DNA of 64,000 nucleotides. It comes from Curvularia clavata. Taxonomy: Eukaryota. Made by a program: the position numbers and the translations under genes. The stretch covers positions 3,906,001-3,970,000 of the forward strand of contig CP089274.1 of NCBI GenBank assembly GCA_023920165.1. The letters are read 5' to 3'. Shown here piece by piece: positions 1 to 64,000 of this stretch; the first letter of the stretch is position 1, and the number at the start of each line of letters is the position of its first letter. The notes below the pieces were generated by a model. The model worked only from the letters and a program-made list of their open reading frames with translations, was not told the DNA's origin and did not search any database.

Positions 1-3
1 AAA

Positions 4-1092
4 TTGGACAATCTCCGATTAGGACCATTCGAAATCCTAGAGAAAATGGGACCCGTAAACTATAAACTACGGCTACCACCAGGCATGCGCATACACAACG
101 TTTTTCACAAGAAACTGCTAGAACCTGCACCCCCAGAAGCCGAGCTAATGGACGATATCGAGCTCGAGGACGACGAATATACGGTCGAAGAAATCAAGGA
201 CCTACAGAAAATAGGCGGTCAGTGGAAGTACTTGGTCAGGTGGGAAGGATGGCCAGATAGCCACAACACTTGGGAACCTGAAGGAAACTTGACGAACTGC
301 AGGTCACTGGTACGCGAGTACCATCGGAAACATCCACGGAAGCGAGGGACGGACCCTCGAGGGAAAGGAAATAATCAAGTGAAAAAGGGTCGTAAGAAAC
401 GTCAGCCTGTAACCAGCCCAAGTCAGTCGACAGTCCGGGTAGCGATGGTTCGGTTGTCGGATGGTCCGTACCAGGGGCGGAGCTCCCCTCGGCCTGCTCT
501 TGCGCACGATCCTGAAGGCTCAAGATGGCATGATCTCGATCAGCAAATTCTCGCTCTCGCGCCTCAACCTCTAGGAGCTCGCGCCGAAGTCGCGCAGTCT
601 CCATCGCAGCCTGAAGCTGGCGCTCCTCAGCACGAGCAATCTCGAGACGCTTTTGCCGCTTCTCAGCCTCGACCTTCTCCCACTCTTCCTCAGAAACAAA
701 AAGGCTACACTCAGCGGAAACCGAAATACAACCAGCGCAGCGACCAGATGCTGTGTCCACGAAACAACGAAGATTCTTCTCTTCACAACGTTTACACCGA
801 AAAGTCATCTCGCGGCCTTGTTCCCTTATACGGTCAGCGCGGGCCCGACGCTGAAGAGTCGAATTCTGGTTACGGACACGACGAGTTGGTTGAACCTTGG
901 GCATGGTTAGGAAGGCATGGAGGAAGAAGCGCCTACGACACAACGGGCATACCTCGATACTTATCCAAGCCACCAGCGCCAAGCGACGCACGGGAAAACG
1001 ATAATCCAGGGTATCGGGACGATAACCCTAAGAGGGGGGATAATGTTACAAGTAACAAAGAAGGATCTCTCCTTGACGATGGCCGCAGGTAG
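4..1092 (+). CDS. pol: Pol C-terminus (integrase GPY/F region + chromodomain) with long open extension running into the LTR; 5' part outside window
   Basis: ORF track 4..1092; chromodomain at about aa 58-108; frame stays open across the antisense gene. Confidence 0.88.
   Translation: MDNLRLGPFEILEKMGPVNYKLRLPPGMRIHNVFHKKLLEPAPPEAELMDDIELEDDEYTVEEIKDLQKIGGQWKYLVRWEGWPDSHNTWEPEGNLTNCRSLVREYHRKHPRKRGTDPRGKGNNQVKKGRKKRQPVTSPSQSTVRVAMVRLSDGPYQGRSSPRPALAHDPEGSRWHDLDQQILALAPQPLGARAEVAQSPSQPEAGAPQHEQSRDAFAASQPRPSPTLPQKQKGYTQRKPKYNQRSDQMLCPRNNEDSSLHNVYTEKSSRGLVPLYGQRGPDAEESNSGYGHDELVEPWAWLGRHGGRSAYDTTGIPRYLSKPPAPSDARENDNPGYRDDNPKRGDNVTSNKEGSLLDDGRR
236..904 (-). CDS. Retrotransposon-borne antisense protein: Zn(II)2Cys6 cluster + coiled coil + acidic/aromatic tail
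   Basis: CKRC-EEKNLR-C-FVDTASGR-CAGC-ISVSAE-C = CX2CX6CX8CX2CX6C; EEEWEKVEAEKRQKRLE...RLRRELLEVEARERE coiled coil; start MPKV chosen by homology with copy at 46522. Confidence 0.85.
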   Translation of the reverse strand: MPKVQPTRRVRNQNSTLQRRARADRIREQGREMTFRCKRCEEKNLRCFVDTASGRCAGCISVSAECSLFVSEEEWEKVEAEKRQKRLEIARAEERQLQAAMETARLRRELLEVEAREREFADRDHAILSLQDRAQEQAEGSSAPGTDHPTTEPSLPGLSTDLGWLQADVSYDPFSLDYFLSLEGPSLASVDVSDGTRVPVTCSSSSFLQVPKCCGYLAILPT

Positions 1093-1550
1093 GAGACCAT
1101 TGGGCGACACGTCAGAAGGTAATGATCCCCGCGGAAGGGCGATCACATGACTGGCCTCAGGCCAAGACCGGGAAACCACGCTAGTATGTGAGGACACGCT
1201 CACACGTGACCAAAGTGACTTCAGGGACTTCAGAGAACACAGGGGTTATTCCGTGAGGACAGTGAGGACAGGACCGGAAGCAATGGGTATAAGAATGTGT
1301 TGGATTTCATTATTACACTCGTTGTGGTCAACTCAGCAAAGTATCTTTCATAGTTACCTTTCATACTCAGATTGATACTAGTTATTCTATCTTCCAATAG
1401 GATTGGTTTTGTCTATCTTCCGTTAATCCCTACCACCGAATCGCCAGACAACTACCTCACGGTATACTTCATAGAAACTGGCCTCGCCCTAACCCGGAAT
1501 CTAGGCTAGGTAAGTATATTCCCAACTAACCAGTAGGACCCCGTGTAACA
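1044..1550 (+). repeat. 3' LTR of family A (507 bp)
   Basis: TG...CA ends with TGTTACA/TGTAACA inverted termini, preceded by PPT; ends match LTR at 39076-39587. Confidence 0.93.
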
Positions 1551-4500
1551 CATTCCTCTTGTATTAATAGTCTTATGGCAGGGGATAGAGATGGCCTGCT
1601 TAGATAACCGGTCGATTACGACTATAATTATGTCGTAACTAGATTGGTTTTGGGGAAATTCCTTAAAGTCGATGTATAGGTACTGTATTAGCTGGTTAGA
1701 AATTGGTAAAGGATAAATTATCTCTAGAATTTGGGTCTATTTAGAATAGGTCTTCTTATAAGCTATATAATTCTGTATATACTTTTTATAGATAGATTTT
1801 ATATCCTTCTAGTAGTACTTCTAGGATAGTAGTTAGTAGGTCTTCTTTATACTGGGGTGCGCTAAGGATATCTAGTTATATACTTTCTAAATAAGGCGAG
1901 TTATAAAGGTAGAAGTGGAAGGAATGTATAGGCGGTTGGAATAGAGTAGAAGTCCGTTTTCGATCTAGTATCTGTCTGGAAGGGACCTTTACTCTGCCCT
2001 AAATAAGGTTTGGTTTTCTTATAGAATAGACTTAATTAGCTCTAGCGAATTGAGGGATATTGGCTCCAATATAGGCTTAACTATAAGTAAGGAGAAAGAT
2101 TCCGCTTAGAGTTAGGCTATATAGGTCTTAGCAAGTTTGGAGTTAATTTAGTTGTTAAGTTAGTGCGGTTCTAGAAGGACCCGCGAATGGTTGTCGATTT
2201 GGGCTATCTTTAGATTCCCTATATCTTACTCTTATTAGGAGAGGATATTAGCACGAGCATTATTCTTTCTAGGGGTGTATTGGATGTGGAAATTAAAGGA
2301 TGCTAATTCTTCCGCCTATCGCACTTAGCGGGCATTTAGGACTTTAGTAGTTATAAAGTATTTGAGGGAATGGTGGTCTAAGTACATATTAACACGAGAG
2401 CGTATTAATAGTAGCTCTAGTCGCTACTTGCTAAACGCTGTTATGATGGCGAATAGTTCTTTGTCGTGTATTTCCTAGTTTAGCTCAGACCTAGATAGGA
2501 CCTTGCTGAAGAATGCTATAGAATACCAATTTCTATTTGGCTGCTTTTGGGAAAGAACGCCTGCTATAACGCCATTGGACGCGTTGGTCTCTATCTTAGT
2601 ATTATACTCTAGATGGTAGTGGTATAAAGTAGGAATTGCTAGTAGTGTAGATTTTAACTTTTTAAAGGCTTGGTCGCACTCTAAATTCTATATAAATGGT
2701 CTTGAAGGGCTCTAGAGGGTAAGAAGAGGTTTTGTAATTCGCGAGTATTTAGGAACGAACTATCTATAGAATCTAGTAAACTCTAGAAATAACTTTACAC
2801 TAGTAATAGTAGTAGGTTGGACCTAATCTTAAAGGGCTTCTACTTTGTTAGGGTCTACCTCTAGACTTTAGTTAGTTAAAATATACTCTAGGTATTTAGT
2901 CCGAGTGATATGGAATTCGCTTTTCTTAATATTAACTTGAAGACTGGCTTGTCTAAGCCTTTCTAAGATCTATTATACGTGGCGGGGGTGGTCTAGTTCC
3001 GATTTAGAGTAGATTAAAATATTGTCTAGATAGACTATATAGAAGCTATCTAGATAATTAATTAATATATCATTTATATAGCGTTAATATATTGTAGGGC
3101 TATTATATAATCTAAAAGGTAACACTTTAGACTTGTAGGTTCTGTATCTAGTGCGGAATATGGTGTACTCCTCTAAGTTAGGGTGTATTCGGATCTTGTT
3201 GAATGCCGCACGTATGTTGAGCTTGGTGAAGATTTTCGCCTTATAGGTGTGGGCTAGAAGCTTATTAATGCGTGGTATTGGATACGTATTCTTTCTAGTA
3301 ATTGCGTTAAGTCGGCGGTAATTTATATAGATGCGAATGTCTCTGTTTAGCTTCTGAATATAAAAGACTAGAGAGGCGAAAAGGTAGTGGCTTAGATTAA
3401 TATATCCTTTTCTAAGATTTTTTATTATAAACATCTTAGTAGCTTTAAGTTCTTTAGTGCTCTGTTTGTATAGAGGACTGAATTAATTTAGAAAAAGTTT
3501 AGTTAGTACAATCTTATAATTGTATAGACGATGTTCGGGCAGTAGCTCTACCGCTATCTTACTAAAGATATTGCGGTACGAATAGTAAGTGGATAGAAGT
3601 CGGTCCTAAATAAGTTTAGCGTTTTTAGAATTGTCTAGCTTTATACGCTCTTCTAAGATGCGATTAATCTTATAGATACTTATTATGAAGAACTCGTTTT
3701 TCTTACGCTTTATAGAATAATGGAAAGCATTTACTAAAATAATAGCGATACGGGGTGAAGATGTTGGTTGGATAGAGTCTAGAGTAGGGTTGGGAATAGA
3801 TGGTGGTAGACGAATTTTAGGAAGTTTGAGGCATTCTCTAATTCTTTATATAAGAGCTTTGCGAGGACTATTTTGCCTCTAGTAGTTATTCTTTTTCTAT
3901 AGTGCGTCTCGCCTCTGTATGTCCCATTCTATATTAATATTAACGGAAGATTGTTTTAACTATATAAGAATAGAGGGCGCAGGATTATATATTGGAGGGT
4001 ATTTAGCTGGCTATACGATTTGGTTCCAGCTCGTATTAAGCCTAAGCTGGAAATGTCTTAACTACTTAATTCTAATTATATAGTCCTATGTCCCTAGATC
4101 TATAATTATAAAGAGATAGTTATAAATTTTTCTTCTATCAATTCAGATATATAACTGAATATATTTGTCTATTCTAGTTTAGACTTAGTCCTGAAATTCT
4201 TTGACTATAATCTTGAAAAGAAGTCTTTAGATGGGGATCTAAAGAGAGATAGAAAGGGTACGAGTAATAGTAGAATTTAAGAATAAAAAACTTTAGGCTC
4301 TGGTGTTAACTAAGGAATGTAAGCTGACGCCAAAGCCTTTTGAATAAAGAATGGTGGGGACTAGGAAGTATTTTCCTCTAAATAAGTAGAATAAATTAAT
4401 TTTAGCTAGATTATACTTGTTTATATCTAGAGCGGAGAGTTTTTCTAGGCCTGGTAGTTTCCCGCCTAGTCCTCTTCTAATAAGTATTTGTGTGCTTCTT

Positions 4501-6201
4501 TGAATTCTTCCTTCTCTATTTTAATTTCTTGAACCTGAGGAATGGGGTACTTATTCGTATAATGTCTAGGTTTTCTATAGTTATAGTAATTACTAGTAGT
4601 TAGTTTGCTATCTAGTGCGGGGGTCTTTGAAGGGAATCTGGGGGTATTAGAATAAGTGCGAGATTGGGTTGGAGCTAGTTTAGATTGGAATCTATAAGTG
4701 TTTAGACGGTAGTCCTAGTATTAATTAACGCGGGGCTTTATTAGTAGAGTACAAGAATTATTAGAAGTAGGTTCCGAACCGTATCTAAAAGGAGTATTTT
4801 TTTTTTTAGTATTAAAGATAGTAAGGTGTTATATTATCTTGTTAAAGGAGTTATTCTACTAGTATTTAAATCCTAAGTTTGGAATACGTAAGGTAGAGGT
4901 AATTTTTTCCTATAAGTAGAAAAACTACTCCAACTTTGATATAGATTCTTTAATAGCAGTACTTATAAATTTTATCTTAAATTTAGTGAAGGTTTTCTTT
5001 TTATCTATAAGTAAGCGGTAGAAAGTAGTGCGGCTTTCTGCTTGCTCGTTGCTAGATACGAAGTATGATTTTAGAGTAGCTATTATATTTTTGGCGTTTT
5101 AGAACTGGTCCTCTACTAAATTGGCTAGATACTATAGTTCTAGGTATCTCTTGGCGATATCTATAGTATATCTCTAGACTAGAGCTATGCGTGCGCGTTT
5201 ACTCCGATAATAGTCTGTATTGATTGTTAAGCGGTTCTCTATTAACGCTTACTATTAGTAGAACGTAGGTTCTATTCTATTACTAAGGTTATTAATAGAA
5301 GAGGTACATTCTATAAGTTTAATACGTAGTAGGTTTAGGGTTACTAACTAGTACCTTCCAAATTGAGTTTTAGTTAGTTTAGTAATAGTTGGTGGTGATT
5401 TGGTAGAGGGGAGAGGTTGATCTAGGGCTGTGGTGTTTTGGCGGGATAGCCGTGCGATTTATTCGTTTAGCCTGTCAATTTCTATTTGAAGGAGGCTAGT
5501 CTTATTCTCTTCTAAATCCTCTTCCTTTTTGACGGCTGGCGGTTTGCTAGGCGTCTTCTCTCTTGACTTCAAATTTTAGAAGCGCGGCGACTTCCTAGAA
5601 AGCTCTCCTAAGCCAGATAGGGTTTGGTCAGCCATCGACGGTTGTCTTCGTGGCTAATGGGTTTTTAGTAGTCTCTAAGTCTCTACCCTGGCGCAATCTA
5701 CGCGACTTCTCTAAAGTTAACCTGACTATAATTAGTATAGGAGGTCTAAACTTAAAGGCTTTAGTCAGCGGGAGATTAAAGGGATCCCGCCTGTGTGTGA
5801 ATATAGGATATAATAGTATAAAGTATCTAGAGCGGTTCTAGAGGGACTTAGGCTTAGGCGCGGTCTTAATAAATAAGCTGCAATATTATTTTAAAGGCTG
5901 TTACTAGCTAGGACGAGATTTTTGATATAATATAACGGCGCGAGCAAGACTAGTCGAATTAGTTCTGGTAGGAAGTGTCACTCAAATATATATGGAAGTG
6001 CGTGGGATAGTAGAAACACCTTGGATTTGGTAGATACTTATAGGCCTGGTACGAAAGGATATTAAAAATCTACCGAACATCTATGGAAGGTACCTGGTAC
6101 TTATATTTGGGTGCGGGTCTTTATTAGGTCTAACCCGGCTCTTAATCGGATCTTGATAAGCTGCCCTGGCTGGGGTATGTTTTGGTCTATGCATGGTTAC
6201 A
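1551..6201 (-). mobile_element. RIP-degraded Ty3/Gypsy family C (5' LTR, gag, PR, RT, RNaseH, start of integrase), interrupted by family A
   Basis: RT-like ORF 3084-3434 (YRRLNAITRKNTYPIPRI...FRTRY); RNaseH ETNASNG/IHDKELFAI remnants at 2450-2590; GGGAAAC slippery site 4457-4463; TpA excess. Confidence 0.9.
5931..6201 (-). repeat. 5' LTR of family C (~271 bp)
   Basis: TATAAC (RIPed TGTAAC) ... GTTACA termini; family B sequence resumes abruptly at 6202. Confidence 0.7.
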
Positions 6202-9200
6202 GTTTCTAGAATAGGAAGCTAAACTTAGTAGATACTAAAACTAGGCCAGCGGACTACAAAGCTAGAAGAAAGGAGAAGGGCGTAACTCTAGAAATCCCTA
6301 AATAATATAGAGAATTTAAGCATCTATTTTAAGAGATAGTAGACGAATAAGTATTACTAAAGTATTAACTCTAGAACTATAAAATAGTCTTATAGGAAGG
6401 AAAGTAACTAACTTTTAGCCTAATTTACTAACTATTAGAATAAGAACTTATAGTACTATAAGAGTATATAGATAAGTTACTAGCAAAAGACTATATATAA
6501 CTGTTAAAATTCCTAGTAGAATATCCTATTATATTTATACTAAAAAAGAATAGAATAGATTGACTATATATTAACTATAGATAACTTAATAATATTATAG
6601 TTAAGAATTAATACCTACTACTAAATATTAGAGAACTTAGAGATCGACTATCTTAAATAGAGATCTTTACAGTATTAGATCTATAAGATAGATACTATCT
6701 TATTAGAATTAAGAAAGATAAAGAATAGAAAATAGCTTTCTAAATATAATATAGACACTACAAATATACAGTCATACTATTTAGGCTAACAAACACTCTA
6801 GCTATATTTTAAGAACTTATTAATAATGTACTTAGACTCTATCTAGATATATTTATTATTATCTACCTAAATAATATCCTAATCTATTCTAAGAACAAAG
6901 AATAATATACTAAGTATGTTAGAAAGATACTAAAAGCCCTAGACGAGTATAGTCTTCAACTTAAGCTAAAGAAGTATGAATTTTATAAGACTAAGGTTAA
7001 CTTCTTAAACTATATAGTAGGGACTAATAGAGTATAAATAAGTAAAGAAAAAATTAAGATTATTAAGAATTAGCTAATACTAAAGTTAGTTACAGATATT
7101 TAGTTATTTTTAGAATTTATAAATTTTAACTAAGAATTTATTAAAAATTATTTAAAGATCATAACACTAATAATACGGCTTATAAGAAAAAATACCCTAT
7201 AGAATTGGGATGAAAAGATAGATAACGCTTTTAAGATAATTAAAAAAGTATACACTATACTACTATACTTCAGAATATTTATTTTAGAAGTACTACTAAA
7301 ATTTAAAACTAACGTATTAGACCTAGCTCTAGAAAGATGCGCCAGCATCTATATTAATAGCAAATAGTATCTAATAGCATACTACTTAAGGAAGCTCTTA
7401 GGACTAGAAGAACAATATAACGTACACGACAAAGAACTACTAGCTATAGTAGCCTATATATAATACTAGAGAGTCTATATATATAGCTACTTAGAACTTA
7501 CTATATATATAGATTATAAGAACTTAACCTACTTTACTACTACTAAAATTCTTAACCGCCAACAGACCCAATAGGCTAAGCTGCTTAGGCAATACAAATT
7601 CAAAATCATATATATACTAGAAAAGGATAATAGTAGAGTAGACACTTTTAGTAGAAGGCTAGATATTATAAAGATAAAAATTATTATAAACTAACTAATA
7701 CTATAGATAAATAAGAATAGAACACTAAGTCTAGCATATAAGCTCAACCTACTTATAATAATTAGAAACGATATATCTAAAAACTAACAGAAAGTAATTA
7801 TTTAGTAATATCACAACGACCTCATACACAGACATCCTAGAATCGCCAGAATAATAGAACTAATTCAAAAAAACTTCGAATTCAGTAAAATAAAAAAAAA
7901 GTCGCAGCCTTTATCGCTAAATGCGAACACTATCAGAAAAATAAGCATAGCACACACACACCATACAGAGAAATATAAGCACTAGAACTACCAAACACCC
8001 CTTGGGCAGACATCTCTATAGACTTCGTTACAGAATTACCACTATCAATAGACCCCGTCACTAGTGCAATCTATAACACGATACTAGTTATTATTAACAG
8101 ATTCACGAAATACGCAGAATTCAGGAAATTTAGAAAAAACTATAATATAGTTAAACTAGCGCATATCTTCCTAGACGTTATTATCAGACAATACAGAATA
8201 CTAAAATTAATTATTAGCAATAGAGACAAGCTCTTTATATCTAACTTCTAGACTACACTCTAAGTAGAAATAGGTACTAAGCGAAAACTATCTATAGTAT
8301 ACCACCTTAAAACTAATAGACAAACGGAAAGAACAAACTATATAATAAAAATATATCTACAAATATACACTAACTATTAGTAAAATAATTAGGTATAATT
8401 ACTACTTATAGCATAACTAGCATATAACAATAAATTATTAGAATTAATAAAATAAATATTATTTTACGCAAACCACGGAAGATACCCGAATCTCTTTACT
8501 AGAACGTTACCAAGTTTAAAAACAAAAGTAGCTATCACTACAGCTAAAGAAATAAAAAAAATACACGAAGAACTACAAAAATCACTTAAAAAGGCTCAAC
8601 GCTAAAGCATCTCATATATCAATTAGAAAAGAAAAATAGCATCTTAGCTAAAAAAGAGAGATAAAGTATATCTACTTATAAAGAACTTTCACATAATATA
8701 ACTAAGCAAGAGATTAGACAACATTTATATCAGACTATTTTTAATTAAAACCTAGAACAGACTAGTTACCTATACACTTAATCTACCACCAGATATAAAA
8801 ATACATCTAAAGTTTCATATTAAGTTATTAAAACCTGCAGACTCTAAAACACCACTATAAAAAACATTCCATTTCAAACTAGAGAAAGAAGACGAGTTTA
8901 AAGTTAAGAAAATTCTAGCACACCAAACTATCTATAAAAGAATAGAGTATCTAGTTAAGTAGTTAGAATACAACTACAACAAAAATATATAGAAGTAGGA
9001 AACAAACCTTATAAACTATCTATAGAAGTTAGACCAATATCACCATATAAAGCCTCCTTATATCTAGAGTCACCTTCTAAAAAAAAAGATATAAACGCAC
9101 TCCAGTCTAAGGCCAAAATACTAAACATTAAGCCACCCTCTAACTACTCTATTTTCTAGTTAATACTCTCAATAGCCTCTAAAGCCTCAATTTCTTCTAC

Positions 9201-10070
9201 AAACTTTCTAGATTTATTAATCTACTATTACTTACAACACTTAAATATTTTCCTTTATTTACGAAGATAATTCTTTTTTATATAAGTAGCTACTAGCGAT
9301 TATAATACTATAGCCTTAGCTACGTCTATCTCAGACTCTTATTATTCTAAGCGCGCGAGCTCTTAGTCCAACTTTTCAAAGTTCGGAACCAGAACCTCTA
9401 CTAGAACGCACACCTTCACACCATTATAATAGCAATTCCTACACTCCTTCTTTAACGACGATATCCAACACTCCAGATTCTTCTTCGCACAGTATTAATA
9501 AGAAACTATCGCGAGATCGTCTATTCAATTAATTCAATCCCCAAGTATATAATAATAAGCAGTACTTCTAGAAACTATTATTAGTTTATAAGAATATAAA
9601 GCCTAGAAAAAAAAAATAGTATTATAAACCTAATAGAGAGAAATAGCACAAAATATAAGAAAAAAAAAAATAAAGCCTATATCAGGACCTCTTTAAAAGA
9701 AAACTATATTACCAGCCAATAATACATAAATAATCACACGTCCCATATACTTAGCGGAACACTACTATAGGATATATCACGTATATCCCACAGAATCCTA
9801 TACAATTCTATAATATCCCACATATAAAACAACGCGAAACATCATAGAATAGTATAGAATATAGAACACTCACTTAGTATATAGCAGTAGATATCAAACT
9901 CTTATAGCTTAATATATTCAACTTAAGTTACAAGTACAATATCTATAATATAATAGTTACTATAGAACCCCATTTATAACACACTATTGCTTTATCCACG
10001 AAAACCAACCTAAGAAGATCTTAACACCAGAAGTCTTATATTACTTCCACTCGAGATCATACTCTTAACA
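6202..10070 (+). mobile_element. Heavily RIPed family B chromovirus, RT to 3' LTR
   Basis: Colinear with 42605-46476, differing mostly by C>T/G>A changes; includes decayed antisense gene at about 9010-9578. Confidence 0.95.
9620..10070 (+). repeat. 3' LTR of family B (RIPed)
   Basis: Matches 39687-40139, 46024-46476 and 51060-51505; ends GATCATACTCTTAACA. Confidence 0.93.
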
Positions 10071-10650
10071 CCTAGCTCTGGCTGTCGCAAACCCCAAGGA
10101 ATACCCTTAAAATAGGGTCGCAATCGACGCTAGTAAAGCAGAGGATTTAGAGGCACCTAGACAGCTCACTAACGTCTATAGTAGAGGCTTTTAAAAAGGT
10201 CTTAAAGGGGGCAGCTATAATCGCGCATAAGCTAGTATTAGTATAAAAATGGATTAGTGAGCTTAAAGCAGCTAATACAGCTACTACGCGACGAAAATCG
10301 CATAAAAGAAAGCGGGTTCAGGCAGAGGGGACCTTAACAGTTGAAGATAGGGCGCGCTTAACTGCTCTCTAGGACTTTGGGGTGCGTAGTGATAGGAAGA
10401 AGTTAAAAAAGCAGAAGCGCGCTAAAGTGGGTGAACCGTCTCAACAGCGGTGTGGACGGTGCAATAGGACTAGACATAACGCGTAAACGTGTAAGAATAA
10501 AGCAGAAGTAGGCTCTAAATAGTATTTTATATTTTTTTACATTAAACTAGCCAAGGTTGGGCTATATTAGGCCATAATGTGGTGGTTTTAGTGGGGTCTT
10601 GGCAAAAGTGGACCGCGAACCCGTGTGGACCGCGAACCCGTGAGGTACGT
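10071..10650 (+). mobile_element. Fot1/pogo-type DNA transposon, 3' end
   Basis: Transposase C-terminus WLSQTPRN...RHLDSS...RCGRCNRTRHNA zinc knuckle; TIR with tandem GTGGACCGCGAACCCGT repeats ending GGTACGT followed by TA. Confidence 0.88.
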
Positions 10651-11329
10651 TATATAGGGAATATATTCTGAAATTTAATTGAAGAAATATGCTGTTTTGG
10701 TGGAGTAATGGCTGTTGTAATCATGGGAGTTAATTTGGGTGAGGGCGGGGCTTCCGCTAGCGCGGCGAAACTTTAGTCACATAGCTGTAGAATGCGCCAA
10801 CAGATCTTCGCGTACCAGAATCGAGCTCGGTGGTTAATGTTATAATATAAGATCCTCCCACAACATAGGCTGTTCAGCATCCATCTACGTGTCCTAGATG
10901 CGAGTGACGAGCTTTCAATAAGCGTGCAGGCGATAGACTTCATTAGAGTCTCTCTGTTGTCTTACGCTCGTGGTTAGCGACAACGATGTTAGCGACGACG
11001 CCCACGCCAGCGACATCTGCAACGCTACTGCAACGCACGATTAGGCGATGCCCACAACGACGGCAGACATGATAAATATGATAAGATATACTAAGATTCG
11101 ACGTATCGATAGCGAGCATGATACAGCGGCACCAGATAAGCAGAAATGGTTATTGAAAGGCATAAACCCAGTACTACTCATTATCATGGCGGCGCGTACG
11201 ATGACGATAGGCACAAAAGGTACTGTTCGACCACAATTCCTAGGCATGATAGACAGAATCATTATAAGGCGCAAATCTATAACTTCTAACATCCCTTACT
11301 ATGTAATTAGAACTGAACCGTCCTTCGTA

Positions 11330-11969
11330 GTTCTCCGCACTGTAGGCTAGCTTGATCAGTATCCCCAGCACTTGAACGTGCTGCGCGTGAGTTATGACGG
11401 CTTTCTACCATTAAGGGTGATGGTAGTATCGTCCGTAAAATCTTTTAGAACGTTTGCAATTCTCGTATTTGTCGGTGGGTCTTCAATGCCCTCGCTAATA
11501 TCGGCCAATAGCGCAATCAAGGTTTGGTTCCTTCGCAGAGCCCTATCTTGTGTTAGCCAATGTATAAGAAGGGAGGTAATTAGATTGCATCACACTCCTG
11601 TAAGCGATCCTGGCGTGCTTGATCATAATGGCACTTAACGCCCTGATTCTCACAACTGATGCAGCGTGGCCTATCGGCAGAGCATTTTCTTTCTATGAAG
11701 GTCAGCTTAGATTAGTTGTATACCAAACTACCGTAAGTCTGCTGCTTATGTAGAGTAATGTAAAAGGCATCTTACTCTGCTTGCGGCATTGGGTACACTG
11801 TACGGCTGTCAGTGGTGGCAACGACGGCTTCATAATGCCCTACTGCTTTCTTTACTCGAGTGCCACGGACTCGTGTCTTTTGCATGGTAACTGGGATCTT
11901 GTTCTGTTGTTTAAGCCTAGGAATTGCAACCTCAGCCTGATGGCCATTCGACGCACAATTTCTCTCCAT
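11330..11969 (-). pseudogene. Zn2Cys6 transcription factor pseudogene (paralogue of 61115-62507)
   Basis: VAIPRLKQ N-terminus; CTQCRKQ / intron / KCSADRPRCISCENQGVKCHYDQARQDRL; in-frame stops; C-terminal domain not seen. Confidence 0.75.
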
Positions 11970-12254
11970 CTAATACAATGAGCTCTTTAGTACTTTTTAA
12001 TATAGAAGAAAGGCTTCTTTGTCTGTATTCTGAAGTTTTTGAAGGCCAATCGAATATTAATAGCGGGAGGAGGCTGTCAGAAAGAACATCGAGATTTAGC
12101 GCAGAAAACCGCAATTTTGATCAGCGGCTCAGCTCCCCGAACGAATCAGAAACGTGACAAGACCGCTTTTAGGCCACTTTTCTTTAATTACAATCTATGA
12201 GGCAATGTCTATGTAAAATTTGTGTCAGCTGAGACTAGAGTGGGTAAGATGTTG

Positions 12255-12400
12255 TGTTACAAGTAACAAGAAAGATTCTCTCCTTGACGAGGAGCAAAGG
12301 TTTAAAGGTCAACCAACGCCAGAAGATAGGGATCATCGTGGGGCGACGATCACGTGACATGGAATTCCGCCAAGGCTGGCTCAGTTGTCATCCCACGCGG
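12255..12400 (+). repeat. Family A-related LTR fragment
   Basis: Starts TGTTACAAGTAACAAGAAAGATTCTCTCCTTGACGA like 1044; similarity lost after ~150 bp. Confidence 0.75.
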
Positions 12401-12556
12401 GACATAGACCCGCATGGTATACGCTTGTTCAAAAAAAGCTAACTACTATGTAAATATCATGCATTGATTGGTCTAAACACCTGGAAGAAGATTAATTCAT
12501 TGCATCGCTGACAGAAACTAGTACCATTTGGGCAAAGTTACCACTAAGCGAGAAGG

Positions 12557-12745
12557 GATGATCATTTACCGCAGTACCCTTTGAGACATCAACCTGGGAC
12601 AACACGTCGACGCGCTACAAACAATAGAATCCTTGACTGGTCTGCTCTGTCCAATGTATGGGAAGACAATCTAGCGTGCCTTGGCTTCAAGCTTGGCCAC
12701 CGCCGGCTTCTGAAGGAGCTGGCGAGTAGGAAAGGCATTCCTAGA
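12557..12745 (+). pseudogene. SAM-domain gene fragment, interrupted by MITE
   Basis: Frameshifted translation INLGQHVDAL...LDWSALSNVWEDNLACLGFKLGHRR..ELASRKGIP fits the SAM motif LGxKLGHRR. Confidence 0.6.
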
Positions 12746-12883
12746 CAGAGTTGCTAACAATCAAGTTGATCGGCAGATTGATTCGCGAACGTGCCAGAGG
12801 CAGGGACGTGTATAGTGTCATGGAGCGTGATGAGGCACGTTCGCGAATCAATCTGCCGATCAACTTGATTGTTAGCAACTCTG
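12746..12883. mobile_element. 138-bp MITE, Mutator-like
   Basis: ~50-bp perfect TIRs CAGAGTTGCTAACAATCAAGTTGATCGG...; 9-bp TSD ATTCCTAGA/ATTCCTAGG. Confidence 0.9.
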
Positions 12884-13796
12884 ATTCCTAGGGTTAGGGT
12901 TGGGCAGGTACATGACCGAGTGGTAGGCGATCACCTGTACGTATATACTTCTCTAGGGATGAATTTTTAATCACTCCCACTCTCTTTGCAGGTCCTTCCA
13001 GGCGAAGGGGTTGAGAGAGATGGACTACCAAGCCTTACACCCTATGCAATGTGTGTAGAGATGAACTCATTTTCCTCGTATTAGACTAAAATAAAGGCTA
13101 TAGGTTAGCAGTCTCTGAACGGACGAAGACTGGATTCAGGCTGGCCGCGGAGTACCTTGTAGTTACGATCGCCGATTGCTCTAGCACCAAGTGAGGCGGC
13201 CCGGGGTCGTGCGCAATCGTCGATGACAGTAAGTAATAAGTTCAGATTGTTGCAGGCTAGCTAGTAACATCACTACTTATGGCTTATAAACGCAAAAATA
13301 ACGTTAAACATCTACTCTATGGAGCCTGTTTTATATCTGGAGGTCGAAGCTTATGCCTTGGTCCTGTTCACTACTCATGGGGCCTCTCTGCTCTTATCCC
13401 TGCTGTTGCGGCGTTACGTCTGACTCTCCCACTTCATCTCTGTGGCCCTCTTGCTCTGCAGAAAATTAGCTTGGCATCCGCTGTGCATACATGTCTGATA
13501 CCGGTGCATAAGCTTATTCGGTGCTATACCAGGAAGATACAGCTTAAAGTTCATTTTCAGCACACCTACCCGAAGAGCGGCTTTACCTACCTGTGTCGGA
13601 CCCTGATGACTATCTCGCTACGCCACCCGGCCGAGGATACTTCCAATCGAACGCAGAGTATGATTCTACCGTTGCTCAGCTAAATCGCCGCTAAACGTCA
13701 CGGCCAGTATGGACAGTTTCACAAGTGGTCTACCGTTGCGCAAAGCAGCTCATCCCCGCTGCTCTCCTGCTCACGATTCTATATCTCTTTACCAAG

Positions 13797-15618
13797 ATGC
13801 CCTAGCCTTCAGAGTTTCCCTAGAGGAACCGACTTTCTCCTAAAGCCAGACCACGTCCGCTAGCTCATCTAATGCTCCTGCAAATGGCAAGGTGTACCCA
13901 TCGCCACACACTTCCTCCAAGGCTCAATCTAATAAAGATAAGCATAGCCCGGGAGAAAGTGGCGACGCCAGGGAGTGGTTCGAAAGCACGGAAGAATACA
14001 GGGCAAAGCAATCCCTTCTTTCCTGACAGCGAGTTTTCTAAGATGCGGTCGGGAGGTCCTGCTTAAGTGAAGTGATATAGATGGCCCACTGTCTTATCTA
14101 CCCGACTCCTCCATACCCCATATCGTTCAAGACGACCATGTACTGCGCGGCTACTCGTACCGACAAGCCTCTATGCCCTATCGCCCTAGCAGGTGCGGCG
14201 CCAGTGCCAGTGCCAGTGCCAGTGCCAGTGCCAGTGCTAAAAGCGGCACCATGGATAAGTTTCGGAGCATCATCGATGATCTGACTGTCGGAAATAAGAA
14301 ATTGAAGTAGTAGTTGAAGAAATACGAGAGGCTATATGATGATTACTTACAAGATGAGAAATTCTTTGAGATTCGCTTTCACGGTCTTGCTGAACATAAA
14401 AAGAGGGAGCTAGTGGAAATCCTACGAAAGTTTGCTGCAGATATCGAGAGAGATCTGAACGCAGACTACTAGCGTACAACCAAGGCACGACATAATCAGC
14501 ATCAAACTATACAATCGTACCTTAGCGACACACCCGTGAACTTGCTTGCGCAGAGCCAAGTAGCCCTGACGGAAGAGTCCAAAAAGAAATCGGTAGTGTA
14601 TCGTTTAGAACAGATCTTCGCAGGTAAGCAGTCAACGCCCAGAAGCCAGCCGCAGCACATGCAGCAAGAAGAGGCTGCCCAACTAGCCGCTATGGACGAT
14701 CGCCGTATGAGAGAAGCTACAGGCCAATGCTCTAAGCCTGAAGGCAACCGCGAAGCACGCGTAATATCAGCACGAGCCGACAAAGAAAGTATTACTGTAC
14801 AGAATGTTCTATTAGAAAAATTTCTTACGATCCCGTCCTTCCACGAACACGTATTTGAGGGCCCCGAGTCCCCTGAACAGCGCCCAACAAGACCGCAAGA
14901 CCTAGATCTGTACCAAGCAGAGGTGCCGACCAAAAACTTGGAATATGTCCGGCATCTCGGTTTCTCCTTGCCCGACATGATCTCAGATAGATCGCCGCAA
15001 GATGATCATGAATAGTTATATCTTAACCTGCTTTGTAATATGGTGCAGCTTCACACGGTTAATGTTACGCCAGATTTCGTAAAGGAAGCAATAACTGAGT
15101 ACAGTTCTAAGTTTGAGCTTTCGCATGATGGACAGAAAGTTCGCTGGAGGGGCAGCCGAGAAGTTACCACAAGTGGCGGCGACAGCTCATCCAAAGATCA
15201 AGAAAAGCACCTCCCTTATGACATATGCGGACATAGCGAATCGTCCGCTAACCACCTCGAAACAAAGCCGGACAATAATGCTGGATTGAGAACCGACCCT
15301 AGACGACAAGTAGAACGAAACAATTGTAAACAAAATGAACAGGATCAGAACAAGTGTCCTTATATACCTCTATTCTCCCACAGCAAACTTTTATATGATG
15401 GGAATGATCTTTGTGACTTTTCCATGGACTCGTCGAGCAACTGGTCTAACCAGGTTCTGCAGTCTGGTGACTTTTCCGAGTTTGGAGGTTCAGCATTGCG
15501 GAGCTATGTAAAAAAAGGCGGCAACAGCCCTATGATTTTTTATAGCAAAGCAAAGTTCTATACAGATTTGACTAGTGACCGCTACAATTGTTCCAAAATC
15601 GCCCCTGGATCTTATATG
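13797..15618 (+). pseudogene. frq: Frequency (FRQ) circadian clock protein homologue with RIP-type stops, truncated by MITE+LINE; 5' boundary uncertain
   Basis: One frame 14251-15618 gives FRSIIDDLTVGNKKLK, FEIRFHGLAEHKKREL, KKKSVVYRLEQIFAGK, PEQRPTRPQDLD, *LYLNLLCNMVQLHTVNVTPDFV, DGQKVRWRG, MIFYSKAKFYTDL, all recognisable FRQ blocks; TAG stops near 14308-14313 and 15013. Confidence 0.93.
14201..14236 (+). repeat. (CCAGTG)6 microsatellite, Ala-Ser repeat in the frq frame
   Basis: Directly visible hexamer repeat. Confidence 0.9.
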
Positions 15619-15756
15619 CAGACTTGGGAACAATCAATTTGATCGGCCGCTTGATTCGCGAACATACCAGCTGTGGGTACGTGCACGGTTTCACGGAGCA
15701 CATTTTGGCACGTTCACGAATCAAACGGCCGATCAAATTGATTGTTCCCAAGTCTG
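15619..15756. mobile_element. 138-bp MITE related to 12746-12883
   Basis: Imperfect ~50-bp TIRs CAGACTTGGGAACAATCAATTTGATCGGCCG...; same length and TIR core. Confidence 0.88.
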
Positions 15757-18700
15757 CGACTGCGAGACAGAAGTATGAATCAGTACACCACACTAAGCAT
15801 ACTACAGTACAACGTACGCAAGTCGAGGGACATGGTAATGGCGACGCTGCTGCGAGACCCCCAGATACACGAGTACGACATTCTAGCCATCTAGGAGCCA
15901 TGGAGGAACCCGTATCTGGCGACTACTCACTACCTAGCAAAGGACGTTTTCCACCTTTGCTATCCAGCAGTAGCAGATGAAGAAGACCCGGCGAGGGTCT
16001 GTTTCTTCGTTAACAAAAGAATTGACTATAACAGATAGCGCTTTAAGGAATACTTGAGAGACGTCTGTTCTCTCGTCATCGAGCCGAGCAGGGACTAACA
16101 GGAGTAGTAGAGTGTGGCGATCCACAACATCTACAATGTAGTAGGAGGCGGGGATTATATAGGCTCTACGCTTATAGACGTCCGTGCAGTCCTCGAGAAG
16201 TATAGCAGTAATAAGCAGATACTACTAGGCGATCTCAATCTGCATCACCCTCTGTGAGGAGGTCAGAATGTTAGACACATTGACCTATAGGCAGAAGACT
16301 TGAAAGCGATTATAGAAGACTTTAACTTTAGTAATACGCTAGCGGCTAGGACAATTACATACGGAGAAGCCGCATAGCAGACTACCATTGACCTATGCCT
16401 CGTCACCATCGGCCTCGTCGACAGAGTGATTAGAAGTCAAGTAGACCGCGACCTCGACCACGACTCTGACCACCTGCCGATAAGCACAGTGCTTGAAATG
16501 ACGGTGCAACGCCTGCAAGAGACAACAAAGAGAAACTAGAAGCGCATGAATGAGAAGACGTACCTAGAGGCCCTAAAAGCGACTCTACCGCCACTACGCA
16601 GGCCAACAACTAAGCTAGCACTCAACAACTACGTCCGAGACGTGACTACTGCTATCAAGACAGCATCAGAGAAGGCGACTCCGCAAATAAGCATCTCAGC
16701 TCAGGCAAGAGAAAGATGAATGGTGGAATGCAAGACAGTTCTAGCGGAAGCGAAGAGGCTTAAAAGATAGCACAGCCAACACAGCACAGAGGAGACGTGG
16801 CAAGCATATCGAAAAGCGAGAAACCACAAGGCTAGAGTAATCCGCAAAGCAATAACTCAGATGCACAGAGACCGAGTAGAAGAGGTAGCACAGTCACCAG
16901 AGAAGCTGCGGAAGCTCACAAGCTAGGCCAAGACAAGAGGCAGCGTAGCCTCTAGGGTCACGCGTGCTATACGACACCCAACAACACAACACGAAGTCAT
17001 AGAGCCAGCCAACAAAGCAACTCTATTTCAAGATGCCTTCTTCCCCACCCCATCAGCAGCAGATCTGACAGACATACAGGACGCCGAGTACACCGACCAG
17101 ATCGAGTTCCCTACAGTAACGGAAAAGGAAGTAAGGGACGCGATCCGTGCAGCAGCACCATTCAAGGCGTCTAGGCCAGACAGTATAGCAAATCGAGCGT
17201 TACAGGTAGGGGAGAGGCTAATCACAAAACATTTCACAAAAATAGTCAACTACGGCCTGCGTCTAGAATACTGCCCTTCTCACTTTCGTGAGTCGACTAC
17301 AGTCGTCCTACGCAAGCCAGGCAAAGACAACTACACCATACCTAGAGCATACCGGCCGATCGCGCTACTTAACACAGTTGGCAAAGTCATAGATGCTGTT
17401 ATTGCTTAACAACTTAGCCACCTAGTTAAAACAAAGCACGTGCTGCCCGACACGCATATGGGCGGCAGGAGGATACGCTCTACTAAACATACACTGCATG
17501 CCGTCACAAGCAGGATCTACCAGGCATAGAACAAAGGCGACGGCCAGGTGGCGAGTCTCCTGCTACTCGATATCTCAGGCGCCTTCGACAACGTCTCGCA
17601 CCCACGACTGCTCTATAACCTGCGCAAGCGAAGGGTAGATAAGAAGACAGTTAAGTAGATTGCAAGCTTTCTTAGTAATAGACACACTAGAATCGTAGTA
17701 GATGGTTTCACATCATAAGAGTACGCAATCAACACGGGCATACCGTAGGGCTCGCTACTCTCGCCCATTCTCTATCTTTTCTACAACGCCGATCTTATAG
17801 ACAAGTGCAATAGAGAAGCCAACATAACGTCCACAGGATATATAGACGACGTAGCCATCCTTACATAGAGCAATATAGTAGCACAGACATGCAGCACACT
17901 AAGTCGCATTCTCGAGAAAGTACAGCGATAGGCTATCACCCACGCCTCGGTCTTCGCACCAGACAAGTTCTAGCTGATTTACTTCACACGCTCGCGTACA
18001 CGCATCAACAGAAGCAGGACAGTGCAGACTAGCTAGGGCGAGGTGACGCCTAAGCTAACGTGCAAGTATCTAGGCCTAACTATGGACTCGACGCTGCAAT
18101 GGAAAGGATATATAGAAGAGATCAGGCGCAAGGCGACAAAGATAGTCAGCGCGCTCAGCTGCCTCGGAGGCTCGACCTAGGGCATTACGCTTGCAGACAT
18201 GCGGAGGCTGTACGAGGCCACAGCACTGCCATAAATAATATATACCTGCTCCATCTGGTCGCATGCCAGCGTTAAGGGCAAAACATATACGAAGAAGACA
18301 CTCAACATCCTACAAAGCATATAGGCAAGAGCAGCAAGAGCCATATGCGGAGCATACAAAGCCACATCTAAAGCAGCACTCGATGTCGAAGCACACCTCC
18401 TACCAATCGAGCAGCAGATATAGAAGCATAACGCCGACGTCATCACTCGGCTTCTCTCAAGCAAGCACATGGCATATGTTTCGAACCTTAATGTAAGCAG
18501 GCCACAACCCGCCAGCGTAAGCATACGCCGCATCAGACACGTCGACTCCTGGCAAAAGATATACGATGATATGAAGGGTCAGCGCAGACAGAATCTCGAG
18601 ACGCAGAAGCCAATTCCACCCTTCATTACCCCGCCTTAGCGACACGGCCGAAAGACCCACATAGACAAGAGAGCCGAGAAAGCACGTAGTCGACATGACA

Positions 18701-19965
18701 GGGAACATGAGAAGGACCAAAGCTTTAGTATCTACACCGACGGCAGTGGCATAGATAGCAAGATTGGTGCTGCAGCAACATGCCCACTCACACAGCAGAC
18801 CCGCACAGTGCACATAGGGCCAGACACAACCTCGACAGTCAACGCCGCCAAGCTACAAGGCATCAGCCTCGCACTACAAATAGCACAAGAGTGCGCAGAG
18901 CGAGGAGGTGAGAGGCGGAAGGTAGCCATCTACACAGACAACCAGGCGGCCATTTAGTCAGTGGCCAAGGCTGAAGGTCGATCAGGAGCATACATTCTCG
19001 CAGAAATTGCAGAACAGGTCAAGACGACCCAGGACATGGACCGGCCAGTGACATTAAGGTGGATCCCAGCCCACACCGGTATCCCAGGAAACAAAACCGT
19101 TGACAGGGCCGCCAAGGAGGCCACAGGATGGAGAGAGGACGGCCGCAGACACCCGCCAGCAGATACGCCGCCCAGGCTCTATCCAATCAGGTCGACCGTC
19201 AGGCGCTGGTGCAGGACTCAAACAGAGCGAGCATGGGCAGCTAAGTGGCGAACAGAGGCGAAAGGTCGAGCAACATACAGACACACACCGTGGCCTACTA
19301 AGAAAGTCCTTTAGATACATGAGGGCCTTACTAAACGACAGAGTGCGCTGCTAGTGCAGCTGCGTACTGAGAAGATAGGCCTACGCGACTTTCTCTTCAC
19401 CCAAGAGCGTCAGGTGTGACCAGCTCCCGCTGCCAGTGCGGGGAGAGACGACAGACTGTCGCCCACATCCTGCTCCACTGCAGGATGCTTAAGGACCTCC
19501 GGAACCAGGTATTCGGCAACCTCCGCGAACGGCATAACCTTCGGGCCATCCTAAGTGAGCCACAGCTAGCCACCAAAGCTATCCAGTTTGTAGAACAAGC
19601 GCAGATCCTTGGGCACGTTGGGATCGAAGACGCGTAAACAACAGCCGAGCCCTGGGGGGAGACTGTAGGTATCGCAGCCGCAAAACACGAGGCAGCACGC
19701 CTCTACGAGCCTATAAGCACAGCATAATGTTAGTAGAGCCATTATCTAGATAAGGTGCCAGCCAGATTGTAGATAGTGGTGGAGGGGAAACGGCAGGCCT
19801 CTAGGAACAGCTGGCTTTCCTAGGGGAGTGACGTGGGGCGGCGCGGATTAACGTCTGCGTGGCGTCGGCTGTTGGCTATGCCAGCCATGCCGGGTATAGC
19901 TGCGGAGAAAACGCGGCTGAAACCGAGTAGGACTCAATCAATCAATCAATGAATCTAATCTAGTC
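15757..19965 (+). mobile_element. Tad1-like LINE, ORF2 only (APE-RT-RNaseH-CCHC, 15775-19637), RIPed, lacking ORF1
   Basis: ILQYNVRKS...DILAI*EPW (APE), SDHLP, YRPIALLNTVGK, LLDISGAFDNV, YIDD, IYTDGS, WIPAHTGIPGN, CQCGERRQTVAHILLHC; (TCAA)n tail at 19934-19950. Confidence 0.95.
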
Positions 19966-20683
19966 TATGCAGACTGATTTGCTGCCCAGGTGCTATATCT
20001 CCACGCATCAACTATGATACAGAGCGTTTTTTTAGGTGCACAGCCACTCGGTAAACTATGCCGTTGGCACTAGGTAGTCTGAAACTATGGGGCCGGTGTT
20101 GACATCCAGCCTATTACATTAGGTACGATGAATGAAGTGAAAGGCGCGTCCTTTGATATGCAGCGGCACAAGCTACAATAGGCTGAGATCAGAACTGGAA
20201 CTATGTGGGGAGCGACAGTAGCGGGAAATGGCTTGCAGGCGCTGGTTTTCCGAAAAAAAACAATGGACGATACGTGTGAGGAGGTGCTGACCTCTGAGAA
20301 GTACGAACAAGCATCGCGGGCGATTTCATATCAAGTGGATTTTAGGAACTAGACAATTGTTCTAAGTGGCAAAGATAAGTTTAAGTATTTATTCAACAGG
20401 CTTCCATGTGGATTTAAGGATAGAAAAAATGCACATCGCAATATTGTAAGCCTTAAAATCAGTATGTGCGACTACACTCAGGTGGTTTATGCATGTTGGC
20501 ATAACAGACATATTGTTTCAGGATGGTGTATGGAATATCAGAAAACTGAGAAAAGGTGCCCAGTCAACCTTACTGCAATGTGCGTTGAAACCTTTCAGCA
20601 ATCCTAGGATGACATGTTAATACCAATCAGACAGTATCGAATTGCTGAAAGATGTCCGGACTGCAATCTACATAATTCGCACC

Positions 20684-21135
20684 TGTTACAATCAACAGGA
20701 ATGATTCTCTCCTCGAAGAAGGGATCAGGAGTTGAAGACCAACTGCCGTCCACGTGAGAAGGTAACGATCGTCGCGGTGTGACGATCACGTGATGTACCA
20801 TCCGCCAAGATGTGTCATCCTGCTAAGGGTGGGACGGTAGTGAGTTTCGGCAGTGAGGTTGAGGATAGAGGTGCCATCACAGACTTCCAATAAGGGCGCA
20901 GGGCCAAGGGATAGATAGGATATCAGGACCTAAGGCAACAGGTGTAAAGGATGGATAGATTTCATTAAGTACACTGGTTGTGGTCAACTCGTGCCTTCTT
21001 CTCTTACCCGGATCGGTACTTAGTTATCTATCGTACGCTCAGGTGCGGGGATGTGTGGTAAAAACAATTGTGTGTATTAATTGCCTCCGCTATCTACCAT
21101 CTTCATTTATGTGTGGTGCATAGCTATTTGTTACA
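20684..21135 (+). repeat. Divergent family A-like solo/chimeric LTR
   Basis: TGTTACA start, GATTCTCTCCTCGA, GATCACGTGA and GTTGTGGTCAACTC shared with LTR 1044; 3' part resembles 23970-24050; no TSD. Confidence 0.65.
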
Positions 21136-21388
21136 AACTGCGCAGCTGTCGAAAGCATAAACTTTGTTAGTAATACCAACCTACTGATTAACCGTGGATT
21201 GCCCGATAGCCTCTATGTAAGCTGATGAGACGACGTAGAGAACAATGAATCAATCCTCTACACAATTTTCCTCACGCACCAAAGAGTGCGACAGTATTGC
21301 TTATTCTGGTTGAGGGTAGATACAGTACGGATTCCTTATCCGAAATCATGATAATTGGTTACGGGCATCTACTCTCGAACCAACATCC

Positions 21389-21760
21389 TGTTACACGGGG
21401 TTAGGCTATACTTCCCTAGTCTCGGTCCGGGTTAGGGTGAGACGGTCAGATGCGGTAAGCCGTGCGATTGTCTGGCGATTCGTGGTGGAAAGAAGTTGTG
21501 GATGTCAACTAAAGGTAAAGGATATCAGTTCTATGTGCGATAGAATAACCAAGTATCAATCTGTGTAAGAGAAGAACTTATGAGAGTTGACCATAACGAG
21601 TGCGATAATGAAATTCGTCCATCATTTATACCCATTGCAATCTGTCCTGGCTTCAAGCTTCCATCCTGGAGTCAGTGACTGCTAGCCCTTCCTGTTAGAC
21701 CTTGTCCTTACAGTGCCGGGGTGGCTTCACTGATGCCGTCGTCTTAGCGTGATGACAGTC
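21389..21760 (-). repeat. Partial family A-like LTR, inverted
   Basis: TGTTACACGGGG...TTGTCTGGCGATTC...GAGTTGACCATAACGAGTG matches the reverse complement of LTR 1044-1550. Confidence 0.75.
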
Positions 21761-22069
21761 AGGCGATCGGTGCGGGGCGCGCAGATCCTTTCGGTTGACA
21801 TCTGGCCACTCACGTTGCATAGTTCCATTCCATCTGCAATAGATGATGTAACTATGACAATAGGCAACGCAATGTTATTAGTGATCTCTTCGAAAGGGTT
21901 TCAATCGGTCTCCATATCTTTGCTATCCCCATAAGAAAAAAAATGATATGGTCGTGGGGTAATATGGTATTTCATGGCCATGTTGCTCCCGGAAGTGCTG
22001 ATTGGAAATGAATATGATAATCCCCAAAAAATGCAATGGTGTTATCGCGTTCAAGGTCATATCAAACAT

Positions 22070-23108
22070 TCATGGCTGGAACTTGTCAGATGAACATATT
22101 TCAAAAAGTTGTTTTGTTGAATTCACCCTGTATGACCCGTTTACGACCATAGGCTCGGTCTGCCCCACAACAGTAATATCGGTGTCCATGCGCACGTGTA
22201 GCGTCATTCCCATGTAAACTTCGCTGTTCAAGGTTTTTACCGCGTGCTGCGCCAATTCCTTCGAGGCAAACTTGGCAATGGCGGCGCCTTTGAAAACCCC
22301 TGTCTTGTTGTCTCGAAGGAACTGGATGTCAATGGCACACCCTACTGTTTGCAACAGCAAAGCATTGAGATCTTCCATGGTGCATTTGCAGCTCAAGTTT
22401 CGGATCGAAATACCATGGGCTTCTGTGAGTAGGGCTCCCCCCTGGATGTTGACGGGTATTCCGTTGGTGCTACTTGAGTAGAGCCGTGGGCTTGACATAC
22501 TATAAGTAGGATAGACTAGAACAGGGGCATATCCTGGTTGCTGCTGCGCTTGCGAATGGGCTTGCATCTGTGGGTACATAGGATACGGGTAGCTGGACTG
22601 TGCTGGCACATATGGGGCCGAAACTGCGGCAGATGCCGTTCGACCAACACTCAACTGGTTGACTCTTCCAATGTCGATGCCGCAGCGTCCAGTGGAGTGG
22701 CCACCTTCTGGGATCTCGGGAAATACAGCAGAACAATTACACCGAATTAACCGGTAATCGTCACTCTTACGGCTGGTTTCCCAGACATGCACCAGAATGC
22801 CTTTGGCTAGATAATAGACCTCTAGAATTCGAGTCAATATTCTGTTACATCATTCAGAGCTGGGAGCACATACTAGATGCCGCATCCGCATCTTCTCTGT
22901 TTCCTATTCGACACCATCCCTGCATCTCCCCTCTTCGGTGACCTTGACTGGAATATACTTCGGCCCAACCCGGTTGCTGCTTGACCACTTTACGAAGATG
23001 ATCTTTGAACTCTTGCCATCCCGCCAGATATTGTGCATAGCGGGTCGCGCCAGATACGACAAGCAAAAAGTCCCCATCGCCTTCTTTCCACGGACCCGAG
23101 TAAGACAT
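22070..23108 (-). CDS. RNA-binding protein with two RRM-like domains, apparently intact; intron 22822-22873
   Basis: Exon 1 has WQEFKDHLR pseudo-RRM motif; exon 2 has ISIRNL (RNP2) and KGAAIAKF (RNP1); GTATGT...CTAG intron joins the two ORFs. Confidence 0.85.
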
Positions 23109-23765
23109 ATAAGTGGGAAGGAATCAGTCGAACTTGGGGTGTTTCTAAGAGGGATAATAATCTAATCTCTAAGAAGATAATATAGGAAAGAATTGAGTGC
23201 AGGGTAATTCTATAAATCGGATAATGTAAGAAGCCTAATAGTAGGGAAAAAGATCATACAGGATGAGTACCTAAGTGGAGTAGTATTGGCACCGTACTTA
23301 TACCTTCCCCTCGGTGGGCTGCTTGAAATCATACTCCTGCCAATGCACATCATGCCGCGCGGCTAAGGATACTCATACTTTCGTCTTTGGAGCTGATCCA
23401 GTTGACGTAGACTGTGGCGTCAATCGGCCATTGAAAAGGAAGCCCACGAAGTCCGCCCACTTTGCCGAAAGATCAGGGCTAGAGCGGTACCTGGAGCGGG
23501 TGGCCTAGATCCTGTATGGTAGCCGTCAAGTGCTAATGGTTGGGCTGCAAACGGAAGGCTTCATGGCCATTGTCAAGTCTGTCTTTGAGAGTCACGCCAG
23601 CCTTTTCAAATGCAGTGTAGCCTTAGCGAAGCTCTCACAGCATCAAAATTGTCATCTTGAGCAGACTGCACATTGTGGATACAGCAGGGAACTCTTATCC
23701 GAAATCATAATGATTGGTTACGGGCATCTGCTCCGCAACCAACGTCCGTCTGTGCAGCAAAAAAC

Positions 23766-24620
23766 CTAGGGCTGAGTGCTTAGGGCTACAGTTCCTAGCT
23801 ACAGTGCGAGGTGTGGCACGCAGACATGTCAGCACGGTACTGCATGCCAAGTACTACAAACAGACGCACGTCTAGTGGGGAGCGTTTTGAAGACTTTGTC
23901 GTCCACGCGGAGAAACTGCCGGGTTCTATACTTATGTAAGCAGTTGAAGTTGTGGGAAGTATTGTGTCGCACGCGTGGGGTGCGGAGAAAATTGATGTGT
24001 ATTATGTCTGCTATCTACCATCTTTATTTATTTGTGGTGTATAGCTGTTGCTTTTTCTTGTTGAGGTGGTGCATCCTTGTTGCCGTTACAGTGGCTTGTT
24101 GCTTCGGCTCAGCTGAAGTCGTTGCTTCTGTAGCCTTGTATAGCCTGCGACATATTGTGTGTTGTTGTGTGTATCATGATAGGAGCAAGTTTGAATACAG
24201 TGTCTGTAAGCAGTTGAGGGAATGGAAAGTATTGTGTATTGTGTAGTAAATGATGCTAAGAGCAAGCTTATAATTTATTACTCTAAATCGACTTTTTAAG
24301 ACTGTGATTAATCTTGACATTTGCTATTCTGGCTTTGTTTCTAGCCTACCGAGCTATTCACAGAAGTATATTATCGCGGAGGAGCAAGGGGGTGTTAGAG
24401 GAGAGTTAGTCGATTGCATTAATAGAACGAGCGATAGCATGGTCAACAACATGCTGTTTAGCATCGGAGGCTGATATGCTAGAAGAGTAGTAGCTATAGA
24501 ATTGACACACGCTGAGCTTAACACTATATAACAGCGCTGGCCTGACGCCGAAGGTCCAGATCAAAGAATGTCTCGTTATACTGGGTGTCTCGTTACCTAA
24601 GGACGCATCTTAGTTAAGGA
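23766..24620 (+). repeat. Dispersed repeat homologous (inverted) to 62860-63367, with an LTR-like insert at about 23935-24245
   Basis: Shared blocks CCTAGGGCTGAGT..CAGTTCCTAGCTA..GTGTGGCACG, CCTGACGCCGAAGGTCC, TGTCTCGTTATACTRGGTGTCTCGTTAC. Confidence 0.8.
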
Positions 24621-24789
24621 GGCCGGTATTGAATAAAGCTTACAGTCCAATTCATGGAATGAGTTCACGCTAAAACTCTGATAGCAAGGCACAAGTATAA
24701 CCTAATATCTTCATTACTGTCCGGTCGATCCTGAAAAACCATACATGAATTAAGCCTGGGACTGAAACTCTATCCCTTAAGCAACTAGA

Positions 24790-25428
24790 CATTCTTACTA
24801 TATCTGACACATGATGATTACAATAGAAGTTCTGCACAAAGCCTGCAATAGCGCCTCTAACTAGCGGGTCTATAGCTATAATTATATAAGAATTAACGCA
24901 CAGCTCCTAACTAAAGTTTTCTCTCCTAAGGCTTCTCTACCTACTGTTTTAGCATTCAAAAATCGGCATTCTCTGTCAATCTATCCGCAGAAAAGCGGCG
25001 CATTCTTCTTGTCCAAGCACTTATTGGTAAGATAATTCGACGCCAGATCCGATTGATATAGAAAGGAAAACAACATACTAGTTGTGTCGCAGTACATGCC
25101 TAGTAAAGATTAGATGACGCAACAGAGATAGATGAAAACTCACCATGAATATGCCTTGCCGTAGTTTAATAGAAAAGACCAAGGGTATGTTTCCTTTGCC
25201 TAGGCAACAAAGCGCTGCCGCTGGCACAGCGCATATATGCCTTTGGTAACTACCCCAGGCGATGTGAGCAAGCATTTCGGACGTAAGCACTTAAGATACA
25301 TCCAGAGTGGGAAAGGTCTGAGCTGCAATCTTTGTATGGTACCCCAGCCAGACAAGATGCAGTTGTAGCGACATGCCCAAGAGATTCACGGAACTGTGTC
25401 CCCTAGACATTCTTATAATCGCTGCTAG
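24790..25428 (+). pseudogene. C-terminal remnant of DUF3435 tyrosine recombinase (Starship captain-like)
   Basis: Frameshifted 25170-25428 translates RPRVCFLCLGNKALPLAQRIYAF.TPGDVSKHFGRKHL...CNLC...MQL*RHAQEIHG, the Cys/His tail typical of DUF3435 proteins; catalytic domain not seen. Confidence 0.65.
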
Positions 25429-25879
25429 CACCTAGATTATTGTCTTGTATCATGAAGATTACCCAAGACTTGAAATGGCAGTTGGATATTTCGCAGATGG
25501 CGTGATTTGTTGCGTCAAAATCTCGCTGATGTGGGTAGCCGTGTTGTGTGCTTCCTCAACAACCGGTTAGCTACATTATTGTTGTGTTTGCTAATAATGC
25601 GTCGCCACTCTTCCTGCACCTCTCTATAACAGCTCTCGTTTTCGTGTCTAGACATATGTATGAGCTGTAGTTTCAAGAGGACCTGTTTACTACAGCGATA
25701 TACTTGCTCATATCTTGGTACTTATATCGGCTTGCTGGAACACAACAGCTTTAGACCTGACATCTTCGCTTCCAGAGGTTAAAAACGGATCGTCACAGCC
25801 ATTTGTTCTACTGCGCGATGCTGAGGTATGATTAATGTCATCTTAGATGTCTTTTGAGGGAATAACTCGAAACAGCCTA

Positions 25880-27815
25880 CTCGTCCCACTGCATGGGACT
25901 AGGCCCAATGCAGCAGTACTAAGTATCCCACTTAGTCCTATACAGCTCAACGCAAATCCCTAGCTCAACGTAAAAATTATAAAATAATAGCACCTAGAAT
26001 TAATTTATTTAGCAATCTTGTAAGATATAGTATCTATGACTTAAAACTCTCGTAGGTGTAGTTATAGAATATTGTCTGTGAGGGCTGAGAGGGCCCCACG
26101 CGCGACAACTAAGACTTAGTTCGATCTATAGTATTCTTCCTAGCTGATCGCTAAGCTGCTTTGAACGCCCTCAACGCCTTAGCTTTCGCCCTTTGGTCTA
26201 CTTTTGATCGCGCCTCTCGCGCAGTCAAGATCCCTCCCTTCTATACTTACCTTGTTGATGGAGTTTGACAAGCTACACGCGCGCGCGCAGCTGCTATTAT
26301 TATTAATAGTTCTTGCTCTGCTAGGGCCTGCGCGTGCCTACTAATAACAGAAGCCTTTGTAAGCTTTAAAACACGCTTAATTATAATTATACTATCCTTA
26401 TACTATTCTCTCGTCTTAATTGTAAACTCGACAAATGTTCTAGATATTATTGGCGTAGGTGTTGAGACAAGCGAGCTTTGTGGAGATATTTTATCTCGAG
26501 GAGGGTGATAGACCTTGTACAGCACTCTCTCTAGATCTTAGAGCCAGATTCCTGCCAGCTCCTAGACTATATGGATTGTCGATTATTTAAAGGCTTATTA
26601 TCGTACGCGATATAGCCCGTTTAAGAATTCAACTTTATTATAGTCAACACAGCCTTCCCGCATCGCTATTTCGACAGCATTTCGATAGAGCTTTTTGTAT
26701 GATTAAAATACAGCGACGTCGAGAGGCTATAGATTGTAAGAAGTATGAGGCGGTAGCGTGAAACACACAATACTCTGCGCGTCGCAGTAATCAAGGAATT
26801 CCTTTATGCAGTGTGAACCAAATCTATCAAATATTAACAACCTCCACAAGTCTATTTGGCGACGCCTACTCCAGCTATCGAAGTGCTCTAGCCAGCCTAG
26901 TGAGAGCTCGTCGTTATTATATCCAGTTTTACTAACTGTTATAGCGTAGGAAGCAGGTAGTAAGGTATTTTTATACCACTTTTCTAGGTGCGCGCTTCTC
27001 TTGAGGACTAGGAAAGATGGTAGGACTACTCCATCGCCGGAAATTGTCTCAATTGCTATATAGAAGTCTCGATTTGTATCGCTACCTAATTATATAGCGT
27101 CAATACCTGTCGTAATAACCCACTGGCTGCCACCGACGCCTAAACGGAAGCCTGTTTCGTCCATATTATAGGTGTCGCCTTGCTAGATCGCGTAGTCGTC
27201 AATAACGCGTTTAAGACGCTTGAAATGAGCTTCGTAGTTGCCTACTGTATTAGCAGCCACACGATTAAGCTCCTGCTTCTTCTGCTTCTTTCTTCGATAG
27301 TCAGGGTTGTCCCTTAGCCATCGCGAAATCCAGTTACGGCCTAGGCGTGGGGCCTTCCCTAACAGATCTTCCATATCTAAGATACGCTGCGCAGCGCCAA
27401 TAACTTGAGGAACAAGAGCAGGCATCTCTAAACGATCGCAGCGTCGTATATAAGTCTTCAGAGCTTCGTCCTATACTAGATTAAGTCTTCAATTTACCCT
27501 AGGGCGGTCCATCTTACTCTGTCGCCTGTAGGAACGCGCGTATAGTCGATTGTACGGGACATTATATTAACGCGCTGCCTCAGCCACTAATGCGATCTCT
27601 CTATTGCCGAGGGCGTCAAGAGTATCTTTAATGCGATCTTCAATATTAAGCACATTACCGTATTGAAAGGCTATTATGTTGACGTGATTCAGCGTTTTTA
27701 GAAGGTAGGCAGGTGATGGTTTTGCGTTGAGCTAGGGATTTGCGTTAAGCTGTACAGGACTAAGTGGGACACTTAGTACTGCTGCATTGGGCCTAGTCCC
27801 ATGCAGTGGGACGAG
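25880..27815 (-). mobile_element. Full-length Tc1/mariner (pogo/Fot1-like) DNA transposon, RIPed
   Basis: ~95-bp TIRs CTCGTCCCACTGCATGGGAC..., TA on both sides; YNMDETGFRLG and LPPHTS..L*PLDVAVF motifs on minus strand. Confidence 0.95.
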
Positions 27816-28779
27816 TAAATGGCCTAATAGCCCAATGCGTCCTTGAGCTCTCGCATGAAACTGGACAGCGCTACACTACGTATATCGAAGCGCCGGAGCA
27901 AGAAAGCCCCGAAGTCATGGTTACAGTGGTCGAGAACGAGAGCAAAAGCTGATTCCACATGGCAATCACGGGTACCAATACCGACATCGAGAACGCAAAG
28001 GCGGTCTGCTCCCAAGCCGTCTTGTGCAGGAGTGTGGGGGATGATCCCGAACTATATCACGCTATTTACGACCACCTTACCCAGATGGTTTTCTTCTGTC
28101 TGTGTAGCCCCTCAGGGGAAGACCTTGAAGATATGTCCTGTTACTCAATGCACAGAGAAGCAAGTAAGATAGCACAGTGGTTGGAAACGTACATTGTCTC
28201 AAACGCAGAAGTCTTACGTGGGTGAGATCGGGATCATCAAGGCTGTAACTAGCATAATCGACCACGCATCAGTGTTGCATGATCAGCATTGTCGCGCTCT
28301 CGGTGGAGCAGACTACATCTTAGAAACCGATTTCCTAGAACAACCAATAGCTATTATTTTGCTCACATTCAGACCGTTTTCGATATAAATCTTTTTCTAG
28401 CCGTCGGGCATTGGCGCACGATCATGTACCCGTGATATTGTAGCGCTTAGCTTTGTCTGCTCTGTGCGGCTGATGAGGGATCGCCGCACTCTCCATGGCG
28501 AGGGGCAGCGCGCTATCAAGACAACAGGCTGGCGGTCAGTGGTAGCGTCTGTCCAGCGGTGACAGCTTGGCTACTACAGCAAGTTTTCTAATTAATAGCA
28601 ACGGTTGGGACGTAATTCCGGCGCATGCTGCGGGCAATCGCCCGCACGCCCGTGTCTGCTCTGATGGTCGCTGCACTCATTCACTACGAGCAGTTATGCT
28701 GAATGGAAACGTCCAGCTCATCAACAATATATTTCAATCTAATCGAAGCGATCTTGACCAATTATATAACCAATCGAGC

Positions 28780-29055
28780 TAGTCAAGCACTGGCAGAAGC
28801 CTTCTCTTCCGACGAGCATGAGACATATCGTACTATTGCGGAGAAGAGCAATGTCCCTCGCTCTACCCTCCATCGTCGTAAGCACAGAGAAACGTTGACA
28901 GAAACAGAGGTTCAGCGCCAGCAATATCTTACTGTCGAGGAAGCGAAAGCACTTATTATGATCTTGTTACTAAGGTCTCATTTGGGGCAACCTGTTCGGA
29001 TCAAGTACATACGTACGCTAGCCTTCAGCATCGCACGCCGGCGGTCCGCAACGAT
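28780..29055 (+). mobile_element. pogo-like transposase N-terminal fragment (HTH)
   Basis: YRTIAEKSNVPRSTLHRR...QQYLTVEEAKAL...GQPVRIKYIRTLAFSIA. Confidence 0.75.
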
Positions 29056-29149
29056 CAAGCACCACATGATTTTTTTCAATAACACAGGCTTTCACCTCTT
29101 TTTCTTATCATACCTCTTCAATAGGACCTCTGTACAGCTTTTAAATGCT

Positions 29150-30049
29150 TTACCAACGGTAGCCTGAATTGCCTTTATTACATTTCGTGCACCTTCCTTG
29201 CAACACTTCCATCCGTTGATGCGAGTGACACGATTGGAAATATTCAATAAAAGGAATGGTAACATAGCATCTCAATAGATATTTTGTGAAGTCGGGAATT
29301 CCAGAGAGGGTCTTGTTGTACATTTCTGCGACCTCCTTGTTATTGAGGATTTCTGGCAAATGCGTCCGGATAGCCTAGCAGGCTGTGTTCCGCAGCTGTT
29401 TAATACTGGCGGGTGTATTTCTATAAACATCTTCGAGTGAAACTAACAGTTCTATAGGTTCCTATGATGTAGTGCACCTGGAAGAGTACTTTTCTGTAGC
29501 CAAATGACTCAAACCTGGAATGTCGTACTAGTCTGTAAGTGCAAACATCCCAGCGTGGAGTTAAAGTAGAGATATGTCTGCTCCCTCTAGCAAGTAGTTA
29601 TCATACTCAGAGCTATAGAAGAAGTCGACCAGTTTCTCTAGTTCTATGTGTTGTATATAATCTATCTAGATAGTGCCCGTAAACTCCTCTTAGCATTGTC
29701 TTAGTAATAAATAGAATCCTATATTATAGCTTTGACTTACTTTAAATCCTCTAGTGCATGCTTTATAGAACACCTTTGATTGAGAATAGACAATAATACC
29801 GTGGACGTGGAAACTTCTGGCATTATGGCTGAGCAAAAGGTCAGCAAATTCGCCATGGTCTCGCATCCTGTCGATTGTTAATATAATGCGAAATGAGTAA
29901 TTGTATTTCCTACTTAGAGATAGTTGGGAGGAGTTCTTCGGCAGCATGAGTGCAAATATTCATATGGTTTAGTACTTAGATCGACTTGTTCTCAACCAAA
30001 TAATTCGAACGTTGAGCTAATTTTAGAGATAATTGAGCTAGTTTGCCAT
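29150..30049 (-). pseudogene. BTB/POZ-domain protein pseudogene
   Basis: GEFADLLLSHNARSFHVHGIIVYSQSKVFYKAC / EKLVDFFYSSEY / MFALTD*YDIPGL; RIP-type stops; C-terminal Cys pairs. Confidence 0.85.
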
Positions 30050-30061
30050 TATGTAACGTTA

Positions 30062-31916
30062 ACGTGTTGGATAAGCGAGTGAGCCAGGCAAGCGAGTGAG
30101 CCACCTCACCAACTTCGCGCATCTATACAAGCGTGTAGCTCCACTATAGTATAATAATATAGATATATATTAATATAGCAGATTAAGTAGTATCTATAGT
30201 ATCGTTTTTACACGTACGCGAATTATGGCCAGTCTCTCTACACCTGCTACAGCGCGTAAGAGCCCGGCGGCTAACACCTGATCGCTCTCCTCCCTGACGC
30301 TCTTCATGAGCAATTTGCTCATCAGCCTCGCGTTAAGCGATAATATCCTCGCCAGCTCCTTTCATAAGCACTCCTTGCTTCTATATCCGCTTTCTTTTAC
30401 GCTCTCTACGCTTTAACGCTACCTCATTAGCTCTCTTAAGATTAGCGATCTACTCGCGTATTAGCTTAGCTAAAAGTATTATTATCTCTGCCCTCTTCTT
30501 AAGCTAGCCAATCGCCACAATAATCAACGCTAGTAATAAGCTTTTGTGCCGTCGAACACGATCACTTATTAGCGTTAATTAAGCTTTAAGCTCGCGTACA
30601 TTACCTAGCGTATAGGCCTGCTAGAGAGCTTCTGCGAGAGCAGCTGGAGGAGTAGGCGTACGTAGCTGCACGTCAAGCTTTAATAGAATAGTGTCTGGCT
30701 AGAGAGGAACAAGGCCTGCACCTCAAAAAGCTAAGTAGATATTAGCTAACGTAAACAATTAATTAAAGGCTGCTTTAAATGCTGGTAGAAACTCGAGCTT
30801 AGTGATATAGTTAATATGGTTGCGTATTAGACTCTCCACCTCACAGCTATACGCACGCTTCAATGGCGAGAAGCAGCTAACGTCAAGAGGCTGGAGTAGG
30901 TAAGACGAGTAAGGCGGCATACAGAGCGTATAGATATTGTTCTCCTTATAGAGCTCTTGGAACTTAAGTGACTGGTAGCTCTTATGGCCGTTAAGAATAA
31001 GCAGCTAGCGTGCCCTAACAACCTTGCTATCTATATACTTGATAAAGTGCTTTAGCTACTCAACTCCTAGCTCGTTAGTCATCTAGCTGTTATTGCTGAC
31101 TGCGATCGCCCAGTCGCGTAGGATCTCTACCTCTTCGTACTAGGCAGATAGGTAATACTTGCTAGTAAAGATTAGAAACGGCGGGATAGACCAGCCGGCT
31201 GCGTTAATCCTAGCAATAAATGTCACCCACTCGCGACCACCTAGCTGGATAGCCTTTGGCCGAGCTCTTCTTTCTAATGCTGTAATGACAAGCTAAGTAG
31301 TAATCTTGCCTATTAAGAAGCCAGCTTCGTTGAAGTTGTAGACGTCCTCGTCGCAAATACTATACTTAGCCTTTGTCTGCTCTATAAGCTTAAACTAGCT
31401 CTTAATTAAGACTAGATCTTTATATAGAGCTCTCTATCTATCGTACGCCCAATTAAAGCGCGTTGTAAGACTGTCTGTACGCTTAACAAAGTTAGCTGGC
31501 CACTTCTGCCCAACCTGGCTAGCGCCGCGCGCAGCCAGCAGCTTATCAGCTATATCGCGCACAGCAGCGTACATAGGCGCAAATCTACGTGAATCGAGAT
31601 TAAGTATATAATCAACTATCACCTTCTCTTCTAGCTTAGTTAGCTTCTTTAAATTGGGCTGACAATCGCGTCGGGCAGGGTAACCAGCGCGTCGGCGGTG
31701 GAGTGTAGCTCGCGAGATATTGAACGTCTTAGTAGCGCATCTTTTAATTTTAATTTGCTTTATATTAAGAGCTGAAATTACAAGATATATATCAGTCTTA
31801 TAAGAGACCTTAGAAGCTTGTTGGGGGGACGCCATAGTTGATTGAAGTTGAGGCGTTGTGGAAAGTTGGTGAGGTGGCTCACTCGCTTGCCTGGCTCACT
31901 CGCTTATCCAACACGT
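30062..31916 (-). mobile_element. Full-length Fot1/Pot2-type DNA transposon (1855 bp), RIPed
   Basis: TIRs ACGTGTTGGATAAGCGAGTGAGCC..., TA TSD; transposase from 31835 with HTH, YNFNEAGF, CMPPYSSYLLQPLDVSCF. Confidence 0.96.
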
Positions 31917-32755
31917 TATATATAGATACCCCGCATTTTGCTTCACGGGTGTTGACAGGGATAATGCATTCACTGTGATTGGAGCGATCCGAGCAAACAA
32001 AGCGCGCTAGGGATCGATGCGATGAAAGTTTACAGTAGTTACTCGCAAGATTAGATTGGGCATAGCCGAGGCAGTGAACGCTTGCGCGGTCCATTTCACA
32101 ATCGGTGCTTCCAACCGGCAAGCGAGTGATTCGTCTCCAACTGAATCGCAAAAGCGCTGTTTCTAGCACAAATCGTGTGGCTAGTACAGGTCTGTTCAGA
32201 ACAAGAACGCTTTCCCCCCCCCTATTTGGTGGTAGACATTCAAGATCAGTTACAGAGATTATTCCTACAGCCTTATAGCAATGTTCGTTGCGTGCCTGGG
32301 CTTTCTAGTTATTGGTAGTTAAAGTCCATACTCCTATTTGTCTCAGCATATGATCAGTCAGAGTATCTCGCTATGCAGTGGGGATGCTAGTAAGCGATCA
32401 ACTCTTCGTGAGTGGCTGTTGAGTCGAATCTTTAGATGCGGCGACACAAAGCCTTGGGATACGAACCTTCTTCAGAACATGATTACTAATTAGCAACTGT
32501 AATCACAATTGTATATAGCCTACTGGAAAGTAATCTGGAGGACATGCTATGGCATGATAGGTAATCGACCTTAGAAGATCAATGGGTGACCCAAAATTCT
32601 AACCTAACTAACCACCTTCTTACACGGCGTATTGGCTTCTCGAAAAGCTAACCGCTGCGTCCTCATCTGCTATTGAACTAGCTCTTCAAACGCCTCTTCA
32701 TTAATGAATCATTATGTATCCCGAGCTGATCTTTTTATTGTTCTCTTCTATTTAT

Positions 32756-33748
32756 CTAAAACCTAAAAGTATTTCTAATATCGTGCCAGGCTCCCGAAAA
32801 GCTCTTTAAACAATGAACCCTTAGGCATTGTTTATGGGTGAAAAGGCTACATAGAGCATGCCCTTCTAGTAGGCATGCTTTCTGCTCATCTCCCTTACTA
32901 CCTATGGACAGCGCATCTGGTGTAGTCGCTGGATCACACCCAATAAAAGATATCTCGCGCTGATTGTCTATCGATTTGATGAAGCAGAGAGCCCTGCCGA
33001 AAGTGTCAAACTGAATTCGGAGCTGTGCTGCTGAGCACCAAGGCGTGCCAAGCAGAATTCCTCGTCGGAGCCTCCTCACAATCCGAAAGTGGGTCGGTAT
33101 CAAAACACCACCAATCGACACTGGCACACTATAGGCAGTGCCAACAAACGGATCCATCCCTCCATCAGCGGTAATCATTCCTTGTTGAAGCTCTTTCGGC
33201 AAAGTTGACTGATCTGTTTCTGTGATACAGACGTTTAAAGCTCTTGCAGTTGATAGTTGCATCACGTTCAGCTGCGATCCTGTATCAATAAGCGCTCGGC
33301 GCATCCCACCTTGTAAGGCAATCCAGCAGGTTGGCAGCTGGCCTATAATGGCGTATTGTCGATGATCCTCGTCTCCCTCCATTTGAATATCTGCAGGAAC
33401 TGCCGACTGCTCCTCAGCACACCTATCTTGCTCATTCTCCAAGCTATTTTCTTGATAGCCATCCATTTGGTTGGCTTCTCCGCCTCGAGGCTCAATCGCC
33501 AGCCGTTCTCGATCCATGTTCGGCCAGAGTCGCTGTAGAATATCTCCAGGAAGCCGCTTGCTCATATCTGGCCACCTGCTCCTACTCGGTACAGTCGGGG
33601 GTAAATACCTTTCGCAGTACTGTTTCTCTTTTGGTACTCGCAATCTGCGCCTTTGTGATAGGCATTCGTTATCCCTGTCTTGTGAATCTGCTAGATAGCT
33701 TTGACTTTCTTCTGCGAAGACATGTCTCATCATTGCTGCAATAGCCAT
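32756..33748 (-). CDS. Orphan retropepsin-like aspartic protease (gag-PR related)
   Basis: ALIDTGSQLNVM catalytic motif and ILLGTPW C-terminal motif in an open 330-aa frame; no adjacent RT/IN. Confidence 0.75.
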   Translation of the reverse strand: MAIAAMMRHVFAEESQSYLADSQDRDNECLSQRRRLRVPKEKQYCERYLPPTVPSRSRWPDMSKRLPGDILQRLWPNMDRERLAIEPRGGEANQMDGYQENSLENEQDRCAEEQSAVPADIQMEGDEDHRQYAIIGQLPTCWIALQGGMRRALIDTGSQLNVMQLSTARALNVCITETDQSTLPKELQQGMITADGGMDPFVGTAYSVPVSIGGVLIPTHFRIVRRLRRGILLGTPWCSAAQLRIQFDTFGRALCFIKSIDNQREISFIGCDPATTPDALSIGSKGDEQKACLLEGHALCSLFTHKQCLRVHCLKSFSGAWHDIRNTFRF

Positions 33749-34418
33749 ATCTCTGCGTATCTTCTTTTCCTGATAGACTGTCTTGGCCCCCCAATTAGCT
33801 CACCAAATATGTGGCACAATGGGTAATCGACCTTAAAAGATTGAGGAGCGACCTGCGATCAATTAGGCAGAAGGTGTATAGCTACTATTTAAATGCTAGA
33901 GTAAGCTGAGTGAAGAAGGTTCCCAAACGCACTCAAAGGAATTCCCAAGATATACTCCTAGATCACGTGCTACCACACGATAATACTGAGATTTAGTGGT
34001 ACGGCTTAAGTACGAGCCAATGACCACAATCTCTATTCCACTTACCCCAAAACACTAGTATGACTTGTGATGCTGGTTCTAGACGTCATTCACGTGCTTA
34101 TTCAACTAGCGTTATGTACGCGGCTGACAAAGTCTTGGTCACGGAGATGAGGAACGATTCGGTTTATAGAACAATAAAGAATATTTTGCACGTATACTTG
34201 CTAACTATCGCTATAACTTTGCAACAGCCCCATCTTCTTCAATCTTGGGAGCCCGACAATAAAAGGCGAATCCCTCCAAGTTCCTATTCCCCCATAGCAT
34301 GTGCCACTCTCTAAATGCTGAGCTTATCCACTAAGAATTTTCATTCTCTTTGTTTTGTTTAAATTACTTACTCCTTATCTTCAATAATACTCAAGGTAGA
34401 AAACTGGCAGGTGTCTTA

Positions 34419-34736
34419 CTATACCTCATAAGGCATCGGGGTTGAAAGTACAGCGGCACAGGCAGTCTGATAAGTACCAAAGGCGGTATTGCAAGTAATA
34501 ATACTAGCCGATGCGGAGGCACCAAGAGTGGCTCCCCAGATGAACCCAGCTGCAGAGTAATCAGCCATAACAGCTGCAGAACAACCCGTCTGACACACTC
34601 CGTAGGCCGCTGGTCCCGCTGAACCTGGGCTAGCCATAGCAAGAGTAATTATAGCAGATAAAAATTGAGAATATGAACAGTCGTGAAAGTAGAAAAAGGT
34701 GTTTGTGGACTTTTCAAAATACAGTTTTAGTTTCAT
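34419..34736 (-). pseudogene. Small Cys/Ala-rich (zygote-specific-like) protein, probably damaged
   Basis: GPAAYGVCQTGCSAAVMADYSAAGFIWGA...CNTAFGTYQTAC fits the fungal cysteine-rich family; two expected Cys appear replaced. Confidence 0.7.
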
Positions 34737-34798
34737 GAATATCCTAACAGTATGTAACCGTGATCCTCGATCCATCAGTCACATATGACGGCATACAC

Positions 34799-35494
34799 AC
34801 ACAATTTATTTACGCCCGGCGGCCGAGCCGAAAGGGCTACTAGCGCTAGTCTAACTACACTTCTTATGCTCCATCTTGGTCTCAGCCCATATACCTTCTT
34901 TGTCCCATTTCTTTATATAGCTTGTTATCTTAGGTCGAAGCCCTTACTTAATATCTTGGCGCGCTTCTTCTCTATCTACTATCGCTCTTTATCAGGTGCT
35001 CGTGGGTTGGTATTGTTAGTGGTAGACTGGCTTAGAGTCGGTATCTCTAAGAGATTCTCTAAGTGTTTAACGTCCTATCTTCGGCGGCTGAAGCGCTGTC
35101 TACTGGCAGTAGCACGAGGCTGCTGATGAGTATTTGTCGGTGTCTGAAATCTATCTAGTAGTTGTTAGTTTGCCTCAAGTCTTCGTGTTGCTATTGCGAA
35201 TCGTATTGTCGCTCGCACTGCGTCCATGTCTGGTTCCCATTTCGCGTTGTCTGTCGCTGCTTTGCCGCCTAGGTAGAACGATATACTTCCTCGGCCCGTC
35301 TGCGTGCACTGCAGCATTTCAGTTCGCTGAGTTGTTCACTTTTTGCACCGGAGCAGGAAGTGCTCTACTGTCTCTGCTGCCTGTCCGCATTCGCATTGGT
35401 CTGTTGTTGATGCTTTGATTCGATATCGATACGTGTTTAGCTGTGCCATGCCTGTTCTAAGCTGGGCAAGCACACTGCTCTCTTTCCGCGAGAG
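34799..35494 (-). mobile_element. 5'-truncated LINE (ORF2 CCHC end + 3' UTR) with 15-bp TSD
   Basis: VLAQLRTGM...CECGQAAETVEHFLLRC...IRFAIATRRL*; TSD TATGACGGCATACAC at 34784-34798 and 35495-35509. Confidence 0.92.
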
Positions 35495-36278
35495 TATGAC
35501 GGCATACACTTGCATGCACGATCAGCTTTTGATACTAATATTACTTGTAACCTTTAGACGCATAGGTGCCCTTATCAGTCCAGATGTGTGAGCAGAGTCC
35601 GAACTGGAAGCCATTTCTGGATTGTCGGTTTCGAGGCGGGCCAGATCTCCATAGTTCTTCCTGTTAGGATGTCTTACCCACGGGGAAAGGAGTTAATGCA
35701 TCTTCTATTCGCTGTGCTTACCTCCCACTACAGGTAATAATTGTGTAAGGTTATTGATCAGCACAACAACCCCGCTTCTAGTCTGGCAAGTACTTGACTA
35801 ATAGTCGCCTACACTGCCTTTCTGGCATTTCTTGCACCTTGTAATACGCTTCATATAAACAACACGATTGGCAATGTCTATAAAACAGACTGCAACTTAG
35901 GTACACTAATTAACATTTGAGATTACCTAATGAGATATTCATAGTAATAGTCTTGCATATCCATATTATATAAGGTTTAGTAATAGTCTTATTCATCAAA
36001 TAAACATGCTTAACTAATGCGGGGTTACTACAAGTTTGGTACACTTTAGTCATAGCCTTAATTATTTTGGAGATCAAACATTGATTTGACAAGTTCACAG
36101 AATTGTTAAAAAAAGCAATAGCAGGATACCAGGACTTACAGATCCTCTTTGTTACTGCTTGCGTATATAAGGTAGGTATATCTGTAGTATCTTACTTATC
36201 CTTCTAATAGATAACGTCTATACTCCAAACCATCTATAAGCTACAACTTCCCGCTTTATCTCTTTCACAGTAGTGAAA

Positions 36279-36770
36279 ATGGCAGAACATCCTATCGAGG
36301 CCATCCTTCAGTATCATTTTTCCAACCATGAATTGCTTGACGAAGCATTGCTCGCTGCGGGGGCGGCAGCTTCAAGCCAAGACATAGAAGGTGACGTACA
36401 AGGCAATAAGCGCCTAGCTCTATTAGAAGATTCTATTCTACAAGAAGCTATTCTAGAGCCCTGGTACAATTCTGAGGAAAGTACTAGTGCGTATGCGCGT
36501 CTGTGAACGGTTCTTGAAAAACTAAACTTTCTAGCTAAGGGTTACAATAGAGTAAAAATTCTATGCAGGAACACAAAACTAAGCCAAGTAGCTAAGAGAA
36601 GCAAAATATCGACTTATGTTACCAAAAATCCATGCCAACAAGGTTAGGTGCCGCAAGAGACTACTACGTCAACAGTTGAGGCGTTAGTAGGAGCGATTTA
36701 TCTAGATAGTGGAAAGAACATATCGACGGTTAAGAAAGTCCTTAGGGCAATCGGGTTTTTTAAAGTATAA
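36279..36770 (+). pseudogene. Stand-alone mini RNase III-domain gene, one intron (36487-36534), in-frame stop
   Basis: LQYHFSNHELLDEAL...GNKRLALLEDS (signature, Gly>Glu) and STVEALVGAIYLDSG; TAG at 36645. Confidence 0.88.
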
Positions 36771-37029
36771 TGAAGATATATCAAGATGTGTTATGCATAG
36801 GATGATTATGTGGGTTAGATGTAATTAGAATAGTTATCTGTTAAATAAATTTCCAAATAGTTTTAATTTGACAGTAGAACAGCTTTACAAGAAGTACAAG
36901 TTAGAACAAGCACACTAGTTGTGTTAGATTCCTTGTCTGGCAGAGCTGTTATACCAAGCTTCAGGCGGAGTAGCTGGGCTGAGTGAATCTGAACAATCTC
37001 TGCTGCTAGGCTGTAGAGTAGCTATTTAA

Positions 37030-38690
37030 GTGCATCTTCAGCGCTATGAGCTCATAAATATAACAAAGATTCAACCTGCACTGAACTCGCCTATTCGGTC
37101 AGCTGAGAAGAGGGACAGAAGACGCACGACGCAGGATCGCCATGACATCAGACACTAACACAGAAAAGAGTGAAGACTAGACGCTGGCAGCTAAGGATCA
37201 TCTAGTCTGGTACAGCATTCAACTTCTCTAGTATCTTCACCATGAAATCATCTTTCGCCTATTTTAAAATTTGAGTGAGGTAGCACACTAGCTCCCGCGT
37301 GTGGCATTTGCGTGTTGTTCGCCATGTTCTGATATTGTGTATATGAGTCGCCTCTCTAAGTTTGAAATGTATCTACAACTTATGTACTGGACTCTTGGTC
37401 GTAATAGAGAAATAGAGCGGGGATCCTGCTGGAGATGCAGACTCTGTGGGTAGTACGACCTGATTCTTAAGGTTATCTAGTATTCTTAGTATATAAGCGG
37501 CACTAATAGTAGCTTGATTCTGCGTAGCCACCAGACCCCTATTTAGGCTTAAACTTTTCGTTTCTGTAATTAGAAAGGGAAAACGTAAGCCTATGGCAGC
37601 TATATGTGGGTCGCTCAGTATCGATCTAAAGCTTTGGTGTTTGGCCAACTGAACTTGATAGGGTAACGCGAAACTCCTGTCTTTAAGTCCTACTATAATG
37701 TTTGGCTTTAGTGTTGAGATGTAGAATGGGTTGGCAGCTTCGCTGCTGGTTGTATAAGCGATAGAAGGTGTGTATAGTTGTAGTGAAGGTACTGGTCCTG
37801 GGAATCTGGAAGCTGATTGTGAATTGAAGTTGGGGAGTATAGATTGTGGCTGTGGAAAGCGCGGTGTTGACGCACCGCTTTTATCGTCTGGTTGGGCCAC
37901 GCCAGGCGGCGAGGGCTTGAGGTTAGCGTTCTAGACTGGAGGGAGTATTAGCATTTTAGAATAATGCCTTAGATACGGTTTGCAACTTACGCTTCTCTGA
38001 TGTATGATATTGAAAGTTGTTTTGCGCTAAGTTGTCTATAAGACTGAACAAACTAGCTTTCTAGTCGTCTTCGAGCGAATAACTTCTTGTGTGATAATGT
38101 GACTGATCTAGGAACCTTTTTACATAGGTCGCCTGCTGTAAATTGTTTTCTGTTGTACTAATTACGTTATCTAAAGACTCTGTTCCTAGTATGTATCGCA
38201 CTTCGCATTTGATATCGTGCGGAAGTTCAGTTAGGTTGTTAATAAAGACTCTAGCGTAAGACATATTCTGGTTATAGTACGTTTGTGGTAATGTTTGTTT
38301 ACTAGAGCTAGGAGTTTGAGACGCACGTGTAGAACGCTTAGAGGAGCGTCTATTACGACTGGAGGAAATAGATCTGCTTTGTGGTGTTGGTGGTGCTATT
38401 GTGTTAGCTTTGCAGCTGATGACCTAGTGTGCTATTGACGCTGTTTTCTTATCTAGCTTATCTGAAATAGGTTGATATATATTCTTGAGCACGTCTTCGG
38501 TGCGTGTAAGCGACTCTGGGGATGCATGCGACAATTGTGACGCTGAGTTTGATAATTTCGATGGATGCGAATGGGGCGGAGATGTGTGGCGCGTCTCGCG
38601 GTTGACAGATTGTAGTTTGCGACGCTTCAAAAGGTGGTTGGGACGTTGCGAAAGCTGTGCAGTGTCCACGTCTAAGATTAAGTGCTTCAT
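37030..38690 (-). pseudogene. Fungal PD-(D/E)XK-nuclease-like protein pseudogene
   Basis: TLKPNIIVGL...RFPFLITETKSLSLNRGLVATQNQA resembles the PD..(D/E)xK core of common fungal nuclease-like proteins; many stops. Confidence 0.6.
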
Positions 38691-38889
38691 ACTTCAAAGT
38701 AGGTTGTGAAGGGCTATATAGGGTGTGGAAGCTCGCTGTTTAAGATTGCAGCTCTTGTTGTTAGGAATATTTTGAGGATCATAACAACCGGGAAAATCTC
38801 GGGCATTGGAGGTTGGTGCGGGGGCGGTGTAACGGGGCATATCGGCGTCACGGGAAGCTTGGCTCTCGTCAGCCCCACGAACACTCAAT

Positions 38890-39075
38890 TAGACTGGTAA
38901 ATCGGGTATTTAGCTAGGGCTATCGATTATCTTGGCCAATACTAGTCCAAATCAAGTAATTCTGACGTCATTAGAGAGCTAGCACTCTAGTCTAAATATT
39001 ACTAATATATTATTTTAGCTTAATACTAATAGTACTAGTGCTAGAGCTAAAAAAGGAGTAAAAATAGGGGTATAC
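38890..39075 (-). mobile_element. Half MITE (inverted copy of 51832-52016), cut by LTR insertion
   Basis: Near-identical reverse complement of the right half of 51626-52016. Confidence 0.9.
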
Positions 39076-39686
39076 TGTTACACGGGGCCCTACTAGTTAG
39101 TTAGGAATATACTTACCTAGCCTAGATTCTAGGTTAGGGCGAGGCCAGTTTCTACGAAGTATACCATAAGGTAGTTGTCTGGCGATTTAGTAGTAGGGAA
39201 TAATAAAAGATAGACAAAACTAATTCTATTAGAAGATAGAATAACTAAGTATTAATCTATATATAAAACAATTTACGAAAGAATACTTAATAAGTTAACT
39301 ATAATAAGTGTAATAATGAAATCTAATCTATTCTTATACCTATTACCTTTAGATCCTGTCCTCTCTAATATCCCTAGTATCTATTAATTATTAGGAGGTT
39401 TAGAAGGACCTTAACTTCCTTAGCCCTACTAGTATCCTTTCTTTAGCGGGAGGCTAGCACTTAGCGGGAGGCTGGTCACGTGATCGCCTGCGCCCCGCGC
39501 CGGATTACTTCCTTCTAACGTGGACGTGGTTAGCTCTTAACCTCGTTAACCCCGTCAAGGAGAGAATCCTTCTTGTTACTTGTAACATTATCTCTCCTTT
39601 TAGGCGTATCGTCCCGATACTCTAGATTATCGTTTCGCTATGCCGCGTTGCGTAGTTCCGGCTGTATATAAGGTCTAGCTATACCT

Positions 39687-42600
39687 TGTTACGAACCTGA
39701 CAGAGGGGAACAGCGCAAGATATGGAAAGAAAGAAGGATGAAGCCTATGTCGGGACCTCTTTGAAAGAGAACCATATTACCAGCCAATAACGCATAAGTA
39801 ATCATACGTCCCACATGCTTGGCGGAACGCCACCATAGGACATGTCACGTGTGTCCCACAGAATCCTATACAATCCCACAGTATCCCACGCATAGGATAA
39901 CGCGAAACACCATAGGATAGAATAGGATATAGGACACTCACTTAGTATATAGCAGTAGGCATCGAACCCTTATAGCTCAATATATTCAACTTAAGTTACG
40001 AGTATAGTACCTACAATACAATAGTTACTACAGAACCTTTATTCATAACACACTATTACTTCATCCGCAAAAACCAACCCAAGAAGATCTTGACACCAGA
40101 AGTCTTATATTACTTCCACTCAAGATCATACTCTTAATACTTTAAACACCCTCACGATGAGCGACATTACTATAAACACTCCCGACGCTTCCTAAACCAG
40201 AGGATCCACCACTCGTAGATACAAGCCCAACTTATACTATAGAGAACGTAAGAAGCTTAAAGCTTAGCTTCTCTAGGTCGACTAATACTTCTATCTTAAA
40301 AGAGACAAGATCGATGACACCAACAAGGTCATCATAGCCACCTCATACCTTCGCGGCGATACTAAGAAGTAGGCCAACCCTATCATTGAACGCTACATGG
40401 ATGACGCCATCCAGGATGCCAACAATACAGCCCTAGTCAAGGACTAGGACGCCTTCAAAACCAAAATGCGACAGAACTTCTCACCATTCAAAGAATCAGT
40501 CATTGCGGAACAAAAGATCCAGGAACTTCGCCAGACACAGTCTGCTACTAACTACACTACACTATTTCAGCAGTATGCTACGGTCGTAGAATAGGACAAC
40601 AATACCCTTATGCGTATATACAAGCAAGGTCTCAAACCCACTATACGCAGGGAACTCATGCGAAGCAGAGCCAGTATCAATACACTAGAGGAACTCATCG
40701 AAGAATCCATTCAACTAGACAACGAACTCTACGAACTCTCATTAGAAGAACGACTATTTAGCAAGGGAACGCGCAACCAGAGATACACAAACGAACGACC
40801 TAAGAAGCACAGCTATCAACATGCTCACCCAAACAAAGGTCGACAGCGAAACTACGCGCCCAGGACCCTAGGAGCCTATCATAGATACAGTGCGGAACCA
40901 ATGCACCTCAACAACATCAACAAAGGCAACGGGCCCAGCAAATTCAACAAGGAACCATCTAAGGGCAAGAAGAAGTTTAACTACTACGCCTATGGCAAAG
41001 AAGATCACATAGCACGAGACTATCGAAGTAAAGACACTAATAAGGTCAAACGACAACTCAACGTATTATATAGGAAATTAGAATTAGACGACGACGAGAG
41101 ATAGAACGTTATCACCCCAGCCAAGATCCAATATCACCCGGACGACGAGAGACTCATCAGCGGACTAAAGAATGTCACGCTCACCACGTCTAAGGACACT
41201 ACCAAAGCTAAACTAAACAGCGACGAAGGGTACGAAACACCCAGCGAGAAAAAAGAAACTCCTATGTATAAGACCAAATATAAGAAGATAGCCAAATTTA
41301 AAAAGAAACACTAACCGGCTACCCCGCGCCACGATAGCGCCTCACCAGAAATCCTATATATAAGGGATGATCCAAAATATATAGAACTATAGACTAATAT
41401 ACTACAACAACTCTTAAGTCAACCCTTTTACAGGTATAATTACAACGAGCCCAATATACTTCTTCATATGTATAAAGATATATAGAATCTTAGATTAGAC
41501 ATCGACTTCTTTTCCATTATGACCAATTAGAAGCTACCAGACTACACGCATATTACAGCCAATATCCAACAACTATAAGAAAACACGGAGTTCCCTGAAG
41601 ACAAGGAGAACTCCACAACGACACCTCAATGGGCCAAGAAGGCACAAGCTGACTGGACACGCGACAATTAGTACTAACTAAGTCCTTATTAATATCACGC
41701 AAACAACTATAAGCACGCGTGGATCCACTGGACAGGTTACACCCATAACTTCTGCCTAACACATTGGCAAGCTAAGCAAAGATCCGACTAGAACCCAACC
41801 AGTGTTCCCAGATACCCCAAATGCAGCTAGATATAGTTAGAGTATACCAATATAGAATGCGCGAGGCACCTATAGGATAAGCGCACCACGATACACTTCC
41901 CCGGAAGAGATAGCCCGAGAGAAGTAGTGGACATGCAAACCACTCGTGTCACTCAAAGCAAGAGCAACGTATAACAAGCATGCAACCAACCCTTATGGCA
42001 CACTTGTCTCTCAGATAAATGCGAGAAACACGAAGCAGAAAAACTCTACAACGGATTTATGAAGGAACTACAGACTTTTTTAGGCCAGCGCTACGAAGGC
42101 AGGGCCCCTCCAGGGAAATCAACTCAGTAAACTCCCTAAGATTAATTAAGCTCACAGTGAAGCTTAATGGAATACGGATGCAGGCATTAGTAGACTTAGG
42201 ATTATAGGCAAATTACGTTTCAGCGCACGCAGTGCAACAAGCCGGACTTAAAGTACAGCAGAAACAAGAGCCATACCCACTATATGTCGCCAGCGGCGAA
42301 CCAATGCCCAAAGGAAACAGAATCACAGACGAGGTCAGACAAGTAACACTCAGCATCCAAAAGCATAAGGAGGAAATAGACCTAGACGTCCTTGGACTAG
42401 CTATCCACAATATCATTTTAGGACTCCTATAGCTACGAGAACATAACCCGCGGATCGACTGGAAGTCGAAAGTGTTCAAATTCGAGTGCTGCAGACTAGA
42501 CGCAACCGCAAGCCAGCCTACGCATCAGCAGAGTTCGATAGTAGATGAGAGTAATATTGCCAAACAGTACAATAACACAGAGAAACGAGCGTACTCGAAA

Positions 42601-45600
42601 AGTAGTTCCTAGAGCAGGAAGCCAAACTCAGCAGATACCAAAACCAGGCCAGCGGACCACAAAGCTAGAAGAAAGGAGAAGGGCGCAACTCCGGAAATCC
42701 CTAAACAATACAGAGAATTCGAGCATCTATTTCAGGAAGTGGTAGACGAATAAGTGTTACCAAAGTATTAACCCTAGGACCATAAAATAGTCCTATAGGA
42801 AGGAAAACAACCGACTTTCAGCCTAATTTACCAACTATCAGAATAAGAACTTGCAGTACTACGAGAGTATATAGATAAGTCACTAGCGAAAGGCTACATA
42901 CGACTGTCGAAATCCCCAGCAGGATACCCTATTATATTCGTACCAAAGAAGGATGGAACAGATTGACTATGCGTCGACTATAGACAACTCAACAACATCA
43001 CGGTTAAGAATCAATACCCACTACCGAACATCAGAGAACTTAGGAATCGACTATCTCGAGTAGAAATCTTTATAGCATTAGATCTATAAGACGGATACCA
43101 CCTTATCAGAATTAAGAAAAGTGAAGAATAGAAAACGGCTTTCCGAACACGATATAGACACTACGAATATATAGTCATGCCATTTGGGCTAACGAACGCC
43201 CCAGCTATATTTCAAAAACTCATCAACAACGTACTTAGACCCTATCTAGATATATTCGTCATCACCTATCTAGATGACATCCTAATCTACTCTAAGGACG
43301 AAAAACAATATACTAAGCACGTTAGAAAGATGTTAAAAGCCCTAGACGAGTACAGTCTTCGACTCAAGCTAAAGAAGTGTAAATTTCACAAGACCAAGGT
43401 CAACTTCTTAGGCTACGTAGTAGGGACCAACGGAGTACAAATAAGCGAAGAAAAAATTGAAATTATTAAGAATTGGCCAACACTAAAGTCAGTCACGGAC
43501 ATTTAGTCATTTTTAGGATTTGCGAATTTCAACTAAAAATTTATCAAAGATTACTCGAAAATCGCAACACCAATAACACAGCTCACAAGAAAAGATACCC
43601 CATAGAATTAGAATAAAAAGGCAGATAACGCCTTTAAGACAATTAAGAAAGCATACACCACACTACTATACTTTAGGATATTCATTCTAGAAGTACCACT
43701 GAAATTTAAAACCGACGCATCAGACCTAGCCCTAGGAGGATGCGCCAGCATCTATATCGATAGCAAATGGCACCCGATAGCATACTACTCAAAGAAGCTC
43801 TCAGGACCAGAAGAACGATACGACGTACACGACAAAGAACTACTAGCTATAGTAGCCTGCATACAACACTAGAGAGTCTACGCACATAGCTGCTCAGAAC
43901 TCACTATATACACGGATCACAAGAATTTGACCCACTTCACCACCACCAAGGTTCTCAACCGTCGACAGACCTAGTAGGCTAAATTACTCGGGCAATATAA
44001 GTTCAAAATCGTATATACACTAGGAAAAGACAATAGTAGAGCAGACGCTCTTAGCAGAAGACCAGACATCACAGGAACCAAAACTATTGTAGACCGACCG
44101 ATACTCCAGATAAACAAAGATAGAATATTAAGTCCAGCATACGAGCTCAACCTGCTTATAACAATCAGGAACGATATATCCGAAGACCAGCAGAAAGTAA
44201 TTATTTAGCAATATCACGACGACCCTGTACACGGACATCCTGGGATCGCCAGGATAATAGAACTAATTCGAAGAAACTTCGAATTTAGCAAAATGAAAGA
44301 AAAGGTCGTAGCCTTCATCGCTAAATGCGAATACTGTTAGAAGAACAAGCACAGCACACACGCACCATACGGAGAAATGCAAGCACTAGAACTGCCAAGC
44401 ACCCCTTAGATAGACATCTCCATGGACTTCGTCACAGGATTACCACCATCAACAGACCCCGTCACTAGTGCAATCTATAACGCAATACTAGTTATTATTG
44501 ACAGATTTATAAAATACGCAGAATTCAGGAAATTTAGGAAAGACTACAACGTAGTTAAACTAGCGCATATTTTTCTAGACATTATTATTAGACAATATAG
44601 AATACCAAAATCAATTATCAGCGACAGAGACAAGCTCTTCATATCTAACTTCTGGACCACACTCCAAGCAGAAATGGGTACCAAGCGAAAGCTGTCCACA
44701 GCATACCACCCCAAAACTAATAGATAAACGGAAAGAACAAACTGTACGATAAAAACATACCTATGAATATACGCTAACCATTAGCAAAATAATTAGATAT
44801 AATTACTACCCATGGTATAATTAGCATACAACAACAAATTATCAGAATTAATAAAATAAACACCATTTTATACAAATCACGGAAGACACCCGAATCTCTT
44901 TACTAGAACGTTACCAAGTTTGAAAATAGAAGTAGCTATCGCTACGGCTAAAGAAATAAAGAAAATACATAAAGAACTACAAGAATTACTTAAGAAGGCT
45001 TAACGCTAAAGCATCTTATATATCAATTAGAAAAGAAAAATAGCACCTTAGCTAAAGAAGGGGGATAAAGTATATTTAATTACGAAGAACCTTCGCACGA
45101 CACGACTAAGCAAGGGATTAGATAATATTTATATCAGGCCATTTTTAATTAAAGCCTAGAACAGACTAGTTATCTACACACTCGATCTACTACCAGACGC
45201 AAAGATACACCCAAAATTTCACGTTAAGTTACTAAAACCCGCAGACCCTAAAACGCCATTATAAAAAATATTTCATTTCGAACTAGAGGAAGAAAACGAA
45301 TTCGAAGTCGAGAAAATCCTAGCGCACCAAACCACGCGCAGAGGAACCGAATACCTAGTCAAGTAGTTAGAATACGATCACAGCAAAAACACATAGAAGT
45401 AGGAAACAAACCTCACGAACTGCCTACGGAAATTAGACTAATATCACTATACAAAGCCTCCTCGTACCTAGAGTCGCCCTCTAAAAGAGAAGGTATAAAC
45501 GCACTCCAGTCTAAGGCCAATGTACTAAATATTAAGCCACCCTCTAACTGCTCCACCTCCCAGTTAATACTCTTAACAGCCTCTAAAGCCTCGATTTCCT

Positions 45601-46476
45601 CTATAAACTTTCCAGATTTATTAATCCACTATTACTCACAACGCTTAAGCATTTTCCTTTGTTTACAAAGACGATCCTTTTTCGCATAAGCAGCCACCAG
45701 CGATTACAATACTGCAGCCTCAGCCGCGTCTACCTCGGACTCTTATTGTTCCAAGCGCGCGAGCTCTTGGTCCAACTTTTCAAAGTTTAGAACCAGAACC
45801 TCCACCAGAACACACACCTTCACACCATTGCGATAGCAATTCCCACACTCCTTCTTCAACAACGACATTCGACACTCCAAATTCTTCTTCGCGCAGTATT
45901 AACAAGAAACTATCGCAAGATCGCCTATTCGATTAATTCGATCCCTAAGTGCGTAACGATGAGCGGTACTTCTAGAAACCATTATTAGTTTATAAGAATA
46001 TAAAGCCTAGAAGGGGAGGATAGTGTTACGAACCTAATAGAGGGGAACAGCGCAAGATATAGAAAGAAAGAAGGATAAAGCCCATGTCGGGACCTCTTTG
46101 AAAGAGAACCATGTTACCAGCCAATAACGCATAAGTAATCATACGTCCCACATGCTTGGCGGAACGCCACCATAGGACATGTCACGTGTGTCCCACAGAA
46201 TCCCATACAATCCCACAGTGTCCCACGCATGGGACAACGCGAAACACCATAGGATAGAATAGGACATAAGACACTCACTTAGTATATAGCAGTAGGCATC
46301 AAACCCTTATAGCTCGATATGTTCAACTTAAGTTACGAATACAGTACCTACAATATAATAGTTACTACCGAACCTTTGTTCATAACACACTATTGCTTCA
46401 TCCGCGAAAACCAACCCAAGAAGATCTTGACACCAGAAGTCTTATATTACTTCCACTCGAGATCATACTCTTAACA
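39687..46476 (+). mobile_element. Full-length family B chromovirus, RIPed
   Basis: 453-bp LTRs 39687-40139 and 46024-46476, TSD TACCT both sides, PPT AAGGGGAGGA; gag from 40157, PR, RT (MPFGLTNAPA, YLDDIL), RNaseH, IN, chromodomain. Confidence 0.97.
45413..45982 (-). pseudogene. Family B antisense Zn2Cys6/coiled-coil gene (RIPed)
   Basis: MVSRSTAHRYALRDRINRIG...SC*YCAKKNLECRMSLLKKECGNCYRNGVKVC...FEKLDQELARLEQ = CX2CX6CX8CX2CX7C plus coiled coil and acidic tail. Confidence 0.8.
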
Positions 46477-46521
46477 TACCTATGGTGTTGTAGCCGCTTC
46501 TTCCTCCATATCTTTCTAACT

Positions 46522-47190
46522 ATATCTAAGGTTCCGACTCCCCGCGTCCGTACTTAAACTTCGACTAAATAGCGCCAATTCCGTGCGGATCGCGTTTGTC
46601 GTTAAAGGAACGAGATAACGTTCTGTTGTAAGCGTTGTAAGTAGAAGAATCTTTGTTGTTTCGTAGATACTGTGTCTGGGTAGTATGCTAGTTGTATTGC
46701 TATAAAGGCTGAGTGTAGTTTATTTATAACTAAAGAAGAGTGGGAGAAGATAGAGGCTGAGAAGCATTAAAAGCGTATTAACATTACTCGCCTACAGTCC
46801 CAGCGCGCACAACTAGATGCGTAGTTGTCGCAGTAAGAGTTGGAACTTCTAGAGATTAAGGCGTAAGAGCGAGCATTCGCCGATTAAGATCATGCCATCT
46901 TGAGTCTTTAGGATCGGGCGAAAGAGAAGGCTAAGGAGAGCTCCGCTTCTAGTATAGATTTTCTAATAACTGAACTATCGCTACCTAGACCTTTAACTAA
47001 CCTAGGCTAGTTATAGGCTAATTACTTTTCTTCTTATAATCTTTTCTTGTCTCTTAATTATTTCCTTTCCCACAAGAATTCGATTCTCGCTTCTTTAGGT
47101 GTTTCCAATGGTACTTACGTACTAGTAACTTACAGTTTGTTAGGTTTCCTTCTAGTTTCTAAGTATTATAGCTATCTAGCTAGCCTTCCC
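46522..47190 (+). pseudogene. Family A-like antisense Zn2Cys6 gene (RIPed homologue of 236-904)
   Basis: SKVPTPRVR...FRADRV...CKRCK*KNLCCFVDTVSG*YASCIAIKAECSLFITKEEWEKIEAEK. Confidence 0.85.
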
Positions 47191-50100
47191 ACTTAACTAA
47201 GTACTTCCACTAACTGCTAAATTTCTGTAGGTTCTTAATTTCTTCGACCGTATATTTGTCGTCCTCGAGCTCGACGTCGTCTATTAGCTTAGCTTCTAGA
47301 GGTGCAGGTTCTAGCAGTTTTTTATAAAAAATGTTGTATATGCGCATACTTAGTAGTAGCCGTAGTTTATAGTTTACGGGTCCTATTTTCTCTAGAATTT
47401 CGAATAGTTCTAATCGGAGATTGTCTAGTTTCTTGCTTAGCCGTTTAGTTTTTAAATTTTGTCGTAACAAAAAAACTCTATCCTCTTTCTCAAAAGTTAG
47501 TCTTTTAATTCTTAGCTTATTCGCGGCTTTAGACGTCGTGAGATTCCTATAAGTAATATTTCTATTTAATTCTTTATACAGTTCGCGTATTAGTTAGGCC
47601 TTATCGTCTACTCCGACTGCAATACTTTTAATATCTTTTAGATCTTGATGAGCAACTAGCTTATATCTGTAGTTCGCGTAGTATAGCGAGTACTTTGTTG
47701 TCGCCGATCTTAAACTATTGTAGGCCAATTATACTATTAGCAAGAGTTTAATCTAATTATCTTATAGCTTATTAGCGTAAAATCGTAAATACTATTCTAG
47801 CATTTAATTTATTTATTCCGTTTGTCCATCAGTTTCTAGATAGAAGCTAGTCGATAGCTTCTTCTTAACTCCCAGTTTTACTAAGAACGTTGACTAGTAT
47901 TTTAATGTAAATAGCTTGTCTCTATCTATTATAAATTCTTTAGGCATTCTATGCTCTAATATTAGTACCTTAGAAACTTTATATGCGCATTCTTCTACCG
48001 TAATTATTTCTTCTATAGACACGAACTTTACTACTTTAGTCAATCGGTCTACGATTACTAGTACTATGTTGCAGAATCGAGCTGATTCTGGCTCTAACGA
48101 TTTTAGAAGCTTCACTATAAAGTCTATCATTATGCTGCTCTATAATCGTATTGGTGGTGGTAAGGGTTATAATAGGCCATAGGGCTTATATCTCTTAGGC
48201 TTGTTTCGATAACATACTATATAGTTGCCTACAATTTCCTATACCTGCGCTCTCAAGTGCGGTATATAAAACGCCTTATTTAATCGCCTGACTATTTTAT
48301 TGATGCTTGTATGTCCGTATTCCCGTGACTTATATAGCTCCTTAATAAGATTTTTTCTTATGTGCGTGGGTATATAGGGTCGATTCTCGTTTCGCGGCTT
48401 ACCTTTATTTTGTAGCCTGTTAAGTTCCTTTTACCCGTCTAATAGTACCTATTCGTTCGCTTTTTATTGCTATTGCTGTTGCAACGTTTCCACTTGCTCG
48501 GCTATCTTAGCTAATCTAGCTAGATCCAGCTGGTTATACCTCAAACTGCTGTTAGATATTCTCTTAAGTACTATATTATGCGGCTCTTTATAGCCTTTTT
48601 CTCGCAGATTAGATCTTCAGCTTAGGGCGTCTGTAGCTCTATTAAGCGATCCTACTTAATACGTAATTTTAAAGTTAAACTAAGCTAATATCTTAGTATA
48701 TCAGACTTATTTTTAGTTAAGTTTCTTTATTATTATAAAACTCGTTAGATTCTAATAATTAGAAAATATCTTAATTATATATAGGAGTCCTAGTAGGTAC
48801 ACTTCCTATTATTTAAAGGTATCGACTACTCTAAGTAGTTTCTTATCGTGAATATCGTAGTTCAACTCTGCTTCGTTAAACTTTCTAGAATAGTAGAATA
48901 CTAGTCTCTATTTCCTATCTAGACACTACTATAATAATATAGCTCCAAGTGCGTAATTAGACGCGTCAGTCTTGAGTCTAGTTGGTCGTTAAGGATTATA
49001 CATCTCTAGTATAGGTGCCTCTAGAAACGTTTATTTAAGCTTATTAAAAGCTTCCTATTATTCCTATTTCTATTTAAAATCTACTTCCTTCTTTATAATC
49101 TCTATAAGAGGTGCTATAATTTTTAAATAATCTTTTATAAATTTCTAGTAATAGTTTATAAGTTCTAGAAAGGACTAAACTTTCTTAACTATTTTAGGTA
49201 TTTTCTAATTCTATATAGTCTATACCTTCTTTAGATTTATTTTCACTCTTTTAGTTAAGATAATAAATCTAAAAAATTCTATTTCCTATATATAGAATTC
49301 GTATTTTCTTAGCTATAGATATAGCTTATATTCTTTAAGCTTTCTAAGTATTTTCTTAATATATTTAATATGTTCTTTAAGCATTCCTTTACAGTATACT
49401 AGTACATCGTCTAAGTAAGCTATCGCAAAGACACCAAGGTATTTATAGAGAGCGTTGTTGATAACTAATTGAAAGATTGCTGGCGCATTTGTTAGGCTAA
49501 ATAGTATAACTGTATACTCAAACAGTCTATATTTCGTTTTAAATACTGTTTTCTATTCATCTCTTTTCTTAATCCTAATCTAATAGAATCTTTCTTAGAT
49601 ATTAAACTTCGTAAACTACTTAGCTCTCTAGAGTCGATCTATAAGCTCTGTTATAAGTGGTAGTAGATACTAATTCTTTTAGATTACTGCGTTCAATCTT
49701 CAGTAGTTGATATATAGTTGCCACTTTCTATTAGATTTCTTTACGAATAGTATAGATAAGGCTATTAGGTCTAATTCTGGTCTAATGAATTCTTTCTTAA
49801 GATTTTTTTAGAGGTATTTCTTGAGCTCGGCATCGTATTTAGATGATATTAGATACATGCTTTTTAGCGTTAACTTTACTCTATTATTAAGGATAATCTT
49901 GTAATTCTAATTCTAATATTCTGCTAAGTCTATTATCTCGTTTTCTTCGAATAGTTTCTTAAACTTATTTATTCTATATTCTTTAGGAATGTCTAATAAT
50001 ACGTCTTTAGACTTTTTCTAGAGTAAGGGTCTATTCTTCTTAGATACGACTTGTTTTAACTAAATAACTTCTACTTGCTAAGAGTCCTTTGTATAGATTC

Positions 50101-51059
50101 TCGCAATCTTATATAGTGAGATTTTGCCGAATCTCCTATTCCAGATTGTACACTAATTTGTTGGGCGTATCTCGTGTCGTACTCTAGCAACCTTTTTCGC
50201 AAGTTCTTAGCCGAGTATTGTCTTCTTTCGCCAGTTGATGGCGGGGTTATAGGCATCTAGCTAGTTATAACTAATTAATATATCGGCATCTCTTAGATCT
50301 ATAATGCTAATATTTATATAGCTTTCTAAATCTACTATTTTCAATAGTACTGATTCAGTTTCGAGCCTAATCATGCCGTTTCTATATGCTACGGGGGTTT
50401 CCTCAGCTAATACTACTCGTATCGGAACCTTCCTATTTCGATATAGTATATTGTATTTTTCTACTACTTAGGGCGAAATTATTATTCGTCCTGCGCTACT
50501 ATCTATAAGCGCGGTTATCTTATAACTTTATACAGACACGGTTATTATAAATTCGTTATAACTATTAGTGTTCTATATCTTTCTAAGGGTCGTTTTAAGA
50601 CTATCTTTACTAGCGTGACCTTATCTCTAGTGGCATTCTAGTTTTTTATCGGTCCTCTGGACCCGAGCTTCTTTCCTTTTCTCTTCCGTAGAAAGTAGCT
50701 TTAGTTCTATTTTGCATCTAGATAAATCTTGCAACTATTATCTATGCAAAAGGTCTAGTATTCATTTAGGTGTGGAATCATTTCTTCTAGCGTCTCTAGT
50801 AGATTAATTTCCTTCGTCCCGTGTATCCTGCACTTGATCGTCCGGCATTCCTTAGCTGTAATCGTGCCGTGTAGATAGTGATCCGTATGTTTTACTGCGA
50901 TTCGCTATTCTTGGTGGAATTGGCATTTCTCTATATAGTTGATCCAGCAAAGCTGCTCGTAAGCTTGCTTATGTTCTTTCTTGTAGATATAGCAATCCAG
51001 CATTGGGCAGTTAATTGCCTATAGATACTTATAGTTAGAGTTATTTTCGTCTAACTTAC

Positions 51060-51505
51060 TATTACGAACCTAACAGAGGGGAACAGCGCAAGATATAGAA
51101 AGAAAGAAGAATGAAGTCTATGTCGGAACCTCTTTGAAAGAGAACCATATTACCAGCCAATAACGTATAAGTAATTATGCATCCTATAGGCTTGGCAGAA
51201 CGCTACTATAGAATATATTACGTGCGTCCCACAGATCCCACACAATCCTACAATATCCCACGCATAGGACGTATAGGACACTATAGGATATTATAGAATA
51301 TAGGATACTCCTTTAGTATATAGCAATAGACATCAAACCTTTATAGCTCAATATATTTAACTTAAGTTACGAGTATAAGTATAATATATAAGTTATTTGC
51401 AGAACCGTTTATAACACACTATTGCTTTATCCGCGAAAACTAACCTAAGAAGATCTTGACACCAGAAGTCTTATATTACTTCCACTCGAGATCATACTCT
51501 TAACA
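51060..51505 (+). repeat. Solo family B LTR without matching TSD
   Basis: Matches other B LTRs; flanks CTTAC / TGTAT differ. Confidence 0.92.
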
Positions 51506-51625
51506 TGTATCTATCAACTCTCTCCCCTAGCATATACTACTCACTTAAGTCTTTGATCAAGCTACCTCTGAGTCTACTACTAGTAGAACAAGTAGCTACC
51601 CCACACTTTGACATATAGTATATTA

Positions 51626-52016
51626 TAGACTGGTAAACGGGTATTGACCCACTTTTCTTCTTTCATCAATATCTCATCAAAGACTAGTCCAAATCGAGTA
51701 ATTCTGACGTCATTTTAATGCCCTAAGCTAGCGCATTCTATCATGTAGTATAAAGCTAAGCCGTATCTAGCTTAGTTTAAAAGTTATTTAATAGCCCGTT
51801 TGTGAGCCCTAGGGCTGGGTTATGAGTCGGGTATACCCCTATTTTTACTCCTTTTTTAGCTCTAGCACTAGTACTATTAGTGGTAAGCTAAAATAATATA
51901 TTAGTAATATTTAGACTAGAGTGCTAGCTCTCTAATGACGTCAGAATTACTTGATTTGGACTAGTATTGGCCAAGATAATCGATAGCCCTAGCTAAATAC
52001 CCGATTTACCAGTCTA
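51626..52016. mobile_element. ~390-bp MITE with TAGACTGGTAAA termini (hAT-like ends)
   Basis: TIR TAGACTGGTAAA(T)CGGGTATT and subterminal inverted ACTAGTCCAAATCRAGTAATTCTGACGTCATT; no TSD found. Confidence 0.8.
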
Positions 52017-52451
52017 ATCGCGGCTTATGAACTATATTAGTTTTTCTAGTCGTAGAGCTCCCACGTTTAGTTCTAGTTATATCCCCACCGCACGGTATAG
52101 TTTATATAGATCCTCTGTCAGTGCTGTCGTATCACCTTAGTCGAACTGACGCTTGATTTCCTGGAGACGTTTCAGTTCTTGCTCGTCAAGCGCTTATTGC
52201 CTCCAAGCGCGCAGTTCGTCTAGCTGTTGAGCAATGGTGGTCTGAGGTAGTTCAAGTCGAGCTGGGCTGCCCTGAATTAGGCTTCTTTATGCTAGTTCGG
52301 CCTAATCTGCCTCCATAACGGCAGGCTTGGATAGTTTACTTGAAGATGGCTAGGTTGAGTCTCTAGTTAGAGTAGGCTATAAGTCCCCTACTACCGTGTT
52401 TCAAGTTGACCTTAGGCGGCTCCGAGTTTGGCGACTACCTGGGTTCGGCAT
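52017..52451 (-). pseudogene. Degenerate gag-like N-terminal fragment
   Basis: MPNPGSRQTRSR...QQLDELRAWRQ*ALDEQELKRLQEIKRQF coiled coil; weak resemblance only. Confidence 0.35.
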
Positions 52452-53117
52452 AGCTCTCTCTGATATCTCGTAGGTGTACTTGAGAATAGCAATTCGAATG
52501 TTAGACTGTTAGTGGCGTGAAGATACAGCACGAGATAGATAAGAGAGAACTATGCTTTAACAGCCATATATTCACGAGACGAATCGCTATCGAGCACCTC
52601 TAGCGATCGTGGAGGCTTTATAGCCTTAGGTAAGCCCTAGCTGACTAACTAGCGTGAAGAAGGAGGGAATTGGACCAACATGTCCCAATTTGGACCAGAT
52701 CCTGACATTTTAATTTTTAGGATAGCTCTAAGATATATCTACTCTTACTATTTTATACGTAGATGCTTACGCTATAGAAGCCTCTTACTAAGTAGAATAT
52801 TTGTTTGCTTTGCTAATATAGAAAGCTTCTAGCAAGGGAGGATCTGCTTAATCACTAACTTAAGGTATTTTCGCGCTATATTTGCCAGTACGTTGTGTAT
52901 TAGCTAATTCGAGCAGTTTCTATCAGGCTTCACTCTCGAGCCAATCTACGACTCCATTTATACAAGCGTCTCTTCGCTGTCGCAGCACCCGTGGACGCCC
53001 TCACTCCGCAGTGACGACCCACAGCAGTTTCAGGCACCAAGTTCCCTGGATCCCTCTCTGCGCCTGATCCCGAAGCGCGAGTCCACCGGTGATGGCGCCG
53101 AACTTGACGAGGAACCA

Positions 53118-53453
53118 ATGCCGAAGCGCCCGCGGCGCAAGCGCGGTCAGCCGCGACTTGACCGTAGCAACTTAGATACCTCAACTTCATCAAAGTGCCA
53201 CCGCACAAGCTGCCTACCACACAGCCAGGTGGAGCGCAAGTACCGCGAAGGTCTCAACGCTGAACTTGAGAGGCTCAGGCGCGCAGTTCCGACCCTGCCG
53301 CAGAGGGATGAGTGTGGAGTCCTGGGCCAGTCCAAGCCTAGCAAAGCAATGGTCCTCGCCAGTGCCATTGACTACATCAAGAATGTCACGCGAGAGCGAG
53401 ATATGTACCGCGTGGAGAACGAGCGATTAACAAGTTTTCACAAGCAGGACTAG
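53118..53453 (+). CDS. bHLH(-Zip) transcription factor; true start may lie upstream
   Basis: PHSQVERKYREGLNAELERLRRAVP...KPSKAMVLASAIDYIK; Tyr in the basic region. Confidence 0.85.
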   Translation: MPKRPRRKRGQPRLDRSNLDTSTSSKCHRTSCLPHSQVERKYREGLNAELERLRRAVPTLPQRDECGVLGQSKPSKAMVLASAIDYIKNVTRERDMYRVENERLTSFHKQD

Positions 53454-55420
53454 GGCAAGTGGAGAGCATATTCGGTAACGGAGTTGTAGGTCCTTGAATA
53501 TGTCGAATTTTTTATTTCCTTAACTTGGATTTATGAACAAAACTGTGGAATGGGTTGTGCTCCTTAGGCGATACCCGATATGATGCGACAGCATTTCTCC
53601 ACATTCTACGTTATGAATGGAAAGTGCTGTCTAGCAGCGGAATAAATCATCATCATGATACGCATGTGAACTTTCTGCTTGCCTTTAACGACTGATTGAT
53701 CCGTCGTAATTACGCGCCCATCGACGTTTATGCGCGCTCGCTCCACTGCCCATCCAACGCAGGCTTTGTGGGGCGCTTGGTACTCTGCCAGCGCCGTCGA
53801 TCATGACAGCATCTGCAGCACAGGCGGTGTTCTGGACGCCTGTATGATAGGCCGCTAGTGGCAAGTGTGTGTGTGTTCGAGCTAATATGCATGTGGTAGA
53901 CCGATTAGTTATTCGAGTGGCGCACATCACTCAGCGGCGCACTCCAAAACTCACCGAAAATGGGCAAAATTGTACCTCACTATCTCAAGAACAGTTTAAT
54001 AATAAGTTCTAAAAATGTGAAAATAGATTTCTATAACTGCCTATTTCAAGGCCTTGTTTTGACTCAGCAAGATATTTGTTAAAAATTCGTAGGGAAATAG
54101 CAATTAGACTAACTATATTTAGGGGCTGAAAGCGGCCAAATTGTTGGTATCTCAATAGCGGGTAGGTCTATCGCTCTAGGAATCAAACAAAAGTTCTATA
54201 AGTCTTGAATACCATGTCGAGCCACGTAGTTGGCCAATAATGCTATGTTTAAACCTGCTCTCAGGAAAACCACATCACACGTAATATAATACTTTTGATA
54301 GTTAAACTCCACTACTCACCCTAAGTATATCTTTAGAATTAGTTGTATATTGTGGTGTAGCATCACGTGACTAACTCGTAGTATATATTGCGATTTTCTT
54401 TCGTACATATATAGGCACCTTCTTCACTCAATCCTATTGCGGCGATTGGATTTCAGCTTTATTCTATCGACTTGATTGCGGGTTGCCTCCTGATCTTTTG
54501 AGCTCGATCACGTATCGTGCCACAATATAACTATAACCAACCTTCGTCAGTCACTCATAACTCTTTTCCACCAGCATCGCCCGACAATCGCGCAGACCCG
54601 CTAACACTAGCTCACCTGCCTTGGTATGGTATATGATAGGGACGTATAGCTTAACCGTTTGTAATTTAGATGGAATGATCTCCCAACCCTGCAGCGTGCT
54701 TCTGAAAAATGGTGTTGGTGTAAATCTACGTCCCCAAGGCACTTGAGGGAGGCGGCCAAAAATTCCACCGAATCAGCGACCAGGGCCTGCAACTTAGCAC
54801 GAGAAAGAAATGGGGCTACATGCCTGTGTTGTAAAGACTCAGTGATCTAGACTAAATCAAAGTAAACTAAGGGCGTAGGCAGTAATGAAAAGTAAATAGA
54901 AGTCTCGAGCTGATCGGCCTAATTCCTATTTAAGCACGCTACGTGCATTCACTGTTTCGTGAAACTGTGTACGACTCCTTTACTGGCTCGTTCATGAATC
55001 AATGTGCCGGTCAGCTTGATTGCTACCAACTTTAGATACCGCAGTCTTTGAATCAGTCATACAAGTAGGCCACATGTTTAATTAGGCTCTACGATTCTAG
55101 AATACTGCAAAACAGCTCTTAATTGCTTGCTTAACGCCTTTTCTTTTCCCAGTCATAAGTAACGTCCGTCACTTTGTGGCGGAACACCCTGCGCGACGAG
55201 ACGCCAGACACTCCATAACACAACAAATGTAACAACAAGCCAGAAGGGAAATTATTGGGATAATAGCCTTAAGCTATAGTTATGTAGCTGATATGCAACA
55301 TAGCAATCGTTCCCCTTGTCACCTTCCAACGCCTCATCAATCCTACCATGTTTTAATGTAATAATACCAAGGTCCATTTCAGAATCACAGCCATTCCTAG
55401 AACTTCAACTACGATAACGT

Positions 55421-56713
55421 CTAACCATGACTCTCACGGCCACTGATAGCACGCCAAGGGTCTGTATCGAAGACAGGGAGACTCTGTGGCCTATTAGACG
55501 TGAATGGATCATCGAAGCTCCAACGACATCTGGCCGGCTTATCCCAAGCGTTTTTAGAGTCGTGAAGGAACATGCGCAACAGATGACGGGCACTAGCACC
55601 GTCGCCAGCACCATAGTATTCCGTACGAGCATGCATAATGCTCAAATTATGGAATAGTTGAATGTCTCCTTGTTGACGGTCGACTTTTGTGCAGAATTGC
55701 CTGGCTAGCTCTTCGACAACGTGCACTGCATGCAATTGCTTCTTCGTGACCTGCGGCATAGAGGGGTCGCGTGGGATATTGCTTGTACCAAGAAGTGGAG
55801 CCTTTACGAGCTGGCATATGGGTTTACCTTTCGAGAAGAAGAGAGTAGAACCCAACTCGAGATAGGGTGCTCCATCCCTAAGTCTTGTCAGTAGAAGTTC
55901 ATTTTCGTATAACTATTGCTAGTACAGAAGAATAGAGCTTACTTCTTTTTCAGCTCGAAAGGCCAATTTGGCTCTGCCATTGTTTCTAAAACACCAGGGT
56001 CCCTTTTTAGGAGTTCGTTGTAGATCTTTGGAAAGCTCGCGACAAACTGTTCGCCTCCAGTACCAGAGCCGCCATCATTGCGCACATGGAGAGCAATTAC
56101 GTCACCTGAAAAGCGATCACTGTGGAAGTCCATGGCTGAGGTCACCTTGGAGCCAGCTAGACCGATACCTTTGCAACCTTCGGGGATCTGTCTTTTGGTA
56201 GCGTCAAGAATGTGACTTAGCGTCTGGTTGGCGTAAGAGTCAGTTGCTCTTTCCTGGCAGATGTACGAACAGACACCCGCGAAAGCGATAACGGCCTCTT
56301 CATCGTTAAAATGTGCAGAATCCAGACCTCGCAGAACAGTTACACCTTTACCGTGATGGAGCTCTCTACTGACAGATGAGAACATATTCACCAAGTCTGG
56401 GTTGCTAAGAGCGAAGGTGTTCGTGCTTATCTTTGCGCGCGGAAGTCCAGTGACTGGAATGGGAATTAGAATTTGCCGTATTAAACTGCGAAGTCGGGTA
56501 CTCAAGCTTGAATGCAACTACAGCTGCTCTAATATCCAGGACATGGCTATCATCGAGCTTGACTACGTACTCAGTTGGACTGAGCTCATCTCCCTGCCAT
56601 ACAAGAGAGCCAGAAACAGCCGGTGCGAGAATTTCGGATGGATCGAGAACGAACGAGGATTTGCCTTCTAAGTATCCATGAGAAGATATCGTACTAGGAA
56701 CCTGATATGACAT
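55421..56713 (-). CDS. TauD/TfdA (clavaminate synthase-like) Fe(II)/2-oxoglutarate dioxygenase, multi-exon
   Basis: LVWQGDEL, ELHHGKGVTVLRGL, FHSD (HxD), GDIQLFHNLSIMHAR, RHLLRMFL. Confidence 0.9.
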
Positions 56714-58263
56714 TGTTAATCGCCCGATCTCCTTAAAAGGCTGTTGAGATTATATGAAAAACCAACAATAGTAACTGTATCAAAGTATAGAGAAAAAGAC
56801 TAACAGTAAATCTGAGTTGCGAATATGTCAAGATAACGATTGAAAAGACGCCTGCCATCTTGGGTAATGCCGGAAAGATCGGCAATCCATACCCATCCAG
56901 ACTTCTTGCCACTGTCGACTAGGTTGTCACCCTTTTCCAGTAATACACGTCAGTCAGCCTCCGCGGAGTAAGAACATATCTCCATAGTATCTCTCCACAA
57001 TATCGAGACCCGGGTTGATGTGGAGCAGCGGAATTTATCAATATGCCTGTTACGTATATGGAATATGGACGTCCATACTCCGCCAAGGATTGCCCACGAA
57101 TGTTCTACTAATAGTCTAATCTGTAGGAGTCTATGTGAATTTATGTTCGCCCATTGTTATCTTAACGTCCCTCCCTGTACGGCGAAAAACTTAGTGAGTC
57201 GAAAGTAACTAACAAGTGTGCAAGGATAGCACATGTCTTGAGCTGACGCCGCGTCTCATTAGCTGTTTTCGGCCCGCCGGGGTCTTCGCCACACAGCGGG
57301 AGACGTTACTCATAGTATAATGCCGCGGAGGAGAATTCGCCGAGGACGAATCACGCTTCTTGGTAACTCGAGGACAGTACCTTAGGTCAAAGCTTTTTTC
57401 GTATCGAGGTCATGTTCTAGGACTAATGTCAGAAATCGTGACCCTTGTGGTTGTCTCTTTTAGGAAGTTCGTGTCGCGATGTAGTTTCTCGGAATGTGCT
57501 ATAATTGGTTGAGCGCAACTAGAGCATAACATAAGGATCGGAATGGAGACGGATGGAGAAAGGATCCTCAGGTGCTCGGAGATGAAGGGGAGACAGCTGA
57601 AATGACTGCTTTCTAGATGAGCTTGCCAACGAGAACTTGACGTGGAGGGAATCAACTGGGGATTCTGCAATTCTCTAAAACCGCAAAATCTCTCATACTG
57701 AGCGTTGCTAACGCATCCGGCGTCACAAGTATAGTACACTGAAGTTCTGTCACGGTAGATGAAACTCAAATCACATCTTCTGTCAGCGAGTGCTCAATCT
57801 AACACTGAACCTCCTAACTACTACTTGCTATTGGCGCGGATCCCAAAACCTTAAAAACATGACAATTCAGCTCTACATGCAAACTGGTAATATTATGACA
57901 ATCAAGAACCCCTTCTATTTCCTAACTAAGTAATCTTGTGCTCCGTTGTAGAAAGCACCGAATTGACTTCCGAGCCATTCATATCGTCCCGGGCAGAGCA
58001 ACCCCTCAAGTCGAGCCGGCTTACTTAACAAATATAATGTGATGTCTCTGCATACTTCCTACTTGGGTAATTCAGCGTCTCAGACTGTGGAAAATAGGTG
58101 CTATATCGGCACAACGTACAGATCCAATCATATTACAAATCTCTGATTTACGTTTTACAGAATTGGGAACGGGCGGCAGTATCGAACCACGTAACGCTGA
58201 CCCAAGAGCTTGGATATAGATGTAAGCGAGATTAGTTTTGTAATTCGGAATTATAAGATGTTA

Positions 58264-58626
58264 CTCGGCCCCAACGGTTACTTCGTAAAATCTCAAGAGA
58301 TTGGCCGTGCTTCGCACGGCCCACCCACCTCAAGGGAAATGCCCACCCCAAGGGCAACACCAAAAAAGCCTGATTTCTACATATTATCTAGCTACCCTAC
58401 GCTTATATTTCAATCTCTTAGATACATTTCTGAAAAGAGATCTATAGTGCGATCCTATTTTAGTTAAAAAAAATTAAAATAAAGAAGGTTGATTTTTTTA
58501 AGGTGTGCGCTAGACTTTGATTTTGGTGGGGATTGCCCTTGGGGTAGGTATTTCCCCTGGGGTGGGAGGCCCGCGCAGCGCGCGGGCAATTTCTTGAAAT
58601 TTTTGGAACAAACCATTGGGCCCGAG
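58264..58626. mobile_element. MITE with ~105-bp imperfect TIRs and TA flanks
   Basis: CTCGGCCCCAACGGTT...CCCCAAGGGCAA and TTGCCCTTGGGG...AACCATTGGGCCCGAG; AT-rich core. Confidence 0.8.
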
Positions 58627-58899
58627 TAATTGGCTAGCGGAGTTTAAGGCCAAGCGGACTAACTAGTACTGGAATGGAGTGGAGCGGGTATGTAGATTAT
58701 GTTTGGTTTGCAGGATCTGGAATCCCTCTGCAAGAATAACATATAGATTGTCGTTTAATATTCTTTATTGTAGAGTAGTTTCTTATTGTAATCCATGGCT
58801 GCATGTTTTATTGAAATCTCGACAGTAGGTTGTTTGTGAGGAACGTCATTTCATATCACTAGGCCAAAGAACTCCAAAAAAGACGTTAACAAAGCACTG

Positions 58900-59760
58900 T
58901 GAACAATGATCTATAGACAATAAAAACTAGCGCGTTACGCACAACCATGCGAGGATCTATCACTGTTTCTAATCCCTACGTCAGCCACCAGCGCGAGAGA
59001 CGGGCCCAGCATTCCGGATCAGCCGTGCACTCTCATCCCTCATGTAAGCAGTGTATATCCAATGGCTGAAAAGCTCATGGCGACTGAATTACATGCATCC
59101 ATGCATGGACTATGCCTCAAACTCACACCGCCAGCTACCGAGTGCATCAGGCAACAAGACTTGCTACGCCAGAAGGAGCGGAGGCAGCGCCGTAGTAGGC
59201 ATCCTTGTTCAGGCCTCTTCGAGAAAGCCAATGGTTTTCCGTGTCACCATACGCTGCAAGAAGTGATGACTGCTAGATCCACACCGAGATTGAGCAATTG
59301 CTACGATGATCACTGGCGCTATCAACGCGAGCAAGGACCTTTGGTGTTCTTATCCCCTAGGCCGTACCAGTCTGTTCTGGAGCCCCTTATAGCTCAAACA
59401 AGGGGTGCACCAAGGGGAAACGAAGCATCCACTCGCATAGAACCCTCAGCCTTTGAAAGACATGTGTCATCTTCTACCCTTCGCTATCAGCCTTATGTAC
59501 CATAAATACTAGAGCCAAACACTGACCGAAGCTCTGCAGCAAGTCAGCACTTCAGTCACTGTTTCGCTTCCTACATCTGCACCAGGTACAGTCCCTGTGA
59601 CTACCTGCATATTTGTTTCAATTCCAGCACCTGATCTTTTAACTTCTCTCAAATCTTCTCGTTAATTCCCTCCTGTAGCTGTCGCTGTGTCAGTGACTAT
59701 GGCTCCATCGCCTGTCTGACGACCTCCAACACTAGAGTTTCTAATTAACATTAAAGGCCA
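58900..59760 (+). mobile_element. Mutator-like transposase C-terminal remnant
   Basis: CSGLFEKANGFPCHHTL...DDHWR...TRGAPRG..STRIEPSAFE typical of fungal MULE transposase tails. Confidence 0.7.
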
Positions 59761-60199
59761 ATAATCCCAACCTATTATATATCAGTGCAATGGAATGATA
59801 TCGGCTACAAACTTGGTAGCAGAAACAGGGCAGGAAGAGGATTCTGCAGAGCTGGTGGAGTCGCGGAACACGGCTCTCGTCACGCAAGGACTCTCCACTT
59901 CCTGCACACCGACTAATGGCTTGGAACTATCATTTTGGAGACATGAGAGCTTTCTATGCTGAGAGATTCGCATAGGTTAACGCTTAGAATGCACTTGTTG
60001 AGCGTGAAGATGTACCTACGCCGCGGCCTAAGCTTGCTGTAGAAATGGCGGCTTCCAAAGCCTGGAAAAGCATTGGCCTAAGTAAGAAACGGCGGTTTGA
60101 TTAGATGATAAGTCTAGCAATATAGACAATCCGAGTGCAGCTTCCCTTCACACATACCTATGTCTAGGAAAATAGAATACCGTAATCTATTTGGTGCTA

Positions 60200-60668
60200 G
60201 CAAAGACTTGGCTGGCGTTGGGGACAAAGCTCAGCAGCCTTATAAGATGTGCAGAGCCGCTTAGCGCAAGCCGAAGTACAGATTATGACTAAGTACGATC
60301 TTGCATGAACATCGGCGTTGCAGGCGCTACGAGGCTTAATATGGCTCACCACGTTACCGCAAAATCCCTAGGACATAACCACGATCTTCTAGAATCTTCT
60401 AGACGGTACAAACTTCTGTAAGATGTTGTAGTAAAGCGACGCTATCATGCACTAAACAAAGGTCTACCGTAACTAACACAAAAAGGGGAGCAATAACGAT
60501 GTAATTTTTAGTTAGGAATATAAAGTTAGGCTCAAGAATAGCTCCAGTATATCGTTGATATAAACTTACAATGATAGTAAAGGTGTGCTGAAAGTCGAAG
60601 TACTAAAAGCCGAAGTACCCGTCGTGTGTCCCAGCACAGGGGGTATCCCAGCACTCAGGGAGGAACGT
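60200..60668 (+). mobile_element. Fot1-like DNA transposon right-end remnant
   Basis: TIR-like end with repeated TCCCAGCAC finishing GGAACGT then TA. Confidence 0.5.
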
Positions 60669-61114
60669 TACATGCTATCCTACATCTCGGCACGCCCGGA
60701 GCAACATTCTTGCCCTAATTAACTAAGTAACTAGTCCTTATTATGATTACGTATCACATGTGTGTGGCGAAGATGAAAGTCTTTCTGCGATCTTTTGTCA
60801 TCACTTGAAACACTGGCTATAATGCTTTGTCAAGAATGGCAGGAATTGAGACCATCTTCTTTAGCTAAAATCATTCAGCCGCTGAGTATATGACATTCTC
60901 AGCATAGCACTTAGATTTCCATATGTTTCTAGGTTGGCTATGCTATTCAGTGGGGAAGAAGACTTCATACAAAACGATAAACTCTCTCCATAACTTGTAT
61001 ATTCCACTATTTCATATTTTTAAAAGATTAGCTGCCTAGCTTGCCTTTCGCCGACACCACTGCACACGTTGGCCGCGACCCTATTGTGGGGACTACTGTC
61101 CGTGTTAGGTATAA

Positions 61115-62507
61115 TTATCCAAGCAGTAGTAGTCCGTCCCTTGATCGAAGTTTGCCATGGAATGATCCCCAAAAAAACAACGGTAACTGTGCCTGGCCGA
61201 GCAGAAAGTGTGCAGGGGGCTTGTTGAGAGGCCATGCCTGGGAGCTGAGATCAAATTTCCCGCTGTTAGCTTGAGAGCAATAATCATCGTTGAAACAAGT
61301 GTCGAGGGAGGTGGATTTTTGCAGATACTGGAAATCTAGGTTGTTATACAGTTGAGAAGCCATATAGGATGCGGCCGCTGGCTCGTTGTAGGGTTGTTCA
61401 GCCATCTTCGTTGCCCATTGACCAGTCGCGACATCTTCCCTAAATTGTTCATGTTTGCCTAGCATCGCTGCGAAACTCAACACCAAAAATCTATCGCGAG
61501 TTATCTATCTTAGGCTTCACGTGATCAAAATCCTCAATCAAATCAATCAATCTAGCACTCCCAAATTGAATTGATTGATTCTCTGGTGACGTTGAAATTG
61601 GATTGATTGAATTGGGTGAAACAATCAATCGTCAATCAAGCGAATCAACAGATTGATTGTTCCCAAGTCTACCCCTCACTGTCCCTGGGTACCGCATATG
61701 GAATCTCGAACAGCCCGCCTCTAGACTGATCCAGTTTTCGTTGCAAAGCCGGCATCCATCGGATTTGAGAGTTGCGACCCATATAACCCGTCTCAATTAA
61801 TTCGAGGTCCCCGAGGACATCTTCCTCTAAGAAATCGAGGTCCTCATTAGAGCCCACTGAGGATGAGACTTAAGCCTCGTTAGACGCCTGCCTGTCGGAA
61901 TCCATTTCGTCAGACAATGGCATCCTCAATTGCTTCTTCCATGACCTAGTGTTTACGGATGACGATAGTGGAGGCGTGTCATTTTCAAACTCTTTAAATA
62001 TATCATCAAATCTCTTTGTATACTCGTCATTGAGGGCGCCACGGATGTCTTTAAGCAGCGTGGAGAGAACTTCACTCTTATGAGTGGCCCTGTCCAAGTC
62101 AGGAGCGCACTTAAGAGATACTCAAGTCAACTCACTCTCTTAACCGGTCCCGGCGTGATAGATAATAGATGCAATCCTTGTCATACTTCGTGCAGTTGAT
62201 GCAGCGTGGTCTAGTGCCAGAGCATTTCATTTCTGCACATGTTAGCTCACACAATATATGCACACGAAGCAACTAATAGGCGCGGTCGCAAGGACGGAAT
62301 TCATTATTATGCCTACTTCGTTTCCGGCAGCTATTGCACTACAGATATGATTAGCATCATGATGTTGATTCGTGCAAGTACAATACTTACTGCCTTATCC
62401 ACTATCTCGGAACGAATACGGAGAGGCCTCAGAAGAACCGTCTGCTGACCAGGCTGCTTGAGCCGAGGAATGGCTACTTTGGCGCCAAGGCCGCTGCTGC
62501 TCTCCAT
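61115..62507 (-). pseudogene. Zn2Cys6 transcription factor pseudogene, interrupted by MITE-like sequence with probable internal deletion
   Basis: KVAIPRLKQ; CNSCRKR / MKCSGTRPRCINCTKYDKDCIY; SVGSNEDLDFL...TGYMGRNSQIRWM; stop at 61870. Confidence 0.85.
61530..61670. mobile_element. MITE-related end sharing TIR with 15619-15756
   Basis: Ends ATTGATTGTTCCCAAGTCT as at 15737-15755; many AATCAATC/GATTGATT subterminal repeats. Confidence 0.7.
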
Positions 62508-62859
62508 TATTGATAAGCTCCTTTTAGAGGTGGCTCGAGTCAGCTGGGCAGAGCTCGTATAATCGTGCAATAGGAGAAGATACCGGGGTGCCGGTGGAAG
62601 CTAGTACGTGAGACGGGGCTATGACGATGGTATTATGCAGTTCATGATTGTAGACAGCAGACTGGAGGATGCAGCGCTCACAGCTTCTTATGACGAGTTC
62701 TTGCGAAAGGATGACGTAGATCTGGTGGAGAAAGTGGCAAAGCTTGATCCACACAGATAAACGTCCAACCAATAATCCCGCAAAGTCTGCCGCACTCGGT
62801 TTGTATGTTGTCGCGAGCCAAACGCTGGGGGACTTCAAACCTACTTAGCACTGCTCCGA

Positions 62860-63367
62860 ATCTAAAGTGCGTCTCTAAGTAACGAGACACCTAGTATAAC
62901 GAGACACTTTCCTTCCGGACCTTCGGCGTCAGGTCAGCATTGTTGCGTAGAGTCAAGCTTAACACGTATCGATTCTGTAGCTGCTGCACTCCCAGCATAT
63001 CGGCCTCCAATGCTGGAAAGCGTGTTATTAATCGTGTTGTCGCTCGCTCTGTTAAGGCCGTCTCCTAACTTTCTTCTAACGCCTCCTGTTTTTTCCGCGG
63101 TAGTATAGATCTACAAAAAGCTTAGTGAGCTAGAAGGGAAGCAAAAGTAGCGAAAACTAAGATCGCAGCCTTATATGTAATGTTAGTTTAGGGTAGTTGA
63201 CATAAGTATATCCTAGCGGTTCCTCCGCGTCGACGGCAATTTCGTCAAAACGCTAGTAGACGTGCGCTTTTTATATCACTTGGCATATTACAGTAGCGTG
63301 CTAAGATGTCTACGTGCCACACTGCGCACTATAGCTAGGAACTGCAGCTCAAGGTACTCAGCCCTAG
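62860..63367 (-). repeat. Second copy of the dispersed repeat at 23766-24620
   Basis: GTAACGAGACACCTAGTATAACGAGACAC and GGACCTTCGGCGTCAGG are reverse complements of 24541-24597. Confidence 0.8.
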
Positions 63368-64000
63368 GCAGCTCTTAGCTTAGACTTATACTACCTTCAC
63401 TATAAAGCAATGATCTTTTCATTAAATATCTACGGAATAGTGCGCAAAGTATGCGTAGTTAGACAGTATCTTTACGTCTGCACGACTTACATCGTTGCGC
63501 ATCCTTCGTCGTTAACATGAGTCTCGCGAGACGCTACGATGGCAACCTAGTTAGGACTACTCTACCCACTAGTATCTGCTTACGTGCGCATTAACCTAAT
63601 ATACGTTCATATAGCGAACACTGTCTACCGCAAGTTATGAGGCTGGGCGGCGCAGGATGCTCGATATACCTAGCATCCGCTCAGCCTAGTCGCATGCACT
63701 GCTTCGACAGGCAGCCTTTACAGCAGCCTAGTGTAACGTCTGTCCTTGCGTCGCGGGACACCTTATGGCTGGAAGAGGGAAATTAGCTAGGCGAGGTTGA
63801 GAGAGTTGTGGCACCTCCCTGAGCGTGGGGATAGTGAAGATATGAGTGTCAGACGGGGAGTGCTAACGGATGGACGGGTGGAGTTTGGAGAGACAGAGAG
63901 AGGGGAGGGGGGGGGGGGGGGGGGGGCGAGAGAAGACAACAGGTAACTCTTCACATCCAAGCCTTGGTGAGATCACAGTTAGTCTCTAGATATGAATTAC

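Follow-up and report, generated by a model that had tools for sequence, protein, structure and literature searches.

We asked why a copy of the clock gene frq lies among transposons in a 64,000-nucleotide stretch of the Curvularia clavata genome (contig CP089274.1, positions 3,906,001 to 3,970,000; hereafter the window), whether it is the clock gene of this strain or an additional one, and what its ancestry might be. An earlier interpretation made without database searches (the sequence-only reading) had recognized frq at 13797..15618, and this identity is borne out by three matches to the Pfam FRQ model, at model positions 117-212, 263-369 and 416-675 of 983, with scores of 167, 77 and 37 bits, all above the curated PF09421 cut-off of 26.6. 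The same reading had offered a choice between an extra frq paralogue and a strain that had lost its clock gene, and had proposed a genome-wide FRQ search beforehand. That search revealed two frq loci in the assembly (32.4 Mb in 8 contigs), and the window copy is neither the sole frq nor syntenic with the core locus. Since the other match, at C5:2413405-2415858, is free of stops and lies on another contig, the clock gene was not lost; the window copy is a second frq beside an intact core gene, and it is the extra paralogue that remains of the two options.

The frq gene on C5 is the core locus. Its protein of ~980 aa shares 85% identity with the FRQ of Bipolaris and 84% with that of Exserohilum, and its neighbours are housekeeping genes (arginase, WD40, Pyr_redox_2/NDH2, Mis14 and RasGAP), of which the Pyr_redox_2/NDH2 gene lies 3′ of frq; in a Stemphylium gene model (P0082), this downstream oxidoreductase is fused to frq. 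A core orthologue should occupy the core locus and group with the frq of relatives, and the C5 gene does both, while the window copy does neither. The window copy is 42% identical to the resident core FRQ over 540 aa, and at the DNA level the two genes match at 65-71% in three short blocks. No near-identical DNA partner of the window copy exists in the genome, where a search returned only the copy itself and a 176-nt match of 71% to the core gene. Most fungi do have a single frq, as the sequence-only reading assumed, but for Fusarium accessory extra copies have been described (PMC11952111, PMC5870968). The core gene is most likely the sole clock-competent frq of this genome.

Structure and decay of the window copy

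Fifteen sequencing runs were listed by the words they share with the window, and contigs from two of them, X3 and X7, served for comparison; X1 and X2 were left out as possible sources of the window DNA, X5 and X6 because their pieces were short and of low depth, and X4, X8 and X9 were left out as well. None of the runs listed with window words was an RNA run, and six further runs under the same species label contained next to none of these words, which is no proof of absence. The X3 and X7 contigs, which come from two other organisms, are 89-94% identical to the window over the frq gene and parts of its upstream flank.

The start at 13797 proposed earlier had to be moved to the ATG at 13709 (Table 1), because X3 and X7 have ACG in place of the former codon (row 13798, T>C), and N-terminal FRQ homology sets in at 13709. 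Similarity to the closest full-length relative, L005, extends even further upstream, with a blastn block joining L005 7-979 to window 13454-14470 at 76%. Both X3 and X7 are one base shorter at 13993/13994, and the intron donor, GT in the relatives, is GC in the window copy (row 14030, C>T). The X3 and X7 copies have neither the MITE nor the extra base nor the longer microsatellite, and they share the 159-nt deletion, spanning its junction in the alignment without insertion; it hence predates the MITE, the frameshift and the truncation. A one-base gap at 14672 is peculiar to X7, a 54-nt skip occurs in X3, and L005 has a one-base gap in exon 1 (alignment A2).

Table 1. Features of the window frq copy, its neighbouring elements and unique-gene frames (window coordinates)
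Feature	Position	Strand	Remarks
MITE upstream of frq	12746..12883	.	same family as the MITE at the break point (78%); skipped in run X7
Upstream non-coding stretch	13454..13708	+	common to L005; blastn and alignment A2
frq exon 1	13709..14028	+	ATG 13709; in-frame stop 13841-13843; extra base near 13993 causing a frameshift
Intron	14029..14080	+	position as in core frq, from alignment
frq exon 2, truncated	14081..15616	+	runs up to the MITE; stops at 14308, 14311, 14470 and 15013
Hexamer microsatellite	14198..14237	+	24 nt longer than in related copies, in frame
Deletion junction	14463..14472	+	159-nt in-frame deletion (53 codons), short microhomology; RFAESGYAS block lost
MITE at break point of frq	15618..15757	.	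52-nt arms, 92% complementary
5′-truncated LINE	15758..19950	+	ORF2 from 15775: endonuclease, RT, RNase H
Aspartyl protease-like frame	32756-33799	-	
RNase III-like frame	36279-36770	+	
DUF7924 frame	37373-37930	-	
bHLH frame	52908-53453	+	
TauD frame	55421-56517	-	

Exon 2 retains the coiled-coil, VVxRLEQ and LYLNLL blocks, the latter two of which (VVRRLEQ and LYLNLL) we take to be FCD1 and FCD2; all three align, and two of the three have stops inside or beside them. The earlier claim that all main blocks are present did not survive, as nothing lies past model position 675 and the RFAESGYAS block is deleted, and tblastn of the window and the genome found no FRQ C-terminal piece. With five in-frame stops, one frameshift, the 159-nt deletion and the C-terminal third gone, the copy lacks the open reading frame of a functional FRQ; translation halts at codon 45, so that no FRQ can be made, and the copy cannot encode full FRQ. 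Also absent is the FRH-binding and WCC-recruiting C-terminal part required of a clock FRQ. In Neurospora, FRH is reported to bind C-terminal FRQ fragments, and the fragments 1-310, 311-628 and 629-989 to be arrhythmic, with none recruiting WCC (PMC10320511). The window copy is today most likely without function. A 118-aa fragment of this pseudogene exists as a protein record, and frq counts taken from annotation can include such pieces.

The MITE, the LINE and the 3′ break

The stops, the MITE and the LINE described in the sequence-only reading are all there, but a simple insertion of the two elements inside the gene is not, since frq is not resumed behind them: three frames of 19951-20702 were without Pfam match, and tblastn gave no C-terminal piece. 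The sequence behind the LINE was rejected as a frq continuation, being a repeat with two more copies in the island. As frq is not resumed, a 10-nt word that precedes the MITE and recurs behind the LINE was likewise rejected as a target-site duplication. The MITE at the break point has no matching target-site duplication and is missing in the related copies; in the X3 and X7 contigs the match ends at 15616, and other sequence continues from there. The LINE has about 28 stops (counted by eye) and an (AATC)n tail, and no close partner for it was found in the genome, only fragments of 66-89% elsewhere. A MITE that joins a cut frq to a cut LINE without target-site duplication fits an adjacent deletion or MITE-MITE recombination. 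LTR-like sequences at 12255 and 20684 were considered as a capture unit and dropped, because they align well over only ~110 nt and the window gene has an intron.

RIP-type change

Change of the RIP type in the window copy is real, as the sequence-only reading had proposed, but it is light. The composite RIP index over 13709-15615 is -0.31, hence not positive and below that of the adjacent LTR blocks, which reach up to 1.2, and TpA/ApT is 0.91 in the window frq versus 0.54 in the core gene and 0.61 in L005. Relative to X3 and X7 there is an excess of C-to-T and G-to-A change in CpA/TpG context: polarized transitions, with T/A rather than C/G in the window, stand at 141:77 (X3) and 154:106 (X7), as counted over all contigs compared, repeats included, and in a hand check of 40 of the 445 variant rows 27 of 37 transitions were toward T/A in the window, 15 of the 27 yielding TpA. 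The stops at 13841 and 15013 are each one CpA-to-TpA change away from L005, the stop at 14308 aligns to a Gln of the family, and one further stop sits at the deletion junction.

A near-identical partner copy, as RIP would lead one to expect, is not present in the genome. The argument that RIP needs a repeat, and that this frq was therefore once multicopy, describes a possible past but not a required one, because leakage of RIP into single-copy genes has been documented in the AT-blocks of Leptosphaeria maculans (PMC3105345). With RIP light and no partner at hand, leakage explains the change, and unique genes in the neighbourhood carry similar stops. As reported for the L. maculans AT-blocks (PMC3105345), a single-copy gene here lies amid RIP-degenerated transposons and shows C-to-T changes; there, however, effectors were diversified, whereas here a clock-gene copy decays.

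Phylogeny and sequence signatures

A FastTree phylogeny was built from 171 rows and 842 columns, comprising the window copy (14167-15618, with X at stops and exon 1 absent from the row), the core protein and 169 of 170 FRQ hits, P0170 being left out at 19% coverage. The window copy and P0121, the protein of L005, are sisters (SH 100), joined by Periconia macrospinosa P0122 and P0123 (100) and next by P0001 (98); this group joins 20 rows including Kalmusia, Bimuria and Paraphaeosphaeria of the Didymosphaeriaceae (100), and all of these fall within a 39-row Massarineae clade (99). Massarina, Lentithecium, Trematosphaeria and Periconia digitata are placed outside the grouping of the window copy with Didymosphaeriaceae. 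The core gene and Bipolaris are neighbours in another clade, which comprises 64 rows (100). According to NCBI taxonomy, Kalmusia, Paraphaeosphaeria and Periconia belong to Massarineae and Bipolaris to Pleosporineae, and the comparison with core frq that had been suggested at the outset thus puts the window copy in one suborder and the core gene with Bipolaris in another, on the strength of one FastTree. Such a conflict between gene tree and species tree (SH 98-100), accompanied by the signatures described below, is what a xenologue should display. The tree tool flagged the composition of the window copy, P0121, P0122 and P0123, and FastTree is prone to joining long branches.

In alignment A1, EGNREAR is found in 6 of 21 rows, all of them in-group (the window copy, P0121, P0122, P0123, P0001 and Kalmusia), and DLT[S/G]D in 9 of 9 rows of the window group and 1 of 12 others; P0121 is an exception in having WKG where the window group mostly has WRG. 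The states common to five Pleosporaceae rows, namely QQQE, a one-residue gap before GHGW, and HLExSRDG, are missing from the window copy. Exon 1, which the tree row does not contain, is 45% identical to Kalmusia over 74 aa without gaps, versus 39% to Bipolaris over 80 aa with 7 gaps. L005 matches the window at 75-76% in DNA over ~2.1 kb, upstream DNA included, and outside the frq region the two share no neighbours. We infer that the window copy was not derived from the resident core frq. Its best protein relatives are 57-66% identical, so far no high-identity donor has been found, and there is no closer relative among 1.84 billion cluster representatives.

Extra copies in other Pleosporales

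Because the FRQ of Periconia digitata groups elsewhere in the tree, with Massarina, P0122 of P. macrospinosa, which lies on a 38-kb contig, looks like a non-core copy too. A second FRQ group, distinct from the first and located mainly on small contigs, exists in both Paraphaeosphaeria sporulosa and P. minitans; it (P0027, P0030, P0034 and P0175-P0178) is placed near Bimuria in the tree, and P0175 represents two gene models within one P. minitans assembly. P0204 is an FRQ of 562 aa whose signatures are of the Pleosporaceae type; it, too, stops short of the C-terminal block and could represent either a third accessory lineage or an artefact of a contig end. The DLLATAR...IPAGSSAATAGGG C-terminal block is lacking in several of these proteins: P0121, P0122, P0174 and P0204 end before it, and P0030 and P0175 are deleted for it. 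An intact close allele of the window copy was found neither in word-indexed protein searches nor among the 1.84 billion representatives, which is weak evidence.

The island and its relation to Starships

The transposon-rich setting that had been read from the letters is confirmed by transposons and base composition around the window frq. The gene lies in an interstitial island of ~135 kb (C1 ~3.86 to 4.00 Mb, on a contig of 5.9 Mb) with GC of 0.31-0.51, TpA/ApT up to 1.6 and few long frames, and the flanks on both sides are gene-dense. Several of the unique-gene frames of the window (Table 1) have stops inside or beside them, and decay is region-wide. An RRM gene region at window 21800-23670 (frame 22070-22849, minus) has an 82% paralogous block at C8:1496766-1498662. 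Two DNA transposons of ~1.9 kb with terminal inverted repeats of 96-100% occupy window 25878-27817 and 30060-31918, and an inverted pair, 38888-39075 and 51831-52018, surrounds 12.8 kb of LTR-element DNA. At L027:2895-7870 (+), C1:3875304-3880489 and C1:3900692-3907089 lie LTR retrotransposons with long open frames; as these are open amid a RIP-marked island, insertions went on after most of the RIP.

Near the island edges, L021, L026 and L028 yielded 23 open frames, which were scanned against Pfam. At the left edge lies an NLR-like patatin-NB-ARC-TPR gene with long open frames (L021:2938-6150, minus; C1 ~3858900-3862150), its patatin and NB-ARC matches being below the Pfam cut-off, and just outside this edge is an open frame (C1:3853719-3856034, minus) that may be Tof1/Timeless-like and whose position beside the island is probably coincidence. 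The right part of the island has bZIP, CorA-like and MFS genes and a second beta-tubulin (L026:8717-10000 into L027; C1 ~3978500-3980030), the exons of which look open and which shares 87% identity over 175 aa with the beta-tubulin at C1:4642416-4642946; it might be one more housekeeping-gene copy of foreign origin.

The island resembles Starships as described in PMC10104507 in being large and RIP-affected, in combining accessory genes with transposons and perhaps in the patatin-NB-ARC-TPR gene at its edge, but no DUF3435 captain, defined ends or empty site were found here. The DUF3435 captain search gave six matches in the genome (on C7, C8 and C3) and none on C1; as five candidates were scored, a badly degraded gene could escape. 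DUF3723 had zero matches, as did the control. A captain-like DUF3435 gene at C7:2853198-2854514 (minus, three exon matches) likely belongs to a Starship in another part of the genome. Of 64 matches to window 19960-24300, ten fall within 110 kb behind it, and these small shared repeats constitute circumstantial evidence linking the island to Starship-type DNA. We do not class the island as a Starship.

Origin of the window copy

We consider it reasonably probable that a Massarineae-derived frq reached this lineage in accessory DNA and decayed there through deletion, RIP leakage and a MITE-linked truncation. The frq of a Didymosphaeriaceae-like member of Massarineae would have entered accessory DNA and been transferred horizontally to this Pleosporaceae lineage; the probable vehicle is a large mobile element that can no longer be recognized by its ends or its recombinase. 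Judging by the order inferred from related copies, the 159-nt deletion, shared with related organisms B and E, would have come before the microsatellite expansion, the frameshift, the light CpA-to-TpA change leaking from neighbouring transposons and the loss of the 3′ third at the MITE, all of which may belong to this branch. The sequence-only reading had called the gene possibly mobile, for which its placement in the tree, the signatures and comparable extra frq genes of other fungi provide support of an indirect kind. The main rival of transfer, and an unlikely one, is that frq was duplicated before the split of Massarineae and Pleosporineae, survived in accessory DNA with many losses elsewhere, and decayed here without any transfer. 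The large divergence of the window copy from all named relatives (57-66% at best) would be expected under such hidden paralogy, as would extra frq genes in several lineages (Paraphaeosphaeria P0027/P0030/P0034, Periconia P0122), yet the nesting of the copy in Massarineae, next to Didymosphaeriaceae, would require many parallel losses, and the derived states common to the window copy and Kalmusia also speak against it. A duplicate of the strain's own core frq, rapidly diverged by RIP and drawn to a false position in the tree, is very improbable: RIP-type changes do exist, and a long branch with odd composition was flagged, but light RIP cannot produce Massarineae-type residues or reverse the Pleosporaceae gaps, and the DNA matches L005 at 75-76% over ~2.1 kb rather than the core gene, with its three short blocks of 65-71%. 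The indel signatures appear largely to refute such an origin.

The remaining explanations concern the role of the copy and its place in the assembly. There is a small chance that accessory frq is, or until lately was, a selected short variant with a tuning or dampening effect on the host clock, of which the window would contain a dead allele. Such a variant would keep the dimerization and kinase-binding blocks and drop the C-terminal tail. Extra copies at separate places are without the DLLATAR block (P0121, P0122, P0174, P0030, P0175, P0204), although gene calling or contig ends may have produced some of these short proteins artificially. In the coiled-coil block, the window and L005 differ over 73 codons by 15 changes that are non-synonymous and 11 that are synonymous (hand count), below the neutral ratio; upstream DNA and the intron, however, align by eye about as well as the exons, and the nearest relatives look damaged too (L005 by its gap in exon 1, X7 by its gap at 14672). 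In Beauveria a second, short FRQ is reported to be functional (PMC7140403), but the extra copies of F. oxysporum are reported as expressed more than 100-fold below Fofrq1 (PMC11952111), and Neurospora mutants in the C-terminal D/E cluster, which may be the counterpart of the Pleosporales tail, are described as having about wild-type period (PMC10320511). That the island is contaminating DNA mis-assembled into the contig is extremely improbable, as it is embedded in 5.9 Mb between gene-dense runs and shares small repeats and the 82% paralogous block with other contigs, even though at least half of the window words occur in just two runs, both possibly the source of this DNA. Equally doubtful as the selected variant is a broader proposal, in which a mobile Pleosporalean frq lineage would cross suborders on giant elements, shed its C-terminal tail repeatedly and serve as a portable clock modifier, with the window holding a spent allele and related species the intact ones.

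Comparison with known systems and implications

Extra accessory frq genes are already known from Fusarium, and the interesting part of the present case is the foreign ancestry of the window copy. Core regulatory genes that have many partners are generally regarded as rarely transferred. A survey of 25 genomes noted three frq copies for F. oxysporum (PMC7493669), and ten frq genes, more than half of them accessory, with transfer between formae speciales proposed, have been described for this species (PMC11952111). Like the window copy, FoFRQ2-10 accompany one dominant core gene, lie for more than half in accessory DNA and are proposed to have moved horizontally, but their origin is placed within F. 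oxysporum itself (PMC11952111), whereas here a Dothideomycete pseudogene groups with another suborder. FGRRES_08069 of F. graminearum is similar in being a short second frq on another chromosome, patchily distributed and with the coiled-coil retained, yet it is reported as conserved in one population and perhaps functional (PMC5870968), while the window copy has stops and a frameshift before and in the coiled-coil. Beauveria bassiana Frq2 (583 aa) is also a second, shorter FRQ beside a full-length one; as described, it is functional, keeps the FRH-binding region and is without the coiled-coil (PMC7140403), in contrast to the broken window copy, in which the coiled-coil is kept and the C-terminal third is gone. 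Our literature search, with subscription papers and supplements outside its scope, found no accessory frq in Dothideomycetes or across suborders, and no text pairing “Starship” with “frequency clock protein”.

The biological weight of the window copy itself is limited, as the copy is dead. If its transfer is true, a cross-suborder frq, together with the extra copies in Periconia and Paraphaeosphaeria, would mean that frq capture of the Fusarium type recurs in Dothideomycetes. The findings suggest that accessory DNA can carry clock genes from one fungus to another, after which they decay, and the accessory frq sequences form a concrete set on which to ask whether such genes are selected clock modifiers or passengers.
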